Source of the DNA: a phage
Direction: 5' to 3' (one strand)
Sequence record: PZ445440.1
Length of the DNA stretch: 64,000 bases
In this document: piece by piece, positions 1-64,000 of the stretch
Layout: each line of letters begins with the position of its first letter
Position numbering within the stretch: the stretch's first letter is position 1
Notes under the pieces: generated by a model
Seen by the model: the letters and a program-made list of their open reading frames with translations, nothing else
Database searches by the model: none
Told to the model about the DNA's origin: nothing
Made by a program: the position numbers and the translations under genes

Positions 1-122
1 AGAGCTTCACGGACATTGGCAGCAGTGGTGAAGTTGTTCTTAATGATATAAACCATTATTGCAGCAGTTTTTTCATTCAGAGCGTTTTCAGAAGCTTTGA
101 TGATGTAAGTAACTTTAGACAT
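1..122 (-). CDS. motA: MotA middle-transcription activator, N-terminal ~40 codons only; rest lies beyond window start
   Basis: Reverse complement of 1-122 translates MSKVTYIIKASENALNEKTAAIM..., matching T4 MotA N-terminus from memory; ATG at 122-120. Confidence 0.8.
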   Translation of the reverse strand, partial: MSKVTYIIKASENALNEKTAAIMVYIIKNNFTTAANVREA

Positions 123-161
123 TTTATTTCTCCAATTTGGTTGTTTTGTTTTGATAGGTCT

Positions 162-190
162 ATAATATCATGTTTGAAGCACATGTAAAC
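162..190 (-). promoter_or_regulatory. T4-type early promoter (GTTTAC -35, 17-bp spacer, TATTAT -10) upstream of motA
   Basis: Minus strand reads GTTTAC-ATGTGCTTCAAACATGA-TATTAT; about 40 nt upstream of motA ATG. Confidence 0.5.
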
Positions 191-307
191 TGTTTTGTGA
201 GAAAAATGCACAAAGGGGAGCCGAAGCTCCCTAATCATGTTTATCCAACCAGTACAGCCAAATCACTAGTGCAGCTATTGCACCGAGAAATCCTAAGGCT
301 AGGGCAC

Positions 308-1633
308 TCAAAGTGCCTCCAAGTCTTTAGTGTACTCTGTCACAACATCAGTAGACTTCCAATACTCATTTTCTTCTTTCTTAGCTTTAGCTTCTTCTGC
401 TAGTTTACGTGCTTCATCGGAAGTGATATGGAAGATGTTAAGTCCTACCAGTTTATCGACATGTTCTTTATACATTTCGATTTGTGCTAGCTCTTCAGTC
501 AAAGCTTTACGGGTCTTGCCCTGAATCACAATTTCGCCACTGATAACTTTTTTGATGAAGTGTGCCTTAGCAAAAGCAAGTTTAAATGCTTTTTCAGATT
601 CAAGGATTTTGTTGTCAATACGTTTCTGAACGTAAGTCTTACGGACTTCAACAAAATCTTTGATTAAGTCCACTACGTTATCGTAGACAGCTAATTTACC
701 CTTTTCATTAATCACTGTGATGTTTTGTGAACGACGTTCGATGAGACTAAAATCTTTCATGATTTTTTCATGACGTAGCTCTTCATCATCAGGAAGCGAG
801 TACTCTTTACGGAACTTCACCTTAAACCCAAAGCCGTGTTCACCACAATCATCTTCCCATGAGATTAGACCTTTGTCTTCCAACGGGTCAAGAACCTTAC
901 TCACATACGTTTCACGGTCGAATTTATATGGGATTTCAGTTATCTGCATTTGAGTACGAGATGTGAACTTATATGTTCCGTGAATCTCATAACGCCCATC
1001 AACTTCATGCACTTCACCACGGAATTCCGGGAATTCAACTTTTGGCTTAGTGACATTTTTACCTTGAAGAGCTTGTAATACAGCCTTTTTAACTGATTTA
1101 AAACTATGAGGCAGAATATTTGTTGCGTAACCGGTTGCAATACCAGAGACGCCATTCAAAAGAACTGTCGGAATAATAGGAAGATAGAATTTTGGTGGAA
1201 CGTGTTCTTTATCTTCATGTGCTGGAGCATATTCAGTATCTTTATAGACATTATAGAAATTTTTACTTACACGAGCAAAAATATAACGAGATGCTGCAGC
1301 TTTTTGGACTGTTCTAGAACCAAAGTTGCCCTGGCCGTCTAACAGTGGATAGTTGTTATTCCACGTATTAGCCATCAATGCACCTGCATCTTGCGCAGAA
1401 GATTCGCCATGATGATAACCTAAATCTGCAACACCTCCTGCAATTGATGCAAGTTTATGAAATTTTTCTTTATTACCACGAGCCAAATCTAACGCACGAT
1501 GAACAACAAAACGTTGAACCGGCTTAAATCCATCAATCATGTTTGGGATTGCACGGTTTTCAACGGTGTACATCGCATATGCTAAGGCTTCGTTATCAAT
1601 AATACTTTTTAGATTACGAGAATTCAATTGCAT
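308..1633 (-). CDS. 52: DNA topoisomerase II medium subunit gp52
   Basis: 441-aa ORF; N-terminus MQLNSRNLKSIIDNEALAYAMYTVENRAIPNMIDGFKPVQRF (GyrA/ParC-like) matches T4 gp52 from memory. Confidence 0.95.
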   Translation of the reverse strand: MQLNSRNLKSIIDNEALAYAMYTVENRAIPNMIDGFKPVQRFVVHRALDLARGNKEKFHKLASIAGGVADLGYHHGESSAQDAGALMANTWNNNYPLLDGQGNFGSRTVQKAAASRYIFARVSKNFYNVYKDTEYAPAHEDKEHVPPKFYLPIIPTVLLNGVSGIATGYATNILPHSFKSVKKAVLQALQGKNVTKPKVEFPEFRGEVHEVDGRYEIHGTYKFTSRTQMQITEIPYKFDRETYVSKVLDPLEDKGLISWEDDCGEHGFGFKVKFRKEYSLPDDEELRHEKIMKDFSLIERRSQNITVINEKGKLAVYDNVVDLIKDFVEVRKTYVQKRIDNKILESEKAFKLAFAKAHFIKKVISGEIVIQGKTRKALTEELAQIEMYKEHVDKLVGLNIFHITSDEARKLAEEAKAKKEENEYWKSTDVVTEYTKDLEAL

Positions 1634-1637
1634 ATTT

Positions 1638-1778
1638 TCACCATATTAATGAACGAATAACCATTATAACATCTGAAATGAAAAGCACTACTTGGATTAG
1701 TCCAAACATCACACCATAATACAGAACCGTAAGCAACAACAAGAGCCCGAAGGCTCCTGCTAAGATTTTCTTAATCAT
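1638..1778 (-). CDS. small hydrophobic membrane protein, 46 aa (ac-like position)
   Basis: Hand translation MIKKILAGAFGLLLLLTVLYYGVMFGLIQVVLFISDVIMVIRSLIW; ATG overlaps upstream stop; directly upstream of gene 52. Confidence 0.4.
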   Translation of the reverse strand: MIKKILAGAFGLLLLLTVLYYGVMFGLIQVVLFISDVIMVIRSLIW

Positions 1779-1924
1779 TACTCGCCTTTTAACACGTTAA
1801 GAAGAGCTAAGACCGCTAAGGTGCCTTGTGATACGGCCTGTTGAAATACTGTTGTTTCGCCTGTAACTAAAGTATTAACGAATAAAAACGACCAACACAA
1901 CAATGCAATAATCCATGTTACCAT
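1778..1924 (-). CDS. small hydrophobic membrane protein, 48 aa
   Basis: Hand translation MVTWIIALLCWSFLFVNTLVTGETTVFQQAVSQGTLAVLALLNVLKGE; its stop overlaps the start of the next small ORF. Confidence 0.35.
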   Translation of the reverse strand: MVTWIIALLCWSFLFVNTLVTGETTVFQQAVSQGTLAVLALLNVLKGE

Positions 1925-1975
1925 TTTATTACCTCAAAAATAAATTAAAGGGCCAACTTAATATGCCTGTATAAA

Positions 1976-2422
1976 TTAGTAACTCTGCAGAATGAATTTG
2001 AAATTATCTGCCAGAAGACGGTTCATTTCAGTGAGTGTTTGATATTCTGATGTATGATTGCGAGTGAATGCCAGAGCCAATTGTCCTTTACCATAACCAG
2101 TAGTCAGTGGTTTCATGTTCTTAGCTGCAACAAAAATTACATCATATTCAATATTGTTAGTGCCCATGGTGCGGGCTAGTTGCGAACGGCCTTGACGAAT
2201 GTGAGAAAGAATTGCATCCAACCCTTGTTTAGAACGTTGACGTCCTACAAAAAATCGTGCTGCTACTTGTCGCCAATCAGATGAACCTTTAACAAAGAAG
2301 TAAAAACCTTCACGAGAACGAAACTCTTTAGAAACTTCGGAACCGTATTCGCCATTACGAACTACTGCAACAACTTCACCGCCAACTGCCAGAAGGTCTT
2401 TACGAGTTAAATATTTGGACAT
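1976..2422 (-). CDS. ndd: Ndd nucleoid disruption protein
   Basis: 148 aa; motifs [25 protein letters not shown] and [32 protein letters not shown] match T4 Ndd from memory. Confidence 0.85.
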
Positions 2423-2498
2423 GCTAATTTCCTCAATTGATTAATGTTTTTGTAATCCATGAGAGCATTATACCCTGCTCTCAAGAGTTTGTACAATT

Positions 2499-2699
2499 TT
2501 ATTCGGCCATATCAGAACGTTCAAAAAGCTCTTCAACAGTTAAACATTCGGTGTCATCTTCAATAAAGAATCGAGTCCAACACGTTGGGGCAATACAGTT
2601 ATGAGTTTGTCCGGCGATAGAAGCTACACGAATAAGCTGCTGACCATTATTCAGAACAAATTTTTCACCAATTTCAACGTCTTTAAAAAGCTTAGCCAT
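2499..2699 (-). CDS. hypothetical protein (66 aa)
   Basis: ORF with GAGGAA Shine-Dalgarno and an early-type promoter upstream. Confidence 0.55.
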   Translation of the reverse strand: MAKLFKDVEIGEKFVLNNGQQLIRVASIAGQTHNCIAPTCWTRFFIEDDTECLTVEELFERSDMAE

Positions 2700-2727
2700 T
2701 TTGTGTTCCTCATGTTTCAGTAGGACT

Positions 2728-2757
2728 ACTATACCATAATCCTACCGTGATGTAAAC
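2728..2757 (-). promoter_or_regulatory. T4-type early promoter
   Basis: Minus strand GTTTAC (2757-2752), ~18-bp spacer, TATAGT; inverted repeat GTAGGA...TCCTAC around the -10. Confidence 0.45.
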
Positions 2758-2949
2758 AATTAAATTACATTAAAATATGTTAAAGCCAACCATGTTCCAG
2801 TGAACGAACATGCAATGTAAAAACCCGTATCGCAAATTGTTCTTAGTACAATAAGAAGTGCATTTTTCATAAGTACCTCAATACAATTGAAAATATTATA
2901 CAAATCATAGGGATACTAAGCAACCATATTCCGATCCACATTTTAGAGC

Positions 2950-3213
2950 TCATATCTCAACTTCCGCAAGTTCCATATATCCTTTGTTGATAACCTCTTT
3001 AAGGTCTTTAGAAAGAATAACACTAAAATGGTCGTTCATATGTCCATTAACTAAACGAGTTATTTCGGCTTCAGATGACATATAAGGCACGTCTGAGTCC
3101 CAATGAGATAGACCCAAATGGGTATAAATCATCCCTTCGTCATCTGTGGTGTTGTACATTGAAACAAACTCACCGGTCACTTTATGTTTTGCGTAGAAAA
3201 ATTTAAATTTCAT
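2950..3213 (-). CDS. hypothetical protein (87 aa)
   Basis: ORF in compact minus-strand gene array. Confidence 0.55.
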   Translation of the reverse strand: MKFKFFYAKHKVTGEFVSMYNTTDDEGMIYTHLGLSHWDSDVPYMSSEAEITRLVNGHMNDHFSVILSKDLKEVINKGYMELAEVEI

Positions 3214-3239
3214 GATGTTATCCTCTTTTAGATAGGACT

Positions 3240-3269
3240 ACTATATCATAGTCCTACTTAGTTGTAAAC
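3240..3269 (-). promoter_or_regulatory. T4-type early promoter with -10 embedded in inverted repeat TAGGACTA/TAGTCCTA
   Basis: Minus strand GTTTAC (3269-3264), 18-bp spacer, TATAGT; palindrome arms at 3233-3240 and 3249-3256. Confidence 0.45.
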
Positions 3270-3281
3270 ACTTTTATGAAA

Positions 3282-3839
3282 TTAAAGATGAAGATACCAC
3301 CCGTTGTAGTTGCTCTTGCGGACGATTTTCTTTAGGTCTTCATGGTCTCCCACGAACTTTATAGAATAAGAGAAGACGTCAGGTGAGGTTTCTTTGACAT
3401 CTAATATAATAATGCAATCTGCGACTCGATGATTCAAGAAGGGCCCTATATTGATTCCATTACCACCTGGGTAATCACCACTGTATCCTGTGGTAACCGA
3501 AATCCATTTAGAATCTATCTGGTGCGTCTTGACTTCTACACGAATTCCACAATACTTGGGATGGGCTAACACGTCCCATGCATACGTGTACGGGTCTTCT
3601 ACATCTTCAATACCTTTATTAACATATCCGTCTAGCCAATTTGCTACTACATACTCTGCAAAGACCGCAACCTTACAACGTCGAACAACGCCTTCTTTTA
3701 TTTGTCCTGGATCTTGTTTCAACGAGTACCGAGCAGTATCAGCGATCTTAACCTTCATTTCGCTAGTCAAAAACTCATTCGACAGGATAAATGTCGGAAG
3801 ACTCTTCAGCCTCAACAACCCCAAGTTCGTCTTTACCAT
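3282..3839 (-). CDS. denB: putative endonuclease IV (DenB-like) by position and size; start placed at internal Met with GAGG SD
   Basis: 185 aa from MVKTNLG..., same length as T4 DenB as I recall; immediately downstream of rIIB as in T4; sequence identity not verified. Confidence 0.45.
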   Translation of the reverse strand: MVKTNLGLLRLKSLPTFILSNEFLTSEMKVKIADTARYSLKQDPGQIKEGVVRRCKVAVFAEYVVANWLDGYVNKGIEDVEDPYTYAWDVLAHPKYCGIRVEVKTHQIDSKWISVTTGYSGDYPGGNGINIGPFLNHRVADCIIILDVKETSPDVFSYSIKFVGDHEDLKKIVRKSNYNGWYLHL

Positions 3840-4062
3840 AGATACCTCTGATGTGTAGTTCGCCAAAATAAATGCGGTCTCCTTCTTCAAGATATTCTGC
3901 ATCTACCGGTGGGATTTCAATAACAACTTCGTCGCATTCTAACCAGCCGTAGTGTGCATCGCCAGGATGTTTTACCAATTTAGCACAATAAACTGATTTA
4001 CACTTATGGTGACCACGAAGATTAGCAATTTTGGATTCTGATACGTCAAATGGATGAATCAT
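3775..4062 (-). CDS. hypothetical protein (95 aa); doubtful because it overlaps the denB-like start by 65 nt
   Basis: ORF following the rIIB terminator; track ORF N-terminus (4063-4101) is the terminator hairpin, so start moved to ATG at 4062. Confidence 0.3.
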   Translation of the reverse strand: MIHPFDVSESKIANLRGHHKCKSVYCAKLVKHPGDAHYGWLECDEVVIEIPPVDAEYLEEGDRIYFGELHIRGIYGKDELGVVEAEESSDIYPVE

Positions 4063-4072
4063 AATTACCCCT

Positions 4073-4099
4073 AAAGAAAAAAAGGGGACCGAAGTCCCC
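4073..4099 (-). terminator. intrinsic terminator after rIIB (GGGGAC-UUCG-GUCCCC + U-tract)
   Basis: Plus strand aaagaaaaaaa-ggggac-cgaa-gtcccc; on minus-strand RNA a UUCG-tetraloop hairpin followed by U7. Confidence 0.65.
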
Positions 4100-4104
4100 A
4101 ATTA

Positions 4105-5040
4105 TTATTCTGCAAATAATTCAGTAACGTCTGAAATTACTTCATAACGACAAGTACGCATCTTAGCATCACCATAGTCAACCGGGATGGATACAACATC
4201 ACGTGGATGAACTTTAACTTTCACAACTTTATCTGAGCTTGAACCAAAGTGGCGAATATAAGATTTAGCACAAACGTGGAGACCGCGAGAACAGGTTTGA
4301 GTATCATCGTCGTTAACTCGAGTACGAGGCATTGAAACAACTTTACCTGGGGAGTTATCAAATGTACCACTATAGCAGTCTAAATAGTCCTTACGAACTA
4401 CTTTCCATGCATAGAAATGTCCGTCTTCAGTGATTTCAATATCATTTGCAACCAAGAAGTCGAATAAACGTTGTACAGCTTTTTCGCTCGGGTTTTCTAA
4501 CAGGTTTTCAAGGAACGGCAGATAGAATTTAAAGTCTTCACCTTTTTCCATGGAATCAATAATACGGTTAACCAGTCCTGAACGAATCTCTATACCTTGA
4601 TAAAATAAACTACCACCTTCAATAGTAACATTACCATCAACAAACTTAGTAATAGCTTTCTTGACGTTAATAAGTTCGACAGCTTTACTAAGGTTTCCTG
4701 CGACCAGATTAGCTTTAATTTCTTCAAAATTTGCATGACTTGATGGGGTCGCATTGTATGCTACGCGTCCTTCAATAATTGAAATAAATTTAGATGACGC
4801 GTTCCATACGATTTCAGGACGGTGTCCGCCGATAATAGGTTCATCATTTTCTGGGATCTGTTCTTCGTCTTCAAATTCAGCTGCTTTCTCTTCAGCTTTA
4901 AAATTCTTAACAATCTTACGAAGAGTATCTGTTGAAATGTCGAAGTAATCGGCAATTTCTTTACGAGTCCATTTGCCTGATTCAACCAGGCCGTAAGCTT
5001 CTAACTGTTCTTCTTGGGACAAGCATTTAATATTGTACAT
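4105..5040 (-). CDS. rIIB: rIIB membrane-associated protein
   Basis: 311 aa (T4 rIIB 312 aa as I recall); adjacent to rIIA; synteny. Confidence 0.85.
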   Translation of the reverse strand: MYNIKCLSQEEQLEAYGLVESGKWTRKEIADYFDISTDTLRKIVKNFKAEEKAAEFEDEEQIPENDEPIIGGHRPEIVWNASSKFISIIEGRVAYNATPSSHANFEEIKANLVAGNLSKAVELINVKKAITKFVDGNVTIEGGSLFYQGIEIRSGLVNRIIDSMEKGEDFKFYLPFLENLLENPSEKAVQRLFDFLVANDIEITEDGHFYAWKVVRKDYLDCYSGTFDNSPGKVVSMPRTRVNDDDTQTCSRGLHVCAKSYIRHFGSSSDKVVKVKVHPRDVVSIPVDYGDAKMRTCRYEVISDVTELFAE

Positions 5041-5049
5041 AATGTTTCC

Positions 5050-7263
5050 TTATTTGGCCGCTTCCACGGCCTTCATGAATTTAACGATTTGAGCGACCTG
5101 TTCTTTGGAAAGAGTACCACGTCGTCCCATGTATTCTGACACAATATGATAATTGGTTTCGAATTCAATAACCATTTTATCATCATTATCGTAAGCATTA
5201 TCTTTAAGCTTATCGAAAATTTTAGCACACAATTCTAACTTCTTATTCAGGTCTGTATTAGTAGCACCTGCGAATCGATTCCATCCCCAACGATTATTTA
5301 CTGTTGAGAGTTTTGCAAAGTCTTTACTGATTTCTTTGTTCTTAGAGCTAAAATACTTACTAAGGAAATTAAGCTCTTCATTACGAGTAATATGATTCAA
5401 ATAAGGCTGTGCTCTACGACTTGGTGATACATACTCATCATAATCTACTTTATCGATTAGCATAATATAGTCATTAATTGATTTTTCGAACAAGCATTCT
5501 ACTTCACCAAGTTTACGAACTTTCTTAGCAATCTGTGGACGAACTACATTGAACTCTTTAATACCTGACAAATCAGCAATACGGGTCAAGAAATTAGAGT
5601 CATAGTTCAACCAACCTTTATCTGCGTCAAGACATTCAGCATTAGAACGATTACGAACTATAGCATAACCTTGGATTTCATCAGCTTCACTCGCTGGAAT
5701 AAAGAGATCTTCTGATACCCAAACATCGTTTTCATTCTTAAAGAACCGATGAGCACTTGGCGATTTAGGACGAGGCTCATTAGTCCGTTTCCTGACTTCA
5801 ATCCATGGCTTAACGATTTGTAAAAGCTCTGAAGTCTTGTACATGTTAATGTTGTCGCCATCAAAGATAACTTTAAGGCGTTCCAGAAGTTTCATTGCAT
5901 CTTCGTCTGTAGGGTCAACGAATAGTACGCTTTTACCAAAACCGCGTGGAACTTTACCAGTTAATTTAACCTCGTCTTTAGACATTTCAATTGAATTAAG
6001 AGCTCGCATTAATGGAACGCGTCCCTTAACGTCGTCAATAACAATTTCAACGTTTTTAATGTTAATGCCAATCAGACTGTTAATTGAAATGGTTGCCGTT
6101 GAGCTACCGCTTTCACGAATACGACGAAGACGAGGGGATTCAACGATATCGTATACGACGCCAAGATTACACCATTCAGGTCCCATTTTAAAACGTTTGT
6201 ACAACTCAGAATAAGTTAGTTGTTCTTTAGAGTATTTCAGTGATTCAATATTAGACCCGGCCTTTTCCATGTATTTACGAGCGGTATAGCCAAGAGAATC
6301 AATTTCACGGAACACATGACGTGGGTATTTACAATCAATCCATTTCTTAGAATCTTCAGCGAACAATTTAGCATCGATTTCTGCAACGCGTTTATGGATA
6401 TTTGCTACTGTACGTTTATCAAATGACAATGCTTCACGAGACGGGGCTACATCTAGTTCACCCATAGGGAATTTAATATAAGCTGTAGTGCACCGCGTCA
6501 TCATCCATGTTTGTTCTTTAATAACACTTCCGATTGGATATACAATACCACCATAAACAGCCATGATATTACCACGTTCACCCCATGGAGCTTCCTTGGC
6601 CAAATATACATCGTCAAATTCTGGGAAGTATTTAATATCTTTAACACCGCGAACTTCTGCAATATCACCTAGAGGACGCATAACATATGCAATTTCGGAT
6701 GCGAACTTTTCAAAATCTTCCGGGTTAACCGGTACAACTACTTCTACACCCGTACGGTCATTAGGGCCCATCTTATCTACAAAGGTCGGCTTAATTTGTG
6801 GACCTGTGTCATCTTGGTAGATTACGTAACCACGAACTTCGCCATTGTGATAAGACGTAAGGTTAAACGTATCAGTATATGCTAGTGGAGCTTTAGAACC
6901 GAGTCCGAATCCACCAATGAAATCGTTACTCGATGTTTTAGTTGAAGCAAAATATGAGTTATAAATTCCTGGTTCTTCATCATTACCACGAATAGTGAAA
7001 TCACTCATACCAGGACCAAAGTCTCGAACTACAAAACGTGGGTCTAAACGACCTGGAGCCTGAACAATAAATTTATCAGTGCAACCATTAAGAATTTGTC
7101 CATCTATACAGTTTGTGATTAATTCACGTACACAAGCCAATTCTTTGTTTGTATAAAGGTCATTAGACAAAATCTTATAAACTTTACTATTGCCTTGAAT
7201 AGTGAATGCTGTGCTCTTACCGCCTGAACCAATAATCGTTTCTTTAGCCGTTTCAATAATCAT
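5050..7263 (-). CDS. rIIA: rIIA protein (GHKL ATPase-like N-terminal domain)
   Basis: 737 aa; N-terminus MIIETAKETIIGSGGKSTAFTI...LYTNKELACVRELITNCIDG resembles T4 rIIA. Confidence 0.9.
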   Translation of the reverse strand: MIIETAKETIIGSGGKSTAFTIQGNSKVYKILSNDLYTNKELACVRELITNCIDGQILNGCTDKFIVQAPGRLDPRFVVRDFGPGMSDFTIRGNDEEPGIYNSYFASTKTSSNDFIGGFGLGSKAPLAYTDTFNLTSYHNGEVRGYVIYQDDTGPQIKPTFVDKMGPNDRTGVEVVVPVNPEDFEKFASEIAYVMRPLGDIAEVRGVKDIKYFPEFDDVYLAKEAPWGERGNIMAVYGGIVYPIGSVIKEQTWMMTRCTTAYIKFPMGELDVAPSREALSFDKRTVANIHKRVAEIDAKLFAEDSKKWIDCKYPRHVFREIDSLGYTARKYMEKAGSNIESLKYSKEQLTYSELYKRFKMGPEWCNLGVVYDIVESPRLRRIRESGSSTATISINSLIGINIKNVEIVIDDVKGRVPLMRALNSIEMSKDEVKLTGKVPRGFGKSVLFVDPTDEDAMKLLERLKVIFDGDNINMYKTSELLQIVKPWIEVRKRTNEPRPKSPSAHRFFKNENDVWVSEDLFIPASEADEIQGYAIVRNRSNAECLDADKGWLNYDSNFLTRIADLSGIKEFNVVRPQIAKKVRKLGEVECLFEKSINDYIMLIDKVDYDEYVSPSRRAQPYLNHITRNEELNFLSKYFSSKNKEISKDFAKLSTVNNRWGWNRFAGATNTDLNKKLELCAKIFDKLKDNAYDNDDKMVIEFETNYHIVSEYMGRRGTLSKEQVAQIVKFMKAVEAAK

Positions 7264-7275
7264 ATTTTTCTCTCA

Positions 7276-7476
7276 TCACAAGTTACGTTTAAAAATTTCT
7301 GCTACTTCAAGAAGTTCTTCTTTAGTAGCTGTATCGGTTTGTATTTTATATCGAATTTCTTTAAAGCGTTCTTTAAAGGACTCGGCTGATTCGATATCAA
7401 AAAATCTTTGGATAAGCCGGAATTCCCGGAGCACTGCTTTATCAAAAAGTTCCAAGTCCACGTTATATGTTCTCAT
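7276..7476 (-). CDS. rIIA.1: rIIA.1-like small protein (66 aa)
   Basis: Small ORF directly upstream of rIIA; synteny with T4. Confidence 0.55.
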   Translation of the reverse strand: MRTYNVDLELFDKAVLREFRLIQRFFDIESAESFKERFKEIRYKIQTDTATKEELLEVAEIFKRNL

Positions 7477-7568
7477 AATATTCTCTTCAGTAGATTCCTA
7501 GGGCACTATTACTAAAGACCATATAATCTATCATCTTATGTGTAATAGTGCCTCAGGCTATTCAGGAT

Positions 7569-8669
7569 TTACGCTGTGAAGATTTTATCCCACATCGCAA
7601 CAACTGCATCTCGATTATACTTCTTCCATACTGCTTCAGCACGTTTAACTCGAGCTTCGTATGTGTCAGTGAATTCTAATACAGCTTTTGTGTAAAGCGC
7701 AACTACTTCTTTCTTAGGAGTAGAGGAATCAATTTCTACACGCACAGTATCTGGGTCGTATTCGAATGTCGCATGAGGATAATCCTTAAAAACTAACTGG
7801 ATTACAGGGACACCTTTAGAGATGGCTTCAATAGAACTATTCTCTACCGTACCTGTGTCAGGACACGTATTAATAAGTGCTTTAGCTGTTTTAAGACGTT
7901 CCATGATTTCACTGTGTGGAGCATCAATAATAACAGGATACTTAGCCGGTGGTGCCCATTTGCTTGGACAGTATCCTGCACCATTTTCGCCTAGTGCTTT
8001 AATCGCTTCAAGAGCAACATCAGTACGACGCATTTTAGTGTCATAACGTTGTGCACTAATAATCAGATCAGTCGCCGGAAGAACTTCAGGTTTCTCATTC
8101 AAACAAATAACTGGATAATCTTCGGCTTCAAACAACGGATTTGCTCGCCAATAATCATAATCAATTTTGTCAGTCAGACCTGAAGTCATATAACAATATT
8201 TGCGTTCAAATTCACGGAAGGCTTTAGTAGGAGCATAACTCTTACCACCATTCTTATGAATTTGAATAGTCTGGTCCCAAATTTGAACAATGCCACGAGA
8301 TACCGGTTCAAATGGTGTTGCCATAAAATTCTTATGAACTTTAGAGAGACCTGCGTCTTTAATTGCCTGAACGGTTAGTTTAGTCGGTTCCGTAGTAACA
8401 ACAAAATCGTATTCATGGATGTCGGCTAGTTCAACAATCTTACGAGCCATAGTATAACTCATACCTAGACTGAATTTAGTCAGATGACCAACAGGATGAT
8501 GATTAACTTTCCAGTCACCAAACGTGTCATTATCAAAACCGATATAATCAATATCGGCACCAATAGAAACTAAATATTTCAACACATTTAAATGTACTGC
8601 TTCAAGACCACCTTGTACACGTTCTGGGTTAAATGGGACTGCGCGCGATGGGATAAACATAACTTTCAT
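7569..8669 (-). CDS. GT-B fold glycosyltransferase, candidate DNA (hmC) arabinosyltransferase
   Basis: 366 aa; C-terminal GTVENSSIEAISKGVPVI resembles the GT1/GT4 nucleotide-sugar binding motif; occupies the T4 gene 60/mobA slot; no T4 counterpart. Confidence 0.6.
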   Translation of the reverse strand: MKVMFIPSRAVPFNPERVQGGLEAVHLNVLKYLVSIGADIDYIGFDNDTFGDWKVNHHPVGHLTKFSLGMSYTMARKIVELADIHEYDFVVTTEPTKLTVQAIKDAGLSKVHKNFMATPFEPVSRGIVQIWDQTIQIHKNGGKSYAPTKAFREFERKYCYMTSGLTDKIDYDYWRANPLFEAEDYPVICLNEKPEVLPATDLIISAQRYDTKMRRTDVALEAIKALGENGAGYCPSKWAPPAKYPVIIDAPHSEIMERLKTAKALINTCPDTGTVENSSIEAISKGVPVIQLVFKDYPHATFEYDPDTVRVEIDSSTPKKEVVALYTKAVLEFTDTYEARVKRAEAVWKKYNRDAVVAMWDKIFTA

Positions 8670-8680
8670 AATTAAGCCTT

Positions 8681-8713
8681 ATTAAAATTAAAATGAAGCT
8701 CCCGAAGGAGCTT
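8681..8713 (-). terminator. intrinsic terminator after gene 39 (UUCG tetraloop hairpin + U-rich tract)
   Basis: Plus aagctcc-cgaa-ggagctt preceded by A-rich run; hairpin overlaps the gene 39 stop codon. Confidence 0.55.
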
Positions 8714-10529
8714 AGGACATCCATTCTTTACGAAGTTCTGAATCATCACCCATCAACATTTCAAAGAGTTCTTTCCAATTTTCAGGAAGTTTAACTACGT
8801 CGTACACAGGGTTCTGAATCATTTCACGATATTCTGACTTTTCAAGGGAGCCTAATCCCTTGATGTATCGAATACTATGCTTAGGCAGTGTATCTTTAAC
8901 TTCTTCATACTCAGCTACAGTATAAAACCATTTTTGAGTTTTGCCAATTTGTGCAATAATTACAGGCGTTTTAACAAAGCGAATACGTCCTTGTTCGAAC
9001 AATTCAGGCCAATTACTAAAGAAAGCAAGCAAAGCCGGATAGATACTTCCAAGACCGTCGTGATCTGCATCAGTCATAATTGCAATATTACGATAGTTCG
9101 TATTCTCTGCCTTTTCACCAAGAATAAGACCTGTGATAGCACAGATATCGAAGAGCTCTTTGTTCTTCATCATATCAGCATATGACATACCCCAGCTATT
9201 CATCACCTTACCACGTAATGGGAATCCGCCGTGTAGTTCACGGTCACGAACATCAATGAGATAACCAATTGCCGAATCACCTTCTGTTAAGAACAATGTC
9301 GTATCTGCATCTTTACCACATTGGTTAGCTTTAATATGCTTATGAACCTTAGCTTTAGTTGCCTTTTTAGCTGCTTTAGTTTCTGCAGCCTTTTCTGCTG
9401 CCAATTTACGAGCTAATGCTGCTTCAACAATAGGCATAATCAAGGCTTCGTTTTTAAGAAGCGCCTGAGCAATTTTCTTAGCATCTAATTGGATATGATT
9501 ACGAATATCACCATACGTTGACGTTAAACGTTCTTTAGTCTGAGAATCAAAACGCATGTTGCTCATGTCTCTAATAAACATCAACATTGTGAGGCATTCT
9601 TTAACACGAGCTTTAGTGACTTCAATACCCTTATATTTCTTTTTAATACCCGGCAAAAGATGTTCGCAGATATCATCCATTACACATTCAACATGATGAC
9701 CACCATTTTTAGTATGGATGTTATTCACATAAGTTAAATGACGGAAGCCATCTGGTGATGTTGTGAATGCTATAGAGACTTTATCATTTTCTTGAATGAT
9801 GTTATCTTCACCAAATTGTTTAGCAAATCGTTTAAAATTACCATCAACCTTTTTACCATTAAATGTGAACTTGATGTCAGGATAAACGACTGCCAATGTT
9901 TGAAGTCGGTCTAAAGTAATATCTAAATAAATTTGAGATAAATTATGCTCTTCAAATGAAGTGAAATCAGGAGTGAAGATTACTTTAGTGCCTCTACCTT
10001 TAGATTTCTTAGAAGACCATGATTTGTTTTCCATTCCGTTTGAACAGTTAACAGTGATTTCATTTTCGCCATCTGACGTGATGCCTGTAAACAACGTAGA
10101 GAAGATATTAGTTAAACTACTCCCGACACCGTTCATACCACCAGTCTTGCGTTCAGAGTCATCGCCAAAGTTACCACCGGCCTTTGGAATAGTCCAGGCT
10201 GCTACAGGCCCAGGAATTTGTTCACCTGTTTGGTCGGTAACTAAACCTTGAGGAATACCACGTCCGTTATCTTCCACCGAAACTTGATTATTTTTAATTT
10301 GCACATCAATTTTATTTGCAAACTTAAATGATGTACGAATAGCTTCATCAACCGAGTTGTCAATAATCTCATCGATTAATTTAACCAGACCAGGAACATA
10401 TTCAACTTGTTGATATTTACCAAACAAAAAACGCTCGTGGGCTTCTTTAGCCGAAGAACCAATATACATACCACTACGTTTCTTAATATGTTCTACATCT
10501 GACAATACCTTAATTTCATTTTTAATCAT
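8712..10529 (-). CDS. 39: DNA topoisomerase II large subunit, fused gp39+gp60 equivalent (GyrB-like ATPase + Toprim)
   Basis: 605-aa continuous ORF; ATPase motifs (IDNSVDEA, GGNFGDDS) and Toprim region (LTEGDSA, DADHDG); no split or bypass element. Confidence 0.9.
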   Translation of the reverse strand: MIKNEIKVLSDVEHIKKRSGMYIGSSAKEAHERFLFGKYQQVEYVPGLVKLIDEIIDNSVDEAIRTSFKFANKIDVQIKNNQVSVEDNGRGIPQGLVTDQTGEQIPGPVAAWTIPKAGGNFGDDSERKTGGMNGVGSSLTNIFSTLFTGITSDGENEITVNCSNGMENKSWSSKKSKGRGTKVIFTPDFTSFEEHNLSQIYLDITLDRLQTLAVVYPDIKFTFNGKKVDGNFKRFAKQFGEDNIIQENDKVSIAFTTSPDGFRHLTYVNNIHTKNGGHHVECVMDDICEHLLPGIKKKYKGIEVTKARVKECLTMLMFIRDMSNMRFDSQTKERLTSTYGDIRNHIQLDAKKIAQALLKNEALIMPIVEAALARKLAAEKAAETKAAKKATKAKVHKHIKANQCGKDADTTLFLTEGDSAIGYLIDVRDRELHGGFPLRGKVMNSWGMSYADMMKNKELFDICAITGLILGEKAENTNYRNIAIMTDADHDGLGSIYPALLAFFSNWPELFEQGRIRFVKTPVIIAQIGKTQKWFYTVAEYEEVKDTLPKHSIRYIKGLGSLEKSEYREMIQNPVYDVVKLPENWKELFEMLMGDDSELRKEWMS

Positions 10530-10570
10530 GTTGTCTCCTCGTTATGAAGGTATTCTATCATCCGAAATCT

Positions 10571-10594
10571 AAAGCAAAAAGGGCCGAAGCCCTT
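10571..10594 (-). terminator. intrinsic terminator (GGGC-UUCG-GCCC hairpin + U-tract)
   Basis: Plus aaagcaaaaa-gggc-cgaa-gccc at the stop of ORF 10593-11018. Confidence 0.5.
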
Positions 10595-11018
10595 ATTTAA
10601 ATTTAATTTTCTGAAGTGCATCAATTGCAGCCAAACGCCCTTGTTCACTTTTAACTGTAATGACCACATCGCCTGATACGATCACCGAACCATCAACAAA
10701 TTCTATAGAGCCTTTTTTGAAATCGACAGCTGTATCTGGTTCCGGAACTTCTTCAAAGAATTTAAATTCTGCACCATAAAGCAGAATATCACCTTGCATA
10801 CTATGAATAGTTCGGCCATAATCGCCTACGGCTTCTACAGCAATAACCGAAACACCGTAGCCAATCATCTCTTCCACAATAAAATCTTTGGACAATAAAG
10901 TAGTATGCAGATTAGTATTAAGACGTTTACCAGTCGTATTAAGAATTCTCAAGAAATTATCTTCCTGTCCTTTGATAATACGATATTTCTTACCAACTTC
11001 AAAACCTTTAAAAGCCAT
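10593..11018 (-). CDS. hypothetical protein, possibly GoF-like by size and position (141 aa)
   Basis: 141-aa ORF upstream of gene 39; T4 goF occupies the equivalent position; identity not verified. Confidence 0.4.
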   Translation of the reverse strand: MAFKGFEVGKKYRIIKGQEDNFLRILNTTGKRLNTNLHTTLLSKDFIVEEMIGYGVSVIAVEAVGDYGRTIHSMQGDILLYGAEFKFFEEVPEPDTAVDFKKGSIEFVDGSVIVSGDVVITVKSEQGRLAAIDALQKIKFK

Positions 11019-11020
11019 AA

Positions 11021-11200
11021 TTAACCCTTCTTAAGTAAATCGTAAAAACCACCGTTCACATGTTTAGGAGCAGAAACCCGACGAGTAGACATACGATGAC
11101 ATTCAGGGCAAACATCGTTTTCTCGTTCAGAAATTCTTTTAATTTTTTCATATTCATGACCACAATCTTCAGATTGGCATTTATAGTCGTATAACGGCAT
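11021..11200 (-). CDS. small zinc-ribbon protein (59 aa, CxxC...CxxC)
   Basis: Hand translation MPLYDYKCQSEDCGHEYEKIKRISEREDDVCPECHRMSTRRVSAPKHVNGGFYDLLKKG; fits exactly between flanking ORFs. Confidence 0.6.
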   Translation of the reverse strand: MPLYDYKCQSEDCGHEYEKIKRISERENDVCPECHRMSTRRVSAPKHVNGGFYDLLKKG

Positions 11201-11202
11201 TA

Positions 11203-11631
11203 TTATTCCTTAAAATGTGCTTTCAACATTTGATACAAAGACCATGCCTGGTCATTATTTTTGATAGTAATCGTCATCACAGGAAATTCAGACAATTCAT
11301 CAAGTTCACCAGAATCTTGCTCTTCGGACGCTTGATATGGATTTCCAACTTCGTCAAAGAACTCTGCTTCATTCGTGGAGAGCCAGATAAAGTTTTCATC
11401 AAGGATATCACCGCCTGCTGCATATCCAACCATGCCAGTAGATGTCACAATTTTAGTAGGACGACCAAGATGGTCAACATCTAATACTTTAAATGGTTCC
11501 ATGCCAAGACGTCGTGCATAAATCCCATTATCAGTGTGGTCTTTAATAAACTCTTCTTGGGCACGTTTATCTTTAAATTGGTACCATGAGTTAACGCGGA
11601 ATTTATTAGCCATTAGTAAGTTTCCTTCCAA
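11203..11631 (-). CDS. hypothetical protein (142 aa)
   Basis: ORF in gene array. Confidence 0.6.
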
Positions 11632-11885
11632 TAAGTTGTACCATTTTCAGTGATTTCACGGAAGATACCATAGATAGGCATTTCATCACCGAGTTTTTCG
11701 TAAACGTAAACCACTTCAGTGTAGCATAAAAATTCGGTCCAGTTTTTCTGTACAACAACTAAATCAGGATTAAACAGAACATCTTCAAACTCGTCGATGT
11801 TTGAATCAGTAGTTACATTTTTAATGATTTGACGTTTCATAATATTCTCCTCTTGTTTTGATAGGTCTATAGTATCATAGACCAT
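11613..11885 (-). CDS. hypothetical protein (90 aa)
   Basis: ORF in gene array. Confidence 0.55.
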
Positions 11886-11897
11886 AGTTGTTGTACA

Positions 11898-12422
11898 TCA
11901 TTTTAGCAAAATAAAATCAACTTGTTCTGCCAATGAACGTCTAAACATTAATTGACAACTTCCGAGGATGAAATCAGGTGCTTCATAGACGGCGATGTAG
12001 TATCCTTTAGCTTTCAAGAGTTCAACATCCACCTGGTCATCAAACCATGCATAAACCGCGTCAACACTTTCAAATCCAAAATAGAACCCTTGAGCCCAAT
12101 CTTCACTCAATTCAAATGTGTGCTCAATTCTATAGTATCTTAAGATATTTTGTTCAAGGAGTTTGTCTTCATTTACTGTAGGACGATTAGGGACATTATA
12201 GTTGTCACCGTGATGGTAGAAGTTACCTGAGAGTATTCCATGCTTATCAAGGAACTCCCATGTTTCTTCAGAGTTGTCGGTGCCTGACCAACCGTATGGC
12301 GAACGAGGTTCTTTATTCCAAGAGGTTTCCCAAATTCTGACGGCTTTACCGTCTTCAATAGCAATTCCTGGTAATGATTCACGTTGAGTACAAAAACTAC
12401 GTTCTACGCGGTAAACTAACAT
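11898..12422 (-). CDS. hypothetical protein (174 aa)
   Basis: ATG with GAGGAG SD and upstream promoter. Confidence 0.65.
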   Translation of the reverse strand: MLVYRVERSFCTQRESLPGIAIEDGKAVRIWETSWNKEPRSPYGWSGTDNSEETWEFLDKHGILSGNFYHHGDNYNVPNRPTVNEDKLLEQNILRYYRIEHTFELSEDWAQGFYFGFESVDAVYAWFDDQVDVELLKAKGYYIAVYEAPDFILGSCQLMFRRSLAEQVDFILLK

Positions 12423-12448
12423 ATTATTCTCCTCTGGTTGATATGGTT

Positions 12449-12477
12449 ATAATATCAAAACCAGAGGAGAAGTAAAC
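12449..12477 (-). promoter_or_regulatory. T4-type early promoter; -10 inside inverted repeat CCTCTGGTT/AACCAGAGG
   Basis: Minus GTTTAC (12477-12472), 17-bp spacer, TATTAT (12454-12449). Confidence 0.5.
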
Positions 12478-12481
12478 AACT

Positions 12482-12901
12482 TTATGCGAAAGCAGCTGGG
12501 CTATATTTTTTAATTTGGAATTCAGGAACTACCATGAACTGTCCAGCGAAAACGATGTTATAAAGCTTAACACCATCTTCTACCCAACGGTCGCTAATAA
12601 ATCCGGCGATTTGCTTAGTTTTCCATGGTGTTCCATCAGTTGCCGCAGCAATAGTGAATTCATGGTCTTTTTCAACAGAAACTGATCTGCATAGTCCCCA
12701 TTTGAACGCTTTTTCTTCTGGTTCAATGAATTGGCTTGAGACGTAGCCAATATTACCATTAGCATCACGAACTTTAACTTGGTTACGACCAAAAACCGGA
12801 TCACTCACAGAAAGAACTTCAACCAACTTCCCGGCAACTTTAGAGCGAGAAGCAACAGATACATATACGTAATCACCTGTAGAGAGATTTACAATATTCA
12901 T
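12482..12901 (-). CDS. member A of tandem paralog family (139 aa), function unknown
   Basis: Shares N-terminal SxASRSKxAGKLVEV and C-terminal GFISDRWVEDGxKLYNIVFxGxFxVV motifs with the next two genes; TTG start with AAGGA SD. Confidence 0.7.
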   Translation of the reverse strand: MNIVNLSTGDYVYVSVASRSKVAGKLVEVLSVSDPVFGRNQVKVRDANGNIGYVSSQFIEPEEKAFKWGLCRSVSVEKDHEFTIAAATDGTPWKTKQIAGFISDRWVEDGVKLYNIVFAGQFMVVPEFQIKKYSPAAFA

Positions 12902-12910
12902 AATAATTCC

Positions 12911-13375
12911 TTAAGCTTTACGAGGAGACACATAGCGAGTGATTTCAGATTCTTTAACAACTCGGAAGTCACCTAAGAATACGATATTGTATAACTTTTC
13001 ACCATCTTCAACCCATTGGTCACTAATGAAGCCACACATAGTATCAGTTTTGCTTGGATAACCGTATTCATCGATGAAGTCAAATTCTTTATCAGTCTGG
13101 AATTCAACACCTTTACACAAGGCCCATTTGAACTGTGTAGTAGGCTCAACGATATCGCTTGAAGCAAAGTGGGCACTTACACGAGTTTCCAAGAATTTAG
13201 GACTTACATAGGCGAACTGAGTTTCAGTTTTTCCAGAACTAGGAATGATTCGAACTTTAACTTCTTTAATATGGCCCATGCCATTAGTACGAAGTCCTAC
13301 TACTTCAACCAGCTTTCCTGCAGCTTTAGAACGAGACGCTGTCGATACACGTTTAATTTCACCAATATTAATCAT
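12911..13375 (-). CDS. member B of tandem paralog family (154 aa from internal ATG)
   Basis: Motif CGFISDQWVEDGEKLYNIVFLGDFRVV; track ORF N-terminus overlaps the upstream promoter so start moved to MINIGEIK. Confidence 0.65.
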   Translation of the reverse strand: MINIGEIKRVSTASRSKAAGKLVEVVGLRTNGMGHIKEVKVRIIPSSGKTETQFAYVSPKFLETRVSAHFASSDIVEPTTQFKWALCKGVEFQTDKEFDFIDEYGYPSKTDTMCGFISDQWVEDGEKLYNIVFLGDFRVVKESEITRYVSPRKA

Positions 13376-13405
13376 ATTTTTTCTCTCTTTGTTTAAGTTG
13401 AATTC

Positions 13406-13436
13406 ATTATACTCCATCCATCCTTGGATGTAAAAC
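13406..13436 (-). promoter_or_regulatory. early promoter, member of the conserved 29-bp module family (variant -35)
   Basis: Plus ttatactccatccatccttggatgtaaaac; near-identical to modules at 13963, 55771 and 56792. Confidence 0.45.
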
Positions 13437-13437
13437 A

Positions 13438-13932
13438 TTAATTAAGAATATTAACTACTGCACTACGTGGAACAACACTAAAATCACCTGCATGAACAAC
13501 GTTCAGAAGTTCAACACCGTCTTCAATCCACTGGTCAGTTACCCAGCCACTTACCGGTCCAGCGAACGGACGTCGAATTGAAACAGCTTTACACAACAAA
13601 TCAGTAGGCTCAATAGGCTTAATCAGAGTACCGTACATACAAGCGATATCCATATCAATACAGATGTCTTTAACGGGTTCTACTTCTTCAATCAACAGTT
13701 CAAAGTCGGTGTTTGGAAGGGCGGTAGTAGAAATTGTACCGTATGAATTTTTAATTTCTAAGAATAACCAAGGGCCTTCAGCTTGTTTGATAAAGTTAAC
13801 AATAGTGAAACTATTACCTTGAGTGGCACCTAAAATTTCGCAAAACTTTTCATAAGCTCGCACTGAAGCGCCGTACCAGTTGATTTGTTTTTCGTCTTTC
13901 AGGATGTAAGTAGCCGTAGTATTGATATTCAT
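13438..13932 (-). CDS. member C of tandem paralog family (164 aa from internal ATG)
   Basis: C-terminal GWVTDQWIEDGVELLNVVHAGDFSVV shares the family motif; track ORF start (TTG) lies inside the promoter -10. Confidence 0.65.
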   Translation of the reverse strand: MNINTTATYILKDEKQINWYGASVRAYEKFCEILGATQGNSFTIVNFIKQAEGPWLFLEIKNSYGTISTTALPNTDFELLIEEVEPVKDICIDMDIACMYGTLIKPIEPTDLLCKAVSIRRPFAGPVSGWVTDQWIEDGVELLNVVHAGDFSVVPRSAVVNILN

Positions 13933-13962
13933 AATGTTTTCCCGTTTGGTTAAGATAGAAAG

Positions 13963-13992
13963 ATTATACTCCAACCATCCTTGGTTGTAAAC
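13963..13992 (-). promoter_or_regulatory. early promoter, conserved 29-bp module (GTTTAC-AACCAAGGATGGTTGGAG-TATAAT)
   Basis: Plus ttatactccaaccatccttggttgtaaac; identical module upstream of three other genes. Confidence 0.55.
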
Positions 13993-13997
13993 TGGTT

Positions 13998-14675
13998 TTA
14001 TCGCTGTTTTACACTTAACGGGTCAGGATTCTCAGGGACATCTTCAAGGCCAAGCGCATAACGCTGAGCATATTTTAACATCAAAATATCTTTAGCACAA
14101 TCATGAATACTATCATGGGCAACGAATCCTTTTAGCGTACCCATCGGTAATGGACACATACTTAATCCTCGTGTCAACGAGTAAGCTTCGATTGCCGTAC
14201 GAATATCACGTTGAGCCCAGAATTTAACAGGTTCTAATTTATCGGTATCAATATCTGGTTCAAGAACACCTTCATCACGATAGAGGTCACGAATCAAATC
14301 GACTAAGATCGGGAAGTCAAAGCTCATACCACGGCACCACATCTGTGATTTCCATTGGTCAACTTTATTAGCTCGACAATAATCTAAAAAGATTTTAATG
14401 CCTTCAAGCGTAGTGACATCATCTTCAGACGGAGCCAGGTTTTTACGTGCTTCTGCTGATTGTTCTTTCCACCATTTCATAGTGGATTTAGCGAAAACTC
14501 GCTTCCCTTTCTGAGAAGCTAGATTAAATTTAATTCGCTTACCTCGTTGAACAAGTTCTTCAAATGATTCAACAACTTCAGGGTCGGAATTATATGCAAT
14601 AACCGCAAGGTCAATAACAGCCGCTTTTGATGTATTGCCGAATGTTTCAAAATCTATAATAACATCAGTGCTCAT
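13998..14675 (-). CDS. dexA: exonuclease A (DexA)
   Basis: 225 aa (T4 DexA 227 aa as I recall); DEDD-like N-terminal DFETFG; immediately downstream of dda as in T4. Confidence 0.75.
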   Translation of the reverse strand: MSTDVIIDFETFGNTSKAAVIDLAVIAYNSDPEVVESFEELVQRGKRIKFNLASQKGKRVFAKSTMKWWKEQSAEARKNLAPSEDDVTTLEGIKIFLDYCRANKVDQWKSQMWCRGMSFDFPILVDLIRDLYRDEGVLEPDIDTDKLEPVKFWAQRDIRTAIEAYSLTRGLSMCPLPMGTLKGFVAHDSIHDCAKDILMLKYAQRYALGLEDVPENPDPLSVKQR

Positions 14676-14684
14676 AATTTTCTC

Positions 14685-15998
14685 TCAAATAAAATGGACG
14701 TCAAAACGACCACGAGTTGTGCCGACATACAATAACTGTTTAGCTAATTCTGAATCGGCATAATGGATACACGGCGTATAAACAAAGGCCGTGTCAACAG
14801 ACATACCCTGGGCCTTATGGAAGGTTGATACAGGTAGTGCCTTCACCTTAGTGAACATACGTTTAGCATCCCAGAATTCGCTCCATGGGGCTTTACCACC
14901 TTTATTCCAAAATTTGTATGTTTCTGCGGTCTTAGCCAAAAACAAATTGAATTTATAAAGCTCTTCTTCAGAAGAAATAACCTTTATATCTTCGCGGATG
15001 TATTCTTCATCATCCCCATATGTTTCTACTGTAAGATTCCAGTATCGTATCATATATTCGCCTGAAACACCACGTGCTTTAACGAATGTAGACGTTTCTA
15101 CAGCATCTCGAATACGAACGAATTGCCCGTTATTGAAAAGCATTTCAGTCATATTTTTGCCATCTAGCTTGTACGTCTTAGTAAACGGCTCTTGTAGAAC
15201 AATGACTTCGTCTTTAATAAATGGTTTTTCTGTTTCAAGAAGTTTTCGGCGAATAATTGAATTTAACTTGTCCACCGACTTATTTGTGAATGCCATCATT
15301 CGATTTTCGAAAAGGTCTTCAGGAGTTTTAACGACGTTAAAATAGTTCATCATATACGATTTAAGGTCTGTATACCCATGAACACCGTGTCCATCAACTA
15401 CTTTATCGTAAATCCATTTGCCATTACGAATATCAGTCGCAACATCAATAATTGGTGCATTGCTACGTTTAACTTCTGTAAGGTTGCATTGCACGAAGTC
15501 TTTGTGAGTGAAGAAAGGACTTAGATATGCAGTTGATTCGCCTGGGTCTACCGGTCGAATCTGGCATCGGTCACCAATTCCAATTACTGTGCACCATTTA
15601 GGGATACTAGCTAACATTATTTTAAACAGAGAACGGTCGCACATTGATGCTTCATCAAATAACAGTACACGACACAAGGCTAAGTCGGGAACCTTTTTCT
15701 GTTCAAACAATACGTTTTCTTCGTATGTAGTTGGGTTGATTTTAAGAATGCTATGAATAGTCGATGCTTCTTGACCTGCAAGTTTGCTTAGAACCTTTTT
15801 AGCTGCATGTGTAGGGGCTGCTAAAATAATACCTGATTCTCCAGAAGAAATAAGGGCTTCAACGATGAATCTAGTAAGGGTTGTTTTACCTGTACCAGCA
15901 GGCCCATTAATAGTTACGTGATGTTTCTTTTCTTTAATAGCGTTCATAACAACATTGAAGGCGTTTTTCTGGCCGTCAGTCAAATCATCAAATGTCAT
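14685..15998 (-). CDS. dda: Dda SF1B DNA helicase
   Basis: 437 aa; MTFDDLTDGQKNAFNVVMNAIKEKKHHVTINGPAGTGKTT nearly identical to T4 Dda N-terminus from memory. Confidence 0.95.
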   Translation of the reverse strand: MTFDDLTDGQKNAFNVVMNAIKEKKHHVTINGPAGTGKTTLTRFIVEALISSGESGIILAAPTHAAKKVLSKLAGQEASTIHSILKINPTTYEENVLFEQKKVPDLALCRVLLFDEASMCDRSLFKIMLASIPKWCTVIGIGDRCQIRPVDPGESTAYLSPFFTHKDFVQCNLTEVKRSNAPIIDVATDIRNGKWIYDKVVDGHGVHGYTDLKSYMMNYFNVVKTPEDLFENRMMAFTNKSVDKLNSIIRRKLLETEKPFIKDEVIVLQEPFTKTYKLDGKNMTEMLFNNGQFVRIRDAVETSTFVKARGVSGEYMIRYWNLTVETYGDDEEYIREDIKVISSEEELYKFNLFLAKTAETYKFWNKGGKAPWSEFWDAKRMFTKVKALPVSTFHKAQGMSVDTAFVYTPCIHYADSELAKQLLYVGTTRGRFDVHFI

Positions 15999-16306
15999 CG
16001 TAAAGTCCCTGCAATTGGAATACTAACAATACGGCCTGTGTCCAGGATTCGTTGATACAATCTTTGCGTCTCCGCATCTAGTTTAATGTGTTTCATTTCA
16101 AGCTTATTAAACCAGAACTTACGCGGAGTTTCGACCATTCTTAGAACTCCCATTTTTAAATCTGTTTTATACTGTGTTTTCAAAGTATCGAAAACTTTAT
16201 CTGCAATATCCTTTCTAAAAAATACTGCAGGACGATGCTCATCAAGTGGAACCGGGACAGTAAATCCTTCCATATCTCGATAAACTATTGCATATACATA
16301 AACCAT
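15995..16306 (-). CDS. dda.1: Dda.1-like hypothetical protein (103 aa)
   Basis: 4-nt overlap with dda start; synteny. Confidence 0.6.
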   Translation of the reverse strand: MVYVYAIVYRDMEGFTVPVPLDEHRPAVFFRKDIADKVFDTLKTQYKTDLKMGVLRMVETPRKFWFNKLEMKHIKLDAETQRLYQRILDTGRIVSIPIAGTLR

Positions 16307-16308
16307 AA

Positions 16309-17055
16309 TTAACCTTTAATCAGTTGGAATAATAATGCGCTAAGTGGTAAGCCACGTTTCAATTTTAATTTACCAATGAAACCAATCTTTTCAAAACGTT
16401 GCAGACCTTGGATAACTTTATCATATGTATCGAAAAGCGATTCAGCGTCAGTTAATTTAGTTTTAGTTTTCCAGTCAGAGCCTTTAAGAAGAACGTTGAG
16501 TTTAGTAAGTTCATGGCCTTCTGCTTGATGTGAGCCGTTAATGCGTGCTTTCAAAGCAACAATTCTAAGTTTAGATTCGTTAGATAAAGGTTGATTTTTC
16601 ATCATGTTCGCCATATGCTTAACACGATTTTCACGTTTTGCTCGGATTTTTAAAATAGTACCATAAACCTTTTTAATTTGGGCCCATTTCTTCTCGTCGA
16701 GATTAAGTTTCTCTACTTTACGGGCAGAAGGATTAGCGATACGTCTTGCAACGGCATCACGTTTCTCAATAAGTTCTTCTAATGTTAAATCAGAACGAGC
16801 TGTGTTATATTTTTTCTTAACCGGGATAACATTACCTTTAATGTAGCCTATATCATTATTAAAACGTTCTAAGGATAATTTCTCACCTTCAACAGAGTTA
16901 TTGAAAGATTCACCTGAGTAAGCGCAGACCTTTTGATCAAGAATGTTTTTAAGGTAATTAAAGTCTAAGTTAAAATCCTTAGAGCGTCTCTTCGCAGAAG
17001 CTCTGGTGTGGTCAAGACGACGATTGATTTTGTTAATTTTATTATTTGATAACAT
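16309..17055 (-). CDS. srd: basic protein, possibly Srd (sigma-decoy) by position
   Basis: 248 aa, Lys/Arg-rich; located between dda.1 and modA as in T4; identity not verified. Confidence 0.45.
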   Translation of the reverse strand: MLSNNKINKINRRLDHTRASAKRRSKDFNLDFNYLKNILDQKVCAYSGESFNNSVEGEKLSLERFNNDIGYIKGNVIPVKKKYNTARSDLTLEELIEKRDAVARRIANPSARKVEKLNLDEKKWAQIKKVYGTILKIRAKRENRVKHMANMMKNQPLSNESKLRIVALKARINGSHQAEGHELTKLNVLLKGSDWKTKTKLTDAESLFDTYDKVIQGLQRFEKIGFIGKLKLKRGLPLSALLFQLIKG

Positions 17056-17207
17056 AATATTTTCCTCTGTCTTACGGACGTTAGGACATTTAGCTGATAA
17101 GCTTATAATATCATGCCCTCAGGTAGTGTACACTCTTTTTTCATAAAATGCTTTAATTTTTTATGTGTTATAATGGTTCTGAGTTCCATCCGGTTATTCC
17201 AATTCAG

Positions 17208-17816
17208 TCAGTAACTGACAATAGACAGATTCCAGATTGTATAACTTCCATCCTGAATAATAGAATCTACACGCAGTGTAGTCCCTATAGGGAGCATAAA
17301 TTCACATTCGTCAGATATAAGTCTAGCATTAGACCGTCTTGTCGCTTCAGGGAAAGCTCCATTGAACTCACAAGATGGCGCAGCCAGAATCATGTTAAGC
17401 ATATGTTCACGGAAGTTGAAAGCAAATGGTGCATCTTTGATGCAGAACATATTAAATGTTCCGTAAAAATTATACGAAGCAAAGTTACGTGCTACACCGA
17501 ACACTGGACTGAAGCTCATTACTCTGTCAAATTTAATAATACTACCAATGCCTTTATCATCGAGTGTGGCCATAGTTTTCTTAGAGATTCCACGATACAT
17601 TGTCTCAGGAACAGAAGACGTCCAATTTCTACGAACGATTGAACTTAAATCTTGTTGGATGCTATCAGGCTTGTTTTCCATACACTGCCACAGTACACTT
17701 TGTTCAATGTCGCTGAATTGCTCATCGATTTTGTACTGAAGCATATCTTGATAATCTGGACATTGGGCACGACGAACCATTTCTTCAATTTCACACTCGT
17801 TATACGGCATAAACAT
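17208..17816 (-). CDS. modA: ADP-ribosyltransferase ModA-like
   Basis: 202 aa; motif LW.C...TSSVPETMYRG shared with adjacent paralog; T4 modA/modB synteny. Confidence 0.7.
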   Translation of the reverse strand: MFMPYNECEIEEMVRRAQCPDYQDMLQYKIDEQFSDIEQSVLWQCMENKPDSIQQDLSSIVRRNWTSSVPETMYRGISKKTMATLDDKGIGSIIKFDRVMSFSPVFGVARNFASYNFYGTFNMFCIKDAPFAFNFREHMLNMILAAPSCEFNGAFPEATRRSNARLISDECEFMLPIGTTLRVDSIIQDGSYTIWNLSIVSY

Positions 17817-17873
17817 TTAGGTTTCTCCTGTGGTTGATAAAGGTATAGTATCATCATCGGAAGAGTTTGTACA

Positions 17874-18455
17874 CTAAAAATTCAACATTTTCAAATGAAT
17901 GATTTTGTATAATCGAGATAAAGGGTCATATTCTAAGTCTTCAATTTCCACAATCTCAAATCTAGAGATACCTGAGACCATGTACTCTTGTTCAGATTCA
18001 ATCATATCTAGGACGTCAACACGCGTTTCTTCCATAACATGCTTAGGGTTCTTTCCGGCGAGTACAATGTTAACCATGTTTTGGTAGTAATCAAAAATGA
18101 ATGGAGCATTCCTGAGACTAAGAATAGTGTACGTCTGATATTCCCATCTCCCAGAGAATTGACGAGCTGTACTGAAATCAGTTGTGAACGATGTTACTCG
18201 TCCAGGAGACCAATGGCATCCAACAGAAAGAAGGGAAAGACGTTCTACTTCTTCTGGAGTTACACCACGGTAGAGTTCTACTGGTACTGTAGAAGTCATA
18301 TGCTTACGAACAAGATGGTCTAATTCATAGTGGAAATCCGGGTCTTCCTTAGAATCGGTGCAAGCCCAGAGAATGTTTTGTTCTTGGCGGGTGAATTTGC
18401 TATCAATCAGATTTGTTAGGTATTCGCGTTCTTGAAGTTCAGATTGACATGTCAT
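17874..18455 (-). CDS. modB: ADP-ribosyltransferase ModB-like
   Basis: 193 aa; paralog of the preceding gene (ILWACT...TSTVPVELYRG). Confidence 0.7.
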   Translation of the reverse strand: MTCQSELQEREYLTNLIDSKFTRQEQNILWACTDSKEDPDFHYELDHLVRKHMTSTVPVELYRGVTPEEVERLSLLSVGCHWSPGRVTSFTTDFSTARQFSGRWEYQTYTILSLRNAPFIFDYYQNMVNIVLAGKNPKHVMEETRVDVLDMIESEQEYMVSGISRFEIVEIEDLEYDPLSRLYKIIHLKMLNF

Positions 18456-18531
18456 GATAGACCTCCATTTAAAGATAAGTCTATCATAACACGAGAGGAG
18501 GGAATGTAAACTACTTTTTAAGCTTTCCTAC

Positions 18532-18675
18532 TAAAGGCCCATCAGGACTAGGTTGTTCTAACATGAATAAGGATGCTTTAAAAAGCAATGTCAACCCTTT
18601 CACCATTCGATACCATGTCTCAAAGTCTTTTTCCTTGATTTCTAGTAAGAATTTCTCTTTAAATTTCTCTTTCAT
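18532..18675 (-). CDS. small Lys/Glu-rich ORF (47 aa), doubtful
   Basis: Hand translation MKEKFKEKFLLEIKEKDFETWYRMVKG...; ATGA overlap with upstream stop. Confidence 0.3.
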
Positions 18676-18860
18676 TTCCAAGGACTCCATGGTGGAGGGT
18701 CGTCATAATAAGATGCAAGGTCTTTCAGGGCTTCAACAGGTAAACTAAAGCCGTGTCGTTGTATAATACTATCTAGTTCATCAACAAGTTCACTACGATG
18801 CACTTTAGGAGCCTCAACTTCAGGCTCGTCAAACATACTCATAAGGTCCATATTATTCAC
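18672..18860 (-). CDS. hypothetical protein (62 aa)
   Basis: ORF in gene array. Confidence 0.5.
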   Translation of the reverse strand: MNNMDLMSMFDEPEVEAPKVHRSELVDELDSIIQRHGFSLPVEALKDLASYYDDPPPWSPWK

Positions 18861-18913
18861 CTAAATAAAAACTAGGCTGCTCGGAGAATGTTTCTAGCGC
18901 TACACCTTTTGTC

Positions 18914-19318
18914 TTAAAAAATTTCCAAATAGCTCGTTGCAAATGGACTAAATCTGCTAATGATGTAATAAAGTATTTTTTTGGCAAAATACTTATGGTC
19001 TCGCTTTTCAAACAAGTCTAAACGCTTTTCAGGATTCACATAAACTGCATTTTCCGTAGATTCATAACCTAAGTCCTTTATGCCTTCTTCAAGACTAAAT
19101 GGAGAATTTTTAGAACGAGTAATAGCTCCAACTCGCTCTACACGAATTTTGTAACCTTTAGGAATCTGCAATTTGTAGAATTCTTCTACGATATATTGCG
19201 GATTATTTAGACTTTTGTTAATTAGAATAGCTATTTCTAGTGGAGTCTTATCTTCCACTGGTATATGTTTAAACGATTTGGCTTCAAGCAAATACATTTT
19301 AAATAGCATAGCATCCAT
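18914..19318 (-). CDS. hypothetical protein (134 aa)
   Basis: ORF in gene array. Confidence 0.55.
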   Translation of the reverse strand: MDAMLFKMYLLEAKSFKHIPVEDKTPLEIAILINKSLNNPQYIVEEFYKLQIPKGYKIRVERVGAITRSKNSPFSLEEGIKDLGYESTENAVYVNPEKRLDLFEKRDHKYFAKKILYYIISRFSPFATSYLEIF

Positions 19319-19493
19319 TATAATTTCCTCGATGGTTCACCCATATAAAGTTTTACAATACGTTCGCCTTCATCTTCGACGAGCTTCTCTTCATGTTTCT
19401 GGAATTCTTTAGCCATATTCTCTTCAAGAACATCTAACCAATCTTCTGGTTCGACTCCATCATTCCAGCTTTTAAACCATTTTACTATTCTGT

Positions 19494-19694
19494 TCATTCA
19501 CAGCTCCCTGAGCTTGAACCACAATCAGAATAACTTGACCCAGAATCACCAGGCCAAGACGATACGTATGAATGATTATAACTTGAAGAGTTTGAAGCAT
19601 TAACATGTTTTGTTTTTGGACGAACAACTTCTTCCATCATGCCGTCACCAATGTATTCCCAAGCCTTTTCATGTGTATCTGGAATCGGCATCAT
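19494..19694 (-). CDS. hypothetical protein with Ser/Gly/Cys-rich C-terminal tail (66 aa from internal ATG)
   Basis: Track ORF overlaps upstream gene; start moved to MMPIPDTHEK with AGG SD; tail SWPGDSGSSYSDCGSSSGSCE. Confidence 0.4.
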   Translation of the reverse strand: MMPIPDTHEKAWEYIGDGMMEEVVRPKTKHVNASNSSSYNHSYVSSWPGDSGSSYSDCGSSSGSCE

Positions 19695-19707
19695 ACCTTC
19701 GCCTGGT

Positions 19708-19935
19708 TTAACAGCAAACAACTTCTTCAGTATCGTAAGCATTAATTGTTCCTCGAACAAAACGAACACTACCGTCGTCCCAGCGGATTTCGGCATTAAA
19801 TTTGACGTCTTCACCATCCATCATGAATGAGTGTACGACTACATCATCATAATATCCAAGACCGTATTTCAACGAAACTTCTTGAGCAATCAAAGCACCT
19901 AATGTGTTATTAGGTTTAATCCAACGATTTAACAT
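19708..19935 (-). CDS. hypothetical protein (75 aa from internal ATG with GAGGAG SD)
   Basis: Strong SD caagaggagaacaatATG at 19935. Confidence 0.55.
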   Translation of the reverse strand: MLNRWIKPNNTLGALIAQEVSLKYGLGYYDDVVVHSFMMDGEDVKFNAEIRWDDGSVRFVRGTINAYDTEEVVCC

Positions 19936-20002
19936 ATTGTTCTCCTCTTGAGTAAGTAAGAATATCTTAACATAGTTTTTAGTGGTTGTAAACTGTAGAA
20001 AC

Positions 20003-20031
20003 AAAAAAAAAAAGGAATCCCGAAGGATTCC
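20003..20031 (-). terminator. intrinsic terminator after soc (GGAAUCC-UUCG-GGAUUCC + U11)
   Basis: Plus a11-ggaatcc-cgaa-ggattcc; 9 nt after the soc stop codon. Confidence 0.8.
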
Positions 20032-20040
20032 TTAAATTAT

Positions 20041-20277
20041 TTAACCACTTACTGGTGTAGGGGTAAACATTGCAGCGTTCTTAGTTTTCCAGTCAGCTGC
20101 ATCAGAAACTACAGTAGAATAAGCTGCCTTTTCTGATGGAAAGATTTGGTAATGAGCATCAGCAATCCGATGTTCGTTTGAATAAATCTCAAACGGTACG
20201 GAAACTTCCATACCTTTAACTTCTTTACCTTCACCCGCAGGATGCGTAAAGGTTTTGATGTTTACATAACCACCCAT
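20041..20277 (-). CDS. soc: Soc small outer capsid protein
   Basis: 78 aa; GYVNIKTF...HYQIFPSEKAAYSTV matches T4 Soc motifs from memory. Confidence 0.9.
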   Translation of the reverse strand: MGGYVNIKTFTHPAGEGKEVKGMEVSVPFEIYSNEHRIADAHYQIFPSEKAAYSTVVSDAADWKTKNAAMFTPTPVSG

Positions 20278-20308
20278 AATTAACTCCTTTGTTGTTTAAT
20301 TACAGGTG

Positions 20309-20316
20309 TATTTATA
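20309..20316 (-). promoter_or_regulatory. T4 late promoter TATAAATA (gp55-dependent) for soc
   Basis: Plus tatttata is an exact TATAAATA on the minus strand, ~35 nt upstream of the soc ATG. Confidence 0.65.
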
Positions 20317-20322
20317 ACTTAA

Positions 20323-20844
20323 TTAGTAACCATTATCCTGACGTTCAAAGTTGTGTTGGTTTTTCAGATAATACAGTTTGAAGATTTCTTCAGCAGAAAG
20401 TCCTAGACCTTGGAACATATTCAGAACAAAGTGGAGGATATCAATCATCTCGAATTTAATTTCAAGCTGGTCTTCAGGAGACAGTTCATCGATACGACGA
20501 TTTCGATATTCAGCATGTTGTGCTTTCCAAGGCTTCCATACAGAGCTAGCGGCTTTTTCACCATTGCTCATACCGCCGAGTGAAGTCAGCAGTTCACGGA
20601 ATTCATCATCAATATAATCTTTCTGATTACGCAGCCAATCAACAACATCACCAGCAGTAGCCAATTCATCAGGATGTTTGTTATGTTCAGGCTTGTCATT
20701 TGCCAGACGAACCTGTAAAGATTTCTGCATATCAAGCATTACCTGCAGTGGGTCTTTATCTTCGTGAATCAGAGCATTAAAATAAGCTTCTTCTGCTTTA
20801 TCAACACCAGAAATAAGTTGTGAACATTCGTTAAAGTGTGCCAT
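20323..20844 (-). CDS. 56: dCTP pyrophosphatase gp56 (MazG-like)
   Basis: 173 aa from MAHFNE... with AAGGA SD (T4 gp56 about 171 aa as I recall); synteny between soc and gene 61. Confidence 0.75.
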   Translation of the reverse strand: MAHFNECSQLISGVDKAEEAYFNALIHEDKDPLQVMLDMQKSLQVRLANDKPEHNKHPDELATAGDVVDWLRNQKDYIDDEFRELLTSLGGMSNGEKAASSVWKPWKAQHAEYRNRRIDELSPEDQLEIKFEMIDILHFVLNMFQGLGLSAEEIFKLYYLKNQHNFERQDNGY

Positions 20845-20933
20845 TATTTTTCCTTTCAATTCAGTATAAGAGAGTTTAATTCTAACATTAATTTTATAAA
20901 GCGTAATAAATAATAGGTAACTAAGGAGATATT

Positions 20934-21131
20934 ATGTTTAAACTTCCATCGTTAATCAACGCTATTAAAGGCAATAAAAAGAAAACTGCTATCGCTGCAA
21001 TAGTTGTAGGTGGCATTATTTCATGGAACTTCGGGATTGCACCATTGTTAGTTGCCCATGGTATTATAGTTCCTTCTGTTCCGTTGGATACTGTGGTTGA
21101 TTTGGCCTTTGCTATTATAGGGCTTGTTTAA
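20934..21131 (+). CDS. small membrane protein (65 aa) on the plus strand
   Basis: Fits exactly the gap between gene 56 start and gene 61 stop; strong SD AAGGAG 6 nt upstream of ATG; hydrophobic (IAAIVVGGIISW...AFAIIGLV). Confidence 0.6.
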   Translation: MFKLPSLINAIKGNKKKTAIAAIVVGGIISWNFGIAPLLVAHGIIVPSVPLDTVVDLAFAIIGLV

Positions 21132-22150
21132 ATCTTCGAATAACGAGATAATCTCATTTTAGCATGCAACCCACTTGAAATATTCTGTTTCATATATTCT
21201 AAAATTTCTTGTGGTGTTGCATTTTCTTTCATTACCATATCATTCACATCCTTTGAACTCCATGGAGCTCTATCCCAGAACATAACACGTTCGCCTGCAT
21301 CTACTAATCGCTTCATACGAGCTATAGTATCCGGATGCCTAGGTTCATTATCCATCACCCATACCCGACGTTCTTTAAATGGTACCACATCTAAATCTAT
21401 TGAGCCGCCTGTAATAGCGATTGCATTGGGTATGAATAAACTATCAATAGGGCCTTCCATTACCCAGACGTCTCCTTCCTTAACACGTTCAACACCGTAA
21501 ATTTTTGTTGCCGACTCAAACGCTTTAATAGTGATATATTTCTGAGGAGCATCTTTACGAAGTGCACGTCCTTGGAATGACTCGGCCTTACCATCTTTAT
21601 TAAAAATAGGAATCACTAAACGTGGTTCGGGAATCTCTTTCTTATACGTACCAGGTTGAATCTTGTTGACCAATTTAGGCCATTCTAATGTGAACCATAG
21701 TCTATTCCATGATTCTTTAGGAATGCATCTAGACTTAACATATTTCACAATAGGATGCTCTTCAGGCAGCTTGTCCAGACGAGAACAAGACGGCAAAGAA
21801 TTTATAGTCTTTTTCTCCGGTTCTGGTTTGTGTTCAGGAACCTTTTCAATCTTTGGTTCCATTCTAGCTTTTTCTTTACGAACTTCCATTAGATACTCGC
21901 GATAAAGCTCTTCATCATACTCTTTTAAGTATCCGGAAATTGTATTATGGTATTGACAGTTATAGCAATGTACATTACCAGGAGTACCGCCATAATACCA
22001 TCCGCGAGCTTTCATTGCATCTGTCTGGGAGTCGCCACAAACCGGACATCGAAATGTTAATTTAAATGTGCTTGAATTATTGATTTGTCTAAAACGAGGT
22101 AGGTGAGAAAACGCACGATAAGCAAATTCATTATCTATCCATTCAGCCAT
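21128..22150 (-). CDS. 61: DNA primase gp61
   Basis: 340 aa (T4 gp61 342 aa as I recall); N-terminal zinc ribbon CPVCGDS...CYNC; synteny. Confidence 0.9.
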   Translation of the reverse strand: MAEWIDNEFAYRAFSHLPRFRQINNSSTFKLTFRCPVCGDSQTDAMKARGWYYGGTPGNVHCYNCQYHNTISGYLKEYDEELYREYLMEVRKEKARMEPKIEKVPEHKPEPEKKTINSLPSCSRLDKLPEEHPIVKYVKSRCIPKESWNRLWFTLEWPKLVNKIQPGTYKKEIPEPRLVIPIFNKDGKAESFQGRALRKDAPQKYITIKAFESATKIYGVERVKEGDVWVMEGPIDSLFIPNAIAITGGSIDLDVVPFKERRVWVMDNEPRHPDTIARMKRLVDAGERVMFWDRAPWSSKDVNDMVMKENATPQEILEYMKQNISSGLHAKMRLSRYSKI

Positions 22151-22189
22151 AGTATTCTCCAGAGGCCTTAAATTAATAAGGCCATCTTA

Positions 22190-22684
22190 TCACAACTTAT
22201 TAATATTTACTTTAATTCGCTTTCTTTTCTTGGAAGGAATTTGTTCGGGACCTTTATTTACAATTGCACCTGTAGTAGTTCCTGATGCAATAGCTTGAGG
22301 ATTGCCGTCTGAATCACCAGCAACCATATCCTCAAATAAAGGGAGTTCTTTAAATATTTCTTTCTGTTGTTCTTCAGTAATGTTATAGCGTGAAGCTACA
22401 GCACTCCAAGCAGACATCATTGATGCCATTCCATTAAGACCTGGAACAGTGTTCATCATTCGCTTCATTGAACGAACTGAAGCATGAAAAGGTGTATACG
22501 CCGCTTTCTCTTCAGGAGTGGAAGGACGTTTAAGAACACTTCCACGTTCATCGATGATTTTGGCTTCATATGCTTTCCATTCGGTAAAAGGTTTTTGCAT
22601 TAGTCGAATAAACTTATATGCGTAAACAGAATCTATTGCAGTGTTAATAATACCCATAGGTACCTCCTGAGTATATTTAATCAA
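22190..22684 (-). CDS. hypothetical protein (164 aa)
   Basis: ORF in gene array. Confidence 0.6.
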   Translation of the reverse strand: MIKYTQEVPMGIINTAIDSVYAYKFIRLMQKPFTEWKAYEAKIIDERGSVLKRPSTPEEKAAYTPFHASVRSMKRMMNTVPGLNGMASMMSAWSAVASRYNITEEQQKEIFKELPLFEDMVAGDSDGNPQAIASGTTTGAIVNKGPEQIPSKKRKRIKVNINKL

Positions 22685-22874
22685 TTACAAAGATTGCTTT
22701 GTCACCGTTTATATCTGTGACTTCATATGTAGTACCTTCATACTGTGGAATATTCCAAATTACACCGTCATTAGCTTTTACGCTAATATGGCATTGGTGT
22801 TTTGAAACAACTTCATAATCTTCAAAACTTGTAAAAACACTAATTTTAGAACCAGTGCAAATTGCAGTAGTCAT
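22677..22874 (-). CDS. hypothetical protein (65 aa)
   Basis: ORF in gene array. Confidence 0.55.
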   Translation of the reverse strand: MTTAICTGSKISVFTSFEDYEVVSKHQCHISVKANDGVIWNIPQYEGTTYEVTDINGDKAIFVID

Positions 22875-22875
22875 T

Positions 22876-23535
22876 TTAACCTCGATTCATAAATGCATTA
22901 AATATTTGGTCATCAACAGAAATTTCTAATTCGACTTCAATTGCTTCGGCCTTTTCTTCAGGTGGTAATTCGTATCCACACACTACAATTTTTTCATCGA
23001 TATCAAAATATACAGAAGCAATACGATTAATGTTATTTTCAGTTAAGTCCAAATCAACATCAACATCTTTTTGGCCTACACTTAGAGGATAACTAATACG
23101 GGTTATTTTATTATCTTTAACAAAGAGTCCACCAACATACTCTGTACTGCGTTTGAAGTTTACACGTTTCCGAATTGAAAGATATGATACATCTTTACCG
23201 TGAGCTCGGCTCATAGGACATAATGAATAGCTAGAATAAGAGATGTCAAATCCCACACCTTCAATATGAGCCAACGTGTCATGATTAAACCAATTATAAT
23301 CATATGCCAAATCCATTATATTGTAATATGTGAAAGGCACAGGATTAACATCATATGTTGTACCTTTAAAATCTGCCCAGGCAACGATTTCGTTATCTTT
23401 AACAATTACAAAAATTACACCGAGATGGTATCCGTTATTATTTTCATTCGGCGTTATATTATAACATTGTGCATTAGGAAATTTACCATATTTAAATGGT
23501 GCATTTTTGTGCATATAATAAATCATATTATTCAC
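22876..23535 (-). CDS. hypothetical protein (219 aa)
   Basis: ORF in gene array. Confidence 0.6.
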   Translation of the reverse strand: MNNMIYYMHKNAPFKYGKFPNAQCYNITPNENNNGYHLGVIFVIVKDNEIVAWADFKGTTYDVNPVPFTYYNIMDLAYDYNWFNHDTLAHIEGVGFDISYSSYSLCPMSRAHGKDVSYLSIRKRVNFKRSTEYVGGLFVKDNKITRISYPLSVGQKDVDVDLDLTENNINRIASVYFDIDEKIVVCGYELPPEEKAEAIEVELEISVDDQIFNAFMNRG

Positions 23536-23821
23536 CTGTGATTTCGGTTACGATATCTTTGTTATCGAAATTAGGGTCACAATACAAAACATAGTTGTAT
23601 TGCATGATACCACCAGACTTAAGTTGTTCAACAACTTTATTAACCATATTAGGACGGTCTCGTTTAGTGATGTTCATGATATCAGAGAAGATTTGTTGTT
23701 CAACATCTTCTTGATTTGCAGTCATTGACCACTCACAGAGGTCTTTATCATAACCTGCCGTAACTGGAGCCGGTGCACATGATACTGCAAGTAAGATTGC
23801 TGCCAATGATAACTTTTTCAT
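23528..23821 (-). CDS. sp: Spackle-like periplasmic protein (signal peptide)
   Basis: 97 aa, same length as T4 Sp as I recall; N-terminal signal peptide MKKLSLAAILLAVSCAPAPVTAG; AAGGAG SD. Confidence 0.65.
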   Translation of the reverse strand: MKKLSLAAILLAVSCAPAPVTAGYDKDLCEWSMTANQEDVEQQIFSDIMNITKRDRPNMVNKVVEQLKSGGIMQYNYVLYCDPNFDNKDIVTEITGE

Positions 23822-23850
23822 TTTAACTCCTTAGTTGATTTGATAGGACT

Positions 23851-23880
23851 ACTATACTATAGTCCATCTATAATGTAAAC
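23851..23880 (-). promoter_or_regulatory. T4-type early promoter; -10 within inverted repeat GGACTA/TAGTCC
   Basis: Minus GTTTAC (23880-23875), 18-bp spacer, TATAGT. Confidence 0.5.
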
Positions 23881-23884
23881 AAAT

Positions 23885-24133
23885 TTATTCTTTTTCGCGA
23901 ATAATAATTACTTGTTGAGGCTGCTGAGCCGATTTCTTTTCGGCAACGATAGACCAAATTAAAGTTCCAATCCAACCAACCATCGTCCAGTTAAAGAGTA
24001 AAGATACAAAGAAGATTGCTGTTGTGCTTTTTGTGCCACGAATAAGTGCGATTACCCAAGGCAACATGTAAATGATGATTGAACCAATACCTGCGATTAA
24101 AACTGCTACTGAACTAGCTACGAATAATTCCAT
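23885..24133 (-). CDS. small integral membrane protein (82 aa, two TM helices)
   Basis: Hydrophobic segments VAVLIAGIGSIIIYMLPWVIALI and IFFVSLLFNWTMVGWIGTLIWSIV. Confidence 0.65.
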   Translation of the reverse strand: MELFVASSVAVLIAGIGSIIIYMLPWVIALIRGTKSTTAIFFVSLLFNWTMVGWIGTLIWSIVAEKKSAQQPQQVIIIREKE

Positions 24134-24194
24134 GTTAATTTCCTCTTGATTTGTTATGTTTATAGTATCTTATTTTAACTTTGGTGTAAACCAA

Positions 24195-24563
24195 TTAATT
24201 AAATTTGTTTAAACGTTCAATACACTGCACGTAGTTATTCGCGATTTGTTTCTGGGTAGGCTCTTTACCAGTTGTTTCAACATAGCGAATGAATGCGATT
24301 TCAGTAGCCTGTAAGCAATGTTCTTTAACGCGCTGTTCTTTTGACATAGCTACAGTATCAGAATCACGATATCGTTGAGCATGAGCATCAGCTTGAATCA
24401 TTCGATTACCTACAGTAACCGGGTCTTCCACTTCAACTTTAGGTTGGTCATACTGTTTAACATTAGGATTGTAAATCAATTGGCCAACGTTATTAGGGAT
24501 AAAGCCATGGGCACCACATCCGGTTAATCCAAATACCATTGCTAAAGCGATTAATTTTTTCAT
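24195..24563 (-). CDS. putative lipoprotein (122 aa)
   Basis: Signal peptide with lipobox MKKLIALAMVFGLTGC. Confidence 0.65.
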   Translation of the reverse strand: MKKLIALAMVFGLTGCGAHGFIPNNVGQLIYNPNVKQYDQPKVEVEDPVTVGNRMIQADAHAQRYRDSDTVAMSKEQRVKEHCLQATEIAFIRYVETTGKEPTQKQIANNYVQCIERLNKFN

Positions 24564-24632
24564 TTCAATTTCCTCTGTAGTTGATATAAAGATAGTAACA
24601 CAGTATGTAGTGCTTGTAAACAGTTTTTAAAA

Positions 24633-24821
24633 TTATCGAAAATCTGCTTCGAAAACTTTCTCGTCATTAACAAATGCTTTAACTAATGCGTTGTTCACTT
24701 CAGCAAGTTGTACCGCAACCCACTCGATTTCTTCGCGATCTCCTGATAACATGATATCTTTAGTGAACATCTCACCGCTTTTAAACCAACCGATAAAAGT
24801 AACTTTAGTTAATTTGCTCAT
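24633..24821 (-). CDS. hypothetical protein (62 aa)
   Basis: ORF in gene array. Confidence 0.55.
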   Translation of the reverse strand: MSKLTKVTFIGWFKSGEMFTKDIMLSGDREEIEWVAVQLAEVNNALVKAFVNDEKVFEADFR

Positions 24822-25135
24822 ATTTCCTCACAGAACGCCCATTCAGCATGATAAACTGTAGCGCCTTTAGTAACATTCATTTGAACTACATCTACCGGAG
24901 AAATTACTCGATAGAGACGTGGTTCACCTCCATAAGAGCGTGCCGCTCGTCCTGCATAAATCTTTGCTAAACCTATATCTTCAGTAAAGAATACACGATC
25001 CAAGTTTTTCTTACGTCCTGTTTCAGACAGAACTCCTGTTTCTTCAGGAGGACAAAGCATGTTTTCGATGTTAGCTGAACTACTTGAACCGTGATAAAAA
25101 ATCTTAAATTCTGCTTTACAATCGATGGTTTTCAT
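24818..25135 (-). CDS. hypothetical protein (105 aa)
   Basis: ORF with upstream promoter. Confidence 0.6.
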   Translation of the reverse strand: MKTIDCKAEFKIFYHGSSSSANIENMLCPPEETGVLSETGRKKNLDRVFFTEDIGLAKIYAGRAARSYGGEPRLYRVISPVDVVQMNVTKGATVYHAEWAFCEEI

Positions 25136-25161
25136 TTTGTTCTCCAGTAGTTGATAGGTCT

Positions 25162-25190
25162 ATAATAACACAACTACTGGAGAAGTAAAC
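25162..25190 (-). promoter_or_regulatory. T4-type early promoter (GTTTAC-N17-TATTAT)
   Basis: Plus ttgataggtctataataacacaactactggagaagtaaac. Confidence 0.5.
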
Positions 25191-25565
25191 TTAAAAATGT
25201 AATTTAGATACATCTGCGTTGATTTCGGTTTGGTTTGCGTCATATGCAATTAAACGAACCGCTTTAGATGGGTCATTCAATGCATAGAAATGATGGAACA
25301 TTGCTCGAACGATATCACCATTTACGAGTTCTACCTGGATAGGAGAACCTTTTTCGAGTTGGAAATGTTCATAAGCTTTGATGGTTCGTAGATAATCAAG
25401 TTTTTGATTTCCAGCTCCAACGATTTGTACGATACGTTTGCCCATGTTTTCCATACGAGATACAATAGTTTTAGGAGCAAGAATAACGTAGGTTGCCAGC
25501 GGAGAAACTACTTCAACAGTTGTGTTTTCGGTGATTGCAGTAAAAATTGCTTGAGACATATTCAT
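25191..25565 (-). CDS. hypothetical protein (124 aa)
   Basis: ORF in gene array. Confidence 0.6.
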   Translation of the reverse strand: MNMSQAIFTAITENTTVEVVSPLATYVILAPKTIVSRMENMGKRIVQIVGAGNQKLDYLRTIKAYEHFQLEKGSPIQVELVNGDIVRAMFHHFYALNDPSKAVRLIAYDANQTEINADVSKLHF

Positions 25566-25620
25566 AATGTTTTCCTCTTGGTTGGTGTAAGTACATCATA
25601 TCATGCCTAGAGGAAGATGT

Positions 25621-25650
25621 AAACCCCGAAAGGAGACCGAAGTCTCCTTT
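25621..25650 (-). terminator. hairpin terminator after gene 41 (GGAGAC-UUCG-GUCUCC)
   Basis: Plus ggagac-cgaa-gtctcc flanked by T/A-rich runs on both sides (possibly bidirectional). Confidence 0.5.
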
Positions 25651-25653
25651 TTA

Positions 25654-27096
25654 TTAAAATTTTAACTCATTGGCTAAGCTATCTAGGTCAGCACGTGTTG
25701 CTTTGGCTTTACCTACGCGTTCCGTACGATTCACCTCTGCCTGACGCATCTGAGCACCTGCGTTTTCATTTACTGTGTTAGGTGTGTTCATGCCTTCTTG
25801 CTCAATCTCAATCCATTTCTGGTTGCCTTTACGTACACCCATCAGGAATTTATTCCACTTATTCTTATCACCATATCGTGATTTGATTTGTTTGATAAGT
25901 TGTTGTTCAGCTTGTGCAAGTTCTTCGGTTTCAATTACAGCCAACATGAAATCTGCCGTTGCTGGTAAACCTGCTGATTCTGCGATATCACTCATGTTCA
26001 TGTCTGAAGCATCCCATGCTGCACGTCCTACTTGAGCTGCAGTCCATAGAACTGTTTCAGATTCTACTGCTAATGCACGAAGTTCTTCTGCGATAGCTTT
26101 AACTAATGTGTAGCTATTTTCAGTGTAAACTCTGATACGACAAGACCCGCAAATACCTAAGTAATCAACCATGATTACAGATGGCACAAAGTTCTTCTTA
26201 AGTTTTAACTCATTAAGCAATGCACGAAATGTATTAGCATTAGCTCCACCAGTAGGATACTGTTTAACTACTAAACGTCCTAATGTGGATTTTGAACGCC
26301 ATTTTTCCATCTTGGCTTTATATTCAGCATAAGATACGTTACCATCATCAATATCATCAAGTGATACGTCAAGCATGTTTGCATCTATACGCTTAGCACA
26401 AACTTCTTCAGCCATTTCCATGGAAATATAAAGAACATTATGACCTGTTTGAAGATAATCTGCAGCAAGTGAACAAAGGCCTAAAGATTTACCAACGTTA
26501 ACACCTGCCATTAAAACATTCAGTGTACCGGTTTCAGCACCACCTTTAGTGATTTTATTCAGAATGTTTAATTTGAACGGGACCTTACGTGCTTTGTTCA
26601 GATAAGAAAGCCAGCGTGCTTCATAGTCTTCCATCCAGTCATGCCCAACATAACTATCAAACGAAATTGAAAGTGCTTGACGCATAATATCAGGAATAGC
26701 TCCTACGTCAGGCATTTTCTTGTTACGTTGTTCTGGAGGTAGTTCAGCATTAGACTGAATCTCAATGATTTTGGATGTAGCATTATACATCGCTTTTTGC
26801 TGGACATATTTCTCAGTTTCTTTAACCAACCATTCGTGGTCTTCAGGAGTATCAGCCAATTTTTCAATTAGGTCTGAAGTTCCTTTATATTCGGCTTCAG
26901 TTAAAGAACTGTTATCTAAAGCCACCTTTAATGCATTGATAGATGGCATTGCATTATATTCGTTAACGTGGCTCTTTATAATTTTAAAGACATTTTTTGC
27001 CGGTCCACGCTCAAAATACTCAGAATCCATATAAGGCCAGACCTTAGAAAAATAAGCCTGGTCGTATACTAGATGAGACAAAATAATTTCTACCAC
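25654..27096 (-). CDS. 41: replicative DNA helicase gp41 (DnaB family)
   Basis: 480 aa (T4 gp41 475 aa as I recall); Walker A GVNVGKS, DnaB-like motifs; synteny. Confidence 0.9.
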   Translation of the reverse strand: MVEIILSHLVYDQAYFSKVWPYMDSEYFERGPAKNVFKIIKSHVNEYNAMPSINALKVALDNSSLTEAEYKGTSDLIEKLADTPEDHEWLVKETEKYVQQKAMYNATSKIIEIQSNAELPPEQRNKKMPDVGAIPDIMRQALSISFDSYVGHDWMEDYEARWLSYLNKARKVPFKLNILNKITKGGAETGTLNVLMAGVNVGKSLGLCSLAADYLQTGHNVLYISMEMAEEVCAKRIDANMLDVSLDDIDDGNVSYAEYKAKMEKWRSKSTLGRLVVKQYPTGGANANTFRALLNELKLKKNFVPSVIMVDYLGICGSCRIRVYTENSYTLVKAIAEELRALAVESETVLWTAAQVGRAAWDASDMNMSDIAESAGLPATADFMLAVIETEELAQAEQQLIKQIKSRYGDKNKWNKFLMGVRKGNQKWIEIEQEGMNTPNTVNENAGAQMRQAEVNRTERVGKAKATRADLDSLANELKF

Positions 27097-27105
27097 GATA
27101 ACTCC

Positions 27106-27468
27106 TTAAAAGAATTTAAATTTTTTCTTGGTCCGTTCATTAAAAGCTTGTTGTACTTGCATTGTAACACATTTTTCAACATGCGGTGCAAGTTCTGCTT
27201 TTCTGTCCTGGTCAAGAACTGCAAAGTCCATTACGATTTTACCATCAACCCAGTCTAGTTTTGTAATATAGACTATATGATGGGAACCGTCTTCAAGTGT
27301 AATCAGAATCTCTTGAATGACATTTTCCATTGCTGAACGGACAATTTTAAGAGATTCATTAAACACTCGTTCTTTGCGAATGTCTTCCCCTTCCGAAGAA
27401 GGGGATTCATCAACGATTTCTAGATTTAAATCATCGAGATTATTCATCGAAATCTTCCATTTCGTCAA
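27106..27468 (-). CDS. 40: gp40-like protein by position (120 aa)
   Basis: Located between uvsX and gene 41 as T4 gene 40; sequence identity not verified. Confidence 0.45.
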   Translation of the reverse strand: MTKWKISMNNLDDLNLEIVDESPSSEGEDIRKERVFNESLKIVRSAMENVIQEILITLEDGSHHIVYITKLDWVDGKIVMDFAVLDQDRKAELAPHVEKCVTMQVQQAFNERTKKKFKFF

Positions 27469-28612
27469 GGTCGTTTTCTATATCTGCTGCAGATGGAGCA
27501 TCAGAAGTTTTAACTGGAACCTTAGTTGTTGCTTTGCAATTAATAAGGTCGTTAACAGCGTCATCAACTTCTTTAATAGAAGAGATAGCACCTAGTTTAT
27601 ATTTGGTTTCAATTGCATCTCGGAAAGGTTTGTGTTTAAACAACGGTCCCCAGAATTCTACACAATCAGTAGCTTTAGCACGCCACGATTTCTCTTCACG
27701 AATCATTTCACCTGTTTCTTCGTCAAGGAATTCACGAGCATACCAACCAGCTTTAGGCTTAACTACAAAACCAATTTCAGTTGCCATTTCTAACAAGCCA
27801 CTGAATGGATCAATACCGCCATCAAAATTAACCGTGATTGGGAAAGTAGATTTCTCTTTAACTGTACGAGATTTTTCTGCTTTCAACGTGAAGTCATAAC
27901 CGGTCAATTCTGTACCTTCTTTAACCTGACGTTTAGAGATAAAAAATACCGTGTTGGCAGAGTAAAGAATACCTGTACCACCACCCATAATCTCTTTAGG
28001 ATATAGTCCGCCGATTTCCATTGCTGTATGGTTGATTGCAACACACGGAATATCTTTAATAGTCAGATAAGGAGTCACAATGCGGAACAGAGATTTAAGT
28101 GCCTTAGCACGAGACATATCACCTACAACTTTTTCGTTCAACGCATCTTCGGTTTCTTTCTTAGATGCAGTATTACCGATTGAATCGATAAAGATAATAA
28201 CTTTATCACCGCGTTCAATAGCGTCAAGCTGATTAGTCATATCGACTTTAAGTTGTTCGACAGACTGAATTGGTGTATGAACTACGCGGTCTAAATCAAC
28301 ACCCATCGAACGGAAGTAAGATTCTGAAGCACCGAATTCTGAGTCATAAAACAAACAGATCGCATCTTTATATTTCTTCATATACGCTGCGACCATAGTT
28401 AGTCCAAACAATGTTTTAAAATGTTTAGAAGGTGCAGCAAAAATAGTCAAGCCTGATTGCAATCCTGCATTCAGAGCACCACCTAGTGCAATATTCAACA
28501 TCGGAATACGAGTAGGGACTTCATCACGATTATTAAACAGCTTAGACTTAGTCAAGTCTGCAGTCATTTTAGAAGTAGAAGCTTTAATCAGACGAGATTT
28601 TAAATCAGACAT
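27440..28612 (-). CDS. uvsX: UvsX recombinase (RecA/Rad51 family)
   Basis: 390 aa; MSDLKSRLIKASTSK... and WYAREFLDEETGEMIREEKSWRAK match T4 UvsX from memory. Confidence 0.95.
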   Translation of the reverse strand: MSDLKSRLIKASTSKMTADLTKSKLFNNRDEVPTRIPMLNIALGGALNAGLQSGLTIFAAPSKHFKTLFGLTMVAAYMKKYKDAICLFYDSEFGASESYFRSMGVDLDRVVHTPIQSVEQLKVDMTNQLDAIERGDKVIIFIDSIGNTASKKETEDALNEKVVGDMSRAKALKSLFRIVTPYLTIKDIPCVAINHTAMEIGGLYPKEIMGGGTGILYSANTVFFISKRQVKEGTELTGYDFTLKAEKSRTVKEKSTFPITVNFDGGIDPFSGLLEMATEIGFVVKPKAGWYAREFLDEETGEMIREEKSWRAKATDCVEFWGPLFKHKPFRDAIETKYKLGAISSIKEVDDAVNDLINCKATTKVPVKTSDAPSAADIENDLDEMEDFDE

Positions 28613-28665
28613 TGTATTTTTCCATAGGCATCATTATATTTTACTCATGTTTAAAAGATAAGATG

Positions 28666-28693
28666 ATTATATACTAAGGGTTATACAGCATTT
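28666..28693 (-). promoter_or_regulatory. candidate MotA-dependent middle promoter for uvsX
   Basis: Minus AAATGCTGTA (MotA-box-like, one mismatch to TGCTTtA) followed 12 nt later by TATAAT. Confidence 0.35.
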
Positions 28694-28710
28694 AAAACTT
28701 TAAATGGCTC

Positions 28711-29259
28711 TTAACGAGCCCATTTGATGATTTCTGTAATCAAATCATTACGTTCGCTTGCATTAAATCCTATAACTTTGTTAGCACCATCATGATTAAG
28801 TAATTGATACGTTTGGATTTTGTTATGAATTGCAAACTCTTCAAAATGTGAAATGACTGTATTAAAACCGAATGAAGACAAAGTAATAAGGTCGTCTTCA
28901 AAACTTTCAGTCATTTCGTTACGTGTTAAAATAATTGTGAACACATCATGGTTTTGGCAAAGACGAATATAATCCTGTTCATAAACGTCAAGAACCGAGT
29001 CCGCATCTTGTCGAATACGTCCATAAACCCAGTTACTAATATACCCACGGTCTAACAGATAAATCTTAGTAGGGTCTAAATAATTCAACATCGTTTCGAA
29101 ACAGCCAACTTCGTTTCGAGACTTAACATCGAAACGCCCATCAACTGTTCGTTTAGGGAAATCAATCTTTACATATCTTTCACTAATTTCCATTACGTCA
29201 TTAATGAAAGTTGTTTTACCAGCATTATCCGGGCCGTCTACTAAAATAATTTTAGCCAT
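28711..29259 (-). CDS. P-loop nucleotide/nucleoside kinase-like protein (thymidylate-kinase-like fold)
   Basis: 182 aa; Walker A ILVDGPDNAGKTT and a DRGY motif (YLLDRGYISNWVYG) reminiscent of dNMP kinases; GAGGAA SD; sits in the T4 beta-gt slot. Confidence 0.6.
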   Translation of the reverse strand: MAKIILVDGPDNAGKTTFINDVMEISERYVKIDFPKRTVDGRFDVKSRNEVGCFETMLNYLDPTKIYLLDRGYISNWVYGRIRQDADSVLDVYEQDYIRLCQNHDVFTIILTRNEMTESFEDDLITLSSFGFNTVISHFEEFAIHNKIQTYQLLNHDGANKVIGFNASERNDLITEIIKWAR

Positions 29260-29260
29260 T

Positions 29261-30160
29261 TTATTCCTCGATTACGACATCTTCGTATTTAGGTATATTA
29301 TACGGTGAAGAAATTAAAGCATTAAAGTAGATGAACTCACCAAGACCTGGATGGAATACTTCTTCAGGATTTTCGAAATATTGAATCTTCGGACGTCCTT
29401 TAAGAATTTGATAGTACTCAGTTTTAGTTGGTTTAAAAATTCGAATCAGCGCTTCTTCAGGATACTTATTTCTGTCGAAGCTATTATTTGGATCGGTTAT
29501 ATAAAGCGGTTGACCTAATTGAATTGCACATTCAACCACTTGTTCAAAACGATAGCATGGGTCACTAATTCGAAATGGATGAAAAATACCATCTAGATGA
29601 ATAGGAGCCAAATCACCTACAAGACGCTGCATGATGGAAGGACGTATAACTTTCTGGGTTATGATAATCTTATTACCATCGGCACCTGCGTTAACCAGCA
29701 CTTCTTTTTGACGTTCATTCAACACAGTAGTTTGAAGTGAACGATTAACAGACAACATATCGGTTTTTAAGAATTCGTCAATATAAAAACGTGGTTTATT
29801 AGGGTCTGCAGTGATATTGAAATTGAATTCTACATCAAAAGCGCCGTCATATCCAGTGATATCTGTGATTAGAAAATCACAATCATAATAAGCAATTAAT
29901 GAATCAACCACAAATTCATTTTCAGACCAGAAATATTTACGAGTGTTATACGCGTTATCTTTATACCATAATGGAACAAACTTAAATTCTGGGAAAAGAC
30001 GTTCACATTCTTTAATATCAGATGCATTACGTGGATATGTAATCACATCACCCGGATTAGCACGGTGCAAATGAAGTTGGAAGTTGCCATCCTTAAGGAT
30101 AGCATACTGTCCAGTTTCATAAGACCGCATACTCAAGATAGGTACGCGGAAAATAGCCAT
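29261..30160 (-). CDS. hypothetical protein (299 aa), candidate novel DNA sugar-transferase
   Basis: No recognisable motifs; translationally coupled to gene 42 (stop/start overlap); occupies the beta-gt position. Confidence 0.6.
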   Translation of the reverse strand: MAIFRVPILSMRSYETGQYAILKDGNFQLHLHRANPGDVITYPRNASDIKECERLFPEFKFVPLWYKDNAYNTRKYFWSENEFVVDSLIAYYDCDFLITDITGYDGAFDVEFNFNITADPNKPRFYIDEFLKTDMLSVNRSLQTTVLNERQKEVLVNAGADGNKIIITQKVIRPSIMQRLVGDLAPIHLDGIFHPFRISDPCYRFEQVVECAIQLGQPLYITDPNNSFDRNKYPEEALIRIFKPTKTEYYQILKGRPKIQYFENPEEVFHPGLGEFIYFNALISSPYNIPKYEDVVIEE

Positions 30161-30876
30161 TAGTCAAGGAATCCTTTAACATAATCAAAATCACGTTCAA
30201 ACACATGGGCACTTACCATGGTATGAGTATAATCACCAACTTCTACACCACATTCGTTAGCGATATAATGAAGTAATTTTCCTTGGAGATAAAAATCCAA
30301 CTGCATAACAACAGCACAGTTCTGAGAACGCATATGACAGTGGGTATAAAGCTTACCATCACGAATATAATAAGTCACTGAGTCAGTACATGGATATTCA
30401 AGCGTTTCGTCTGAATCAAGCAAAGCCTGATCAGAACTTTCTAGAATTTGGAACACAACTCTTCGAGAGTTAGGCTTCTCTTTAAGTTCTTTTAGAAGAG
30501 CTGGTAATTGGGCCGCAATGCGAGGACCGTAGAAAGTGTTGAAGTTCGCAGGCAAAGCATCTGATTTTGGTTTAGAAATAAATTTAGCGACATTAGGATA
30601 TGCCTTAAACGCTTCTTCTGCATCAGTACCACCAGAAATCATAAACTTCCAGAAGTCTTCGGCATATTCATAAGAGATGCGGTTAATACGTGGGTCGGTC
30701 ATTTTGAATGATGATGGAGTGTCAACAACTACTGTCATAGACCCAATTTCATTACAACGTCCAATACGAGAATCAGTTACGAATTCCGGGTTTTCTAAAA
30801 TTTCACGATTGACTGCTTTAAATGCGGTTTGAAAATCTGCGGCTTTGATATATTTCATTGTGTTATGTTTTCCCAT
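30160..30876 (-). CDS. 42: dCMP hydroxymethylase gp42 (thymidylate synthase family)
   Basis: 238 aa; thymidylate-synthase-like region HCHMRSQNCAVVMQLDFYLQ; synteny upstream of the uvsX block. Confidence 0.7.
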   Translation of the reverse strand: MGKHNTMKYIKAADFQTAFKAVNREILENPEFVTDSRIGRCNEIGSMTVVVDTPSSFKMTDPRINRISYEYAEDFWKFMISGGTDAEEAFKAYPNVAKFISKPKSDALPANFNTFYGPRIAAQLPALLKELKEKPNSRRVVFQILESSDQALLDSDETLEYPCTDSVTYYIRDGKLYTHCHMRSQNCAVVMQLDFYLQGKLLHYIANECGVEVGDYTHTMVSAHVFERDFDYVKGFLD

Positions 30877-30918
30877 GTTTACCTCAATACAATTTATTAT
30901 ATACTCGATTCGTAAAGC

Positions 30919-31158
30919 TTATTTGAATTTCTTGGCAGTGTTGATATACCGTAAAGCTTCAGCATCGATACTTCCAAGAACACTATGAAGAAATGCATCA
31001 GCGTAGTATTCTAATTGAACAGGTTCTTTAATCACTTTAGCCGCTTTGGTTTCAAACAGGCCCATCAGGGCCTTTTTAAGAATTTGTTCGTTGCTGTTAA
31101 TTTTAATAGTCAAAATCTCTTCATTAAGTTGGTGGTTAAAAGTTTTTCTAGAAATCAT
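30919..31158 (-). CDS. hypothetical protein (79 aa)
   Basis: ORF with ATGA overlap to upstream gene. Confidence 0.55.
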   Translation of the reverse strand: MISRKTFNHQLNEEILTIKINSNEQILKKALMGLFETKAAKVIKEPVQLEYYADAFLHSVLGSIDAEALRYINTAKKFK

Positions 31159-32315
31159 TCCGGGTACCTCAAAGCGTCGTCAGAGTTAGTTATATCAATA
31201 ATAGATATAGAATTTTCTGATAACCCATTTTTAGATAACTGACGTTTATAATATCTTTCACAATATGTACACGTCGTCCCGCAGATTTCATTAGCACAAT
31301 CGAAATCTGGATGTCTGAACCACCTTTTTTCTAAAAAGCCATCTAACAAAGAGGTTTCAATATTTACTGTATGTGAAAACTCAGTTTCGTTTTCAAGAGT
31401 GAAAATAGTCTCTAAAGGCTTCCACAGTTCTAACAAATTACCTTCAAACTTTTCAGAAGCGTATGCTTCAAGAACTTTCAAAATGTAGTCTGTGCTACCT
31501 GTACGTCCTGAAACTTTGAATTGAGTGATACCAATATCATTATAAAGTTTCAAATCTTGGGGACGAACAAAACGAGTTCTCAACCAGTTAAATGGGTCTG
31601 TATCACGAGCTTTAATACAGTGCTGCATTGGATACCCGTTTAAGGATTTAGCATCATCAGCTGTAACATCAGTACTATGGAAAATATAGCAAGAGTCACG
31701 ATAGCTACAATGTGTTGTATACCCTTTACCAGCATTAGAACAGAACTCATTTACAAGAACTTCAAATATTATATTGTTCTTATTGCAAAACTCTGCTGCA
31801 CGCTTCAGGAAAGAAACTGAACGGTTCTTATGAATTCCACAGCAGACCTTTTTGATATTATATTGGTCATGCAAGTATTTGATTTGAGTTACAGCATCGA
31901 CATGTAGAATTGTTGAAACTTCAATCTCAATGTCTTTATTGACTTCACGAACAATTTCCATAACAACAGGGTTAGCGATAGTAATACGCCATACGCCTAT
32001 TGACCAAAGATACTGAACATAATCCTGAATAGCTTTCTTCTTCCACTCAACTAGTTCTCTTTTTGAACCAGGATTTATCGTGTTGAGTGTATAGTTAAAG
32101 CAAATACCTAATTCGTTACAACGTTTAACGTAATCTTCTAACATCTTTTTGTCAACGTCAGGAAGCCTAAAATCAGGTCTGGCTGCTACAAAAGCCATTT
32201 CTCTTGTAGAGCCGTATACTTCATTTATCAAGCTATTAGGATAAGTTTTATTGAGCTCTACGATTTTATCAAGAAGAGCTAAATCAAAATTCGTTCCGAT
32301 TTTAAAAGTATTCAT
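31155..32315 (-). CDS. Cys-rich protein of unknown function (386 aa); weak peptidase-U32-like resemblance
   Basis: Cys clusters (EVLVNEFCSNAGKGYTTHCSYRDSCY; CANEICGTTCTYC); loose resemblance to the U32 signature region; not verifiable without a profile search. Confidence 0.6.
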   Translation of the reverse strand: MNTFKIGTNFDLALLDKIVELNKTYPNSLINEVYGSTREMAFVAARPDFRLPDVDKKMLEDYVKRCNELGICFNYTLNTINPGSKRELVEWKKKAIQDYVQYLWSIGVWRITIANPVVMEIVREVNKDIEIEVSTILHVDAVTQIKYLHDQYNIKKVCCGIHKNRSVSFLKRAAEFCNKNNIIFEVLVNEFCSNAGKGYTTHCSYRDSCYIFHSTDVTADDAKSLNGYPMQHCIKARDTDPFNWLRTRFVRPQDLKLYNDIGITQFKVSGRTGSTDYILKVLEAYASEKFEGNLLELWKPLETIFTLENETEFSHTVNIETSLLDGFLEKRWFRHPDFDCANEICGTTCTYCERYYKRQLSKNGLSENSISIIDITNSDDALRYPE

Positions 32316-32371
32316 TTTTTTGCATCTCGCGTTAATTGATGCGATGGTTTTTGCAGGTCTTACTTAAATTA

Positions 32372-32758
32372 TTATAGATTCGGTTTATATGATTTAAATG
32401 TTTCGAATTCGCCTTTATTCATAAGAGCTTTGAATTCGTCAGGACGCATAGCTTTGTCGTCGATAATCCAATCATATACTGGTTTATGTGTTAGCAAATT
32501 ATGGTACTTCAATCCAATGTTTGCTAAGTTCTGAATCAGACTTGGGAGAATGTCGATTGCTATACGACCAGGACCTACTGACTTCATACCGCGAGCAGTG
32601 TAAAGCGTTATGGTATGCCCTGCATCATACAGGGCATTAATGGCAGACACCATTTCGACGTCTGGTTTGAAGTTCACATAATCACGGTTGTTATTCCACT
32701 CTGTTATACAATCATCGACATCAAAACAAAGATTAAGCATGTTTTCTACACGGTGCAT
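32372..32758 (-). CDS. HAD-superfamily phosphatase (small, cap-less)
   Basis: Motif I FDVDDCI, motif II ITLYTARG, motif III/IV K...DWIIDDKA; ATG overlaps the stop of the upstream NTase/kinase gene. Confidence 0.7.
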   Translation of the reverse strand: MHRVENMLNLCFDVDDCITEWNNNRDYVNFKPDVEMVSAINALYDAGHTITLYTARGMKSVGPGRIAIDILPSLIQNLANIGLKYHNLLTHKPVYDWIIDDKAMRPDEFKALMNKGEFETFKSYKPNL

Positions 32759-34443
32759 TAGATTCGTTCCCATTGATGAGTGATATCGCCACCGATTGGA
32801 CGATAGGAAACACCAGTTTCTTTATCAGTTAGTACCCATTTACCAGGATTTTTTGTAATAAGAGTAGCCGTTACAGGTTCTGCTACGTCATAACTAATAG
32901 AGCCGTCTTGAAGTACACGGCCCATGTTACGTAATTGCTTAGTCAGAAGTTCCATACCTTTATAATATGCGGCTACCGCTTTAAGTGGATTATTCTTGAA
33001 ATAACCACCTAATGCAATCCAGATAATTGCCACCGCCAAATGATGATACTCGTTAAACGAACTCATCTTTCCATATTTGTAAATTAATGGATTGATGTTA
33101 ATAGTCACATTACAAGTTGTTTCATCAATAGTAAACTGTCCCCAGGTCGGATTAGCATTGAATTCATCATAACCTGAAACAGCGTAAAGCACTTTAGCTT
33201 CATCGTACAATTTTGGCCCGTAAATCTTGGTTTCACCAAAATATCCACGAGGGTCGATAAACTTGACTTCGCCATTATCAGTAATCATAGTATTACTGAA
33301 GTTCGGGTCACCATGAATAACAGAGTACTGTCCCTGAGAACGGTTATGATAACGAATAAGGTGTTCTAAAGCTTGTTTCAACATTGGCTTCAGACGTCCA
33401 ATCTTAGTGTAGTTCACATGTGTGATTTTACCAAATGAATCAATCAATGGTTGAATGCTTTCACAACGATCAATAACTTTCGTATAGAATTCTTTAGTGA
33501 AATCACGACGGACAGTTTCAGGACTTACAAAATAAGTGTCTGTGCTGAATTTCAGTGCATCTAAAATTGCATCAACAATTTGTGGACGAGCAAGACTTGA
33601 TTTGGATTTAATATATTCAAATGCCGGCTTACCTTTAATGCGTTCCATTTCAAAGTTATTTTCATTAACAGAAACTAACTGAGGAACTGAATCTGATTTC
33701 ACTTTCAAGTACCACGAAATCTCATCTTTCTGAAGAGCTCGACCCTGTTCGGTTAATGCGAATTTAGTTACAGTTTCTTCACCAATTTCAACTGCATTAA
33801 AACTACGATTAAGTTCACGAACTTCATGAGCTTTTTCAAGTTTAGGCATATCACCTAAATCAATTAGATTCATAAGCTCTGATTTATTGAATGCGCCGCT
33901 GTAAAGGAATTCTACGAAATCACGTCCTTTGCAGTATTCATGAATTTCCTCATCAGTAGAACCCATATAGAATTCCCAGTCTTTGAACTGATAAATTCCT
34001 ACAACATTACCGCCTGTTGCACCTACATTAGTGATATTTTCACCGTCGAAATTATATCGACATTCGTCACCCTTAACATAGATTGCGTTAACATTCCAAG
34101 ACCATGAACCAAAATCAGGAATAATATCACACCAGTTAACAATTACGTTATGGCCGTCTAAATCTTTGTGTAATTTAGCAAGAGCATAAGCAGAACCATA
34201 CGCTTCATCAACTGTACGAATAGTCACATTGAACCCTTCTTGCTCACAATAAGCTCGAACAGTTTCAGCAAATTTTGAATGAACTACTACAATAATTTCA
34301 TCTGCGCCAAGGTCAGAATAAATTGTATACAAATTGCTCAGAATAGTGTCTTGTTTATAGTTAACAAGCACCTTAGGAATATGATGCGTTATTGGATACA
34401 AACGAGTTGCCAGTCCAGCACCAAGAATAACAGCTTTTTTCAT
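32758..34443 (-). CDS. bifunctional sugar-1-phosphate nucleotidyltransferase / anomeric sugar kinase (LicC-like N-domain + APH/choline-kinase-like C-domain)
   Basis: 561 aa; N-terminal MKKAVILGAGLATRLYPITHHIPKVLV (NTP-transferase signature); C-terminal VIHGDPNFSNTMI (Brenner HGDxxxxN) and FIDPRGYFG. Confidence 0.8.
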   Translation of the reverse strand: MKKAVILGAGLATRLYPITHHIPKVLVNYKQDTILSNLYTIYSDLGADEIIVVVHSKFAETVRAYCEQEGFNVTIRTVDEAYGSAYALAKLHKDLDGHNVIVNWCDIIPDFGSWSWNVNAIYVKGDECRYNFDGENITNVGATGGNVVGIYQFKDWEFYMGSTDEEIHEYCKGRDFVEFLYSGAFNKSELMNLIDLGDMPKLEKAHEVRELNRSFNAVEIGEETVTKFALTEQGRALQKDEISWYLKVKSDSVPQLVSVNENNFEMERIKGKPAFEYIKSKSSLARPQIVDAILDALKFSTDTYFVSPETVRRDFTKEFYTKVIDRCESIQPLIDSFGKITHVNYTKIGRLKPMLKQALEHLIRYHNRSQGQYSVIHGDPNFSNTMITDNGEVKFIDPRGYFGETKIYGPKLYDEAKVLYAVSGYDEFNANPTWGQFTIDETTCNVTININPLIYKYGKMSSFNEYHHLAVAIIWIALGGYFKNNPLKAVAAYYKGMELLTKQLRNMGRVLQDGSISYDVAEPVTATLITKNPGKWVLTDKETGVSYRPIGGDITHQWERI

Positions 34444-34484
34444 GTTGTGGTCCTCATTGGTAAGTAGAAGTATTGTACACTATT

Positions 34485-34628
34485 CTAGTTAAAGCATTCA
34501 TACTTCGCTTGTAGTCCAATCATAATCCATCCAATTACAAGTGTTGGAATCATTACTGGAGCCGTTAAGCTCCAGTAGATAGTCATGACAAGCATCAATA
34601 GTAAAAGTCCTATTGTTATTGTTTTCAT
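34485..34628 (-). CDS. small membrane protein (47 aa)
   Basis: Hand translation MKTITIGLLLLMLVMTIYWSLTAPVMIPTLVIGWIMIGLQAKYECFN; ATGA overlap with the isomerase stop. Confidence 0.4.
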   Translation of the reverse strand: MKTITIGLLLLMLVMTIYWSLTAPVMIPTLVIGWIMIGLQAKYECFN

Positions 34629-35260
34629 TGTTCGCCTCGTAACATGGCACCTAGTGCGCCGCCTGGATGGAACTTAAGGAAATCATTAGAGGTAAATCCA
34701 CGTTCAGACGAAAGGTTGATAGCGAACGTATCGATAAGCGCTAACAACAATGTAGTAGACATTGTCGGAGCTAAAGAGTTCTCGTCAACTTCTACCGCGA
34801 TACCGGTACAGAACGTATAATCAAAAAGAGCTTCGTATTCTTGTGGAATGTCAGGGTTACAATGTAACAGAATCTGTTTAACCTGAGGACGAATCATACG
34901 AAGATGTTTAGCAACACCTATCATTTCTTCAGTCTTACCAGAACGACTGATGTGAACTAATACATCATTAGGTGCAATAAATCCTGCGTCGCCATGAGAA
35001 TAATGCCCGGTGTTCAAGTACATACTCGGGATACCTAGTGAAGCAAAAGTCTCGGAAGCTTTAGTTGCGATATTAGCATTCTTACCAACACCTGTAATAA
35101 TTACACGACTTTCGTAATTACTCAGTCCAGGGCGACGAAGAGTTTCAAGAATAGCATTATATCGGGCAGGGTTTTGACTAATTATTTTAGCCATAGTGGC
35201 AAGAGATGAAGCTTGTTTTACGATTGCGTCAATAGCGATAGTGATTGGTGTAGTTTTCAT
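34625..35260 (-). CDS. D-arabinose-5-phosphate isomerase, SIS domain only (KdsD/GutQ/KpsF-like, no CBS pair)
   Basis: 211 aa; strong similarity to E. coli KdsD SIS domain from memory: GVGKNANIATKASETFASLGIPS, HGDAGFIAPNDVLVHISRSGKTEE, LAPTMSTTLLLALID, HPGGALG. Confidence 0.85.
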   Translation of the reverse strand: MKTTPITIAIDAIVKQASSLATMAKIISQNPARYNAILETLRRPGLSNYESRVIITGVGKNANIATKASETFASLGIPSMYLNTGHYSHGDAGFIAPNDVLVHISRSGKTEEMIGVAKHLRMIRPQVKQILLHCNPDIPQEYEALFDYTFCTGIAVEVDENSLAPTMSTTLLLALIDTFAINLSSERGFTSNDFLKFHPGGALGAMLRGEQ

Positions 35261-35300
35261 ATTTCTCTCATTTAATTAGTTGGCCATCCTTGGCATTATA

Positions 35301-38012
35301 TCAAAAATCAAACATATCGAACAGAGATGCTTTCTTCTCGTAATCGAGTTTCGCTGCTGATGTGAATCCTTCAAGTGGTTTAATAAATGTCTTCTCAAGG
35401 AGAACAGTGTAGTCCATCCAATGAAGTACATCATCTTTGATTAAATCAGTGATTTCCGTACCAGAAGGCCATGCGATACATTTATCACCGAACGGGTTTC
35501 CATCACGTAAAGGCAGAACGTATACCTTTTCGCCTTCTACAACTTGTGGAGCATCAATATTACCTTTGATAGCTCGGTTATATGTCAGAATTCCACGAAT
35601 ATGGAATGGGCATTTAGGTCCTGGATATCCACCTACATCATATTTAGCAATGTTATTCGCAGAAGATACCGACGCGATGCTAATATAATTCAATTGACGG
35701 AATTCTTTTTCAAACTCTTTAAAATATTCTTGTAATGATTCTTCACCTTCTTGAAGCATACGACGAATACATTCTTTAAGAGCTTTCTGTACTGCTTTAG
35801 GGGTCGAAGATTTCTGAGTTTCTAGACCCATGATTTTGAGTTTAGGCTCAGCGTAACGAGTACCTTCCATATCCCACACGTTTAATGCATAACGTTTCTT
35901 ACCAGTCCAGAATCCACCAATACCTTTAGAACCGAGCGGAGGACCAGCGATAGCTTCTCGGTCCATGAACATTAAGTGTTGTTTATTGTTCATGTATTCA
36001 CACATTTCACGGAAACCTCTATCAATAGCAGGTTCCATACGTTCACGTGCAAACTTATCTAAGAAGTCTACCCAATGGTTGGTATCACGGAATTTAGATT
36101 CACCAACCTTATCGATAATTTTATCAGCAGATACGTAAATAGAGTCGGTATCACCATAAAGAACGAAAGCTTCACCTTCTGTACCACAAACTTCATTCAG
36201 ATATTCATTAACTTTACGTTCAATCCACTGTAAAGCCATTTGCCCAAATGTTGTGATTGCAGTAGCATTACGCAAATCATAATAACGGAACCAAACGTTT
36301 CCAAGTGCACCATAAAGTGAGTTGATAAGCAATTTACGGTTAATTTGTGCAGTCATACCTGCAACTTCAGTACGTTGAGCTCTAAACAACATTTCATTAA
36401 GAGATTTAGCAGACAACTTTTTAATCTTTTCTTTAATCTCATCACTGAAGTCGAAACGATAATCAACATCTAATGGTTCGTCAACAGAAAGATTAGGATT
36501 ATGCAATGCCTCTTTAATTATTTCACCATTACGTTGAGCTGCAAGCATGTAACCTTTATGTTCTTTACGTTGATTAAAGACCTTAGTGATTTCAGTTGGA
36601 ACTACACCATCACGGTCTTTATAATACATCATGCCGTTAGGAGAGCAACTGTACACATCTGAAGGACGTTCAGCGATTGCGTTAATATAATCATGCAGTG
36701 GAGCTACTTTAAACGTTCCTGCTATTGTTTCCGGGCTAATATTCACTTGGCGAATAATACTTGGATACAGAGATGTAAGGTCGAAACTCATTACATATTT
36801 GTATCGATTTGGAATAGGTTCCTTAACAAAAGCGCCAGGATAAGGTTGAACCGGATGAGAACGACCTTGTGGAATCACCTTGTTCTGCTCTTTAAGGCTA
36901 TTAAAAATAATAGCATCCCATGTTTTAATTGGGCTAAACACAGATTGAATCTGTATCTTAGCATAATAACCCATGTCCAAACTCAAGTTGATGAACTGAC
37001 GCTTAGCATCAATTTGCAATACACGATACACGTCGATAATGTTATAAGAAATATATCGTTGGTGATTGCTTTCACGAAGCTTAGAAATAGGGCCGTCATA
37101 TTTCAGTTTACCGACGTTCAATTCAAATTCTGAAATGTAATCCAGAGAATACGACGGTTGATTGGTAAAAGAGAATTTTTTGTAAAGGTCAATGTAATCA
37201 AGAACAGAGATACCGAACAATGTAATGATTTCACGAGAACCATACATGTTTTCGATAACTTTAACACGAGTTTTACGATGTGGTGATAAACGTTTCGCAG
37301 TAGATTCGCCAAAAATATTCTTGATTCTGTTATACACATATGGAATATCAAATGACTCAACGTTCCATCCAGTCAAAATGACAGGAGTTTTCTGTTGCCA
37401 GAAGTTGAGATATTCCATCAACAATTCTTTTTCGTTATCGAACGGCATATAAACAATTTTGTCGATAATTTCGGATGGAACTTCATCACCGCCTTGTTCT
37501 TGAAGCTTAGCAGCGATTTCAATAGACCATTCTTCTACATTACCATATGGAGAATTCAATAGATCAAATACGTAGAACCTGTCGTCAATTGAGTCATAAT
37601 GGGTGATAGCATCAATCGGATGTTTTGCTTGTGACGGCTCAGGGAACCCATCCGGAGATGTTACTTCGATGTCGAAGTTAGCCACACGAATTTTTGTATG
37701 GTCGTATTTGATTTCATAGTTATAAGTGTCAGACAAATACGCTAATTTGAAATCGTCCATGCCAAGTGCTTCAAGTCCGATATCTTCCATGCGTTTAATC
37801 CATTGTGAGGCATCACGCATATTAGCGAACAACTTACGAGTACACGGCTTACCGTAGATATCGAAATATTTCGTAGCCTGACTTTCTGGACAATGAGCAA
37901 ACAGTGATGGTTTATATTCTACTTCACGAGTACGTTCACGGCCATTAGAATCGATGTAACGTTCAAAAATTGAATCACCAATCTGTTCAACCGTTAAGTA
38001 AAATTCTTTCAT
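35301..38012 (-). CDS. 43: DNA polymerase gp43 (family B, 3'-5' exonuclease)
   Basis: 903 aa; exo motifs FDIEV, polymerase motifs DxxSLYPS and YGDTDS; sequence matches the RB69 polymerase from memory. Confidence 0.97.
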   Translation of the reverse strand: MKEFYLTVEQIGDSIFERYIDSNGRERTREVEYKPSLFAHCPESQATKYFDIYGKPCTRKLFANMRDASQWIKRMEDIGLEALGMDDFKLAYLSDTYNYEIKYDHTKIRVANFDIEVTSPDGFPEPSQAKHPIDAITHYDSIDDRFYVFDLLNSPYGNVEEWSIEIAAKLQEQGGDEVPSEIIDKIVYMPFDNEKELLMEYLNFWQQKTPVILTGWNVESFDIPYVYNRIKNIFGESTAKRLSPHRKTRVKVIENMYGSREIITLFGISVLDYIDLYKKFSFTNQPSYSLDYISEFELNVGKLKYDGPISKLRESNHQRYISYNIIDVYRVLQIDAKRQFINLSLDMGYYAKIQIQSVFSPIKTWDAIIFNSLKEQNKVIPQGRSHPVQPYPGAFVKEPIPNRYKYVMSFDLTSLYPSIIRQVNISPETIAGTFKVAPLHDYINAIAERPSDVYSCSPNGMMYYKDRDGVVPTEITKVFNQRKEHKGYMLAAQRNGEIIKEALHNPNLSVDEPLDVDYRFDFSDEIKEKIKKLSAKSLNEMLFRAQRTEVAGMTAQINRKLLINSLYGALGNVWFRYYDLRNATAITTFGQMALQWIERKVNEYLNEVCGTEGEAFVLYGDTDSIYVSADKIIDKVGESKFRDTNHWVDFLDKFARERMEPAIDRGFREMCEYMNNKQHLMFMDREAIAGPPLGSKGIGGFWTGKKRYALNVWDMEGTRYAEPKLKIMGLETQKSSTPKAVQKALKECIRRMLQEGEESLQEYFKEFEKEFRQLNYISIASVSSANNIAKYDVGGYPGPKCPFHIRGILTYNRAIKGNIDAPQVVEGEKVYVLPLRDGNPFGDKCIAWPSGTEITDLIKDDVLHWMDYTVLLEKTFIKPLEGFTSAAKLDYEKKASLFDMFDF

Positions 38013-38045
38013 TTAATTTCCTTTAGACGAGTTATTGTCTTTTGT
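38013..38045 (-). promoter_or_regulatory. candidate gp43 translational operator (RNA hairpin AGAC-AAUAACUC-GUCU adjacent to SD)
   Basis: Minus RNA AAGACAAUAACUCGUCUAAAGGAAAUUAAAUG: 4-bp stem, 8-nt loop, then SD AAGGA and the gp43 AUG. Confidence 0.45.
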
Positions 38046-38072
38046 TTGTTGGATGAACTTATTATACTCCAA

Positions 38073-38090
38073 ATGGGACCGAAGTCCCAT
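38073..38090 (-). terminator. UUCG-tetraloop hairpin between regA and gene 43 (terminator or RNA stability element)
   Basis: Plus atgggac-cgaa-gtcccat, 7-bp stem; weak U-tract; immediately followed (in transcript direction) by a TATAAT box. Confidence 0.35.
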
Positions 38091-38094
38091 TGCT

Positions 38095-38463
38095 TTAATT
38101 ACCAATTGTATATTTTGCTTTCAAAGTCCAGTCATCTTTCTGTTTAAAAGAGATAACACGGAAGTTATTAGTCAGGCTAAATAGATCTTCACGAGCAGAG
38201 TCTTCAATAACAATCAATCCCCAGTCTTCAAGCAACTGGGCAATCGAATCACGTCGCTGATAGTCTTCACCATCGATATCAACTTGACGTCCGTCCATAC
38301 GCAACATTTCTTTAAAGTGGACGATGTAGTATTTACCTTGCTTTTGGAGGATATGACAGGACTGATAAAGAACTTTATCCTTGTTATTAGCGATGCCCAT
38401 ACGGGTCAGAGTCTCTTTGACTTTCAGAAAATCTTCTGGGTTCTTCAATTTAATTTCGATCAT
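38095..38463 (-). CDS. regA: RegA translational repressor
   Basis: 122 aa from MIEIKLKNPEDFLKVKETLTRMGIANNKDKVLYQSCHIL...; matches T4 RegA from memory. Confidence 0.85.
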   Translation of the reverse strand: MIEIKLKNPEDFLKVKETLTRMGIANNKDKVLYQSCHILQKQGKYYIVHFKEMLRMDGRQVDIDGEDYQRRDSIAQLLEDWGLIVIEDSAREDLFSLTNNFRVISFKQKDDWTLKAKYTIGN

Positions 38464-38465
38464 TT

Positions 38466-39029
38466 TTACCATTCCAATGCTAATTTTTTAAATTGTTTTT
38501 GTTCTTTCACATTTTTTGTAACTTCTTTGAGAAACTCATCAGTGACCATTGCCTTCAGTTCTTTAAGGACTATTGGCAGCTTGTTATTTTTTTCAAGGAG
38601 CCGTTTATACTCGGTGGCATCATTCATGTTGATTGTGTAATGTTTCATCAACAGTTTGATAACTAGTAACTCTGAAGTGTCTTCGACTAGTTTAGCCCAT
38701 TTAGAGAATCGTCGACCACGCGGAATTGCCGCCATCATATAGTTGAAGTGCGCTTCATCACTTAATTCAGAACCGACCAAGTTCATCATGTAAACTGCGG
38801 GCATACATTCTGGAAACTGGGACAATGAGTTCTCAACCATAAATTTTGAGTAGTCGACCTGAGCAATTGACATAGATTTCTTTTCATTAATAGCATTAAT
38901 GATTTTAAAGAATTCGTTCTCAGGTTTTTCTTTAAACATGTCAGCACATTTTTGAATCGCATCAGCGTCATTAGACTTCCATGCGATTTGGTGCTCGTTA
39001 AGTTGGACGTCATCATCAAATAAGTTCAT
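38466..39029 (-). CDS. 62: clamp-loader small subunit gp62
   Basis: 187 aa (T4 gp62 187 aa as I recall); immediately downstream of gene 44. Confidence 0.8.
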
Positions 39030-39030
39030 A

Positions 39031-39993
39031 TTATTTCCAAGTCAATTCACAAGTCAATTGAAGAAGCATATACATAACATGTAATTCAATATTACTAGCT
39101 AGCCCATGAAACTTATTATTTTCGCCTGCAATTTCGTAAAGCGAAATAATACTTTTACCAGGTGCAACTTTGTCATAACACTCAGAAACTAATTTATCTA
39201 TGAACCATGAATAATCAGCGGCATATTTTGGAGCTAATGCACGAAGCTGTTTGATATCTTTATTTTTCATTGCTTCTATGACATCATCTACCGTGCCACG
39301 ATCATTGGTTACAATCGACAAAATACCTGCATCAAGAACACCTTTAGACGAGTACTGGTCTAATTGTCCAATTGTACGACGAAAGTCCGGGAAGTTCTTT
39401 TTAACAAGAGCTGCAACAACTTTCATATCAGCGATTTCAATATTTTCGTTCTTACAGATTTCAACCATACGATGAATCATTTTCTTCATCATCGAGATTT
39501 TATCTTCTTCGGTTGGACGTCCGAATTCGATAACTCGACAACGACTACGCAATGGTTCAATAATTCCATCGATGTTGTTAGCAGTAATAATAATAGAACA
39601 GTTACTAGAGAATTCTTCCATGAATGTACGAAGGTGTCGTTGTGATTCAGCAAGGCCACTACGGTCAAATTCATCAATAACAATAACTTTAGGCTTGCCT
39701 TCCATTGAGACTGAACGAGCAAATGCAGTTAACGGGCCGCGTACAAAATCAATCTTACAATCGGAACCGTTGACAAACATCATTTCGGCATTGATATCAT
39801 TACATAATGCTTTTGCTACGGTTGTTTTACCTGTGCCAGGAGAAGGAGAGTGCAAAATAATATGAGGAAGTTTTCCTTTAGATACTAAAGACTTGAATGT
39901 TTCATGGTCATACGCAGGCAGAATACATTCGTCAATGGAAGAAGGACGATATTTCTGTTCTAGAATGTGTTCTTTGGAATTGATAGTAATCAT
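39031..39993 (-). CDS. 44: clamp-loader large subunit gp44 (AAA+ ATPase)
   Basis: 320 aa; Walker [11 protein letters not shown], Walker B VIVIDEFD. Confidence 0.9.
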
Positions 39994-40068
39994 GTAATTT
40001 TCCTCATTATCATTAAACTGGAGGATTTCTCCTCCATAATCGTATCACAATAAACGTAAAGCTTTGAC

Positions 40069-40755
40069 TTAGAAGTCGTGGGTAGAATCGGCTTCCATCG
40101 CAATAACATAACTTACTTGAGAGCTTTCAAACTTGGCTGCAACTTTATCACCAGCTCCCCACAACATTACTTTATAGTTACCTGGCTGGATTTTCATATT
40201 AGCCATATTGATTACGAAGTTAAAGTTGTTAGAACCATCATAATCGGTAAGAGTCAAAGAATACTTAGGACGAGTTAGTCCAGAATCTTCAACTTTATTA
40301 TAGCCATTGATAACAATTTTACCATCTTTATTTGTAATAGCAATTGTATCAATCTGAAGACCACGTGAAACTCGAAGCAATTGTTGAAGGTCTTCGGCTT
40401 TAATTTCAGTAATCACAGAAGCCACTGGGAATTGAATTGGCTTATTAGGAAAAACAATGGTGCTCTTGTCAGCGGCAGGCCAATAAACTGTGGAACGTGT
40501 ATCTGCAATTTTAATATTGCCATCAGTGTGCATTGAAATTTCAGCATCATCAGACACTAGACTCAAAATGCTTAAGAAGCTATTCAAATCATAAAGTGCT
40601 ACGTCAAAATCAATTTCATCAGAGATATTTGCTTCCGCATAAGTGGTGCCATTAACTGCACGAGTCATAATAAATTTACCTTGACTCAGCAGAATACCGG
40701 AGTTAATAGAGGCAAAGTTTTTCAGAATAGCGATAGTATCTTTAGACAGTTTCAT
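40069..40755 (-). CDS. 45: sliding clamp gp45
   Basis: 228 aa from MKLSKDTIAILKNFASINSGILL...; matches T4 gp45 from memory. Confidence 0.9.
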   Translation of the reverse strand: MKLSKDTIAILKNFASINSGILLSQGKFIMTRAVNGTTYAEANISDEIDFDVALYDLNSFLSILSLVSDDAEISMHTDGNIKIADTRSTVYWPAADKSTIVFPNKPIQFPVASVITEIKAEDLQQLLRVSRGLQIDTIAITNKDGKIVINGYNKVEDSGLTRPKYSLTLTDYDGSNNFNFVINMANMKIQPGNYKVMLWGAGDKVAAKFESSQVSYVIAMEADSTHDF

Positions 40756-40797
40756 TTTATTTCCTTTCAAGACAATTCAAAGTTTATAACAAATTTA

Positions 40798-41214
40798 TTA
40801 TGCAGCAACCATCTGCTTTTTAATAGCTTCAGGCAGCGATTCAATATATTCTGGAATTTTAGAAGCAACAATTTCGCCAGCTGCAATTAGTTGTTCGTCG
40901 GCATCAACACAGTAAAAATCTTCAAGGCGTTCAGAACCGTCTTTATCAAGAACGATTTTAGCACCTGCTTCGATAGAATCTTTATAGTGCTTACGCATCA
41001 AATGAATCCACATATCAGACACATCGTTATCAATAAAACCATAAATCATAAAACGAGTTTCTTGTGGCAAAGATTGGAGTTTTTTAGCACTTGCGTCATC
41101 ACAATGCAGGACCCATGCTTTACGAACACGATTATGGTTATGTGGGTTAGCGTCAGTACGGATAGAAGTAACTTTCAGATCAGCAGCAGTGAAACCTTTA
41201 GCAGTAGTAAACAT
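40798..41214 (-). CDS. rpbA: RpbA-like RNA polymerase-binding protein by position
   Basis: 138 aa between gene 45 and gene 46 as T4 rpbA; identity not verified. Confidence 0.5.
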   Translation of the reverse strand: MFTTAKGFTAADLKVTSIRTDANPHNHNRVRKAWVLHCDDASAKKLQSLPQETRFMIYGFIDNDVSDMWIHLMRKHYKDSIEAGAKIVLDKDGSERLEDFYCVDADEQLIAAGEIVASKIPEYIESLPEAIKKQMVAA

Positions 41215-41226
41215 ATTATTTCTCTC

Positions 41227-41427
41227 TTATTCGTAGAAGTCGGTAACTGTCCATGCGGAATTGCGATTAGACATTATTTTATTATACTCATCTTTAAAAG
41301 CAGATTTGAGCATTTGTTCAGTAACAATATGTTCTTCACCTGAAAACGTATTGGTCAAAACATATTTTTTAATTTCAGGGACAACGAGAAGATGTTGGCC
41401 GGTTGAATACTCCATGTTGTTCTCCAT
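41227..41427 (-). CDS. hypothetical protein (66 aa)
   Basis: ORF in gene array. Confidence 0.55.
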   Translation of the reverse strand: MENNMEYSTGQHLLVVPEIKKYVLTNTFSGEEHIVTEQMLKSAFKDEYNKIMSNRNSAWTVTDFYE

Positions 41428-41469
41428 TTAATTTGATGTGGTCATTATAACCACATCATGTTAAAGCGT

Positions 41470-43158
41470 TTATGAAACAGTCATTACAGTAAATCGTCCA
41501 ACTTTGCTCATCTGAAGATGTTGTCCATAAGCTTGTGGGTCATGGTCTCTGTGACTAATTATAAACACGTTTGCATTGGTTAGAGAGTTAAGAATTGTTG
41601 AAATAGCTTTAATACCTTCAGAATCAGTCGCGGAATCCATGACTTCGTCCATAATTAATGTATTGATTCTAACACCAGAAACCTTTTCAGCAATATCTCG
41701 CCATGTAAACAACAACGCGATATCGATACGTGCTTTTTCACCTTGACTAAATGAAGCATAACTGAACTCTTCACGACCACGTGATTTTATAGATTCATTG
41801 AATTCTTCGTCAATAGAAAACACGTAATCGGCTTCCATGATTTTAAGATAATGGTTAATCTGCTTATTGAACAAAGGCACGTATTTTTTAATGATAGCAC
41901 CTTTAATACCAGAATCTTTTAACATATCTGTGATAATACCACGGTGGTATTTTTCAAGAACGATGTCTGATTTTGTTTTAATGATTTTATCAAGTTCTTT
42001 TTGAAGCAAAGCTATCTCATCGGCATGGTCGATAAATTCCGCCGAGGCTTGTTCTATTGCAGCTTTAACTTTCTTAGCTTTATCAATAGTGGCAATCATT
42101 GCTTGTTTCTTGGTACGAATATCAGATGCAAGGTCCTGTTTAGTCTTAACATTAGCTCTGTATTCGTCCACTAGGACACTCAGATTATCTCTGTGACATG
42201 TAAGTTGCTCGAATGAGTGATTACATTCGTGAAGCTTATCGGTAATCTTAGAGACAATAGGATCACCCTGGTGCAACTGTGATGCGCAAGTAGGACACGT
42301 ACCGCCATCATGATACATCTTAATAACTTTGTTATATGAGTCGATTTTAGATTTAATCAAGAATGCTTCTTGTCCTATCTTGTTGAATGCCTCAGTAGGG
42401 TCTTCATCAAGAACGATATTAAGTAGTCGCTCATTAGCTTCTTCGATTTCTGCTTTTAATGAACGAGCTTCTTTGGCTAGGTCGTCATACATATTCTGTA
42501 GACGCGCTACATTATCGCCAGATAATTTCTTTTGACGTTCGATATTCTCGTTATAAATCTTAATTTGTTGGATAACACCATCTTTCTTGGCATCGAGAAC
42601 TTGCCCTTGGGAATTAAGTTCTCGAACTTGAGACTTATTGATTTTATCCATTTCAGCGAGTGTGCCAACTTCTAAAAGGTCTTCGACAAGTTTTCTACGA
42701 GCAGGGGTGCTAAGAGCCATGAAAGGGGTATACCCTGCCGTCCCAAGCACAACGATTTGTTTAAAAGACGCGTATGACATTCCGATGCTACGTTCAAATT
42801 CTTCTTGGAAGTCACGACTGCTGGCAGATTCATCGAGACGAACACCGTCAACGGAGATTTCGAAAATATTGGGCTTTTGGCCACGTCTAATGAAGTATTT
42901 TTTATCATCGAATTCCATCCAAAGCTCAACTAAGAGCTCTTTCTTGTTCGTGCTATTAATGATTTGTCCTTTCTTAACATCACGAAATGGTTTACCGAAA
43001 AGTCCGAAAGTAATGGCTTCTAACATCGTAGATTTACCACCGCCATTTTTACCAGTGATTAATGTCTTTTGGACTTTATCTAATTGGATATCAATAGGAT
43101 TCCCACCTACCGACATGATGTTTTGATAACGAACACGATTTAATTTAAATGATTTCAT
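41470..43158 (-). CDS. 46: recombination endonuclease subunit gp46 (Rad50/SbcC-like ATPase)
   Basis: 562 aa; Walker A GKNGGGKST, central coiled coil with CPTC hook, C-terminal signature/D-loop region. Confidence 0.9.
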   Translation of the reverse strand: MKSFKLNRVRYQNIMSVGGNPIDIQLDKVQKTLITGKNGGGKSTMLEAITFGLFGKPFRDVKKGQIINSTNKKELLVELWMEFDDKKYFIRRGQKPNIFEISVDGVRLDESASSRDFQEEFERSIGMSYASFKQIVVLGTAGYTPFMALSTPARRKLVEDLLEVGTLAEMDKINKSQVRELNSQGQVLDAKKDGVIQQIKIYNENIERQKKLSGDNVARLQNMYDDLAKEARSLKAEIEEANERLLNIVLDEDPTEAFNKIGQEAFLIKSKIDSYNKVIKMYHDGGTCPTCASQLHQGDPIVSKITDKLHECNHSFEQLTCHRDNLSVLVDEYRANVKTKQDLASDIRTKKQAMIATIDKAKKVKAAIEQASAEFIDHADEIALLQKELDKIIKTKSDIVLEKYHRGIITDMLKDSGIKGAIIKKYVPLFNKQINHYLKIMEADYVFSIDEEFNESIKSRGREEFSYASFSQGEKARIDIALLFTWRDIAEKVSGVRINTLIMDEVMDSATDSEGIKAISTILNSLTNANVFIISHRDHDPQAYGQHLQMSKVGRFTVMTVS

Positions 43159-43409
43159 ATGTATTCTCTTCGAATGAAGTCCTCTACATATTTTAACATG
43201 TCATCTCTATCAGCAAAATATTCATCTAGTTCTGCATACATAACAACACCTGGTGCGTACTCACAGGTAACATACATTGTTCCAAAGAAACGAGGAGTTG
43301 ATTCCTCGTAATTCTCAGTCCATTCAACGATACCAATATAACCGTCACCAATACTAAATTCATGACGATGGATTTCATAATCAGTCTTCGTCATTATACG
43401 CATCCTCAA
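43155..43409 (-). CDS. hypothetical protein (84 aa)
   Basis: ORF overlapping the gene 46 start by 4 nt. Confidence 0.6.
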   Translation of the reverse strand: MRMRIMTKTDYEIHRHEFSIGDGYIGIVEWTENYEESTPRFFGTMYVTCEYAPGVVMYAELDEYFADRDDMLKYVEDFIRREYI

Positions 43410-43638
43410 TACACGCTTCAGCCATTTTAAGAATAGAGCCGGGAGTATCGTTGTCCATTATATTAAAGCTAAATTCAATAGCCCAGTCGGTGCAGACATG
43501 AACTGCTTTAACTTCATTGCCTTCAACGCGTAATGGCTCAATCCAATACTTGATAGTGTTCTCGAATCCATCATCATCTTTAACGTCTATTTCAACTTCA
43601 AGCCTGAGTCCAGCATTGTTAAATTCATCTAAAGTCAT
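43381..43638 (-). CDS. hypothetical protein (85 aa)
   Basis: ORF in gene array. Confidence 0.55.
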   Translation of the reverse strand: MTLDEFNNAGLRLEVEIDVKDDDGFENTIKYWIEPLRVEGNEVKAVHVCTDWAIEFSFNIMDNDTPGSILKMAEACIEDAYNDED

Positions 43639-44654
43639 TGTGTTGCCTCAATATAAAGTTCGTTGGAATATTTGACCAGCGCTTCTCTGTCTTCGTCTGA
43701 GATATCTGGAATCGCGTCAATATATTCTTTAATGATATCTTGAAGTGATTTAATCTCGATTTCCTGGTCGTCATCAGATTCAACACTGTTATCAACTTTA
43801 GAAACCATACGAAGAGAGTGAACTACTTTTTCAAGTTCAGATTCAAACTTAGTCAACTCTGAATCAATTTCTGATACTATAACACGTACGGCTAGATTGG
43901 TATAATCAGAATAATTGATTTTGCCTTTAAACGGATAAGTGATTCGTCGATGCCATGTTGTTTCATTAGGAATAAATTCCATACGTTCAACATCAGTGTC
44001 AAATACCCAGAATCCACGAGGATCATTCTCATCGCCTGCAGTAAGGGTCCATGGTGTCCCAATATATTTGACGTTAGCAGCTTCAGAGATTGTGTGGAAG
44101 TGGCCAGACCAGACTTGTTTATAGGTCTTTAAGAAATCAGGTTCAAGCCCATGAGACTTCATTCCTTTATAGAAATAAAAACCATTCAGTTCCCAGTGCC
44201 CAACACAATACGCTGCAGAAGAAGTCTTGATGTGCTCTAAGATTTCACCTGTATTTTCTTCACACATCCATGGAACGATATCAATCAGACATCCGTCAAA
44301 ATCTACAGTAGTTGGATGCTCGTAAATAGTAAAGTTTTCAAATTGAGTTAACAATTCAGAAACAGTGTTAGGTGTTATGGTATTCTTAAACGCCATGTCA
44401 TGATTTCCTATCGTGACATGAACGTGAATGCCTGCTTTAGAAATCATATCAACGATTTCACGATTGAATTCCATTGTACGATGTGTTATTGCTTTACGGA
44501 CGTCAAACCAATCACCGTACTGAATCCAAGTTTTAATCCCGTGTTTCTTAGAGTATTCAATTGCTTGACGAATACCATCACGTTGAATATCTTGAACCCA
44601 TGGGTCGTCTTGTTTGACTCCGATATGGAAGTCGCCTAAGTGCAAAATTTTCAT
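43635..44654 (-). CDS. 47: recombination nuclease gp47 (Mre11/SbcD-like phosphoesterase)
   Basis: 339 aa; metallophosphatase motifs LHLGDFH, GDWFD, GNHD, GHFH. Confidence 0.9.
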   Translation of the reverse strand: MKILHLGDFHIGVKQDDPWVQDIQRDGIRQAIEYSKKHGIKTWIQYGDWFDVRKAITHRTMEFNREIVDMISKAGIHVHVTIGNHDMAFKNTITPNTVSELLTQFENFTIYEHPTTVDFDGCLIDIVPWMCEENTGEILEHIKTSSAAYCVGHWELNGFYFYKGMKSHGLEPDFLKTYKQVWSGHFHTISEAANVKYIGTPWTLTAGDENDPRGFWVFDTDVERMEFIPNETTWHRRITYPFKGKINYSDYTNLAVRVIVSEIDSELTKFESELEKVVHSLRMVSKVDNSVESDDDQEIEIKSLQDIIKEYIDAIPDISDEDREALVKYSNELYIEATQ

Positions 44655-44694
44655 ATTATTTCCTCATTAGTTAATTCATTCTATCATCCGTTTA

Positions 44695-44724
44695 TAAAGC
44701 AAAAAAGGAACTCCGAAGAGTTCC
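44695..44724 (-). terminator. intrinsic terminator (GGAACUC-UUCG-GAGUUCC + U6)
   Basis: Plus aaaaaa-ggaactc-cgaa-gagttcc immediately after the stop of the small ORF 44724-44897. Confidence 0.6.
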
Positions 44725-44897
44725 TATCCACATAGTACACCGTACAGAGGCTCATTTGAACTTTTAAATCGAATGGGCTTGTATGTAATAGTTCCTTCGG
44801 CTTTAGCTTTATCATAAGACTCTTTAAAACGTCTCATTCTTTCTGCTTTGCCTTTACGGATTTTATCGAAATTTTCAGAAGTCGGGATGTTCGTCAT
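44724..44897 (-). CDS. small hypothetical protein (57 aa)
   Basis: Hand translation MTNIPTSENFDKIRKGKAERMRRFKESYDKAKAEGTITYKPIRFKSSNEPLYGVLCG; terminator directly after its stop. Confidence 0.45.
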   Translation of the reverse strand: MTNIPTSENFDKIRKGKAERMRRFKESYDKAKAEGTITYKPIRFKSSNEPLYGVLCG

Positions 44898-44936
44898 GCA
44901 TAAGCACCTCTCAGAAAATGCCTAAATCAATTTCTC

Positions 44937-45158
44937 TCATCGTTTCCACCATTTCTTAACTTGAAATGAATCGACCCACACGAGTTGTTTTGGGTCTGCC
45001 TTTACAATAGGCGGACAAATTTCTGTAATAGAACCGTCGTGATATTCCTTTTCAGAAATTTTAACACAAAGAGGACCTCCCAATTTAAGGGTGAACCCTG
45101 CGTTCAGCTTCAGACGTTTAAACTTTATTTGAACTAGCGCCATTAATGATGTCCTCAA
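44937..45158 (-). CDS. hypothetical protein (73 aa)
   Basis: ORF in the slot where T4 has alpha-gt. Confidence 0.5.
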   Translation of the reverse strand: MRTSLMALVQIKFKRLKLNAGFTLKLGGPLCVKISEKEYHDGSITEICPPIVKADPKQLVWVDSFQVKKWWKR

Positions 45159-45441
45159 TAGCCTGACGAGTAGTAACCCACTGGATTTTAATTAACTTGT
45201 CATTGTATGGTTGTCGTAGAATATCCCGAGATTTCTTAATAGCATATTCGTAAGCTTCGAAGTTGTTTTGAATTGCTGCTTCTTGAGCATGAGCATAAAG
45301 ACGGTTTAGTTCAAAACGATTCTTTTTAAGAATCTTTTCGGATTTTTTACGTGCTTCAGCTTCATTTTTCTTTTGGATTTCTTGTAGCATTTTAGCTACT
45401 GCATCTTCTGCTTCTTTATTTTCAATAATCTCGGTAGTCAT
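45118..45441 (-). CDS. hypothetical protein (107 aa)
   Basis: ORF in gene array. Confidence 0.55.
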   Translation of the reverse strand: MTTEIIENKEAEDAVAKMLQEIQKKNEAEARKKSEKILKKNRFELNRLYAHAQEAAIQNNFEAYEYAIKKSRDILRQPYNDKLIKIQWVTTRQAIEDIINGASSNKV

Positions 45442-45442
45442 A

Positions 45443-45658
45443 TTATCTCATTAAATTAAAATAAAAACGTCCATCCTCTTCAATACAGAACTCGTACTCA
45501 ACTGGAGTTCCATTTATCGAAAATGACACGTCATGTGGGTTCAAAGGGTCGATGTCAAAATTAATTTTAAATTCTCGACCCAACAGTTTTACCAAATAAG
45601 GGATTGCTTCGTCAAAAGGTTCTTCTAAGTAGTTAGAGATGTCAATTGTCATCCTCAT
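45443..45658 (-). CDS. hypothetical protein (start uncertain)
   Basis: Track ORF overlaps the gene 55 3' end; start moved to an internal ATG. Confidence 0.4.
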
Positions 45659-46199
45659 ATAAAAAATCCAAACTAGGCGAATCGCTAACAACTTCCTTCT
45701 TTTCAGCCCCAGGAGCTTTATAAGCGGATTCTTCATAATGCGTCATTTTATCGTAGATGTCTTGAATAAACGTTTCATCTACCAACGCTACCATATCATC
45801 GTCATGACTGTCGTAGACATTATGAACGAAGTAACTATATTTCTTTGCAACTTCCTTACGTTCTTTTTTGATACGTTGGACAAAAGCATTAAAACAAGCT
45901 CGAGTTATGTATGCATGTGGGTTATTGTACTTAGTTTCGTCGAAATTATGAAGTCCCTTAATAGAGGCTTCAATCCCATCTGCAATCATCTCCTGCTTCC
46001 AAGACTGGGTATATCCTGAAAAGTTGAAACGTTTGGACAGGCCTTCGGCGATAAGCATAATTGCTAAACCGATGGTATCATTCTGACGAATAATTTTGTT
46101 TGGGTCTTTATTATTTAAGAGCTCCTTTTTCCACTCGATTATAGCGGCGAGAAGCTCTTTATTATTCACATAGTTATTTTTAGGTTTTTGTTCAGTCAT
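45642..46199 (-). CDS. 55: late-transcription sigma factor gp55
   Basis: 185 aa; [105 protein letters not shown] nearly identical to T4 gp55 from memory. Confidence 0.95.
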
Positions 46200-46274
46200 A
46201 AGTACCTCTTAGCTCAATTCATAGGTCTATTATATCATAATATTTAGAGACCTATCTTAAAGCACGAGATACTA

Positions 46275-46541
46275 TCAGAGCAAACAATAAGCCTGAAACA
46301 CTTTTTCCATTAAACGTTTGAACTCATGGATATCGATATAAAGCTCAGTAAGACCGGCATTATAAAGAAAATCTAAAAAGTTCTCATGTGTTTCGTTATA
46401 GACGCCTTCGTTTAATTGAGATACATGAGTTTCCCAAAAACCAACACCTTTAACGAATGGAAAATACGTGACTTTCATGTATTCGTCAACATAAAATTCG
46501 CCCAGCTTTTCTTCAGTTATACTGATTCGAGTTAATTTCAT
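46275..46541 (-). CDS. hypothetical protein (88 aa)
   Basis: ORF in gene array. Confidence 0.55.
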   Translation of the reverse strand: MKLTRISITEEKLGEFYVDEYMKVTYFPFVKGVGFWETHVSQLNEGVYNETHENFLDFLYNAGLTELYIDIHEFKRLMEKVFQAYCLL

Positions 46542-46765
46542 TCTAGTTCCTTTGCTGCTTCAAGAGCAGCATCCAGCGAATCAAATTGGTCAACGAAATC
46601 AATATTCAACGCATCGTCAACCGTAGCATATAACCACCATTGTTTGAATTCGTATTCTAGAATAAATCCAGGACCTTCAATCTGAGGAAGACCTAGGCTA
46701 TTTGTACCAACTTCGTAACCAGCTAGACGCAGGTCATTAATCAAAGTTTCTGTTAATACGCTCAT
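46538..46765 (-). CDS. hypothetical protein (75 aa)
   Basis: ORF in gene array. Confidence 0.55.
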   Translation of the reverse strand: MSVLTETLINDLRLAGYEVGTNSLGLPQIEGPGFILEYEFKQWWLYATVDDALNIDFVDQFDSLDAALEAAKELE

Positions 46766-47142
46766 TTTACCGCCTTAACAATTTTCAGATCAACGAATTT
46801 TTTCTTACGTTGATTTTTCATACGACGGATAGTCTTTTCAGAGATTTCATGTTTCTGATAAGCTTTAGATTCAACACCAAATGCAGCAACGTCAAATTCA
46901 GAAAGAATATATTGTACTAGAATTTCGCGAATAGAATTACGTCCAATTTTCTGGTCGTGTTTTTGCATGATTTCATAAAGACGGAATTCCCACGCGTCAA
47001 GAACTTGAGGAGTAACAATATTGCCGGATTCCAGAAGAGCAACAACTTTATCGAAAGCGAAAGAATTAACTACGTTTTTGATTTTAGTAGACATATTATT
47101 TTCCTCGGTTATTTTATTATCCAACGAGAGAATTATATTCAT
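46762..47142 (-). CDS. hypothetical protein (126 aa)
   Basis: ORF in gene array. Confidence 0.55.
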   Translation of the reverse strand: MNIILSLDNKITEENNMSTKIKNVVNSFAFDKVVALLESGNIVTPQVLDAWEFRLYEIMQKHDQKIGRNSIREILVQYILSEFDVAAFGVESKAYQKHEISEKTIRRMKNQRKKKFVDLKIVKAVK

Positions 47143-47160
47143 CTCTCAAGAGTTTGTATA

Positions 47161-47400
47161 CTATTTTTTAAGCATGAAAAGTAAGTAATTTGTATCACGT
47201 GGAGTAATATCAACACCCATATCAAAGATGCCTTTATAGATTGGGTATTTGTTTTCGGTTGTATCGAAGCTGAAACTATTTCCATCACAACTAACAGTAA
47301 TAGCATCTGTTAAAATGTCATACTCAATCCTAACAATTGAATCCCCAATTTTAACGTCGAGGTGTTTTTTGAATTTGATAAAATCTAATTCTTGGGCCAT
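47161..47400 (-). CDS. hypothetical protein (79 aa)
   Basis: ORF with upstream promoter and SD. Confidence 0.55.
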   Translation of the reverse strand: MAQELDFIKFKKHLDVKIGDSIVRIEYDILTDAITVSCDGNSFSFDTTENKYPIYKGIFDMGVDITPRDTNYLLFMLKK

Positions 47401-47431
47401 GATATTTTCCTCATTTTAAGACGATAGGAAG

Positions 47432-47460
47432 ATAATAACATGTCTTCCTATCGTTGTACA
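47432..47460 (-). promoter_or_regulatory. early-type promoter; -10 inside an 11-bp inverted repeat CGATAGGAAGA/TCTTCCTATCG
   Basis: Minus TGTACA(-35 variant)-N17-TATTAT; palindrome arms at 47423-47433 and 47443-47453. Confidence 0.45.
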
Positions 47461-47463
47461 TTA

Positions 47464-47664
47464 TTAACCGAACTTTTTAGCGCCTTTCCAGCCTTCGTAC
47501 ATAACTGCACAAGTCAATAGCACAGCATGTTGGCATTCTTTGTATTTGTAAATCCAGAACCAGCGTAAGAAGTCTTCATCCTCAACACCGTTGAGTTTCA
47601 TATTGGCAAAGAATTCGGCACGTTCTTCACGAAGCTTTTGCGATAACATAGTTTCAGGATTCAT
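47464..47664 (-). CDS. hypothetical protein (66 aa)
   Basis: ORF in gene array. Confidence 0.5.
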   Translation of the reverse strand: MNPETMLSQKLREERAEFFANMKLNGVEDEDFLRWFWIYKYKECQHAVLLTCAVMYEGWKGAKKFG

Positions 47665-47889
47665 TTAAATTTCCCAATTGCCATTTTCATCAATAAATTT
47701 AATCCAGTCAGTTACTGACCACTTAGTTGTATCGCCTTTTGGAGTAGCATTTAAAGTGTAGAACCCTTGCTTAAAAAGCCAGCGTTTGATATTCATAATT
47801 TCCTCAACTGTAACGATAACATTCGTTAGCTTTACGTTTGGCTTCAGTATGAGAAGTATTATAATCATAATCTTCTTTACTGTAAACAT
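47665..47889 (-). CDS. hypothetical protein (74 aa)
   Basis: ORF in gene array. Confidence 0.5.
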   Translation of the reverse strand: MFTVKKIMIIILLILKPNVKLTNVIVTVEEIMNIKRWLFKQGFYTLNATPKGDTTKWSVTDWIKFIDENGNWEI

Positions 47890-48125
47890 CTTTTTTTCAA
47901 CTTACGAACTTCTTTGCGGAGTTGTCGATTCATTTCATTCTTGACTTCAGAATCAACGCCTTTCATACGTTTCCATTTATCTGAGCGGAAAATGTTTTCA
48001 ACCATGTCTTTGTGGCTAACACCGTCAGGAGCTTTACGCTTACCAAAATAGTCGTAATCGCGAACTTTCAAATCTTTACGACGATATGTTTTACCCATAA
48101 GTACCTCAGAGGTTGATTGATACAA
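47877..48125 (-). CDS. hypothetical basic protein (82 aa)
   Basis: ORF in gene array. Confidence 0.5.
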   Translation of the reverse strand: MYQSTSEVLMGKTYRRKDLKVRDYDYFGKRKAPDGVSHKDMVENIFRSDKWKRMKGVDSEVKNEMNRQLRKEVRKLKKRCLQ

Positions 48126-48354
48126 TGCGTTTGATAAAATTCACTTCACTTACTGAAAGGTCTTTAAGACCGATTGATTCTAAACGCTGAGTAAGCGTCA
48201 ACATCGGGATATAATCCCAATGAGTTTTATTTGCTTGATAAGTACGAACGCCGTTAGCAATTTCAACATGCAAATCGGAAATGGTAATGAATATCGGACG
48301 TTCGTCATTAACTTTAAGGGTTAGAACAACTTTCTTTGAATCTAAACTAATCAT
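48106..48354 (-). CDS. hypothetical protein (82 aa)
   Basis: ORF in gene array. Confidence 0.5.
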   Translation of the reverse strand: MISLDSKKVVLTLKVNDERPIFITISDLHVEIANGVRTYQANKTHWDYIPMLTLTQRLESIGLKDLSVSEVNFIKRIVSINL

Positions 48355-48533
48355 GGCTTAATTTCCTTCGCAATTGAACAGAAGATACCACGGTCACAAA
48401 GCATTTCACCAATTTCTGGATATTTGATTGAACGGTACCAAACATCCAGGCTTGAAACTCTGGTTATCTGTACTGCGTTACCGTTGACAGAATAGTACTG
48501 GTCAACCTTAATTTCTTTATCTTCAATTGTCAT
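48351..48533 (-). CDS. hypothetical protein (60 aa)
   Basis: ORF in gene array. Confidence 0.5.
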   Translation of the reverse strand: MTIEDKEIKVDQYYSVNGNAVQITRVSSLDVWYRSIKYPEIGEMLCDRGIFCSIAKEIKP

Positions 48534-48698
48534 TTTATTTTCCTCTATAGTAGATGGTTTAATCTTAACACATCTATTGAGGATGTAAACTGTTTTATGA
48601 AAATATTTTCAATTTGAGAGGGGCACAAGGAGATAGTGAAGTGAAGATTCCAATGGATTATATTAGAAACGAGATAAAGAAGACCAGGCGGCACCTGG

Positions 48699-49070
48699 TC
48701 AATCTTCTATGATATCAGAGTCATATCCTAATGAAATCAAGGACTTTTTAAACTCTGCAATATTCTTTTGTTTCTTATCATTTAAAAATATGACAGGATA
48801 ACGAATATTAAGTGAAGTGAATCCTGCACGTTTAGCAAGAGATACGATTAAAGGACGGTCATATTCAATCTTACCATTATTAGTGAGGACTTTATAAAAT
48901 GTATAAGGAGCATTGAGCTCCTTTAAAAGTTTTGTAACAGTATAACATCCTGGACAACGTCCAACTTCTTCAGGGATGCCATAAACTTCAATTTTATTCT
49001 TTGGGTTCGAGTTTTGTTCCACGAGAAATAATTCCTTGATAAGCCCAGTACGGCGGGTTAACAGAATCAT
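48699..49070 (-). CDS. nrdH: glutaredoxin/NrdH-like redoxin (start uncertain)
   Basis: Redoxin domain KIEVYGIPEEVGRCPGCYTV begins exactly at the stop of ORF 48994-49305 with no canonical start codon; nearest in-frame ATG is at 49070. Confidence 0.5.
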   Translation of the reverse strand: MILLTRRTGLIKELFLVEQNSNPKNKIEVYGIPEEVGRCPGCYTVTKLLKELNAPYTFYKVLTNNGKIEYDRPLIVSLAKRAGFTSLNIRYPVIFLNDKKQKNIAEFKKSLISLGYDSDIIED

Positions 49071-49305
49071 CACCAGAATTTTCTTCAGGGAAATAAACCT
49101 GAATAACGAATCCGGATTCGTCAAAGGTAAAATACACTGTAGGCAGTTCACCAAGCAATTCGGAACGAGCGTTAATTTCTTCGAGGTCTTGCTCACGTCC
49201 AGCCCAAAAACTAGGATTTAAACTACATTCGTAAAAATAATAGTCATTACCGAACATATCAAAACCCTTCCAACTCTCTACCACGTACCGCTCAAAACTA
49301 ATCAT
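48994..49305 (-). CDS. hypothetical acidic protein (103 aa)
   Basis: ORF; its stop codon abuts the redoxin domain in another frame. Confidence 0.5.
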   Translation of the reverse strand: MISFERYVVESWKGFDMFGNDYYFYECSLNPSFWAGREQDLEEINARSELLGELPTVYFTFDESGFVIQVYFPEENSGDDSVNPPYWAYQGIISRGTKLEPKE

Positions 49306-49307
49306 AA

Positions 49308-49523
49308 TTAAGCCTTTTTATCAAGAACAGAATTCAGTTTATTAGTAATTTTGTCCAAACGTTCATTGAATTCGCTGGAGGATAAACCCTTTTCTGGAGA
49401 AATTAAACTAATCACGAAAAATACACCAGTAAAAGGAATAAGAAAAATAGCTCCAACTGCCATAAACAAAAAGAACGTTACAGTTGTAAGAAAATCAGCT
49501 AAACCTTTACGAAATTTGTACAT
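49308..49523 (-). CDS. small membrane protein (71 aa)
   Basis: Hydrophobic segment LTTVTFFLFMAVGAIFLIPFTGVFFVISLI. Confidence 0.55.
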   Translation of the reverse strand: MYKFRKGLADFLTTVTFFLFMAVGAIFLIPFTGVFFVISLISPEKGLSSSEFNERLDKITNKLNSVLDKKA

Positions 49524-49633
49524 ATTTACCCTTAATTAACTAAGCATTGATAATCATTAAACTATATTGCGAATAAAATTCTGGACCAAAACGAAAAATC
49601 ATATCATTTATAGTATCCATAATGTAATTCAAT

Positions 49634-50104
49634 TTAATCATGTTTCCACACCCCATCGGTATTTGACCAAAGTCGCTGATTATCTGATCCTCGCCACAGC
49701 TTTTTAGTCGGAAGATTTTTCTCATACTTCCCATCAATAATAACATCAACATATTTAAGCATTTCTAGTTGTTTAATATCTTCAAACTTATATCCTGTCC
49801 ACAACCAAATGCTTTTATTGGGATAAAGATTTTTTACTGTTTGAGCAATGCGATGAATAACATCTCGGTTATCAGGATAGAGAGGGTCACCTCCGGTTAT
49901 AGTTAATCCTTCTATATAATCATTATTCAAACATTCAATTAATTGTTCTAGTGTTTCACCGGTGAATGGAACACCATTTCTAGCATTCCATGTTGATTTA
50001 TTATAACACCCTTCACATTTATGCAAACAACCTGTAACGAAAAGAACGACCCTGCAACCAGGGCCATTCACAAAATCGCAAGGATAAAATCTATCATAAT
50101 TCAT
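49634..50104 (-). CDS. nrdG: anaerobic ribonucleotide reductase activating protein NrdG (radical SAM)
   Basis: 156 aa; CxxxCxxC-like cluster GCLHKCEGCYN; overlaps nrdD start by 4 nt. Confidence 0.85.
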   Translation of the reverse strand: MNYDRFYPCDFVNGPGCRVVLFVTGCLHKCEGCYNKSTWNARNGVPFTGETLEQLIECLNNDYIEGLTITGGDPLYPDNRDVIHRIAQTVKNLYPNKSIWLWTGYKFEDIKQLEMLKYVDVIIDGKYEKNLPTKKLWRGSDNQRLWSNTDGVWKHD

Positions 50105-51918
50105 TGGTGTTTAACCCTATGCATGATTTCTTTATTTTTGCCTAGATTAAATCCGCGTTCGTTTGGATTTCCCAAATAACCGCATGTTCTTCTTATTGTG
50201 TTCATCTTTTTAGGATCAGTTTCTCCGCAAACTGAACAAACAAATCCATTTTCAGTAGGAGTCATTTCATGAGTACTTCCGCATGTAAAACATTTATCTA
50301 CTGGCATATTAACACCAAAATAATCTAAATGTTGTGCAGCATAATCCCAGACAGCCTCAAGTCCTTTTAAGTTATTTTTCATATCAGGAAGTTCAACATA
50401 AGAAATGTGACCACCTGTCGCAATGAAATGATATGGCGCTTCACGAGAAATCTTTTCAAACGGAGTAATATTTTCTTCTACTGAAACATGGAAACTATTA
50501 GTGTACCAGCCTTTATCGGTAACATCTTTTACGCTTCCATATTTTTCTGTATCGAGTTTACAAAAGCGATAACAAAGGTTTTCAGCAGGAGTAGAATATA
50601 AACTAAAAGCAAATCCGGTTCTTTCAGTCCACTGTTTAAGATGAGCATTCATTTTAGTTAAAATTTCTTGTCCAATATCACGACCGACAAGAATATTCAA
50701 TTCGTGAATACCGATGTATCCCAAAGACACTGAACTTCTACCATTTTTAAATAACTCAATTATGTCATCATCAGGTTTAAGACGAACCCCGAATGCACCT
50801 TCTTGGTAAAGAATAGGAGCAACAGTAGCTTTAACTCCTTTTAAGGAACTAATTCTACACATCAAGGCTTCAAAACACAGGTCCATTCGCTCGTCGAACA
50901 ATTCAGTAAATTTCTGTTCATTGAACTGTGTTCCAATATAAGAATCTAATGCGATACGAGGAAGATTCAGTGTTACAACACCGAGATTATTACGTCCATC
51001 AAGAATTTCATTACCAGTCGAATCTTTCCATACGCTCAAGAAACTACGGCAGCCCATTGGAGAAACTGGAACTGAAGAACCGGTAATAGCTTTATTATTC
51101 TTAACCGAAATAATGTCAGGATACATTCTTTTGCTTGCACATTCTAACGCAAGTTGTTTAATATCATAGTTCGGATCATCTTTATAAAGATTAACACCTT
51201 CTTCAACAAACATAACAAGCTTAGGGAAAATAGGAGTTATTCCATCACGACCAAGACCTTTAATGCGGTTTTTAAGAATTGCCTTCTGAATCATTCGTTC
51301 AGTCCAATCGGTTCCCGTACCAAATGTAATTGTTACAAAAGGAGTTTGTCCGTTTGAACTAAAGAGAGTATTTACTTCATATTCATAAGCTTGGAATGCG
51401 TCATAGACATCTTTTTCTGTTTTAGATTGAGCATAATTCAGAATGTCTGGTATTTGCCATTTTTCTGCATCTTCAACATGTTTAGCGTATGTGCGTTTAA
51501 CATAAGGAGAAAGAACTTTATCGACATTCGCAAATGTAGTTCCGCCATACTGGTGTGAAGCAACTTGCGCGGTAATTTGTGCCATAATTGCAGTAGCAAC
51601 GCCAATTGATTTAGGAGTTTCAATCTGTGCATTACCAAGCTTAAATCCGTTCTCAAGCATTCCTTTTAAATCTACTAAACAGCAATTAGTAAATGGAAGA
51701 GCAGGAGAATAATCAATATCATGCATGTGAATGATTCCGCTTTCATGCGCATTCATAATAAAAGACGGGACCATATTTTTGGCAATGTGCTTAGACACAA
51801 TACCAGCCATAAGGTCCCGTTGAGTTGGAAAAACACGAGAATCTTTATTAGCATTCTCGTTCAAAAGATCTTTATTAGTTTTATGAATTAATCCTTCAAT
51901 TTCTTTTTCAATTTTCAT
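50101..51918 (-). CDS. nrdD: anaerobic ribonucleoside-triphosphate reductase NrdD (intron-less)
   Basis: 605 aa continuous ORF; C-terminal glycyl-radical region and CxxC zinc ribbon (CFTCGSTHEM...CSVCG). Confidence 0.9.
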   Translation of the reverse strand: MKIEKEIEGLIHKTNKDLLNENANKDSRVFPTQRDLMAGIVSKHIAKNMVPSFIMNAHESGIIHMHDIDYSPALPFTNCCLVDLKGMLENGFKLGNAQIETPKSIGVATAIMAQITAQVASHQYGGTTFANVDKVLSPYVKRTYAKHVEDAEKWQIPDILNYAQSKTEKDVYDAFQAYEYEVNTLFSSNGQTPFVTITFGTGTDWTERMIQKAILKNRIKGLGRDGITPIFPKLVMFVEEGVNLYKDDPNYDIKQLALECASKRMYPDIISVKNNKAITGSSVPVSPMGCRSFLSVWKDSTGNEILDGRNNLGVVTLNLPRIALDSYIGTQFNEQKFTELFDERMDLCFEALMCRISSLKGVKATVAPILYQEGAFGVRLKPDDDIIELFKNGRSSVSLGYIGIHELNILVGRDIGQEILTKMNAHLKQWTERTGFAFSLYSTPAENLCYRFCKLDTEKYGSVKDVTDKGWYTNSFHVSVEENITPFEKISREAPYHFIATGGHISYVELPDMKNNLKGLEAVWDYAAQHLDYFGVNMPVDKCFTCGSTHEMTPTENGFVCSVCGETDPKKMNTIRRTCGYLGNPNERGFNLGKNKEIMHRVKHQ

Positions 51919-52388
51919 TTTAAACTCTTTCTAAGCTGCTTTTTGAATGAAGCTATTAATTGTGTTTTAGTATCAGATTCATTATATTCAAATCCTCTTT
52001 GAAGCATCTCGACCATCATTTCCTCTTTACCTAGTCTTGAGAACTCTTTAGTTTTGTCTGGAACAAAATTAGGATGGATATTATTAGCAGAATAATCTTG
52101 TTTCAAATAAGCAAGAAGAGCTTCAAGCCATTCGAGGTAGTCGACATCACGTCCTTTAAGACCAGAACGGTTGAACTTATGCTTCATTTGGCCTTCTGCT
52201 GCGTTGCACAGAGAACAGAGTAACCCACGAACCTTACCAGCTTTTGGCCCGTTTAATTCATGGTCGTGGTCAAGATGGTTACCTTGAACATCAGGGTCTA
52301 ATTCACGGTGGCAAATAGGACACTTACCGTTCTGTGCATCATAAAATTTTTGTTTTTCTTCTTTATATTTTGCGCCTGATAATAACAT
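51915..52388 (-). CDS. 49: endonuclease VII (gp49), Holliday junction resolvase
   Basis: 157 aa; MLLSGAKYKEEKQKFYDAQNGKCPICHRELDPD...HLDHDHELNGPKAGKVRGLLC matches T4 endo VII from memory. Confidence 0.9.
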   Translation of the reverse strand: MLLSGAKYKEEKQKFYDAQNGKCPICHRELDPDVQGNHLDHDHELNGPKAGKVRGLLCSLCNAAEGQMKHKFNRSGLKGRDVDYLEWLEALLAYLKQDYSANNIHPNFVPDKTKEFSRLGKEEMMVEMLQRGFEYNESDTKTQLIASFKKQLRKSLK

Positions 52389-52423
52389 GATAAACCCTTA
52401 CCTTAAATAGATAAGGGTATTTA

Positions 52424-52849
52424 TTAACTTAAACGTCTTTCTAAATATTCAATGTATTCCGCTGCGGCTTGCATCAGATTACCTTCATAACCATCATTAT
52501 TTTCTTGACCGGCTAATTTAGCTAATGCATAAGAAATTCGTTCACCTTCGAATTCGCCAAGTTTACTACCTAGCACATCCGCAATATCAGCCGAATCAAT
52601 TTCTTCGAGTTCATCTATTGAATGAGATTCCCAGAAGCACCAAAGAGAAGTATCACGGTCATAGATGCAAAGTTTCTCACCTGTGTTCAACATCACTTCG
52701 TTAATGCCATGGTCGCCATAACCATCTTCGGTAGTAGTACCAATTACCTTGATGATTGTTCCTTTCTTTAATTCAGGAAACTTGACTTGTAGTTCTTCAT
52801 CTTCTTTAACAATCTTGAACCATTTACCGCGAGTTTCAGAAATATTCAT
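52424..52849 (-). CDS. pin: Pin-like protein by position (start uncertain)
   Basis: Follows gene 49 as T4 pin does; 141 aa from the internal ATG MNISETRG; identity not verified. Confidence 0.4.
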   Translation of the reverse strand: MNISETRGKWFKIVKEDEELQVKFPELKKGTIIKVIGTTTEDGYGDHGINEVMLNTGEKLCIYDRDTSLWCFWESHSIDELEEIDSADIADVLGSKLGEFEGERISYALAKLAGQENNDGYEGNLMQAAAEYIEYLERRLS

Positions 52850-53149
52850 ATCAATATTCTCTATAAAAGTTACGATGAGAACGTTTAGCTTTGCGAAGCT
52901 GACGTTTAGTAGGACGAACTGTAAATGGTTGTCCAGAGAAAAAATTCGGATCGGTTTTAATAAGCAAATACCAATCATGTTTGCCATTTTTTAATAAACG
53001 GTACAATAATTTAACTTGCATAATAATCTCTTCCCATTTCCATATCAATTAATTCATTTATTGAAGGTTCATCATAACATGGTTCTTCGTCGTTGTAAAC
53101 TGTTTCGACGTCTGGCTCGACTGTCTCCCATCGAGCAGAATACCACGGT

Positions 53150-53506
53150 TTAACCCCGGAGTTTATTGAGCTCTTCATAATCAATCCAGGATTCTAGCCC
53201 TGATGGCAGGTCACATTCAATGTTCCACAGAAGCTCTTCAATGGCTTGCAGGCGATTATATTCTTCAACGGTAATGGTAACCATTGGTGCAACCGGTTCT
53301 GCCTTTTTAACCATCATATCGTTCATCAGGACGTAAAGGTCATCACGAACGACAGTGTCGTTCCATCCCCATGATTTGGCTTCGTAAGCTAATGATGAAG
53401 GGAGCACATTTAAAACTTCAATAATAGTTGGAGCATCAGGACCAAGTTCATTGGCACAAACTTCGTATACATCTTGGAAATCTTTAAGATTTAATGAATA
53501 TGTCAT
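53150..53506 (-). CDS. hypothetical protein (118 aa)
   Basis: ORF in gene array. Confidence 0.55.
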   Translation of the reverse strand: MTYSLNLKDFQDVYEVCANELGPDAPTIIEVLNVLPSSLAYEAKSWGWNDTVVRDDLYVLMNDMMVKKAEPVAPMVTITVEEYNRLQAIEELLWNIECDLPSGLESWIDYEELNKLRG

Positions 53507-53524
53507 TTAAAATTTTCTCGCAGG

Positions 53525-53821
53525 TTATTGTTCTACCCATGAACAAGAGACTTCAAAATCAGGACCACCGTATTCCCAGTGATATTCACCAACAGGAATC
53601 CAGTCACCGTGCTCGTTTTCTTCATAGTCCTCAGGCTCAAGGCCAACGAATCGCCATTGGACACCGATGATTCGATTACCCATCATTACTCGAAATTCGC
53701 CCCATGGATTATCGATAGCATACTGAATATCGTTCTTGGCACGAGAGCACATTTCTTGATATAATAAAGCTTCTAATTCACCCTGGTCATAAGGGCCAGG
53801 GAAAGTTAAATCAATACTCAT
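53525..53821 (-). CDS. hypothetical protein (98 aa)
   Basis: ORF in gene array. Confidence 0.55.
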   Translation of the reverse strand: MSIDLTFPGPYDQGELEALLYQEMCSRAKNDIQYAIDNPWGEFRVMMGNRIIGVQWRFVGLEPEDYEENEHGDWIPVGEYHWEYGGPDFEVSCSWVEQ

Positions 53822-54081
53822 TTAAAATATTCTCGTAGTTGGTCAAATCCACCAATGTGACTTCCATCAGGAGCAAACACTTGAGGCATAGTCAATCCGA
53901 CTTGTGATTCACGTCCAAGCTTAACCAGAAGCTCAGCAATTTTCTCATCATCAAAAACACCTTTTTCTGGCATAACATTAATGAATTCGAACGGCTGTTT
54001 CTTAACAGTCAGCAATCGTTTCGCATTATCACAATAAATGCATTTATGAATAGTAGAGTCATACCCGTACACTTTAAACAT
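53818..54081 (-). CDS. nrdC: thioredoxin/glutaredoxin NrdC
   Basis: 87 aa from MFKVYGYDSTIHKCIYCDNAKRLLTVKKQPFEFINVMPEKGVFDDEKIAELL...; nearly identical to T4 NrdC from memory. Confidence 0.9.
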   Translation of the reverse strand: MFKVYGYDSTIHKCIYCDNAKRLLTVKKQPFEFINVMPEKGVFDDEKIAELLVKLGRESQVGLTMPQVFAPDGSHIGGFDQLREYFK

Positions 54082-54487
54082 TATTTTTCCTTTCATCGAT
54101 TAAATATGCAATGCCAAATACAATACATGTAATAAAACCTGTGATACAGATAGAAACCAACAACACCGTACCAAAGAACCAAATCAAGTTATCTTTAGTA
54201 GTTTGTTTGATATCCATCTCACGAATTTCTATAGCTATCGTATCACCTTTATTCAGAAGCGTATAAAACGACGGTGATACACGCCTGTCAAAAACTCGTC
54301 CTTGTTCATCTTTATAAACTGCAATAAATTCTAATTTAGAATATTTTCCTGTAGATTGGCCTGAGATTAATTCCACTACCTCCACAGGAATTACTTTAGT
54401 TTCCATGTAAGTATTCTGGCTGTTCCAAATGAATGGAATGATGGCAAAAACTAAAGCTGCAATAAAACAACGAAGGCTATATCTCAT
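54074..54487 (-). CDS. membrane protein (137 aa)
   Basis: N- and C-terminal hydrophobic helices. Confidence 0.55.
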   Translation of the reverse strand: MRYSLRCFIAALVFAIIPFIWNSQNTYMETKVIPVEVVELISGQSTGKYSKLEFIAVYKDEQGRVFDRRVSPSFYTLLNKGDTIAIEIREMDIKQTTKDNLIWFFGTVLLVSICITGFITCIVFGIAYLIDERKNNV

Positions 54488-54792
54488 TATAATGTTCTCT
54501 CAAATTTGTGGAAGCATTTACGGCATTTCAATTTCAAGTTATCAGTGGTCCAGTTAACCAGTTGGACTTGGATAGTTCCACATTCCGGACATGGATGTTT
54601 TGCTGCCGATTTGGCAGCATTTTCACGTCGTTCAACCATTTTCATGATTTCGTTCCATGCCGGAGGAACGAACTCTTCTTCACTATGAATTTTATCTCGT
54701 TGAACAAATTCAATCTTTGAACTATCGTCAATAAACTTAACCAAGCGGTGATTAGTGTTCATATCAATATCTTCTAAAAGACGTAGTTTCAT
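54487..54792 (-). CDS. zinc-ribbon protein (101 aa)
   Basis: CPECG...CRKC motif pair. Confidence 0.55.
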   Translation of the reverse strand: MKLRLLEDIDMNTNHRLVKFIDDSSKIEFVQRDKIHSEEEFVPPAWNEIMKMVERRENAAKSAAKHPCPECGTIQVQLVNWTTDNLKLKCRKCFHKFERTL

Positions 54793-55742
54793 TATAACAC
54801 CTCAATGGCATTTCGTAAACCATCCGCTTTAGCATTCAGAGCTTTTAACGATTTAGTTTGTTCTGCAATCTGGGCTTCGACTTCTTTCAGACGAGATTTG
54901 AGATATTCGCGTTCTTCTCTTAAGTTATCAACTTTTTCTGCTTTAGGCTCTTTAATAGACTTAGGTTTATATGTATTAGGGTTCTTCAACTTAATTTGAA
55001 TGCGAGAACTGAATAACATCGAACCGTTATCTTCGGTTTCACTGTGCATTTCTACCACATCCATGATTCTTAACATCATGCGAAGTTTATAAGACAGCGA
55101 ACGAACGGTTTTATTGTGCTTCTTAATTTCTTCAGCTTTCATGGTGCCGAGATTACGTGAGTAGTAATAAGGAACCTGGATATCAATTGATAATGATGCG
55201 TTACCATTACCAGTTGGTTTGAATACTGCAGTAACCCAATCTTTAACATGAACTTTATTTGTACGATCATCGCCGCCTGTGAATAATTTACAAGAATGTT
55301 TAAAAAGCATATTCACTTGGTTATTGAATTCACAAGCAAATTTATCAGCAAATTTAGTTTCAGGAATGGTAGTTAACCATTCAGCCAAATGAGTCTTTTT
55401 AACATCATTAACAATAGTGAATTCAACCAAATCGGTTTTAGTTGTCACAGATTTAATAAAGCTCGGCTTCATAAAGTTTTTAATGTTATCGCGAGCTACA
55501 GTAGAAGATAATAAACGAGAACGTTTGAACCATTGAAGCAACGTCCCTAACGAATGAGAATACGCATTTTGAGTATCTTTACAGATATGATTTTCTTGGC
55601 CTATGTATGTACCAAAATCGCGAAGAATACCACTTACTACATCTCGGTGTGGAACATCAAATCCTAGTGCACCAGAAGCACGTTGGGCATGAACGTTAGC
55701 GATAAGACCTGCAAAGTATTCAATGTAATGTGAACGTGTCAT
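54792..55742 (-). CDS. hypothetical protein with C-terminal coiled coil (316 aa)
   Basis: ATG with GAGG SD; heptad-like C-terminus EEREYLKSRLKEVEAQIAEQTKSLKALNAKADGLRNAIEVL. Confidence 0.65.
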   Translation of the reverse strand: MTRSHYIEYFAGLIANVHAQRASGALGFDVPHRDVVSGILRDFGTYIGQENHICKDTQNAYSHSLGTLLQWFKRSRLLSSTVARDNIKNFMKPSFIKSVTTKTDLVEFTIVNDVKKTHLAEWLTTIPETKFADKFACEFNNQVNMLFKHSCKLFTGGDDRTNKVHVKDWVTAVFKPTGNGNASLSIDIQVPYYYSRNLGTMKAEEIKKHNKTVRSLSYKLRMMLRIMDVVEMHSETEDNGSMLFSSRIQIKLKNPNTYKPKSIKEPKAEKVDNLREEREYLKSRLKEVEAQIAEQTKSLKALNAKADGLRNAIEVL

Positions 55743-55770
55743 AATATTTTCCTCTCGTTAAGATAGATTC

Positions 55771-55800
55771 ATTATACTCCAACCATCCTTGGTTGTAAAC
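55771..55800 (-). promoter_or_regulatory. early promoter, conserved 29-bp module
   Basis: Plus ttatactccaaccatccttggttgtaaac (minus GTTTAC-N18-TATAAT). Confidence 0.55.
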
Positions 55801-55804
55801 TATT

Positions 55805-56764
55805 TTATGATTTTAATGCATTCATTGCGTTAAAAAGTTTAGAATACTGCAACTGGAGATTCGTTACAACACTTTGAGCATCACGAAGCTTAGCTTGTGC
55901 TTTGTCAAGTTCAACAGACAGTTGGTCTACAGTAGCCTTGATTTGGTTGTAATGATAATCTTCGGCTGGAAGAAGGTCATTAGAAACATTTAGTTTTACT
56001 GCAGACAGTTTGCACACATTTGGTAAACCTTTAAACATTGATTTACCTGAAGTAGAATAAGCACTTAGGACTTCAGCCTGTTCAATTGGGGTCCCAGTAA
56101 GCGATGCTTCGAACGTTGCATTTTCCTTTTTAAGATTTTGATAGTATTCAGAGTCTTTGTGCCACCATGGCGCAGGAACCTTTTTACCAATAGATACACG
56201 AGCCTGGATAGCGATATGGCCCTTATTCTTGATAGGGTCGATAATATTAAGCTCACGAGAATAAATTGCTTTAATCTCATGGATATTATCGCCTAACACT
56301 TCTAGCGCTTGGTGGAATACACGAGCAACGTTATCATTCTTAGGTTTATACGTAAGAGTGAACTCGTTCTCACTGATAACCATGATTTCTAACTTATCGT
56401 AAGTGTACTTAAGATGCTTCATGTTAACCGCTTGAGGACGAATACGAGAAGCAATGGCCATCAGATTGTTAAGGTTATTCCGGAACTGCTTAGCGAAATA
56501 TTGTCCTTCACCACCAATACAAAAATTACGAAGTTTCTGTTTGGCTAATAAACGGCTGAACTCACCATTTTTAATGAACTCTTTAACGGGTGTGTTAGTA
56601 ACGCATTCAAATTGAGTAAACTTACGAGAATTAATCCCATAATACGAACAGATTTCCTCAATCTCTTCAGGAGTCTTTACAGGCATACGGATAGGATTAG
56701 GTCCTGGAGTATATGCGTTCGAGGTAAATTCTTTGATAAGTTCTTTACGTGTAATAAAAGCCAT
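55805..56764 (-). CDS. hypothetical protein with C-terminal coiled coil (319 aa)
   Basis: ATG with GAGGAA SD; own promoter module. Confidence 0.65.
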   Translation of the reverse strand: MAFITRKELIKEFTSNAYTPGPNPIRMPVKTPEEIEEICSYYGINSRKFTQFECVTNTPVKEFIKNGEFSRLLAKQKLRNFCIGGEGQYFAKQFRNNLNNLMAIASRIRPQAVNMKHLKYTYDKLEIMVISENEFTLTYKPKNDNVARVFHQALEVLGDNIHEIKAIYSRELNIIDPIKNKGHIAIQARVSIGKKVPAPWWHKDSEYYQNLKKENATFEASLTGTPIEQAEVLSAYSTSGKSMFKGLPNVCKLSAVKLNVSNDLLPAEDYHYNQIKATVDQLSVELDKAQAKLRDAQSVVTNLQLQYSKLFNAMNALKS

Positions 56765-56791
56765 TTTATATTCCTCATGTTGAAAAATTTA

Positions 56792-56820
56792 TTATACTCC
56801 AACCATCCTTGGTTGTACAT
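56792..56820 (-). promoter_or_regulatory. early promoter, conserved 29-bp module (variant -35)
   Basis: Plus ttatactccaaccatccttggttgtacat. Confidence 0.5.
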
Positions 56821-57656
56821 CATTCCTTAAGAAGTTTTACTACCTGAATAAGATTAGCTCGTTCTGTTTTATTTTTACCGTTTAAGCCTGCTAATCGTGA
56901 GATTTCATCGTCAGTCTGTTGAATAGTTACATTAAGTTCGTTAATCAAAGCTTCAAAGTATTTGATTTGCTCAGCATGTTTTGATTCAAATTTCTGAACC
57001 GGAATAACGTCTTGGTTTAGTTCATCAATAAGGTCTTTAAGAGCATCTTCTTGGTTGATATCATATTCAACTTCTTTTATTTCTTCAACGAGCTCGTCTT
57101 TATATCTAACGTCTTTTAGTCCTGGTGCTGGTCCTGAAATCTCTTCTTTAAGAGTACAAACATATCCAATACGGTATCCAATGCCGGCTCGCTTGATATC
57201 AACTTCGTCGATAAATCCACAATGTTTAAGCCCGGAGCCGATTAGGTCAAAATATCCTTGACGTCGTCCTTCAAACGTTACATGAACTACTAAGACAGTT
57301 TTACCTGCAACCTTTTGAAGCTCACATTTATAAAAGTCAGTTGAACCTGAATAACGTGGATGAGTTTTAAAGTTCATCTGACGATCTAGGCCCATTTGTA
57401 AACGCGCTGTTACGGCCAGAAAACGTGTTTGGTTCTCGTTAAGATGAGCAACAATCCATTTCAAAGGCATTTTACATTGGTCACGACAGAACAAATCAAC
57501 ATATCCAAGATTACGAAGGATATTGTTAGAGTTAATCATCGACAGAACGTTAAGTTTATTCAGCGCGCTGAAGATTCCATCAGCCATTGATTTTCCGTAA
57601 CCTTTACACGCTTTAATAAGTGCTCGCGGCAGATTAGTATAGATTTCAGACGGCAT
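56820..57656 (-). CDS. hypothetical protein with C-terminal coiled coil (278 aa)
   Basis: ORF in array. Confidence 0.6.
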   Translation of the reverse strand: MPSEIYTNLPRALIKACKGYGKSMADGIFSALNKLNVLSMINSNNILRNLGYVDLFCRDQCKMPLKWIVAHLNENQTRFLAVTARLQMGLDRQMNFKTHPRYSGSTDFYKCELQKVAGKTVLVVHVTFEGRRQGYFDLIGSGLKHCGFIDEVDIKRAGIGYRIGYVCTLKEEISGPAPGLKDVRYKDELVEEIKEVEYDINQEDALKDLIDELNQDVIPVQKFESKHAEQIKYFEALINELNVTIQQTDDEISRLAGLNGKNKTERANLIQVVKLLKE

Positions 57657-57879
57657 ATGAAAATCAAATTTACTCTAACCAGTAATTGATGAACTTGGAT
57701 AGCAATTTGTTCATAATTAAGTGCTCTGCGATCATTATGGTCTTTAAACCACACTTTAATCTGTGAAGCACATAAACCGTTAATTTCATGTTTTACCGCA
57801 TCAGATGTAATGCTCATAACTATTTCCTCAGATTGAATTGGAACTCAAAACCATTATAACCCGTCCTTGGGTAAAGCGT

Positions 57880-58407
57880 TTATGCGTGAACCGTCTTTAA
57901 ACGTTCTTCAAATTTCCGAAGAGTACTAATACGTTCTGCTTTCTGTTTTGTATAGTTTGCAATACGTTCTGAAGTGAGAGCGTATCGTTCGTTTACTGTT
58001 TCTTTCATGAAGTCAGTGATTTCACGAGAAGCTTTAATTTCATCAAACTTATCGAGTACTGCCTGATCTTCAGCAATTAAATTTTCGTACATCTCGATAT
58101 CTTTCTTGATGAAGTCGATATCTTCCTGGGTTACTTTGGATAAACGAGATGCTTTATCCTTTTTGTATTGCTCGTTAGTTTCACGAGACCAGAATAATGT
58201 ACGGTTTTTGTTGGTGTTTTTGTAGACTTCCACAATTCCAACTGAATCGATGATAACAATCCAATTCCAGCGAGATTTGAAAATCTGACCTCCGTCCACG
58301 GTAATCTCGTTACCATAAGCAACATCATTAAAGAACTTGCTTTGTGCTTCAGATTTAAATTTACCGTCGTTATAATTTACCAGGTTGAAAATATCTTTAG
58401 CGTTCAT
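57880..58407 (-). CDS. hypothetical protein (175 aa)
   Basis: ATG with upstream promoter. Confidence 0.6.
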   Translation of the reverse strand: MNAKDIFNLVNYNDGKFKSEAQSKFFNDVAYGNEITVDGGQIFKSRWNWIVIIDSVGIVEVYKNTNKNRTLFWSRETNEQYKKDKASRLSKVTQEDIDFIKKDIEMYENLIAEDQAVLDKFDEIKASREITDFMKETVNERYALTSERIANYTKQKAERISTLRKFEERLKTVHA

Positions 58408-58434
58408 GTTTTACCTCCAGTAGTTGATAGGTCT

Positions 58435-58463
58435 ATAATAACATAACCATAGACCTTGTAAAC
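58435..58463 (-). promoter_or_regulatory. T4-type early promoter; -10 between inverted repeat arms AGGTCTAT/ATAGACCT
   Basis: Minus GTTTAC (58463-58458), 17-bp spacer, TATTAT (58440-58435). Confidence 0.5.
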
Positions 58464-58465
58464 AA

Positions 58466-58753
58466 CTAAAAGAAACTTTTTTCGGTATTTTTTCCACTGA
58501 ACCAAACCGACTTCGGGATTTTTTGTAATTTTTCAGATTTAAGTTTCTCTTCCTGTTCTTTCTTATATACACCCTTGTCGTACTGGAGCATCTCTATGGC
58601 ATTCTTTTGCAAACGATCTAAGGTAATTAAGGCTTTAGTTTTTCCTTTCAAGGAAGAGTCCTGGCGAACCTCCTCACTATATTGCATCGTAGAACTAACC
58701 ATACGATGAGCATACAGTTCGACTGCGGCTTTAATTTTTTGCATAAAATCCAT
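58466..58753 (-). CDS. hypothetical protein (95 aa)
   Basis: ORF; overlaps alternative ORF 58648-58854. Confidence 0.45.
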   Translation of the reverse strand: MDFMQKIKAAVELYAHRMVSSTMQYSEEVRQDSSLKGKTKALITLDRLQKNAIEMLQYDKGVYKKEQEEKLKSEKLQKIPKSVWFSGKNTEKSFF

Positions 58754-58891
58754 AACATATCCTCTTTGATTTGTACATCATTATTTTTAAATATTTCTAT
58801 GCCCTCAGTAGGTTCCTGGTGTCCTTCTTTGAGGTAAGCCATATGATTATTCATCTTTATGGCTTTTGTTACCTCAGAACTTCCTATAAGC

Positions 58892-59872
58892 TTATTTCAG
58901 TAAAGTTACTTCAGAGATTTCCTCCCAACCATCTTTATCAGTTGAAATAAAATCTGCTACATAAAGAGCCGTACGTAATGATACATTGCGAAGACGAGAT
59001 ACGTTAGCCTTCATCCAAGATAATGCTTTATACGTTTCTGCATCAGTCAGACCACGTTTCTGCATCATGTCAGTAGATAATATTACATCTTCAACTCGAA
59101 CCATAATCTCTTCATTAGAGTGTACTCCAAGGTCAAGATACACTGAACGAGATACTAAAGCTTGAAGGTGTGGAGCAAGTTTAGAACCGCGTTCTAACTC
59201 TTTATCGATATCAACGTTTGTAATGAAAACGATAGTACCTTCAAACTCAAATTCTTTATCGATACCCTTATCATCAAGATAAGATGATGCAGTGCTCCAA
59301 CAAACTTTGCGTTTATCACCGGTATCTAATGCGGCTTTAAGAAGGTTCAAGATGTCCATATCTGAGAATACGTCAACGTCGTCGATTAAGAGAACGCTGT
59401 CTGCATCACGGTTGAGCCAAAGTTGTTCGTAAAGGCCAATACCAGAGATTTTACCATTAATACTTTTGTATTTGATGAAACCATTATCATTAGCATTATT
59501 AAGTGCTTTATCCAGAGAATACGTCTTACCAATACCTGCTGCACCTGAAATAATGAGTGAACGAATTTTGCCATCGATAATGCCATTCGTCATCATGTTC
59601 ATTACTTTAAAGCGTTTGTTGATACGAGTTTTCATATCTTCAGTGCTTTCAATAACTGCAACTGGTGACGTCTCAACTCCTTCCATTACGATGTCTGATT
59701 TGAAGACCCATACTCCACGTTCAGAGCCATCAATCATAACGAAAATTTTACCATCACCTAAGTGGGAACATTCAGGATTAAGCTTTGCCGGGAACCATGT
59801 CTTTGTGGCAACATAAGAACCAGAGATTTCGTTATTACGATAGATACCTTTTTTGATTTGAACGTTGAACAT
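58892..59872 (-). CDS. P-loop ATPase (326 aa from ATG with GGAG SD)
   Basis: Walker A ISGAAGIGKTYS, Walker B VLLIDDVD; track start is TTG, the ATG 4 codons in has a better SD. Confidence 0.65.
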   Translation of the reverse strand: MFNVQIKKGIYRNNEISGSYVATKTWFPAKLNPECSHLGDGKIFVMIDGSERGVWVFKSDIVMEGVETSPVAVIESTEDMKTRINKRFKVMNMMTNGIIDGKIRSLIISGAAGIGKTYSLDKALNNANDNGFIKYKSINGKISGIGLYEQLWLNRDADSVLLIDDVDVFSDMDILNLLKAALDTGDKRKVCWSTASSYLDDKGIDKEFEFEGTIVFITNVDIDKELERGSKLAPHLQALVSRSVYLDLGVHSNEEIMVRVEDVILSTDMMQKRGLTDAETYKALSWMKANVSRLRNVSLRTALYVADFISTDKDGWEEISEVTLLK

Positions 59873-59911
59873 TTTATTCTCCAAATTTACTCATTTCGTT
59901 TCGATAGGTCT

Positions 59912-59940
59912 ATAATAACATATCCTAAAAGCATGTACAC
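59912..59940 (-). promoter_or_regulatory. early-type promoter (GTGTAC -35 variant, TATTAT -10)
   Basis: Plus tcgataggtctataataacatatcctaaaagcatgtacac. Confidence 0.4.
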
Positions 59941-59960
59941 TACTTTTTAAAAATATTTTG

Positions 59961-59986
59961 ACCCCCTAAAGGGCCCGAAGGCCCTT
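59961..59986 (-). terminator. hairpin (AAGGGCC-UUCG-GGCCCUU) after ORF 59988-60977; weak U-tract
   Basis: Plus aagggcc-cgaa-ggccctt adjacent to the stop codon. Confidence 0.35.
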
Positions 59987-59987
59987 A

Positions 59988-60977
59988 TCATTTATAGTAC
60001 GAATTGTGGTTTTCTAAGTAGACTTGTTCAAGGAAGTCATCCCAGAAACTCATATCTACTTTTTGTTGCATACCATTCTTAGCAGCTTGTTCTGCTGCAT
60101 GTTCAACTTGGTCAACGATATCTTCTAGGAATTCCTGTATGGTTTTAAACGTATGTTTACCAAGCTTAACATCGAGAATAAATGGAGCATCCTGAAGCGG
60201 GTAAACCAGGTCGCCGGTTTTGTAAATTTCTAGGAGCTGAAGTCCACCACGGCATGCATGACTCAATGCTTTCCAATCAATACCTTCATTGGCTTCTGCC
60301 TTACGAGCACGTTCACCGTAGTTCTCTTCAAGTTTAACCAGGATGGCATTGAACTCTTTATTGGTTAACGTGTCTTGGAATTTACGGTCCAACAGACTAT
60401 AGAATGTTTGCTTACCTGTTTTCTCATTTTCGGTTTCAACCCACGAAGCAAATTCACCTACAGGCAGAACATTCTTCATATGTGATAAACGAATTACTGC
60501 ACCATTATCAAAGTATCGTCCCCATTCATTAGAACGTTTAAGGGCTTGACGAAGAACAGCCAGTCGAGAACCCTTGACACCGTATTTAGAAGCTTGCTTA
60601 CGGACATACCCTAAATAAGATTTCATGTTAGTGGTATAGAAACGAGACCTGTTATCTTGAATATACTTCCATACATCAGGCAAATCAGATTTAACTACTA
60701 GACTTTGTGGAGTGTGAAGCATATCTAATGCGACGGTTTCACCATCAGCAGCTAGTTTAAAGAAATATTTGAGACTATACAACTCATGGTCCACGTCGTC
60801 TTTTGTGTTCTTAGAAGATGTGTTATTCGTGTTCTTGCTCATGTGTTCTTTAACGTTACCGGTCAAGATATCACGAGCATGAGGGACATAAATTTCTTTA
60901 AAATCGACGTCAGATTCAGGAGTAGACGTTCCATAAAGGTGGCTACCAAAGTAAGCCTTAACAATCGTTTTCATCAT
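59988..60977 (-). CDS. predicted nucleotidyltransferase (Pol-beta/minimal NTase superfamily-like)
   Basis: 329 aa; N-terminal GSHLYGTSTPESDVDF fits the GS-x(9-13)-DxD NTase motif. Confidence 0.55.
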   Translation of the reverse strand: MMKTIVKAYFGSHLYGTSTPESDVDFKEIYVPHARDILTGNVKEHMSKNTNNTSSKNTKDDVDHELYSLKYFFKLAADGETVALDMLHTPQSLVVKSDLPDVWKYIQDNRSRFYTTNMKSYLGYVRKQASKYGVKGSRLAVLRQALKRSNEWGRYFDNGAVIRLSHMKNVLPVGEFASWVETENEKTGKQTFYSLLDRKFQDTLTNKEFNAILVKLEENYGERARKAEANEGIDWKALSHACRGGLQLLEIYKTGDLVYPLQDAPFILDVKLGKHTFKTIQEFLEDIVDQVEHAAEQAAKNGMQQKVDMSFWDDFLEQVYLENHNSYYK

Positions 60978-61447
60978 TTAGCCTTATATTCAAGAGTAGG
61001 ACAGACTTTTTCTTTACGAGCTTTAAGGTATCCACCTATTAATGATTTCTTACGTTCAATAGGCTCAAGTCCATTTTTAATTCGTTCTTGGTTTTGCGCA
61101 ATGAGCTCAATTTCTTTATAATATTTTCTGTCGTTATATTTGTCTAACAGCCAAGACGGACCAATTACTAACCCGGTAGCAATAAAAGCCATGACTGCTA
61201 CAATTAAAATGCCTACACCAATTGAGGCTGGAACTAATGTCCATAGACTGCTAAAAACAAAGAATTTAGTTAAAATTTCCTGGCCAATGATTGTGACTGC
61301 TGCTAAAATCGCAAATCCAATAATTGAAGCAGCCAATACCGGGATTAACGTTTTCCAAAAATAAGCACACAACGTTTTCGGACGATTCCATGTACTATTG
61401 AACGCGGCATAAATTTTAAAGTGCCAAGAGTTTTCATTGATAATCAT
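60974..61447 (-). CDS. integral membrane protein (157 aa)
   Basis: Several predicted TM helices (ASIIGFAILAAVTIIG; GVGILIVAVMAFIATGLVIG). Confidence 0.6.
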   Translation of the reverse strand: MIINENSWHFKIYAAFNSTWNRPKTLCAYFWKTLIPVLAASIIGFAILAAVTIIGQEILTKFFVFSSLWTLVPASIGVGILIVAVMAFIATGLVIGPSWLLDKYNDRKYYKEIELIAQNQERIKNGLEPIERKKSLIGGYLKARKEKVCPTLEYKAK

Positions 61448-61456
61448 AATAATTCC

Positions 61457-61999
61457 TTATTTCAAAGTTGGGATAATGGAATCGAGATAAGCTTTAAGAG
61501 CTACAGCTTCGTCTTTGGTAAATGTAGTAACATGTGAACGTAAATCATCATTTTGGCGAATAGTTACTACATCACCATCTTCATAAGAATTCATGACAGC
61601 CAAAGTCGTGGTATAGTTTGGAGCTATTGGATTAATAATGTAAGCACCACGACTGATACCCCATTTAAGTTTAGCCTTTTCAGGTGGTTCGGATTCCAAG
61701 AATTCTTTCACCTTAGCAACGAATGTTTTCCAGTTATCGATAGAAAGGCATTTGTCTTCAGTTTCGATATTAGCACCGTTATAAAGCCCATGATAAAAAC
61801 GAGCCTGAAGGTCTCCACCAATATTAATTGCCGATGCATGACCAGGCGGATTGAGTTTCAAAATCTCGTCTAGTTCCATAGGACAAATAGTAATACCATC
61901 ATCTTCCTGAGTCAGAACGTATACATTACCACGTTTTTCGATAGTCAAATCACCGAACAGTTCGGTTGTTTCAATTACAGTTTTCATATTATTCACCAA
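61457..61999 (-). CDS. hypothetical protein (180 aa)
   Basis: ORF in gene array. Confidence 0.6.
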   Translation of the reverse strand: MVNNMKTVIETTELFGDLTIEKRGNVYVLTQEDDGITICPMELDEILKLNPPGHASAINIGGDLQARFYHGLYNGANIETEDKCLSIDNWKTFVAKVKEFLESEPPEKAKLKWGISRGAYIINPIAPNYTTTLAVMNSYEDGDVVTIRQNDDLRSHVTTFTKDEAVALKAYLDSIIPTLK

Positions 62000-62303
62000 T
62001 TAAAGTTTCAACAAAATTCACCAAATCATTCTGACGAGCATCAACTTGTTTTTCATAAAAGTCTCCACAGTCATTTACTGCATGATAAGCTACATCATTT
62101 AAATCTGAATCAGCTTCACGTAAGTCATGGATAAGGTCCATCAATTTATTAGCTTGTTCACGGGTCATTTTACCATACTCGTTTCAATAAGATTCACTAT
62201 GCCGTTTACCATGTTATAAGTAAACATCGGATAATTGTATTGTATCACAACGTATACGATAAGCAAAAGTTTCATTTTGTTCTCCATTTGTTTTGGTAGG
62301 ACT

Positions 62304-62333
62304 ACTATAACATAGTCCTACCAAGATGTAAAC
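62304..62333 (-). promoter_or_regulatory. T4-type early promoter; -10 in the loop of a perfect 10-bp inverted repeat GGTAGGACTA/TAGTCCTACC
   Basis: Minus GTTTAC (62333-62328), 18-bp spacer, TATAGT; arms at 62295-62304 and 62313-62322. Confidence 0.5.
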
Positions 62334-62566
62334 TACCGATTGTGTTTTAAATGTTGATAAAGTTCTTCAACTTGTTTAGGGTCCAAAACAATTAGGTCAT
62401 TTTCTTGGCGAAGATAAATCCATCCCTTATCCCCAGGACCATTTTTACAAAACATCACCACCATATCATCATCTTCAGCGCTTTCAGGTAAAAGTTCAAG
62501 TACGCCGTCTTCAGATTTTTCAGTATAATCGTAAAGCATAATATCCTCACATAATCTCGTTAACAT
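62333..62566 (-). CDS. hypothetical protein (77 aa)
   Basis: ORF in gene array. Confidence 0.55.
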   Translation of the reverse strand: MLTRLCEDIMLYDYTEKSEDGVLELLPESAEDDDMVVMFCKNGPGDKGWIYLRQENDLIVLDPKQVEELYQHLKHNR

Positions 62567-62795
62567 ACATTTGCAATTCGGTGTGGGCGTCAGCCATCTT
62601 TTTCATAGCTCTGTTAATGTCGATGTCTCCATCTTCGCAACCATGAGCATTTTCCCAATCAGATACCGCATTAGCGTACTCTTCAATCAAAAACATTAAC
62701 TTAGAAATTTTTTCTTTACGTGACATAACGTTCTCCTCTAGTAAGTAAGGTTTACTATAACACAACCTGAGGAGAAGTAAACTGATAGATGCCAA
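62547..62795 (-). CDS. hypothetical protein (82 aa)
   Basis: ORF in gene array. Confidence 0.55.
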   Translation of the reverse strand: MASISLLLLRLCYSKPYLLEENVMSRKEKISKLMFLIEEYANAVSDWENAHGCEDGDIDINRAMKKMADAHTELQMYVNEIM

Positions 62796-62821
62796 AAAGC
62801 CCCGACCTTTCGGAAGGGGCT
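62792..62821 (-). terminator. intrinsic terminator after ORF 62828-63130
   Basis: Plus aaaaa-agcccc-gacctttcggaa-ggggct: GC stem followed by U5 on the minus-strand RNA. Confidence 0.5.
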
Positions 62822-62827
62822 AGTAAA

Positions 62828-63130
62828 TTAGATAGATGTAGGCTCTAATTTTATTTTCATGAACTCGGCAAATTGTCTGGCAGTTTTTATGCCTTGTTCA
62901 TGACATTCAAATGCATCATCACAGGGGCTATTTTTGTAATGCTTTGCCATATACTTATAGAATTTTTCAGAATTCTCGACATTTTGAATTTCAAACAAAG
63001 TATATACGTTTTTAATCCCTGATTCCATAAAGTTATCAAAGTATGGGTCAACATATGCAGTGCCAACAATAGGAGTCGTTGCTGCAAAAAACCCCAGCAT
63101 CGCCACAATGACTATCGCTCTTAAGGCCAT
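62828..63130 (-). CDS. secreted/periplasmic protein (100 aa, signal peptide)
   Basis: N-terminal MALRAIVIVAMLGFFAATTPIVGTA. Confidence 0.6.
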   Translation of the reverse strand: MALRAIVIVAMLGFFAATTPIVGTAYVDPYFDNFMESGIKNVYTLFEIQNVENSEKFYKYMAKHYKNSPCDDAFECHEQGIKTARQFAEFMKIKLEPTSI

Positions 63131-63142
63131 ATAGGCCTCCTG

Positions 63143-63355
63143 TTAATTTTGGCCAGTATTTATTTTTCGCCTTTGGACGGCATTAACATCTGCGAGGTAT
63201 TTTTCCAGCTTGCGCTTGCGTGTATAATCAGCTTTAGAACCAGTTTGACGGATATCCTCGTTTAAATGAGAAATAGAATGTCCTAATTCTCTTCGGATTT
63301 CATCCAATTGGGTTACAGTAAGATTACGAAGTTGTCTTTCGTTTAATTGCTGCAT
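63143..63355 (-). CDS. hypothetical protein (70 aa)
   Basis: ORF in gene array. Confidence 0.5.
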
Positions 63356-63382
63356 ATATACCTCTTGGTTAGATATTAGTAT

Positions 63383-63964
63383 TTATAACAACCCTGTCAA
63401 ATCGTTCCAATGCTTCCGGCATAATGACACATATCTATCGGTATCACCAATTTCAATTTGACTGCCATCTGTAATTGGAAGTCCGTCTTCCGTGACTCTA
63501 GCTACCATTGTGGCCTTTTTACCACAATGACAGACACCTTTAAGTTCAACAAGCTTATCGGCAATAGCCATTAATGCTTGAGAACCTTCAAATAGATTAC
63601 CTTTAAAATCTGTTCGTAGTCCGTATGCCATTACCGGCACATTGTATACGTCAACAATACGACTAAGTTGATACACCTTTTCAGTAGTTAAGAACTGAGC
63701 TTCGTCAACAAATACACAGTGAATATCCTTTTGTGCTGCAGCCCATTTATAGAATTCAAAGATATCCATGTCTTTTGTAATTATATTGGCGTCCTGACGA
63801 ATACCAATACGAGAGACTATTTCACCTTTTGAATCACGAGTATCAATAGCCGGTTTAAGAACTAATACACCCATGCCACGTTCTTTATAGTTATGTGCGG
63901 CAGTAAGTAATGAAGCAGACTTACCAGCGTTCATAGCGGCATATGTAAAAATTAAACTAGCCAT
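63383..63964 (-). CDS. tk: thymidine kinase
   Basis: 193 aa; P-loop AMNAGKSAS, Zn ribbon CHCGKKA...C; matches T4 Tk length. Confidence 0.9.
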   Translation of the reverse strand: MASLIFTYAAMNAGKSASLLTAAHNYKERGMGVLVLKPAIDTRDSKGEIVSRIGIRQDANIITKDMDIFEFYKWAAAQKDIHCVFVDEAQFLTTEKVYQLSRIVDVYNVPVMAYGLRTDFKGNLFEGSQALMAIADKLVELKGVCHCGKKATMVARVTEDGLPITDGSQIEIGDTDRYVSLCRKHWNDLTGLL

Positions 63965-64000
63965 AAGAGTCCCTTATAGTGAATTCACGTAGTCAATGAG

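Follow-up and report, generated by a model that had tools for sequence, protein, structure and literature searches.

An RB69-type gene 43 operator hairpin in the leader of a phage DNA polymerase gene

The question raised by this locus is whether a short hairpin standing immediately before the start of the phage polymerase gene is the operator through which gp43 represses its own translation, as the initial annotation had proposed for the stretch of DNA studied here (the window; 64,000 nt, record PZ445440.1). The identity of the gene is clear. The product of the 903-aa ORF aligns with the RB69 polymerase structures PDB 1clq/1ih7 over residues 1-903 (2093 bits), and the ORF is annotated as DNA polymerase in matching records. 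Upstream of gene 43 lie regA, gene 62 and gene 44, in T4-like gene order. Over the 351 bases around the operator, identity is 100% to Escherichia phage ChristianSchoenbein and 98.9% to RB69, each a Mosigvirus, and the window comes from an RB69-like Mosigvirus. By analogy with RB69 and T4, gp43 would be both the regulated product and the repressor.

In the sense of the mRNA, the site reads 5'-ACAAA AGAC AAUAACUC GUCU A AAGGA AAUUAA AUG (Table 1). The elements named in the initial annotation, a 4-bp AGAC/GUCU stem, an 8-nt loop, AAGGA and the AUG, can all be read at 38040-38010 (-), and its interval of 38013-38045 is correct, except that the feature belongs on the minus strand; the separate UUCG hairpin that it placed about 30 nt further upstream is also present, with its 3' end 31 nt from the operator hairpin. 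The operator hairpin ends 1 nt before the Shine-Dalgarno sequence and 12 nt before the AUG. Both hairpins are present in the minimum-energy fold of the 101-nt region, and when the putative 75-nt leader is folded, the four operator pairs have probabilities of 0.73-0.79. The isolated operator hairpin is thermodynamically weak, with a free energy of -3.2 kcal/mol. The operator hairpin is not an intrinsic terminator, which would have a U run behind a G+C-rich stem of 5 bp or more: its stem has 4 bp with two G-C pairs, it is followed by AAAGGAAA, and it was not called by the terminator scan. The Shine-Dalgarno sequence lies outside the stem. Since the hairpin leaves it free, repression must stem from a bound protein and not from RNA structure, and in the folding model the free Shine-Dalgarno sequence fits occlusion of this kind.

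Table 1. Features of the gene 43 leader and its surroundings, by position in the window
Feature	Position	Strand	Basis or comment
regA, translational repressor, 125 aa, upstream neighbour of gene 43	38095..38472	(-)	annotated regA in RB69 and relatives
UUCG-tetraloop hairpin AAUGGGAC-UUCG-GUCCCAUU	38072..38091	(-)	sequence, minimum-energy fold
GGAG + TATAAT, -10-like box of putative gene 43 proximal promoter	38061..38070	(-)	conserved
A/C-rich 5' leader (AUCCAACAAACAAA) upstream of hairpin	38041..38054	(-)	comparison of window with L001; 5' end putative
Operator hairpin	38025..38040	(-)	16 bases (4 + 8 + 4), forms in minimum-energy fold
Operator 5' stem arm AGAC	38040-38037	(-)	pairs with GUCU
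Operator loop AAUAACUC, 8 nt	38036-38029	(-)	-UAAC- core
Operator 3' stem arm GUCU	38028-38025	(-)	
Single-stranded 3' part of operator, ribosome binding site	38013..38024	(-)	RB69-identical; overlap per PMC3014915
Single A between stem and Shine-Dalgarno	38024	(-)	
Shine-Dalgarno AAGGA	38023-38019	(-)	
Spacer AAUUAA, 6 bases, before gene 43 AUG	38018-38013	(-)	
Gene 43 AUG	38012-38010	(-)	
Gene 43, family B DNA polymerase gp43, 903 aa	35301..38012	(-)	ORF and structure match

The published boundaries of the operator were taken from a review (Uzan & Miller, PMC3014915, section 25), which describes gp43 as an autogenous translational repressor and its operator as a hairpin together with sequence overlapping the ribosome binding site. 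According to the same source, the operator hairpin has 16 bases in RB69 and 18 in T4, the loop nucleotides -UAAC- are common to both, and the palm domain of gp43 is where the operator RNA of RB69 crosslinks (PMC3014915). Gold's account of SELEX gives the T4 operator an 8-nt loop and an overlap with the ribosome binding site (PMC4661202). Our readings match these sizes: the hairpin has 16 bases in the window and 18 in the T4 gene 43 leader (GenBank M10160). From the hairpin through the AUG no base differs from RB69 (AY303349), and the loop agrees with that of T4 in M10160 at 8/8 positions, which bears out the T4-like loop of the initial annotation. On one detail the sources differ: the 'top 10 bases' do not differ between T4 and RB69 according to the review (PMC3014915), whereas the GenBank reading gives 9/10, as T4 has a U-G closing pair where RB69 has C-G. 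Since the hairpin sizes, the loop and the identity with RB69 agree with the review, we conclude that the element is the published RB69 gene 43 operator. The comparison with the T4 and RB69 operators that had been called for thus gave a match, the published operator mapping to this same sequence and not to a different one, and the proposed autoregulatory role of the site is supported by the identity of the gene, the identity with the RB69 sequence, the review and the covariation of the stem described below. The element is an RB69-type gene 43 translational operator, already known, and there is nothing new in the element itself.

Both binding by gp43 and repression of gene 43 have been published for T4 and for RB69, whose sequence is identical (PMC3014915; PMC535899). 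Transferring these properties from RB69 and T4 to the present phage, we consider it very probable that the site is the gene 43 translational operator of an RB69-like phage. Within the leader and operator, RB69 is departed from only at 38051/38052 (-), where the window has an extra C (CAUCCAAC, against CAUCAAC in RB69) that lies 11-12 nt upstream of the hairpin; among 153 phage records that carry the gene 43 leader at 95% identity or more, the extra C is common only to ChristianSchoenbein.

The mechanism that we propose follows the RB69 and T4 systems. The weak 4-bp hairpin in the gene 43 mRNA would present the loop AAUAACUC one nucleotide before the Shine-Dalgarno sequence. Polymerase that is free of primer-template DNA would bind the loop, the stem and the adjoining 3' single-stranded Shine-Dalgarno region, and, once bound, would exclude the 30S subunit from the start site (autogenous translational repression); polymerase synthesis would thereby be held to the level that replication needs. 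As polymerase engaged on DNA would be unavailable as a repressor, synthesis would track replication demand. RNA binding and DNA binding by gp43 are mutually exclusive (PMC535899), and two accounts of the gp43 mechanism are in agreement (PMC535899 and PMC4661202).

To place the site among its relatives, we compared the leaders of gene 43 in 17 annotated Straboviridae lineages and at 54 IMG/VR loci. A hairpin with an 8-nt loop lies 9-23 nt before the gene 43 AUG in all sampled Tequatrovirus, Mosigvirus, Dhakavirus, Gaprivervirus, Gualtarvirus and Bragavirus, and at the same position in two Klebsiella-phage lineages and several uncultivated lineages. The loop consensus across lineages is AAU-N-ACUC and the stems differ (RB69 and the window: AGAC/GUCU, PSD2001: AGUC/GACU, T4: AGCCU/GGGCU, MP1: AUUCU/GGAAU, RCIP0102: AGACU/GGUCU, L027: AGUCC/GGACU, L063: GGUCU/GGACC). 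Covariation was scored in a gapless alignment (A2) of 19 distinct gene 43 leaders from T4-like phages. The inner four stem pairs are formed in 76/76 cells, with changes on both sides (compensatory) in three of the four; when the partner was slid by 1-3 columns as a control, 20-46% of cells were paired. None of 500 shuffles reached the observed covariation score, a score that has to be read knowing that many of the 19 leaders are related and that part of the signal comes from the loop-based alignment of 4-bp and 5-bp stems. Despite this kinship and the manner of alignment, pairing is kept in every lineage, and the stem appears to be maintained by selection. Within the 19 leaders, the loop never changes at positions 1, 5 and 6 and hardly at positions 2, 3 and 7, and the stem sequence varies freely. 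Among the lineages that share the structure are some with gp43 N-termini (140 aa) only ~60-77% identical to that of the window.

The region between regA and the operator contains two further elements. The UUCG hairpin starts 3 nt after the regA stop and has an 8-bp stem with four G-C pairs; on the minus (sense) strand just UUU comes after it. In the terminator scan it is called for the plus strand only, and any termination is therefore probably partial. Its equivalents in T4, MX01 and MP1 have longer U runs, the copy in Morganella phage MP1 is annotated as a rho-independent terminator, and the stem covaries across lineages (GGGAC/GUCCC, GGGGC/GCCCC, GGGAG/CUCCC, GGCC/GGCC). The hairpin looks like a terminator-like structure or a 3' stabiliser of the regA transcript, outside the operator. 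Between it and the operator, the sequence (G)GAGUAUAAU is kept in most operator-bearing lineages. In the window and in L002-L069 the spacer has the order regA stop, tetraloop hairpin, (G)GAGUAUAAU, 14-20 nt and operator hairpin; the regA-distal hairpin is G+C-rich, has the tetraloop UUCG (mostly), UACG or GAAA and is flanked by A and U runs.

A simple sigma-70 scan did not call the GGAGTATAAT box, because there is no -35 element. The missing -35 fits an activator-dependent promoter, and we treat the promoter as putative. In lineages where the hairpin is further away (L034/L049), TGCTAT is found 18 nt before the -10 box, a sequence that we take to resemble the MotA box of T4 middle promoters. 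A MotA-dependent promoter of T4 gene 43 has been reported in the regA-43 region. The gene 43 region is strongly MotA-dependent (PMC6024815). The gene 43 transcript of the window would start ~7 nt after the -10-like box, at ~38054; if so, the UUCG hairpin would be absent from the main gene 43 mRNA and hence would not be part of the operator. In T4 and RB69, the loop DNA (G/A)CTTCG lies ~19-21 nt before the -10 box, where L034/L049 have TGCTAT, and one stretch may therefore double as an RNA terminator hairpin and an element of a middle promoter. It could also be that the conserved GGAG is cleaved by RegB as one of its motifs.

A start ~7 nt after TATAAT would put the operator hairpin ~14 nt from the 5' end, a location that would suit an element serving mainly mRNA stability or processing (as protection from RNase E or other decay), for which polymerase binding would be irrelevant. 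RNase E and RegB do shape the fates of T4 mRNAs, and processing by RegB stimulates gp43 synthesis (PMC3014915). However, a protective hairpin needs no conserved loop, yet among the 19 leaders it is the loop that is near-invariant and the stem that is free to vary; 4 bp and -3.2 kcal/mol are weak for protection; and the binding of RB69 gp43 to this very sequence is published (PMC3014915). We therefore suggest that such a role is very unlikely as the explanation of the site, and it could in any case coexist with operator function and not replace the operator.

It is still less probable, and in our view hardly credible, that the site is targeted not by gp43 but by another repressor, such as RegA acting on A/U-rich initiation regions. 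Gene 43 is not known to be among the classical RegA-controlled T4 genes. The gene for RegA does lie directly upstream and the initiation region AAAGGAAAUUAAAUGAAAG is A/U-rich, and the RNAs selected by RB69 RegA are AAUAAUAAUAA-like, its targets being initiation regions free of structure (PMC3014915). RegA sites are, however, without RNA structure (PMC3014915), whereas here there is a covarying hairpin with a fixed loop, and in the window this hairpin is found only before gene 43 and not before other early genes.

For the operator reading, the specificity of the signal within the window was assessed with two covariance models. R1 was built from all 19 leaders, and R2 from the 11 leaders with 5-bp stems, so that the RB69, Dhaka and Gapriver types were excluded. 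In the 64-kb window R1 gives one operator match (38018-38047 (-), 33.2 bits), its next match, within coding sequence, scoring 13.6 bits. The sole significant match of R2 in the window is at 38019-38046 (-) (23.7 bits, E 4.7e-4), and its runner-up (15.6 bits, E 0.12) is a late-promoter/Shine-Dalgarno region without a hairpin. Over 85 kb of related loci, R1 gives 52 matches with E of at most 1.2e-3, all on the sense strand and at locus positions 348-400, that is, 1-53 nt before the gene 43 start (401). Two weak covariance matches were rejected, one at 59615-59644 (-), within coding sequence, and one at 63352-63388 (-), a TATAAATA/Shine-Dalgarno region without a hairpin.

Taken singly, the pieces are unremarkable. 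The octamer AATAACTC occurs 5 times in the window, where 4.08 copies are expected, and so shows no significant enrichment. Hairpins that combine a 4-bp stem with an 8-nt loop number 2840 on the two strands of the window. A second copy of the octamer AAUAACUC occurs at 51229-51246 (-), flanked by GAUGG/CUAUU with five pairs, two of them G-U; we judged it coincidental because it lies within a 605-aa ORF (50101..51918 (-)), far from any start. The combination of the pieces, with the comparison to relatives, is not chance. That the operator hairpin is a functionless chance structure, of a form common in AT-rich DNA, is the least probable explanation of all, for although such hairpins are numerous, the octamer occurs at the chance rate and a second AATAACTC with five closing pairs lies inside a coding region (51241 (-)), the comparative data in effect refute it: the same structure is kept at the same place before the same gene in lineages with such divergent gp43 N-termini, with compensatory stem changes, a near-invariant loop and the E-value of R2.

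The T4 gene 43 operator, which is said to go back to work by Andrake et al. in 1988, was reportedly the first SELEX target, used by Tuerk and Gold in 1990. Despite this, the operator appears to be without an Rfam model; a permissive Rfam scan of 37500-38600 had a best E of 4.1 and gave no match at the operator.

The loop is not uniform across the family. Position 4 is A in T4, RB69, MP1 and RCIP0102, C in Dhaka, Gapriver, Braga, L027, L034 and L063, and U in Clarke_MM3, L033, L051, L059 and L065; the variation was noted in leaders L003, L004, L006, L009, L027, L033, L034, L051, L059, L063 and L065 (at ~350-400). Single loop variants are AAUAACUG (L060) and AAUCACUU (L048). Such loop variation may have arisen as the loop and the RNA specificity of gp43 evolved together.

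A more divergent loop, AGCAACCU, is present at the operator position in Muldoonvirus (Serratia phages PS2, Muldoon and SP1; Cronobacter phage VP8). In PS2 (KJ025957, L047:353-382) it forms GUCC-AGCAACCU-GGAC, and the predicted fold of the leader hairpin, GUCCAGCAACCUGGAC, is a perfect stem of 6 bp capped by a CAAC tetraloop (-8.7 kcal/mol). Muldoon (MN095771, L053), vB_Cdu_VP8 (L072) and SP1 (L073) have the PS2-type hairpin with one extra G. These sites lie ~20-45 nt before the gene 43 AUG. A scan of IMG/VR for GTCC(N)AGCAACCTGGAC gave 50 matches, of which only PS2 and Muldoon are on contigs of ~167 kb (T4-like genomes). For a 16-17-mer, 50 matches would be roughly the chance level at the estimated size of the collection.

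Tuerk and Gold are said to have obtained exactly AGCAACCU in 1990 as the 'major variant' selected in vitro with T4 gp43. The SELEX variant has four changes in the eight loop nucleotides (PMC4661202) and the sequence -CAAC-, and the 2010 review asks whether any natural phage carries it (PMC3014915). The sequence AGCAACCU is consistent with both the -CAAC- (PMC3014915) and the four changes in eight (PMC4661202). Text searches of the literature for AAUAACUC and AGCAACCU returned only unrelated siRNA/miRNA papers. We found no report of a natural phage with the -CAAC- variant in the literature searched.

In all, the operator is found in Tequatro-, Mosig-, Dhaka-, Gapriver-, Gualtar-, Braga- and Klebsiella-phage lineages and, as a candidate, in Muldoonvirus. 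We lean towards regarding the gp43 operator as a much broader, evolving RNA family with lineage-specific loops, AAU-A/C/U-ACUC in the lineages described above and AGCAACCU in the Muldoonviruses of Serratia and Cronobacter. Should the hairpins of these Muldoonviruses be true operators, both SELEX solutions would exist in nature, and the RNA specificity of gp43 would co-evolve with the loop.

The RB49-type operator has the loop -UAAA- (PMC3014915); we did not recognise an operator of this type in the leader of Krischvirus FL20. Other hairpins stand at the operator position in more distant lineages and may be regarded as candidates from their sequence. Vibrio phage vB_ValM_PVA8 (KVP40-like, L015:~360-385) has CACG-UAACAACU-UGUG directly before AAGGA, an uncultivated phage (IMGVR_UViG_2974736276, L032:~350-385) has AGCC-ACAC-GGCU followed by T4-like AAUAAACUAAGGAA, and Citrobacter phage Ci1 (L014) has GAGAGGA-UGAUAGAG-UCCUCUC.

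For the phage itself, our analysis indicates that it likely regulates its polymerase as RB69 does, and the operator also serves as a check on the annotated start of the gene. The A2 alignment and the covariance model, which is specific for the leader of gene 43 across about 50 T4-like genomes, show that an Rfam model could be built. At the time of the review, no gp43-RNA complex had a solved structure (PMC3014915), and the natural loop variants, one of which would match the SELEX major variant, are test cases for polymerase-RNA recognition. We suggest that this variation at the level of the family is the only part possibly repaying further work.

Among known systems the closest is the RB69 gene 43 operator (Wang, Pavlov & Karam 1997; Petrov & Karam 2002; via PMC3014915), which has the same 16-base hairpin AGACAAUAACUCGUCU, the same AAGGA and the same spacing. 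RB69 has the same regA-43 context and a gp43 near-identical to that of the window; of the two, the window alone has the extra C. The T4 operator has the same loop AAUAACUC and is likewise made up of a hairpin and, 3' of it, a single-stranded stretch that leads into the Shine-Dalgarno sequence, and its upstream architecture, a UUCG hairpin and then GGAGUAUAAU, is like that of the window. Its stem, however, is AGCCU/GGGCU, 5 bp long and closed by a U-G pair, with a free energy of -6.3 kcal/mol, compared to 4 bp and -3.2 kcal/mol in the window, and it stands 7 nt from the Shine-Dalgarno sequence and 18 nt from the AUG, where the stem of the window is 1 nt and 12 nt away. Wang and colleagues reportedly found in 1997 that RB69 gp43 accepts either operator, whereas that of T4 discriminates against the one from RB69.

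The gene 32 operator of T4 and RB69 is likewise a case of autogenous translational repression of a replication protein, and for gene 32 and gene 43 alike the binding of RNA competes with the DNA ligand of the protein (PMC3014915; PMC535899). The gene 32 site combines a 5' pseudoknot with cooperative coating of unstructured RNA, whereas the gene 43 site is a simple hairpin for which the review gives no evidence of a pseudoknot (PMC3014915). The coat operator of MS2/R17 shares the working principle of the gene 43 operator, although its protein and RNA are unrelated. In each, a phage protein blocks translation by binding, at the initiation site, a small hairpin whose loop is sequence-specific. 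The MS2 start codon lies within the hairpin, whereas the Shine-Dalgarno sequence and AUG of gene 43 lie 3' of it.

Follow-up and report, generated by a model that had tools for sequence, protein, structure and literature searches.

The stretch between genes 47 and 55 of this phage very probably (at about 90%) is a standard RB69-like interval with a composite of terminator and middle promoter, and as such represents the ordinary, already published layout of RB69-like (Mosigvirus) T-even phages. Judged by homology and gene order, the four small open reading frames (ORFs) in the interval do not fill the slot of the α-glucosyltransferase gene (a-gt) of T4, but are neighbours that T4 has too, beside a-gt. 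The window, i.e., the whole stretch of 64,000 nt that was analysed, corresponds at 100% identity to Escherichia phage ChristianSchoenbein (Bas46, MZ501056.1, genus Mosigvirus), and spans bases 64479-128478 of that record, the complete genome being 169,031 bp. The interval covers positions 44655-45641 (987 nt, exact coordinates), where 44655 directly follows the gene 47 start codon, and 45641 directly precedes the gene 55 stop codon. As the preliminary description had it, this region of about 1 kb contains four small ORFs (57–107 aa), all on the minus strand, and one intrinsic terminator, and the position that it gave for a-gt in T4, between genes 47 and 55, is borne out by the layout of NC_000866 (47 / 47.1 / a-gt / mobB / a-gt.2-.5 / 55). 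The 987 nt are not a true gap, because the ORF adjoining gene 55 overlaps this gene by 17–23 nt. Since a-gt in T4 is located between 47/47.1 and mobB/a-gt.2, the slot proper that stands empty here is no larger than a spacer of 69 nt (44655-44723). Within this spacer are a terminator hairpin with a UUCG loop, the ribosome-binding site of gene 47, and a MotA box of consensus sequence that is followed by a −10 element. The bordering gene products are 76% (gp47, across 339 aa) and 91% (gp55) identical to their T4 counterparts. All features are listed in Table 1.

Table 1. Features of the gene 47–55 interval and related loci in the window.
Feature	Coordinates	Strand	Remarks
Putative arabinosyltransferase 2, bas46_0103, 366 aa	7569..8669	-	GenBank "putative hmC-arabinosyltransferase"; adjoins large topoisomerase subunit gene (T4 gene 39)
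Second hairpin-plus-MotA-box module	10570..10594	-	Upstream of large topoisomerase subunit gene; custom whole-genome scan; also a MotA-pattern match
Putative arabinosyltransferase 1, bas46_0141, 299 aa	29261..30160	-	98–100% identity to RB69 ORFs 046+047
5-Hydroxy-dCMP synthase, thymidylate-synthase homologue	30160..30876	-	Position of T4 gene 42; 100% identity to RB69 gp48
Gene 47 (Mre11/SbcD-like recombination nuclease subunit), 339 aa	43635..44654	-	Downstream border; bas46_0159
Shine-Dalgarno GAGG of gene 47	44662..44665	-	7 nt upstream of ATG
Predicted sigma-70 −10 element TAGAAT	44678..44683	-	11 nt downstream of MotA box
MotA box TTTTGCTTTA	44695..44704	-	Perfect match to consensus (a/t)(a/t)(a/t)TGCTTtA
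Intrinsic terminator (predicted)	44700..44725	-	Hairpin AGGAACUC-UUCG-GAGUUCCU at 44725-44706, then U6
a-gt.2 orthologue, 57 aa, DUF5486	44724-44897	-	PF17588 at 4.5e-28; 76% identity to T4 a-gt.2
a-gt.3 orthologue, 68 aa, no Pfam family	44937-45143	-	PHROG 1648 at 2e-34; 71% identity to T4 a-gt.3
a-gt.4 orthologue, 107 aa, DUF2654	45118-45441	-	PF10849 at 1e-27; 58% identity to T4 a-gt.4
a-gt.5 orthologue, 71 aa, DUF5491	45443-45658	-	PF17595 at 5.8e-13; 47% identity to T4 a-gt.5
Gene 55 (late-transcription sigma factor), 185 aa	45642..46199	-	Upstream border; bas46_0164

By their conservation, the four ORFs are real genes and not chance ORFs. Their products are 47–76% identical to the T4 proteins, with the order kept, and the order a-gt.2 to a-gt.5 between genes 47 and 55 is common to T4, RB69, Mineola, and KIT01; the 57-aa orthologue also bears the name a-gt.2 in the annotations of RB69 and mar005P1. 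Profile searches assign three of them to DUF5486, DUF2654, and DUF5491 (97.3, 96.6, and 49.4 bits, where the curated cut-offs are 27, 25, and 27), and a-gt.3 to PHROG 1648. These DUFs are the only Pfam matches of the four ORFs, with nothing glycosyltransferase-like among them, and PHROGs and NCBIfam likewise return only DUF or unknown-function families, one secondary label aside, so that the earlier statement that the interval holds no glycosyltransferase-like sequence stands. The exception is phrog_17354, "head maturation protease", for a-gt.2 (1.9e-14), a weaker secondary match that we regard as an annotation artefact. The start codons of two of the genes allow alternatives: a-gt.3 has 68 aa from the annotated ATG and 73 aa if an upstream TTG is used, and for a-gt.5, the annotated ATG gives 71 aa, another in-frame ATG two codons upstream (45664) gives 73 aa, and the mechanical ORF comprises 97 aa. 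Comparison of the small proteins with the PDB by phmmer gave no match below E = 0.7. A single-sequence AlphaFold model of a-gt.4 is all-helical with four helices (pLDDT 75), and its best Foldseek match in the PDB is no better than E = 4; the corresponding model of a-gt.3 is unreliable (pLDDT 47). A full-text literature search for a-gt.2 to a-gt.5 yielded one passing mention only.

Given their position beside the T4 a-gt site, and with no function assigned to them, one of the four ORFs might be thought to stand in for a-gt as a hitherto undescribed component of DNA modification or sugar transfer, and this is the sole argument for such a role. T4, T2-type phages, and Jiaodavirus have all four genes as well as a-gt, which also overturns the earlier reading that the slot holds small ORFs instead of a-gt. 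By tblastn, the 107-aa a-gt.4 protein is matched in 1443 phage records whatever the modification type, Acinetobacter, Vibrio, and Aeromonas phages included, which makes the gene nearly a core gene of Straboviridae. Furthermore, a GT-A or GT-B fold requires more than the 57–107 aa of these proteins, a-gt.4 being predicted to consist of four helices, and the arabinosylation genes are already accounted for elsewhere in the genome. Replacement of a-gt by a small ORF is therefore exceedingly improbable, and can be considered effectively refuted.

Bas46 carries no homologue of a-gt, the β-glucosyltransferase gene b-gt, or ba-gt anywhere in its genome. When all 169,031 bp were searched by tblastn with T4 a-gt and b-gt and T2-type a-gt and ba-gt as queries, the best E-values ranged from 0.066 to 4.2, namely 0.066 for a-gt (T4, DalCa, and Mineola queries), 0.82 for ba-gt, and 4.2 for b-gt. 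Across 683 six-frame fragments searched without filters, the best E-value of a three-sequence a-gt HMM was 0.36, and phmmer gave 1.6 for b-gt and 0.34 for ba-gt. The T4 a-gt match with E = 0.066, at record positions 140468-140647 (27% over 69 aa), is attributed to chance, the HMM giving E = 0.55 there. Neither mobB nor 47.1 was found anywhere in the complete Bas46 genome. RB69 has been described as being without the a-gt, b-gt, and ba-gt genes (PMC6024577, PMC13326640), and both the absence of α- and β-glucosyltransferases in RB69-like phages and their arabinosylated cytosine derivatives are already known.

The preliminary description took the missing gene as a sign that glucosylation had been given up for arabinose. 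The arabinose part of this claim agrees with the gene content, as the proteins of the arabinose cluster are 96–100% identical to those of RB69, but the change relative to T4 is not a sugar swap on hydroxymethylcytosine; the base precursor is instead 5-hydroxy-dCMP. The 5-hydroxy-dCMP synthase activity of RB69 gp48 has been demonstrated experimentally (PMC13326640), and the Bas46 homologue shows only 24.8% identity to T4 gp42. With 5-hydroxy-dCMP as the precursor, T4-type glucosyltransferases would presumably be without substrate. Bas46 DNA itself is reported to carry 5-arabinosyl-arabinosyl-hydroxycytosine (bioRxiv 10.64898/2025.12.19.695335; PMC13326640). Bas46 would have no need of a glucosyltransferase: its cytosines are replaced by 5-hydroxycytosine, to which two unrelated GT-B enzymes, encoded at other loci, would attach the arabinose. 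The first, bas46_0141, sits between uvsX and the gene 42 homologue, i.e., in the T4 b-gt position, and neither Pfam nor BLAST relates it to a-gt or b-gt; its RB69 counterpart, ORFs 046+047, has been modelled as a GT-B glycosyltransferase (PMC13326640). The second, bas46_0103, is likened to RB69 ORF003c (PMC6024577, PMC13326640), with which it has its length (366 aa) and its genomic location in common, rIIA being on one side and the gene for the large topoisomerase subunit on the other.

The hairpin in the spacer has a stem of 8 bp, which starts within the a-gt.2 stop codon, and is closed by a UUCG tetraloop, with a predicted RNA folding energy of −13.9 kcal/mol (z-score −3.9 against shuffles). 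It has the sequence features of a Rho-independent terminator, and would be expected to act as one in Bas46. Hairpins with different stem sequences occupy the equivalent position in T4, T2-type phages, Jiaodavirus, Dhakavirus, Gaprivervirus, and Lazarusvirus. Most of these have a TTCG loop; KIT01 has TTAG, and MN01 has CTAGT. An Rfam scan of 44300-46300 gave nothing at E ≤ 1. A terminator-like hairpin on the plus strand (44994-45016) is located inside a-gt.3 on the non-coding strand, lies within chance expectation, and was rejected.

Middle promoters have a MotA box 12 ± 1 bp upstream of a sigma-70 −10 element, TAtaaT (Hinton 2010, PMC2988021), and the elements in the spacer predict a transcription start near 44672, as for an equivalent of the T4 promoter P47. 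The pattern TGCTTTA-N11-13-TANNNT occurs nine times in the window against 0.92 expected, a count that none of 100 shuffles reaches, and MotA (bas46_0089) and an AsiA/anti-sigma70 protein (bas46_0082) are present according to the GenBank annotation. Based on this pattern and on the analogy with T4, the spacer element probably functions as a MotA-dependent middle promoter, equivalent to P47. In T4, transcription starts have been mapped at 36576 for P47 and 38682 for PmobB (PMC2988021 Table 1), and in each of the two hairpin-plus-MotA-box modules of T4 the −10 element precedes the mapped start by 6–7 nt. The two modules lie at the mapped promoters PmobB and P47, one on each side of mobB and a-gt.

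In the proposed arrangement, gene 55, a-gt.5, a-gt.4, a-gt.3, and a-gt.2 would form one tightly packed, partly overlapping minus-strand unit that ends at the UUCG-loop terminator, and a MotA/AsiA-dependent middle promoter, fused directly to the terminator, would restart transcription into genes 47 and 46. Elements of this kind have been described in T4-like phages as promoter-middle stem-loops (PmSL), which are a variant of promoter-early stem-loops (PeSL). T4 has two composites, which enclose an accessory cassette of mobB and a-gt, with 47.1 after the second copy, and Mosigvirus has a single copy and no cassette. As in T4, a-gt has a module copy on either side in DalCa and Mineola, compared with a single copy in the a-gt-less Mosigvirus, Gaprivervirus, and Dhakavirus. 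The cassette could be added or removed by recombination between the repeated modules.

Across Straboviridae, the gene 47 site varies. Six of the eight sampled genera (Mosigvirus, Gaprivervirus, Dhakavirus, Gelderlandvirus, Krischvirus, and Lazarusvirus) lack a-gt there, and the gene is present at the identical site in Tequatrovirus and the more distant Jiaodavirus. At least 137 Mosigvirus-like records (at least 90% identity) share the a-gt.2–47 junction, each as one uninterrupted piece among the matches listed. Three unrelated freestanding homing endonucleases are encoded at the site: mobB in T4, an HNH-AP2 gene in RB49, and a Seg-like gene in Dhakavirus. These genomes document the position immediately upstream of gene 47 as a point where accessory genes (a-gt, 47.1, and homing endonucleases) are recurrently inserted.

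How the slot came to be empty can be explained in two ways. In the first, the loss supposed in the preliminary description, the ancestor of Tequatrovirus and Mosigvirus may have had a-gt at this site, and Mosigvirus may have deleted a-gt together with 47.1 after the switch to arabinosylated 5-hydroxycytosine, possibly by recombination between the flanking modules; we give this somewhat less than even odds. T4 and Mosigvirus are sister groups in a gp47+gp55 tree (bootstrap 100), a-gt occupies exactly one shared site in Tequatrovirus and Jiaodavirus, and the identity between T4 and Mineola a-gt (67%) is close to that of the flanking gp47 (70%) and gp55 (78%), as vertical descent predicts. The direct repeats around a-gt would be a suitable substrate for deletion, and in alignment with T4, the left half of the Bas46 spacer, up to the MotA box, resembles module A, and the right half, beyond the box, resembles module B. 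The argument for a chimeric spacer is weakened by a 13-mer (CGGATGATAGAAT) common to the gene 47 module and the unrelated topoisomerase module, one of two clear module copies on the early strand in a whole-genome scan, since the likeness may then reflect promoter constraint and not recombination. Deletion also has to account for the other five genera that lack a-gt at the site, and on the local tree it needs one gain and three losses, compared with two gains for the alternative. Moreover, no remnant of a-gt is left, and recombination between modules A and B would retain 47.1, which Mosigvirus does not have; deletion therefore requires a second event.

Alternatively, the single-module, a-gt-less state may be ancestral, as seen in Mosigvirus, Gaprivervirus, and Lazarusvirus, with Tequatrovirus and Jiaodavirus having gained an a-gt cassette with its own module at the resident MotA box; we give this the same odds as deletion. 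Parsimony on the local tree favours this explanation, although the tree is built on two proteins and nine genomes only. Over its entire length, leader and start codon included, the Bas46 spacer finds its best match in the one module of Gaprivervirus MN01, which lacks a-gt, with a score of 83 as compared with 49 for T4 module A; the gene 47 leader of Bas46 also precedes 47.1 in MN01. The three unrelated homing endonucleases make the site a demonstrable insertion hotspot, and PeSL/PmSL elements have been reported to mediate such insertions and deletions in T4-like phages (Comeau et al. 2014, PMC4122927, which makes no mention of a-gt). An ancestral empty site demands two insertions at one place, or transfer between genera, and a-gt has diverged between T4 and Jiaodavirus by as much as the core genes beside it, with no sign of recent transfer.

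More tentatively, and as less likely than not, we propose that a-gt is a portable unit, consisting of the gene and one terminator/middle-promoter module, that moves in or out through recombination at the MotA box of the resident module just upstream of gene 47, and that the Mosigvirus spacer is the empty site, a hotspot also used by the three homing endonucleases. If so, the DNA-modification type of T-even phages could switch by cassette swap at regulatory repeats, and not by gradual gene decay. The modification chemistry has already been determined for Bas46 itself, and the present result matters little beyond correct annotation. What is added is the relocation of the slot from the four ORFs to the 69-nt spacer, and the description of the spacer as a compact composite of terminator and predicted MotA promoter, equivalent by position to the mapped P47 and PmobB of T4. 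A recurrent insertion point may also be of help in phage engineering, or in tracing the movement of DNA-modification genes.

The closest relative is RB69, the type species of Mosigvirus (NC_004928, RB69p066-p071), where the order 47, a-gt.2, a-gt.3, a-gt.4, a-gt.5, 55 is as in Bas46, and the DNA of the interval is 98.5% identical over 2565 nt without gaps. The 69-nt spacers of the two phages differ at one base, giving TAAAAT as the −10 element in RB69 and TAGAAT in Bas46, and the a-gt.5 start codon has been chosen differently in the two annotations. The corresponding region of T4 (NC_000866, 35428-40157) has genes 47, 55, and a-gt.2 to a-gt.5 in the order and orientation of Bas46, with an additional 2283 bp that contain mobB (HNH homing endonuclease), a-gt, and 47.1. 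Both phages have a hairpin-plus-MotA-box module downstream of a-gt.2, but T4 has a second copy (P47) downstream of a-gt, whereas the single module of Bas46 is placed directly ahead of gene 47. The PeSL, as composite terminator-promoter elements of T4-like phages, were reportedly described by Arbiol and co-workers in 2010. As in PeSL and PmSL, a stem-loop is followed by a promoter in Bas46, here of the middle (Mot-box) type like the published PmSLs; the element has more than one copy in the genome, and the genes beside it differ from one related phage to the next. The published cases concern other phage pairs (RB49/phi1, PST/T4, and nt-1/KVP40) and mostly hyperplastic regions. The predicted Bas46 promoter further resembles the MotA/AsiA middle promoters of T4 in the consensus box, the TAnnnT −10 element 11 nt downstream, and the location upstream of a middle gene, and differs from them in the cytosines of the MotA box, which are arabinosyl-hydroxycytosine in Bas46 and glucosyl-hydroxymethylcytosine in T4.

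The segment 43600-46250 is a 100% megablast match to Escherichia phage ChristianSchoenbein (Bas46, BASEL collection, MZ501056.1; Straboviridae, Tevenvirinae, Mosigvirus phapec2), and at least about 137 further Mosigvirus-like records match it at 95% identity or more. When the whole 169,031-bp record is compared, the full 64-kb window is identical to positions 64479-128478, and window coordinates are therefore record coordinates minus 64478.

The stretch separating gene 47 from gene 55 is exactly 44655-45641. The preliminary description placed a terminator and four small ORFs (57-107 aa), and no glycosyltransferase, in this position of the T4 α-glucosyltransferase gene (a-gt). ORF analysis, terminator scan, Pfam, and PHROGs confirm this content, and the T4 record (47, 47.1, a-gt, mobB, a-gt.2, a-gt.3, a-gt.4, a-gt.5, 55) agrees on the location of a-gt. 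The four ORFs are real, but they do not fill the slot: they are the conserved T4 neighbours a-gt.2 to a-gt.5, in T4 order, and are annotated as such in the RB69 and mar005P1 records. Three belong to DUF5486, DUF2654, and DUF5491, while Pfam returned no family for the fourth; the PHROGs matches are to families of unknown function, and neither resource gave a glycosyltransferase signal in the interval. A PHROGs label of head maturation protease on one ORF was a weaker secondary match and was discounted. Since a-gt.2 to a-gt.5 also accompany a-gt in T4, DalCa (T2-type), and Klebsiella phage Mineola (Jiaodavirus), their presence is uninformative on glucosylation. The a-gt.4 protein, four helices in a single-sequence AlphaFold model, matches 1443 phage records, Acinetobacter, Vibrio, and Aeromonas phages among them; PDB sequence search, NCBIfam, AlphaFold, and Foldseek were uninformative on the function of the four proteins. 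There are two in-frame ATGs in a-gt.5 (MRMTID..., 45655-45664, minus strand), and because T4 a-gt.5 starts MRLTIN, translation may in fact begin at the upstream one (45664), with a gene 55 overlap of 23 nt versus the annotated 17 nt.

Features discussed (window positions unless an L-number, denoting another phage sequence, is given; identities by tblastn for a-gt.2 to a-gt.5)
Feature	Position	Strand	Remarks
Putative second arabinosyltransferase	7569-8669		
uvsX-gene 43 cluster	about 28711-35260		
bas46_0141, putative first arabinosyltransferase	29261-30160	minus	299 aa
Protein at T4 gene 42 position	30160-30876	minus	
bas46_0146	32758-34443	minus	561 aa
Gene 47	43635-44654	minus	ATG at 44654
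Spacer	44655-44723		69 nt
Shine-Dalgarno of gene 47	44665-44662	minus	GAGG
Predicted -10 element	44683-44678	minus	TAGAAT
MotA box to -10 spacing	44694-44684	minus	11 nt
MotA box	44704-44695	minus	TTTTGCTTTA; match to consensus
T run (U6)	44705-44700	minus	
Terminator hairpin	44725-44706	minus	AGGAACUC-UUCG-GAGUUCCU; begins within a-gt.2 stop codon
a-gt.2 orthologue	44724-44897	minus	57 aa; 76% identical to T4
a-gt.3 orthologue	44937-45143	minus	68 aa; 71%
a-gt.4 orthologue	45118-45441	minus	107 aa; 58%
a-gt.5 orthologue	45443-45658	minus	71 aa; 47%
Gene 55	45642-46199	minus	
T4 mobB	L004:4886-5680		
KIT01 endonuclease	L012:3215-4069		
RB49 endonuclease	L015:2783-3337		
47.1 homologue, DalCa	L017:828-1003		unannotated
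47.1 homologue, MN01	L018:1581-1777		unannotated
47.1 homologue, CGG4-1	L014:3526-3736		unannotated

Searches of the complete genome by tblastn with T4 a-gt and b-gt (β-glucosyltransferase), T2-type a-gt and ba-gt (β-α-glucosyltransferase), Mineola a-gt, 47.1, and mobB gave nothing credible, with a lowest E-value of 0.066 for a-gt and at least 0.33 for the others. An a-gt HMM and filter-free phmmer on 683 six-frame fragments returned no homologue (E ≥ 0.34), and thus no a-gt or b-gt homologue was found elsewhere in the genome. A 2018 paper already reported that RB69 lacks a-gt, b-gt, and ba-gt (PMC6024577), and the a-gt-less interval is the usual, already known arrangement in RB69-like phages.

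The uvsX-gene 43 cluster is 96-100% identical to RB69 gp45-gp55. The protein at the T4 gene 42 position has 24.8% identity to T4 dCMP hydroxymethylase and 100% to RB69 gp48, which makes 5-hydroxy-dCMP according to experiment (PMC13326640); as a 5-hydroxy-dCMP synthase, it renders the Bas46 GenBank label "dCMP hydroxymethylase" outdated. The T4 b-gt position is filled by the putative first arabinosyltransferase, and Bas46 DNA is reported to carry 5-arabinosyl-arabinosyl-hydroxycytosine (10.64898/2025.12.19.695335; PMC13326640). The parent of the modified base is 5-hydroxycytosine rather than hydroxymethylcytosine. Both bas46_0141 and bas46_0146 are single intact ORFs, each represented by two in the RB69 reference record (046/047 and 052/053, respectively), in agreement with a published remark, made for genes 46 and 47, attributing the RB69 split to a sequencing error.

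The block absent in comparison with T4 spans T4 36448-38730 (2283 bp) and comprises 47.1, a-gt, and mobB, which encodes a homing endonuclease; the empty slot is the 69-nt terminator/promoter counterpart of this block, not the four ORFs. The one good terminator in the interval, predicted at 44725-44700, has a folding energy of -13.9 kcal/mol (z-score -3.9) and is followed by a predicted middle promoter conforming to the MotA-box consensus and spacing of Hinton 2010 (PMC2988021). The pattern TGCTTTA-N11-13-TANNNT occurs nine times in the window versus 0.92 expected. A second hairpin (AAGGGC-TTCG-GCCCTT) and MotA-box module lies at 10570-10594 (minus), upstream of the large topoisomerase subunit gene, and has the 13-mer CGGATGATAGAAT in common with the gene 47 module.

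The preliminary description attributed the missing gene to loss of glucosylation in favour of the arabinose system. That system is present; the loss is unproven, and a-gt is about equally likely never to have been present in the Mosigvirus lineage. On a neighbour-joining tree of gp47+gp55, with (T4, Mosigvirus) at bootstrap 100, (Dhakavirus, Gaprivervirus) at 96, and (Gelderlandvirus, Jiaodavirus) at 86, two gains suffice to explain the a-gt distribution, whereas loss calls for one gain and three losses. Against this simple parsimony, a-gt occupies the identical site in both a-gt-bearing genera, and T4-Mineola a-gt identity (67%) is in line with the flanking genes. The Bas46 spacer aligns full length with the single module of the a-gt-less Gaprivervirus. 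Against the two T4 copies, which lie after a-gt.2 and after a-gt, its part to the left of the MotA box matches module A and its part to the right matches module B; this fits either insertion into, or deletion between, MotA boxes. Because the right-hand motif recurs in the second genome module, part of the resemblance may be due to promoter constraint, which leaves the two histories balanced. The description was accurate as observation and mostly right as interpretation.

A survey of nine genomes found, at the site upstream of gene 47, mobB, a-gt, and 47.1 in T4 (Tequatrovirus), a-gt and 47.1 in DalCa (Tequatrovirus), a-gt in Mineola, 47.1 only in MN01 (Gaprivervirus), a Seg-like homing endonuclease in KIT01 (Dhakavirus), small ORFs and 47.1 in CGG4-1 (Gelderlandvirus), an HNH-AP2 endonuclease in RB49 (Krischvirus), and nothing in Apostate (Lazarusvirus) or in Bas46 and RB69 (Mosigvirus). 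At this position, three lineages each have a freestanding homing endonuclease of their own. For the KIT01 gene, the record lists a hypothetical protein whose start is placed 28 codons too far downstream; initiation at the earlier ATG yields 284 aa, matching PHROG homing-endonuclease families (8e-83) and, weakly, GIY-YIG. Homologues of 47.1, small predicted membrane ORFs with the motif ...RACW[IV]GFFSTPDGFIS..., are absent from Mosigvirus. In Mineola (L010:3947-3994), the annotation starts a-gt within the terminator hairpin that follows a-gt.2, 18 codons before the start that is homologous to that of T4 (MKINILMARG...).

Composites of this type are known as PeSLs (PmSLs in the Mot-box form), proposed agents of insertions and deletions in T4-like genomes (PMC4122927). 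T4 carries the hairpin and MotA-box composite twice, after a-gt.2 and after a-gt, so that mobB and a-gt are bracketed by terminator/middle-promoter modules; the experimentally mapped middle-promoter starts PmobB (38682) and P47 (36576) each follow one of the two -10 elements at a distance of 6-7 nt. This bracketing of a-gt by duplicated modules, at a site also used by several mobile genes, is the only modestly new element. Compared with T4, Mosigvirus has a single module copy, which is predicted from its sequence to drive gene 47 directly.

Follow-up and report, generated by a model that had tools for sequence, protein, structure and literature searches.

The window, i.e., the whole 64,000-nucleotide stretch of phage DNA that was analysed (sequence record PZ445440.1), contains on its minus strand a run of genes in the order nrdD, nrdG, a 33-aa ORF, a gp55.8 homologue, a 103-aa hypothetical gene, nrdH, a terminator, and a 55.6 homologue (Table 1). 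An 801-base query across this locus was 100% identical to Escherichia phage ChristianSchoenbein (Bas46, MZ501056.1), which is classified in Straboviridae, Tevenvirinae, Mosigvirus, and it matched 445 other T4-like phage records at 80–99% identity. Positions 78479–128478 of MZ501056.1 match window positions 14001–64000 exactly. The IMG/VR scan returned 9 loci only, which were close relatives throughout. Unlike T4, this phage has no mobC homing endonuclease gene between nrdD and nrdG (window 49634–51918, minus strand). The nrdD intron with I-TevII present in T4 is also absent, and the nrdD CDS is a single uninterrupted 1818-nt piece.

Table 1. Features at and around the nrdH locus (window coordinates)
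Feature	Position	Strand	Basis
Terminator, intrinsic hairpin (GACCAGGTGCCGCCTGGTC + T-rich tail) overlapping the nrdH stop; strong	48682–48700	−	
nrdH CDS, T4-type glutaredoxin-like redoxin, 107 aa (MEQNSNPKNKIEVYGIPEEVGRCPGC...), stop codon included	48699–49022	−	deposited bas46_0174 / QXV77018.1
ATT, Ile-11, first hydrophobic residue of strand beta-1; very probably not a start	48990–48992	−	
Two-frame overlap of 29 nt: upstream C-tail ..SRGTKLEPKE* / NrdH N-tail MEQNSNPKN..	48994–49022	−	
Upstream conserved hypothetical, 103 aa, RB69ORF082c-like, phrog_2749	48994–49305	−	phrog_2749 match 5.6e-50
GTG, very probable nrdH start codon	49020–49022	−	in frame, conserved, aligned with T4 nrdH start
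Shine-Dalgarno AAGGA, 10 nt upstream of GTG	49033–49037	−	pairing with 16S rRNA 3′ end; invariant in alignment
In-frame ATG, not conserved, unlikely used	49068–49070	−	pairing GGUG, spacer 0
gp55.8 homologue	49308–49523	−	local gene order
nrdC (own separate gene in the window)	53818–54081		

An earlier reading made from the letters of this DNA (hereafter the sequence-only reading) had placed the 103-aa ORF at 48994–49305 and a redoxin fold right after its stop codon. Both placements were correct; the ORF ends with TAA at 48996–48994, and the adjoining redoxin frame reads AAT AAA ATT GAA GTT TAT GGC (N K I E V Y G) and runs to its stop at 48699. The Ile codon ATT at 48992–48990 and a nearest in-frame ATG lying 76 nt inside the upstream ORF (49070–49068), both reported in that reading, were confirmed. 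The reading also implied that no standard start was available, but an in-frame GTG at 49022–49020 had been missed, and the apparent anomaly arose because this codon, which precedes the conserved domain by a few codons, was overlooked. It is 30 nt (ten codons) ahead of the Ile codon and begins 29 nt before the end of the upstream ORF; another in-frame GTG is present at 49073. A standard start codon, the very observation that the sequence-only reading had named as counting against it, is therefore found in the sequence as it stands. The GTG start of nrdH is already known, as it is annotated in this phage and in relatives; the annotation of MZ501056.1 places a glutaredoxin NrdH CDS of 107 aa at window 49022..48699 with GTG as the start.

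One explanation offered for the abutting frames was a sequencing or assembly indel that split or displaced the reading frame, and the frame change itself is the only point in its favour. The finished GenBank genome is 100% identical over the 801-base query, and 12 of the 12 loci read that bear the upstream ORF (the insert) show the same frames, in independent isolates and metagenomes. The 107-aa product has matches at 95–99% identity in another 149 records (tblastn). The indel is refuted by these data, and we give it practically no weight.

The presence of the GTG by itself is weak evidence, because some in-frame ATG, GTG, or TTG is expected by chance within ten codons with a probability of ~38% [1 − (61/64)^10]. 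The case for this codon rests on its Shine-Dalgarno sequence, on its conservation, and on the lack of any other option in relatives. For the 3′ end of the 16S rRNA, the predicted pairing was −5.4 kcal/mol for GTG 49022, −2.8 kcal/mol for ATG 49070, where GGUG abuts the codon, −1.0 kcal/mol for GTG 49073, and −0.9 kcal/mol for ATT 48992. Pairing of −5 or better occurs at 10.7% of background positions (minus strand, 40000–60000 region), so the Shine-Dalgarno pairing of GTG 49022 falls within the top ~11%. AAGGA and GTG are 6 nt apart in T4 and PTE-Eco05, compared with 10 nt in the insert-bearing phages. As a point against the GTG, 10 nt is among the longest spacings that are still efficient.

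The start region was compared in alignment A1, which consists of eight loci from Mosigvirus, Tequatrovirus with and without the upstream ORF, Gaprivervirus, and Dhakavirus. Across these four genera the AAGGA and GTG columns were invariant and the flanks were variable. In six loci that have no insert (T4-type L004, L006, L011, L012, and L013, and PTE-Eco05, L014), no ATG, GTG, or TTG other than this GTG occurs between the domain and the closest in-frame stop upstream. The GTG was likewise the only canonical in-frame start in ECML-359 (L017), in which the upstream ORF is present and an in-frame TGA lies 30 nt before the Ile codon. The differences in the stretch from the GTG to the Ile codon were synonymous in the nrdH frame (AAT AAA vs AAC AAG; AAT vs AAC in L012), and this frame was never interrupted in the loci compared. 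With tblastn, residues 1–107 matched in one frame in Mosigvirus and many Tequatrovirus records. In the insert-bearing phages, the conservation of AAGGA and GTG could partly be due to amino-acid constraint on the upstream protein, whose YQG codons contain the nrdH Shine-Dalgarno sequence and whose S-R/C-G codons contain the GTG. As the whole explanation, such a constraint is argued against because the phages without the insert keep both AAGGA and GTG. We thus consider it very probable that nrdH starts at an ordinary GTG at 49022–49020 with an AAGGA Shine-Dalgarno sequence; the homology of this codon to the annotated T4 nrdH start is shown by the comparison. The T4 start is itself an annotation, and our search of the literature on T4 NrdH and on the NrdH of this phage found no experimental mapping of the N-terminus and no usable ribosome-profiling data; we infer the use of GUG in vivo from the sequence and its comparison.

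The comparison also bears on a start located further upstream, at ATG 49070 or GTG 49073, which would give a protein of 123 aa with a hydrophobic N-terminal extension (MILLTRRTGLIKELFLV...) and an overlap of 76–79 nt. This phage has the ATG and a frame that stays open as far back as 49196, but the ATG (position −78) is missing in five related loci (L002, L003, L005, L009, and L015), and in ECML-359 the frame is closed before the ATG position is reached. The T4-type phages have no equivalent of the extension sequence, the pairing at this ATG is weak and abuts the codon, and none of the deposited annotations compared uses it. A start at either codon is therefore highly improbable. Among the four options of the sequence-only reading, the long overlap came closest: the overlap itself stands, at 29 nt from the GTG, whereas the 76 nt counted from the ATG does not.

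The other start proposed was the ATT itself, which would be used as AUU either directly or by termination-reinitiation after the upstream UAA, giving a tail-less protein of 97 aa, maybe beside the GUG product. In favour of this start, a single nucleotide separates the AUU from the upstream stop codon, the moskry-type phages have an upstream TGA that overlaps the codon next to the ATT on its 3′ side, and ATT is kept in 19 of 19 Escherichia-type loci. The length of the N-terminal tail is poorly conserved, and the Klebsiella phage homologues lack the tail; two of them, in JY1 and kv_tblp8, start at an ATG 1–2 codons before the Ile codon, which indicates that the tail is dispensable for the fold. 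In these two phages, however, the Ile codon is ATA, as predicted for a plain Ile codon, and ATT is thus not conserved as a start codon would be. Moreover, the ATT has no Shine-Dalgarno sequence, the stretch from GTG to ATT stays open with synonymous in-frame changes, and the T4-type phages keep an intact nrdH with Shine-Dalgarno sequence and GTG even though no ORF ends beside their ATT. The locus accordingly differs from AUU-initiated genes of the infC type, given a GTG 30 nt upstream, an ATT pairing of −0.9 kcal/mol, and ATA in the Klebsiella phages. With a GTG and its Shine-Dalgarno sequence available, initiation at the AUU has only a very small chance of being real. The narrower proposal, that ribosomes terminating at the upstream UAA (48996–48994) also reinitiate at AUU 48992 and produce a second, tail-less NrdH isoform, has no positive support from the sequence and appears slightly less probable still. 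If it were true, the amount of the tail-less isoform would track the translation of the upstream gene, and the site would represent AUU-dependent termination-reinitiation occurring naturally in a T4-like phage. A tryptic peptide of the AUU product would begin (M)EVYGIPEEVGR, and the internal tryptic peptide would begin IEVYGIPEEVGR.

A +1 shift would be required for fusion of the upstream protein to the redoxin domain by programmed ribosomal frameshifting. In its favour are the abutment of the two ORFs in different frames and an AAA G near the end of the upstream ORF, which could in principle allow a +1 slip of tRNA-Lys. The junctions, however, vary among relatives (CCC AAA GAA TAA, CTT AAA GAA CAA GAT TGA, and AAA CTC GAC TAA) and contain no conserved shift site, and the RNA fold of the 91-nt region was no better than that of shuffles (z = 0.67). 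In T4 and PTE-Eco05 nrdH stands alone, and in Klebsiella phage JY1 it starts separately, at the ATG of an ATGA stop-start overlap. Since the locus combines a variable junction and an unremarkable fold with an independent conserved Shine-Dalgarno sequence and GTG, it does not have the features of a programmed frameshift, and we regard such a fusion as scarcely credible. A heptamer C CCA AAG at 49005–48999 on the minus strand has the perfect X XXY YYZ form. It was considered and rejected as a shift site; it is read in the nrdH frame, was seen only in this phage and in the identical record (L001), and a −1 slip on it would lead only to the TAA of the upstream ORF two codons later. The other insert-bearing loci (L002, L003, L005, L007–L010, L015, and L016) have C TTA AAG instead. 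The heptamer is probably a chance occurrence.

The upstream gene belongs to phrog_2749, a family of unknown function whose homologues occur in Mosig-, Tequatro-, Gapriver-, Dhaka-, and Karam-like phages and share a conserved C-terminal W.YQG.IS.G.K. The gene is absent from T4 and PTE-Eco05, in which the AAGGA lies in the last codons of 55.8 (AAG GAA TAG/TAA). Unlike T4, this phage has the 312-nt phrog_2749 gene between 55.8 and nrdH, and the Shine-Dalgarno sequence and GTG of nrdH consequently lie inside that gene, which creates the 29-nt overlap. Because the Shine-Dalgarno sequence falls in the YQG codons and the GTG in the S-R/C-G codons, the overlap is constrained in both frames. In moskry and JS09, the upstream stop codon comes two codons later and the overlap is 35 nt. 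Residues 9–107 of the NrdH of this phage are 99% identical to PTE-Eco05 (tblastn), and the presence or absence of the phrog_2749 gene is therefore a recent polymorphism. The ends of the insert (48994–49340, compared with L014 640–740 and with L004) carry a similar RBS-like sequence, AAAGGCTTAATTATG at the left and CAAGGAATTATTTCTCGTG at the right, and PTE-Eco05 has a single copy, CAAGGAATAATTGTG. Gain or loss of the phrog_2749 gene via recombination between short repeats of the start region is suggested by this comparison.

Out-of-frame gene overlap is a common compact arrangement in T4-like phages. In the deposited annotation of window 14001–64000, 91 complete CDS start with ATG (86), GTG (3, nrdH included), or ATT (2), and 28 of the 88 adjacent same-strand pairs overlap, six of them by 14 nt or more, including another overlap of 29 nt. 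A GTG-started nrdH with a 29-nt overlap is thus ordinary in this genome. The second 29-nt overlap is, according to the deposited annotation, between the adjacent hypothetical genes 53011–53178 and 53150–53506 (minus strand). The two CDS annotated with ATT are a putative anti-sigma factor Srd (16309–17058, start site 17053–17058, minus strand) and a hypothetical gene (20931–21131, start site 20931–20936, plus strand). In both, the ATT is followed at once by an in-frame ATG (ATTATG), and GAGGA or AGGAG is present upstream. The true start of both is probably the ATG, and both would therefore be annotated one codon too long.

Sequence, synteny, and start signals identify the gene as the T4 nrdH orthologue. 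Its product shows 87% identity to T4 NrdH (NP_049686.1, 'NrdH glutaredoxin'; E = 3e-67, 100 of 102 residues). Both proteins have a CPGC motif, and both genes are downstream of nrdD-nrdG-55.8 and upstream of 55.6 on the same strand, with a GTG start preceded by AAGGA. The N-termini are composed of homologous residues, V-KQN-KIEVYG in T4 and V-EQNSNPKN-KIEVYG here; the tail is five codons longer in this phage (SNPKN), and the Shine-Dalgarno spacing is 10 nt rather than 6. The T4 record annotates NrdH with 'has glutaredoxin activity'; glutaredoxin activity (glutathione-dependent reduction) of the NrdH described here is putative. The same gene order, Shine-Dalgarno sequence, GTG, overlap, and deposited 107-aa product are found in other Mosigvirus and Tequatrovirus phages (moskry, JS09, teqhad, and fPS-2), which have the RB69ORF082c-nrdH arrangement; besides the later upstream stop, moskry and JS09 differ by the replacement of Pro-7 with Leu.

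The closest solved structure by sequence is the T4 glutaredoxin NrdC, also called 'T4 thioredoxin' (PDB 1ABA, 1AAZ), although the match is weak (E = 0.008). The fold of 1ABA begins at the KVYG strand, which is aligned to EVYG here (1ABA residue 3 to NrdH residue 12), and the CxxC motif is at the same place. NrdC is encoded by a separate gene, and its active site is CVYC in contrast to the CPGC of NrdH. NrdH matched the phrog_22 thioredoxin domain (8.9e-16), and it scored 21.3 bits (E = 3e-4) against Pfam Glutaredoxin PF00462, just below the gathering threshold of 22.9 bits. The bacterial NrdH-redoxin, the reductant of class Ib ribonucleotide reductase, is likewise a small thioredoxin-fold CxxC protein linked to ribonucleotide reductase by name and neighbourhood. 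However, the neighbours here are the class III (anaerobic) genes nrdD and nrdG, not the class Ib genes nrdE and nrdF as with the bacterial NrdH. An NCBIfam scan at E ≤ 1 returned no NrdH model, the only match being a YruB-family glutaredoxin-like model at 14 bits vs a cut-off of 88.55. NCBIfam models and neighbourhood thus place the protein outside the bacterial NrdH-redoxin family, and 'NrdH' is used here as the T4 gene name.

The terminator hairpin at the nrdH stop marks the end of a transcription unit. After it, ahead of the 55.6 homologue, a promoter-like site TTTACA-16-TAAGAT with a TG extension is present at 48562–48589 (minus strand). A terminator and an early promoter are annotated at the equivalent places in phage fPS-2. 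The T4 late-promoter motif TATAAATA was absent near the locus, and sigma-70-type promoter sites in the scan were no more numerous than in shuffles.

With the GTG as the start, translation of nrdH would be initiated at a standard GUG at 49022–49020 of the minus strand under the direction of the AAGGA 10 nt upstream, and both signals would reside within the last 45 nt of the preceding phrog_2749 gene. The overlap may couple the translation of the phrog_2749 gene and nrdH, a coupling that we infer from the arrangement. The 107-aa product would consist of a tail of ~10 residues (MEQNSNPKN), followed by the first beta-strand (KIEVYG) of the thioredoxin-fold domain with the CPGC active site.

The biological weight of the locus is small, as nrdH has a normal GTG start that is already annotated here and in relatives. 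Before 'no start codon' is called, GTG and TTG codons that precede the first conserved residue by a few codons need to be taken into account, and start calling must permit an overlap of tens of bases with the preceding gene, since GTG and TTG starts and such overlaps are routine in T4-like genomes. For the phages themselves, the comparison indicates that the ribosome-binding site of nrdH stays with nrdH, whether it lies inside the end of 55.8, as in T4, or inside the end of the inserted phrog_2749 gene, as in this phage.

Follow-up and report, generated by a model that had tools for sequence, protein, structure and literature searches.

Three neighbouring minus-strand genes of Escherichia phage ChristianSchoenbein (Bas46, Mosigvirus), here called A, B and C, are read, with somewhat better than even confidence, as anciently tandem-duplicated, coiled-coil-tailed nrdC.x genes, of which B is flanked by repeated cassettes, and whose products would be early anti-defence factors. 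They lie in a window of 64,000 nucleotides (sequence record PZ445440.1), identified by a 100% match to MZ501056.1, and their locus is the accessory "nrdC.x" region of T-even phages.

The nrdC.x array of Bas46

In the direction of transcription, the array runs from an nrdC.6-type gene (C) through an nrdC.5-type gene (B) to an nrdC.3-type gene (A), an order common to phages T4, VR7, CUA3, TH54 and CJY920; in Bas46 it is without nrdC.4 and nrdC.7. The intact proteins have 316–331 residues. An earlier note on this DNA had listed three open reading frames (ORFs), at 54792–55742 (316 aa), 55805–56764 (319 aa) and 56820–57656 (278 aa), all of which are present on the minus strand, and it had guessed rightly at the nrdC.x region of T4, where the counterparts nrdC.3, nrdC.5 and nrdC.6 follow the same order. 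Its count of three genes stands for A and B, whereas the 278-aa ORF is the distal piece of a frameshifted 331-aa gene. The features discussed below are the following.

54792..55742 (−), gene A (bas46_0188), 316 aa, orthologous to T4 nrdC.3 and distantly paralogous to T4 nrdC.4
54795..54953 (−), predicted coiled-coil tail of A, residues 264–316
55771..55799 (−), cassette of A: TTTACA, 17 bp, TATAAT
55805..56764 (−), gene B (bas46_0189), 319 aa, DUF7235 / nrdC.5-type, present or absent among sister phages
55808..55960 (−), predicted coiled-coil tail of B, residues 269–319
56791..56819 (−), cassette of B: TGTACA, 17 bp, TATAAT, immediately following the stop codon of C
56820..57817 (−), gene C, nrdC.6-type, 331 aa if intact, here split in two ORFs
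56823..56975 (−), helical tail of C, with its heptad segment at residues 228–256 of the 278-aa ORF
57675..57676 (−), 2-bp (AG) insertion that frameshifts C after codon 47
57853..57881 (−), element before the true start of C: MotA-box-like AAACGCTTTA, 13 bp, TATAAT

The identities and orthology of these genes are established, at the level of sequence comparison, by BLASTP, Pfam, PHROG and gene order. Protein A is 55.5% identical to T4 nrdC.3 (BLASTP E 2e-117) and has weak similarity to T4 nrdC.4, and the phrog_1435 profile, which also matches T4 nrdC.3 (5e-101) and nrdC.4 (6e-168), covers its full length (residues 1–316, E 1e-104). Protein B is 25% identical to T4 NrdC.5 (BLASTP E 2e-10). Membership of DUF7235 (Pfam PF23882) was defined as a full-length match above the gathering score of 30 bits, and B matches with 411 bits (E 4e-123, residues 15–318, model positions 1–307), T4 NrdC.5 with 421 bits (E 5e-126). 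Neither A nor C has a DUF7235 match above threshold, and only the tail of T4 nrdC.3 matches, at E 0.18. Protein C is ~30% identical to T4 nrdC.6 (BLASTP E ~1e-18). Regarding Bro-N and KilA-N, which the earlier note had named as candidate N-terminal domains, no Pfam match was found at E ≤ 1 in the Bas46 proteins or their T4 counterparts, nor any match in profile searches of the PDB; altogether, the Pfam, NCBIfam, PADLOC and PDB sequence-profile searches returned only DUF7235 and coiled-coil noise.

Disruption of gene C

The pieces of C in Bas46 are an 85-aa ORF (57560–57817) and the 278-aa ORF (56820–57656). Phage NBG1 has an intact 331-aa orthologue that matches phrog_2257 over positions 1–303 (E 1e-127), and alignment with it locates the AG insertion, the exact site of which is ambiguous within AGAG. 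Because of this +2 insertion the phrog_2257 match is split, with positions 1–47 falling in the 85-aa ORF and positions 55–303 in the 278-aa ORF, and since no single ORF matches the profile at full length, C is a disrupted member of the nrdC.6 family. At the ATG of the 278-aa ORF (57656) neither a promoter nor a Shine-Dalgarno sequence was found. The insertion is private to the Bas46 record, one of the 144 phage records that hold the stretch; programmed frameshifting was considered and rejected because the other 143 related records lack it. In the T4 reference nrdC.6, by contrast, the coiled-coil tail is lost through a 1-nt deletion, and the two frameshifts are independent.

C-terminal coiled coils

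Coiled coils were scored with a COILS-type program using the MTIDK matrix, for which the controls behaved as they should: GCN4 and tropomyosin were positive, thioredoxin and lysozyme negative. A coiled coil was defined as heptads over at least 28 residues, scoring above composition controls, in a helical segment. By this definition A (P ~1.0, seven unbroken heptads ending GLRNAIEVL) and B (P 0.998) have one, and in C the score is borderline and the periodicity significant: its P of 0.68–0.87 is confined to residues 228–256 of the 278-aa ORF, after which a GLNGKNK break leads into a short terminal helix ending VVKLLKE. Of the coiled coils that had been claimed for all three ORFs, those of the 316- and 319-aa proteins are clear and that of the third is weaker.

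It could be objected that these segments are an artefact of composition, i.e., of charged, Leu/Ala-rich ends that cluster by chance, and the tail of C, whose score is only moderate and is equalled by 33 of 500 composition-preserving shuffles, would agree with this. The objection is nevertheless extremely improbable. The score of A was reached by 1/500 and that of B by 0/500 shuffles, so that A beats 499 and B all 500 of them, and the 3.5-residue hydrophobic periodicity, reached by 1, 0 and 5 of 2000 shuffles for A, B and C, is significant in all three. AlphaFold2 places one long terminal helix in A (residues 275–315, pLDDT 73–83) and one in B (267–318), and these helices are the best-scored parts of otherwise poor models built from alignments of close homologues (pLDDT 51 for A and 42 for B). 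Moreover, of the window's 68 minus-strand ORFs with 100 aa or more, only 5 have a C-terminal coiled coil, and four of these are adjacent here. Across 11 phages, the tail reaches P ≥ 0.68 within the final 60 residues in 25 of 27 homologues; it does not in the frameshifted T4 nrdC.6 or in CUA3 nrdC.6 (P 0.14). The tails share an end motif of the form R-x-x-L-x-x-A-I/L-x-x-L-K, which bears out the suggestion that the coiled-coil tail is common to a family. In every one of the families, conservation is higher in the tail than in the head, and across genera the C family has 58–60% identity in the tail versus 22–26% in the head. From their sequence the proteins are predicted to be oligomeric.

Relationship among the heads

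Each intact protein would consist of a fast-evolving alpha/beta head followed by the better-conserved C-terminal coiled coil of ~50 residues. From the dissimilarity of the N-terminal domains the earlier note had deduced a modular family, in which unrelated domains were recombined onto one shared oligomerisation tail. BLASTP among A, B and C agrees with the premise, as pairwise head similarity is nil, and PHROGs and Pfam hold the three families apart. In addition, the tails are better conserved than the heads, hhalign with shallow family profiles aligns the tails alone, the direct comparison of A with C is not significant even with tails removed (P = 0.095), and the region does shuffle DNA at repeats. 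The profile comparisons nonetheless point the other way. The shallow profiles were superseded by deeper alignments from other genera, and when hhalign was run with the tails removed, against reversed profiles and unrelated families as controls (P ≥ 0.09), nrdC.3/4 was linked to nrdC.5 at P = 5e-5 and nrdC.5 to nrdC.6 at P = 0.007. Tail-less iterative HMM searches seeded with nrdC.3/4 or nrdC.5 brought back the three types and, from a set of 242 ORFs, nothing else, and a tail-less search from the C-family seed did not reach the other families. With or without tails, the iterative searches converged on the same 26–27 proteins and picked up no false positives; the hits that first bridged the families lay near the inclusion threshold.

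Further features tie the heads together. The weak matches are collinear, the three proteins match in length, domain order and synteny, and a motif, SRLL...L(K/R)NF followed by F..F..N...L.A..R, is common to all three heads. Single-copy syntenic homologues from Winklervirus, Jiaodavirus, Karamvirus and an Acinetobacter phage each hit two of the three family profiles, and the recombination joints that are observed lie between genes and not at the boundary of head and tail. Given the head-only profile links, the HMM searches, the matching lengths, order and synteny, and the bridging homologues, whole-gene tandem duplication with divergence fits better, and recombination of unrelated heads onto one tail seems improbable. 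A, B and C are probably diverged tandem paralogues; the head link appears strong for nrdC.3 and nrdC.5 and weaker for nrdC.6, so that common ancestry of the three heads is supported but not proven. A further gene with a coiled coil, nrdC.8 (175 aa), was tried as a family member and rejected, being recovered by no iteration (E 0.16–0.44). Foldseek against BFVD gave, at TM 0.15–0.32, orthologues of the query proteins alone, followed by noise, so that no fold could be assigned.

Putative promoter cassettes and the gain or loss of gene B

Modularity is present at the DNA level, where promoter cassettes bound a whole-gene indel. The cassettes share an exact 27-bp repeat, TACAACCAAGGATGGTTGGAGTATAAT, of which the window holds four copies with 0 expected by chance, and every copy has the same layout of −35, 17 bp and −10. 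The 29-bp module that had been described as identical before A and B is real, and its copies agree at 28 of 29 positions, differing by a single base (TTTACA vs TGTACA). The cassette of A scores 11/12 in a pattern scan, and its spacer forms a hairpin, CAACCA-AGGA-TGGTTG (55780–55795), in the minimum-free-energy fold. GAGG-type Shine-Dalgarno sequences stand 8–9 nt upstream of the ATGs of A and B. Judged by their match to the consensus, both cassettes are putative promoters of the sigma-70 type, from which expression right after infection would be expected.

The claim that all three genes are headed by a promoter is true only if the third starts at 57817, and the predicted promoter found there is of a different type, which resembles a middle promoter. 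By pattern matching, CGCTTTA sits 13 bp ahead of TATAAT (57853–57881), and it may be a MotA box, the consensus of which is TGCTTtA-like and lies ~12 bp upstream of the −10; four other phages keep the MotA-like element with a 12-bp gap. The element includes a degenerate AAGGA hairpin, is distinct from the early cassette, and is conserved, as CGCTTTATACCAAGGATGGTATAAT, before nrdC.6 in VR7, CUA3 and TH54 and before nrdC.7 in T4.

The cassettes of A and B are direct repeats, 1020 bp apart, that flank B. From 21 of 154 related phage records B is precisely absent, with one cassette remaining at the junction; B was found in 134 records. The predicted junction "C end, one cassette, A start" is contiguous in these 21/154 records, and the joint of the natural B-less phages falls inside the cassette repeat; in phage p000v, A follows C directly. 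The cassettes would act as recombination points at which sister phages gain or lose the nrdC.5-type gene, and so precise an indel at a repeated promoter is a neat case from nature of gene exchange through cassettes in T4-like phages.

The arrangement recalls the promoter-early stem-loop cassettes (PeSLs) of T4-like phages (Arbiol et al. 2010, PMC2839356; Comeau et al. 2014, PMC4122927). Likewise, there are repeated sigma-70-type early promoters, TTTACW-N17-TAYWAT, between accessory genes of a hyperplastic region, and a whole-gene indel that is explained by recombination between neighbouring copies, here as a comparative footprint in 21/154 records. They differ in that the stem-loop of the described PeSLs immediately precedes the promoter and has a terminator role, whereas the Bas46 hairpin is short (6 bp, AGGA loop), lies between −35 and −10 and has no U-tract. 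The Bas46 hairpin is not unusually stable (folding z-scores of −1.3 to +0.2), and a terminator scan at it found nothing.

Distribution and divergence

The family is confined to T-even-like phages, with one syntenic copy in related genera and three or four in E. coli T-evens; beside nrdC.10 it was not found in the loci inspected from Aeromonas and Cronobacter phages. Divergence is very fast, with a between-genus head identity of 21–26%. When 1.84 billion proteins were searched exhaustively with the nrdC.3 HMM profile, 5 representatives were found, which leaves no cellular homologues to lend a function. Word-indexed protein searches returned only close relatives (33, 19 and 4 proteins), and a related-locus search in viral contigs gave 2 loci.

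Putative function

According to Srikant et al. 2022 (PMC9391042), plasmid-expressed T4 nrdC.5 alone restored plating on Dsr1-bearing cells to a T4 clone with genome deletions, Dsr1 being a sirtuin NADase defence that T4 NrdC.5 counteracts. Of the nearby genes, gp49.2 blocks OLD (PMC13096335) and NrdC.1 blocks Septu (bioRxiv 10.1101/2025.11.20.689424). By analogy with NrdC.5 and these neighbours, A, B and C are likely early-expressed, oligomeric anti-defence proteins. The restriction of the family to T-even-like phages, its copy number of 1 to 4, the independent frameshifts in Bas46 and T4 and the faster evolution of the heads also speak for such a role. Each variable head would bind a particular host immune protein, and the shared tail would make the proteins oligomeric, which would help them to engage oligomeric targets. 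As B is only 25% identical to T4 NrdC.5, Dsr1 cannot be assumed to be its target.

A broader and more doubtful, though possible, reading is that nrdC.3, nrdC.4, nrdC.5 and nrdC.6 form one superfamily of coiled-coil-tethered immune antagonists, tandem-duplicated, each retargeted to another defence protein and swapped by way of the cassettes. The ancestral gene may then still be single-copy in T4-like phages of Klebsiella, Enterobacter, Serratia and Acinetobacter, and the cassettes with their conserved spacer hairpin would be the joints for swapping antagonists between phages.

Alternatively, the paralogous family may be real and have a host-takeover or housekeeping role unrelated to immunity, e.g., as a scaffold or regulator acting on the host nucleoid, transcription or nucleotide metabolism. 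The genes do sit amid nrd and other early genes, scaffolds and regulators often have long coiled coils, three of the four T4 types (nrdC.3, nrdC.4, nrdC.6) have no known function, and the anti-Dsr1 result comes from one complementation experiment in a single paper. Such a role is still unlikely for genes that are dispensable, often lost or broken, variable from one to four copies, not found beside nrdC.10 in the Aeromonas and Cronobacter loci, very fast in their divergence between genera, and surrounded by neighbours with proven anti-defence roles.

It could also be that the paralogues, whose tails are homologous with the same end motif and whose genes are adjacent and probably co-expressed, co-assemble via these tails into one hetero-oligomeric complex rather than acting as independent effectors. 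This is very improbable, as 21 natural phages keep A and C without B, C is broken in Bas46 and the T4 nrdC.6 tail is truncated, one copy suffices in other genera, and, in the Dsr1 experiment cited above, nrdC.5 by itself was enough for the deletion-bearing T4 clone, which may, however, have kept other nrdC.x genes.

The anti-defence reading gives a frame to ~1 kb "hypothetical" genes found in hundreds of T-even genomes, where they are often mislabelled "thioredoxin". If all the paralogues are indeed immune antagonists, the array would be a candidate list for matching to defence systems, which is relevant to the choice of therapeutic phages. The natural B-plus and B-minus Mosigviruses bear on the question of whether plating on E. 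coli that carries Dsr1 depends on the nrdC.5-type gene.

Relation to known proteins

DSAD1, a phage inhibitor of DSR2, is a functional analogy only: it too is phage-encoded and neutralises a defence of the SIR2-type NADase kind, but it has no sequence relationship, comes from another phage group, and its target is DSR2 and not Dsr1. The anti-defence clusters of T-even phages (gp49.2, NrdC.1 and the dmd-tifA-adfA "anti-TA island") share the 49.x to nrdC.x neighbourhood and consist likewise of small early accessory genes that vary between phages and are lost or amplified under selection; their products, however, are small and unrelated in sequence, and none has a ~270-aa head with a coiled coil. 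The closest comparison is T4 NrdC.5 (phrog_2351), with which B shares the Pfam model, array position, length class and coiled-coil C-terminus, and which is likewise the product of an early and dispensable gene, whereas Bas46 B lies between two promoter cassettes of nearly the same sequence, and some sister phages lack it. T4 NrdC.3 and NrdC.4 (phrog_1435) and NrdC.6 (phrog_2257) are hypothetical early proteins, and A and C of Bas46 lie in the same order and orientation.

Gene Content of the nrdC.x Region

The 3.6 kb surrounding the three genes considered here match, at 100% identity, Escherichia phage ChristianSchoenbein (Bas46, MZ501056.1), which belongs to Straboviridae, Tevenvirinae, Mosigvirus, and many other Mosigviruses are 96–97% identical over the same stretch. 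The region, in which every gene lies on the minus strand, is the counterpart of the "nrdC.x" accessory block of T4.

53818–54096, minus, nrdC (thioredoxin), one flank
54792–55742, minus, gene A, nrdC.3 type, 316 aa
55805–56764, minus, gene B, nrdC.5 type, 319 aa
56820–57817, minus, gene C, nrdC.6 type, 331 aa if intact
58892–59884, minus, nrdC.10 homologue, other flank
59988–60977, minus, nrdC.11 homologue, other flank

The three ORFs of 316, 319, and 278 aa described in the earlier note are present where it placed them, and their products belong to known, uncharacterised T-even families. Gene A, orthologous to T4 nrdC.3 (55% identity), shares phrog_1435 with T4 nrdC.3 and nrdC.4; gene B matches Pfam DUF7235 over its full length (E 4e-123), as does T4 NrdC.5 (E 5e-126), to which it is 25% identical; and gene C, in phrog_2257, is of the nrdC.6 type, with about 30% identity. 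The order nrdC.6, nrdC.5, nrdC.4 and/or nrdC.3 is conserved in T4, VR7, TH54, CUA3, and CJY920. In many GenBank phage records, nrdC.3-,.4-,.5-,.6-, and.10-type genes are labeled "thioredoxin"; these labels have evidently spread from the gene names, with no thioredoxin similarity behind them.

In Escherichia phage CJY920, a Tequatrovirus, the array (positions 3016–5927 of its locus) is a mosaic. Its nrdC.6 and nrdC.5 are of T4 type, the nrdC.3 after them is Mosigvirus-like (identity 75% with Bas46 and 60% with T4), and nrdC.4,.7,.8, and.9 are missing, which shows exchange between genera.

Interruption of Gene C

The third ORF, presented earlier as a complete gene, is instead a fragment. Its phrog_2257 match is divided between a small upstream ORF (57560–57817, profile positions 1–47) and the 278-aa ORF (positions 55–303), phage NBG1 has one intact gene of 331 aa at the same place, and DNA alignment reveals a 2-bp AG insertion at 57675–57676 in Bas46. 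Programmed frameshifting was considered and is ruled out, because the insertion occurs only in Bas46 among the 144 phage records holding this stretch; it is thus either an assembly error or a mutation private to this isolate.

The true start of gene C, at 57817, has the ribosome-binding site GAGGAAA, and upstream of it lies an element composed of AAACGCTTTA, 13 bp, and TATAAT, which is shorter than, and differs from, the early-promoter cassette of genes A and B. The element is kept before nrdC.6 in VR7, CUA3, and TH54, and before nrdC.7 in T4. It resembles the MotA-box consensus, and is a putative middle promoter.

Coiled-Coil Tails

Coiled coils were scored with a re-implementation of COILS with the MTIDK matrix, for which GCN4 and tropomyosin were positive, and thioredoxin and lysozyme negative.

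C-terminal coiled coils (residues; P; shuffles scoring as high; shuffles with as strong a 3.5-residue periodicity)
Gene A, 316 aa: 264–316; about 1.0; 1/500; 1/2000
Gene B, 319 aa: 269–319; 0.998; 0/500; 0/2000
Third ORF, 278 aa: 228–256; 0.68–0.87; 33/500; 5/2000

The tails claimed by the earlier note are therefore clear for A and B, and weaker for the third ORF. The AlphaFold2 models of A and B are poor overall (pLDDT 51 and 42), and the best-scored part of both is a single long C-terminal helix (residues 275–315 and 267–318, respectively). Of the window's 68 minus-strand ORFs with 100 aa or more, only 5 end in a coiled coil, and four of these adjoin here, namely A, B, C, and the nrdC.8 homologue. 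Within every family the tail is more conserved than the remainder of the protein, hereafter the head, with identities of 63% vs 54%, 39% vs 21%, and 60% vs 26%.

T4 nrdC.6 bears on the age of the tail. The CJY920 gene (3016–3906 of its locus) encodes 296 aa with a coiled-coil tail, and the T4 reference gene (10067–10894 of the T4 locus) has a 1-nt deletion relative to it that cuts the tail off, so that nrdC.6-type genes have been frameshifted twice independently, in Bas46 and in the T4 reference. The T4 tail-coding DNA that follows the deletion is still 98% identical to CJY920 up to the nrdC.5 start, and the tail is therefore ancestral to all four T4 types.

The nrdC.8 homologue (57880–58407, minus strand, 175 aa), which adjoins C and contains coiled-coil segments, was retrieved by none of the profile iterations described below. 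A promoter-like site at 54791–54819 (minus strand; TTTACG, 17 bp, TATAAT, with TG) is coded by the last codons of A (GLRNAIEVL, stop) and overlaps the beginning of the following gene; it may impose an extra nucleotide-level constraint on the conserved end of the tail.

Relationship of the Heads

The earlier note regarded the N-terminal domains as dissimilar, and BLASTP among A, B, and C indeed finds no match; with profiles built from close homologues alone, the tails align and the heads do not. Family alignments spanning four or five genera, compared by hhalign after removal of the tails, do link the heads, firmly between nrdC.3/4 and nrdC.5, and less so for nrdC.6.

Head-only hhalign comparisons (score; P)
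nrdC.3/4 vs nrdC.5: 39.9; 5e-5
nrdC.5 vs nrdC.6: 26.2; 0.007
nrdC.3/4 vs nrdC.6: 18.8; 0.095
Controls (reversed profiles, nrdC.10 and nrdC.11 families): 11–19; 0.09–0.77

The aligned core contains a common motif, SRLL...L(K/R)NF, followed by F..F..N...L.A..R. Iterative HMM searches of a local set (320 ORFs from 14 loci, the whole window included) converged on the same 26–27 proteins, and nothing else, from any of the three family seeds. With every ORF shortened by its last 60 residues, the nrdC.3/4 or nrdC.5 seeds still retrieved the three types and not a single false positive, and the nrdC.6 seed stalled, its best bridging match having an E of 0.005. Other T4-like genera have a single gene of 324–352 aa at the same place (Kosakonia Kc304, Serratia X20, Klebsiella KpV477, Enterobacter KKP_3262, and Acinetobacter Konradin), always with the same kind of tail, and the three proteins tested (Kc304, KpV477, KKP_3262) each match two of the three family profiles.

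Judged from these sequence comparisons, A and B are probably diverged paralogues, and C seems, with somewhat less assurance, to belong with them. The modular family of the earlier note, if read as unrelated heads swapped onto a common tail, agrees with the BLASTP result; the head-only profile links, the iterative searches, and the single-copy homologues are better fitted by tandem duplication. The family so defined is confined to T4-like phages: an HMM search with the nrdC.3 profile, run exhaustively against 1.84 billion representatives, gave 5 matches.

Promoter Cassettes and the Indel of Gene B

The repeated promoter module in front of A (55771–55799) and B (56791–56819) is real, although not identical over 29 bp as first described: 27 bp are repeated exactly, and a single base separates the 29-mers (TTTACA vs TGTACA). 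Four copies of the 27-mer lie in the window, against a chance expectation of none. Both cassettes have a −35/17-bp/−10 layout, and both genes have the reported ribosome-binding sites, of GAGG type, 8–9 nt upstream of the ATG.

Gene B is flanked by the two cassettes, which form direct repeats at a distance of 1020 bp. The junction expected from recombination between them (C end, one cassette, A start; 271 nt) is contiguous in 21 of 154 phage records at 96.7–98.9% identity; in phage p000v, A directly follows an intact C. AV110 is another phage without gene B, which is present in NBG1, as in Bas46, and is carried by 134 records. The cassettes would act as recombination joints, matching the PeSL model of modular shuffling in T4-like phages (PMC2839356, PMC4122927), and the Bas46 cassette belongs to a known type of element. 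Its hairpin (CAACCA-AGGA-TGGTTG) lies within the promoter spacer, whereas that of PeSLs lies upstream of the promoter; it has no U-tract, and its folding stability is not unusual.

Possible Function

Domain, solved-structure, and defence-system models gave no functional match for A–C. A functional anchor for the family is given by T4 nrdC.5 alone: it restores plating on cells with the Dsr1 sirtuin defence (PMC9391042); among its neighbours, gp49.2 blocks OLD (PMC13096335) and NrdC.1 blocks Septu (bioRxiv 10.1101/2025.11.20.689424). The genes of the family are dispensable and have predicted early promoters; they have been inactivated repeatedly, are present in some phages and absent from others, and vary in copy number, and the heads they encode evolve fast. 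We infer that the family members are most likely early-expressed immune antagonists, in which specificity for a target would come from the variable head, and oligomerisation from the coiled-coil tail. The observation of the earlier note is thus confirmed in part and its interpretation supported in part; what goes beyond existing annotation is the linking of the families, their common hallmark in the tail, the precise natural indel of an nrdC.5-type gene, and the two nrdC.6-type frameshifts.

Other Copies of the Cassette and Its Hairpin

Hairpins with an AGGA loop occur in promoter spacers at 55780–55795, 56800–56815, 13972–13987, and 13415–13430, and at five related phage loci, including T4 and CJY920. 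They are thermodynamically weak and have six different stems (CAACCA/TGGTTG, CATCCA/TGGATG, TATACCA/TGGTATA, TGCCACA/TGTGGTA, AGCCA/TGGCT, and CTTCCA/TGGAGG), which vary by compensating changes between copies and between phages. A GCCA-AGGA-TGGC hairpin at 35279–35293 (minus strand) closely follows a TATAAT box in another gene's leader, so the motif is not bound to one promoter-relative position.

The promoter module recurs at 13406–13434 and 13963–13991 (minus strand), one copy exact and one with 2 mismatches, at the head of two small genes that lie in tandem downstream of dexA. These two and the next gene encode a common C-terminal motif, SDQWVEDG..LYN(I/V)VF.G.F.VV, and look like another paralogue array with repeated cassettes.
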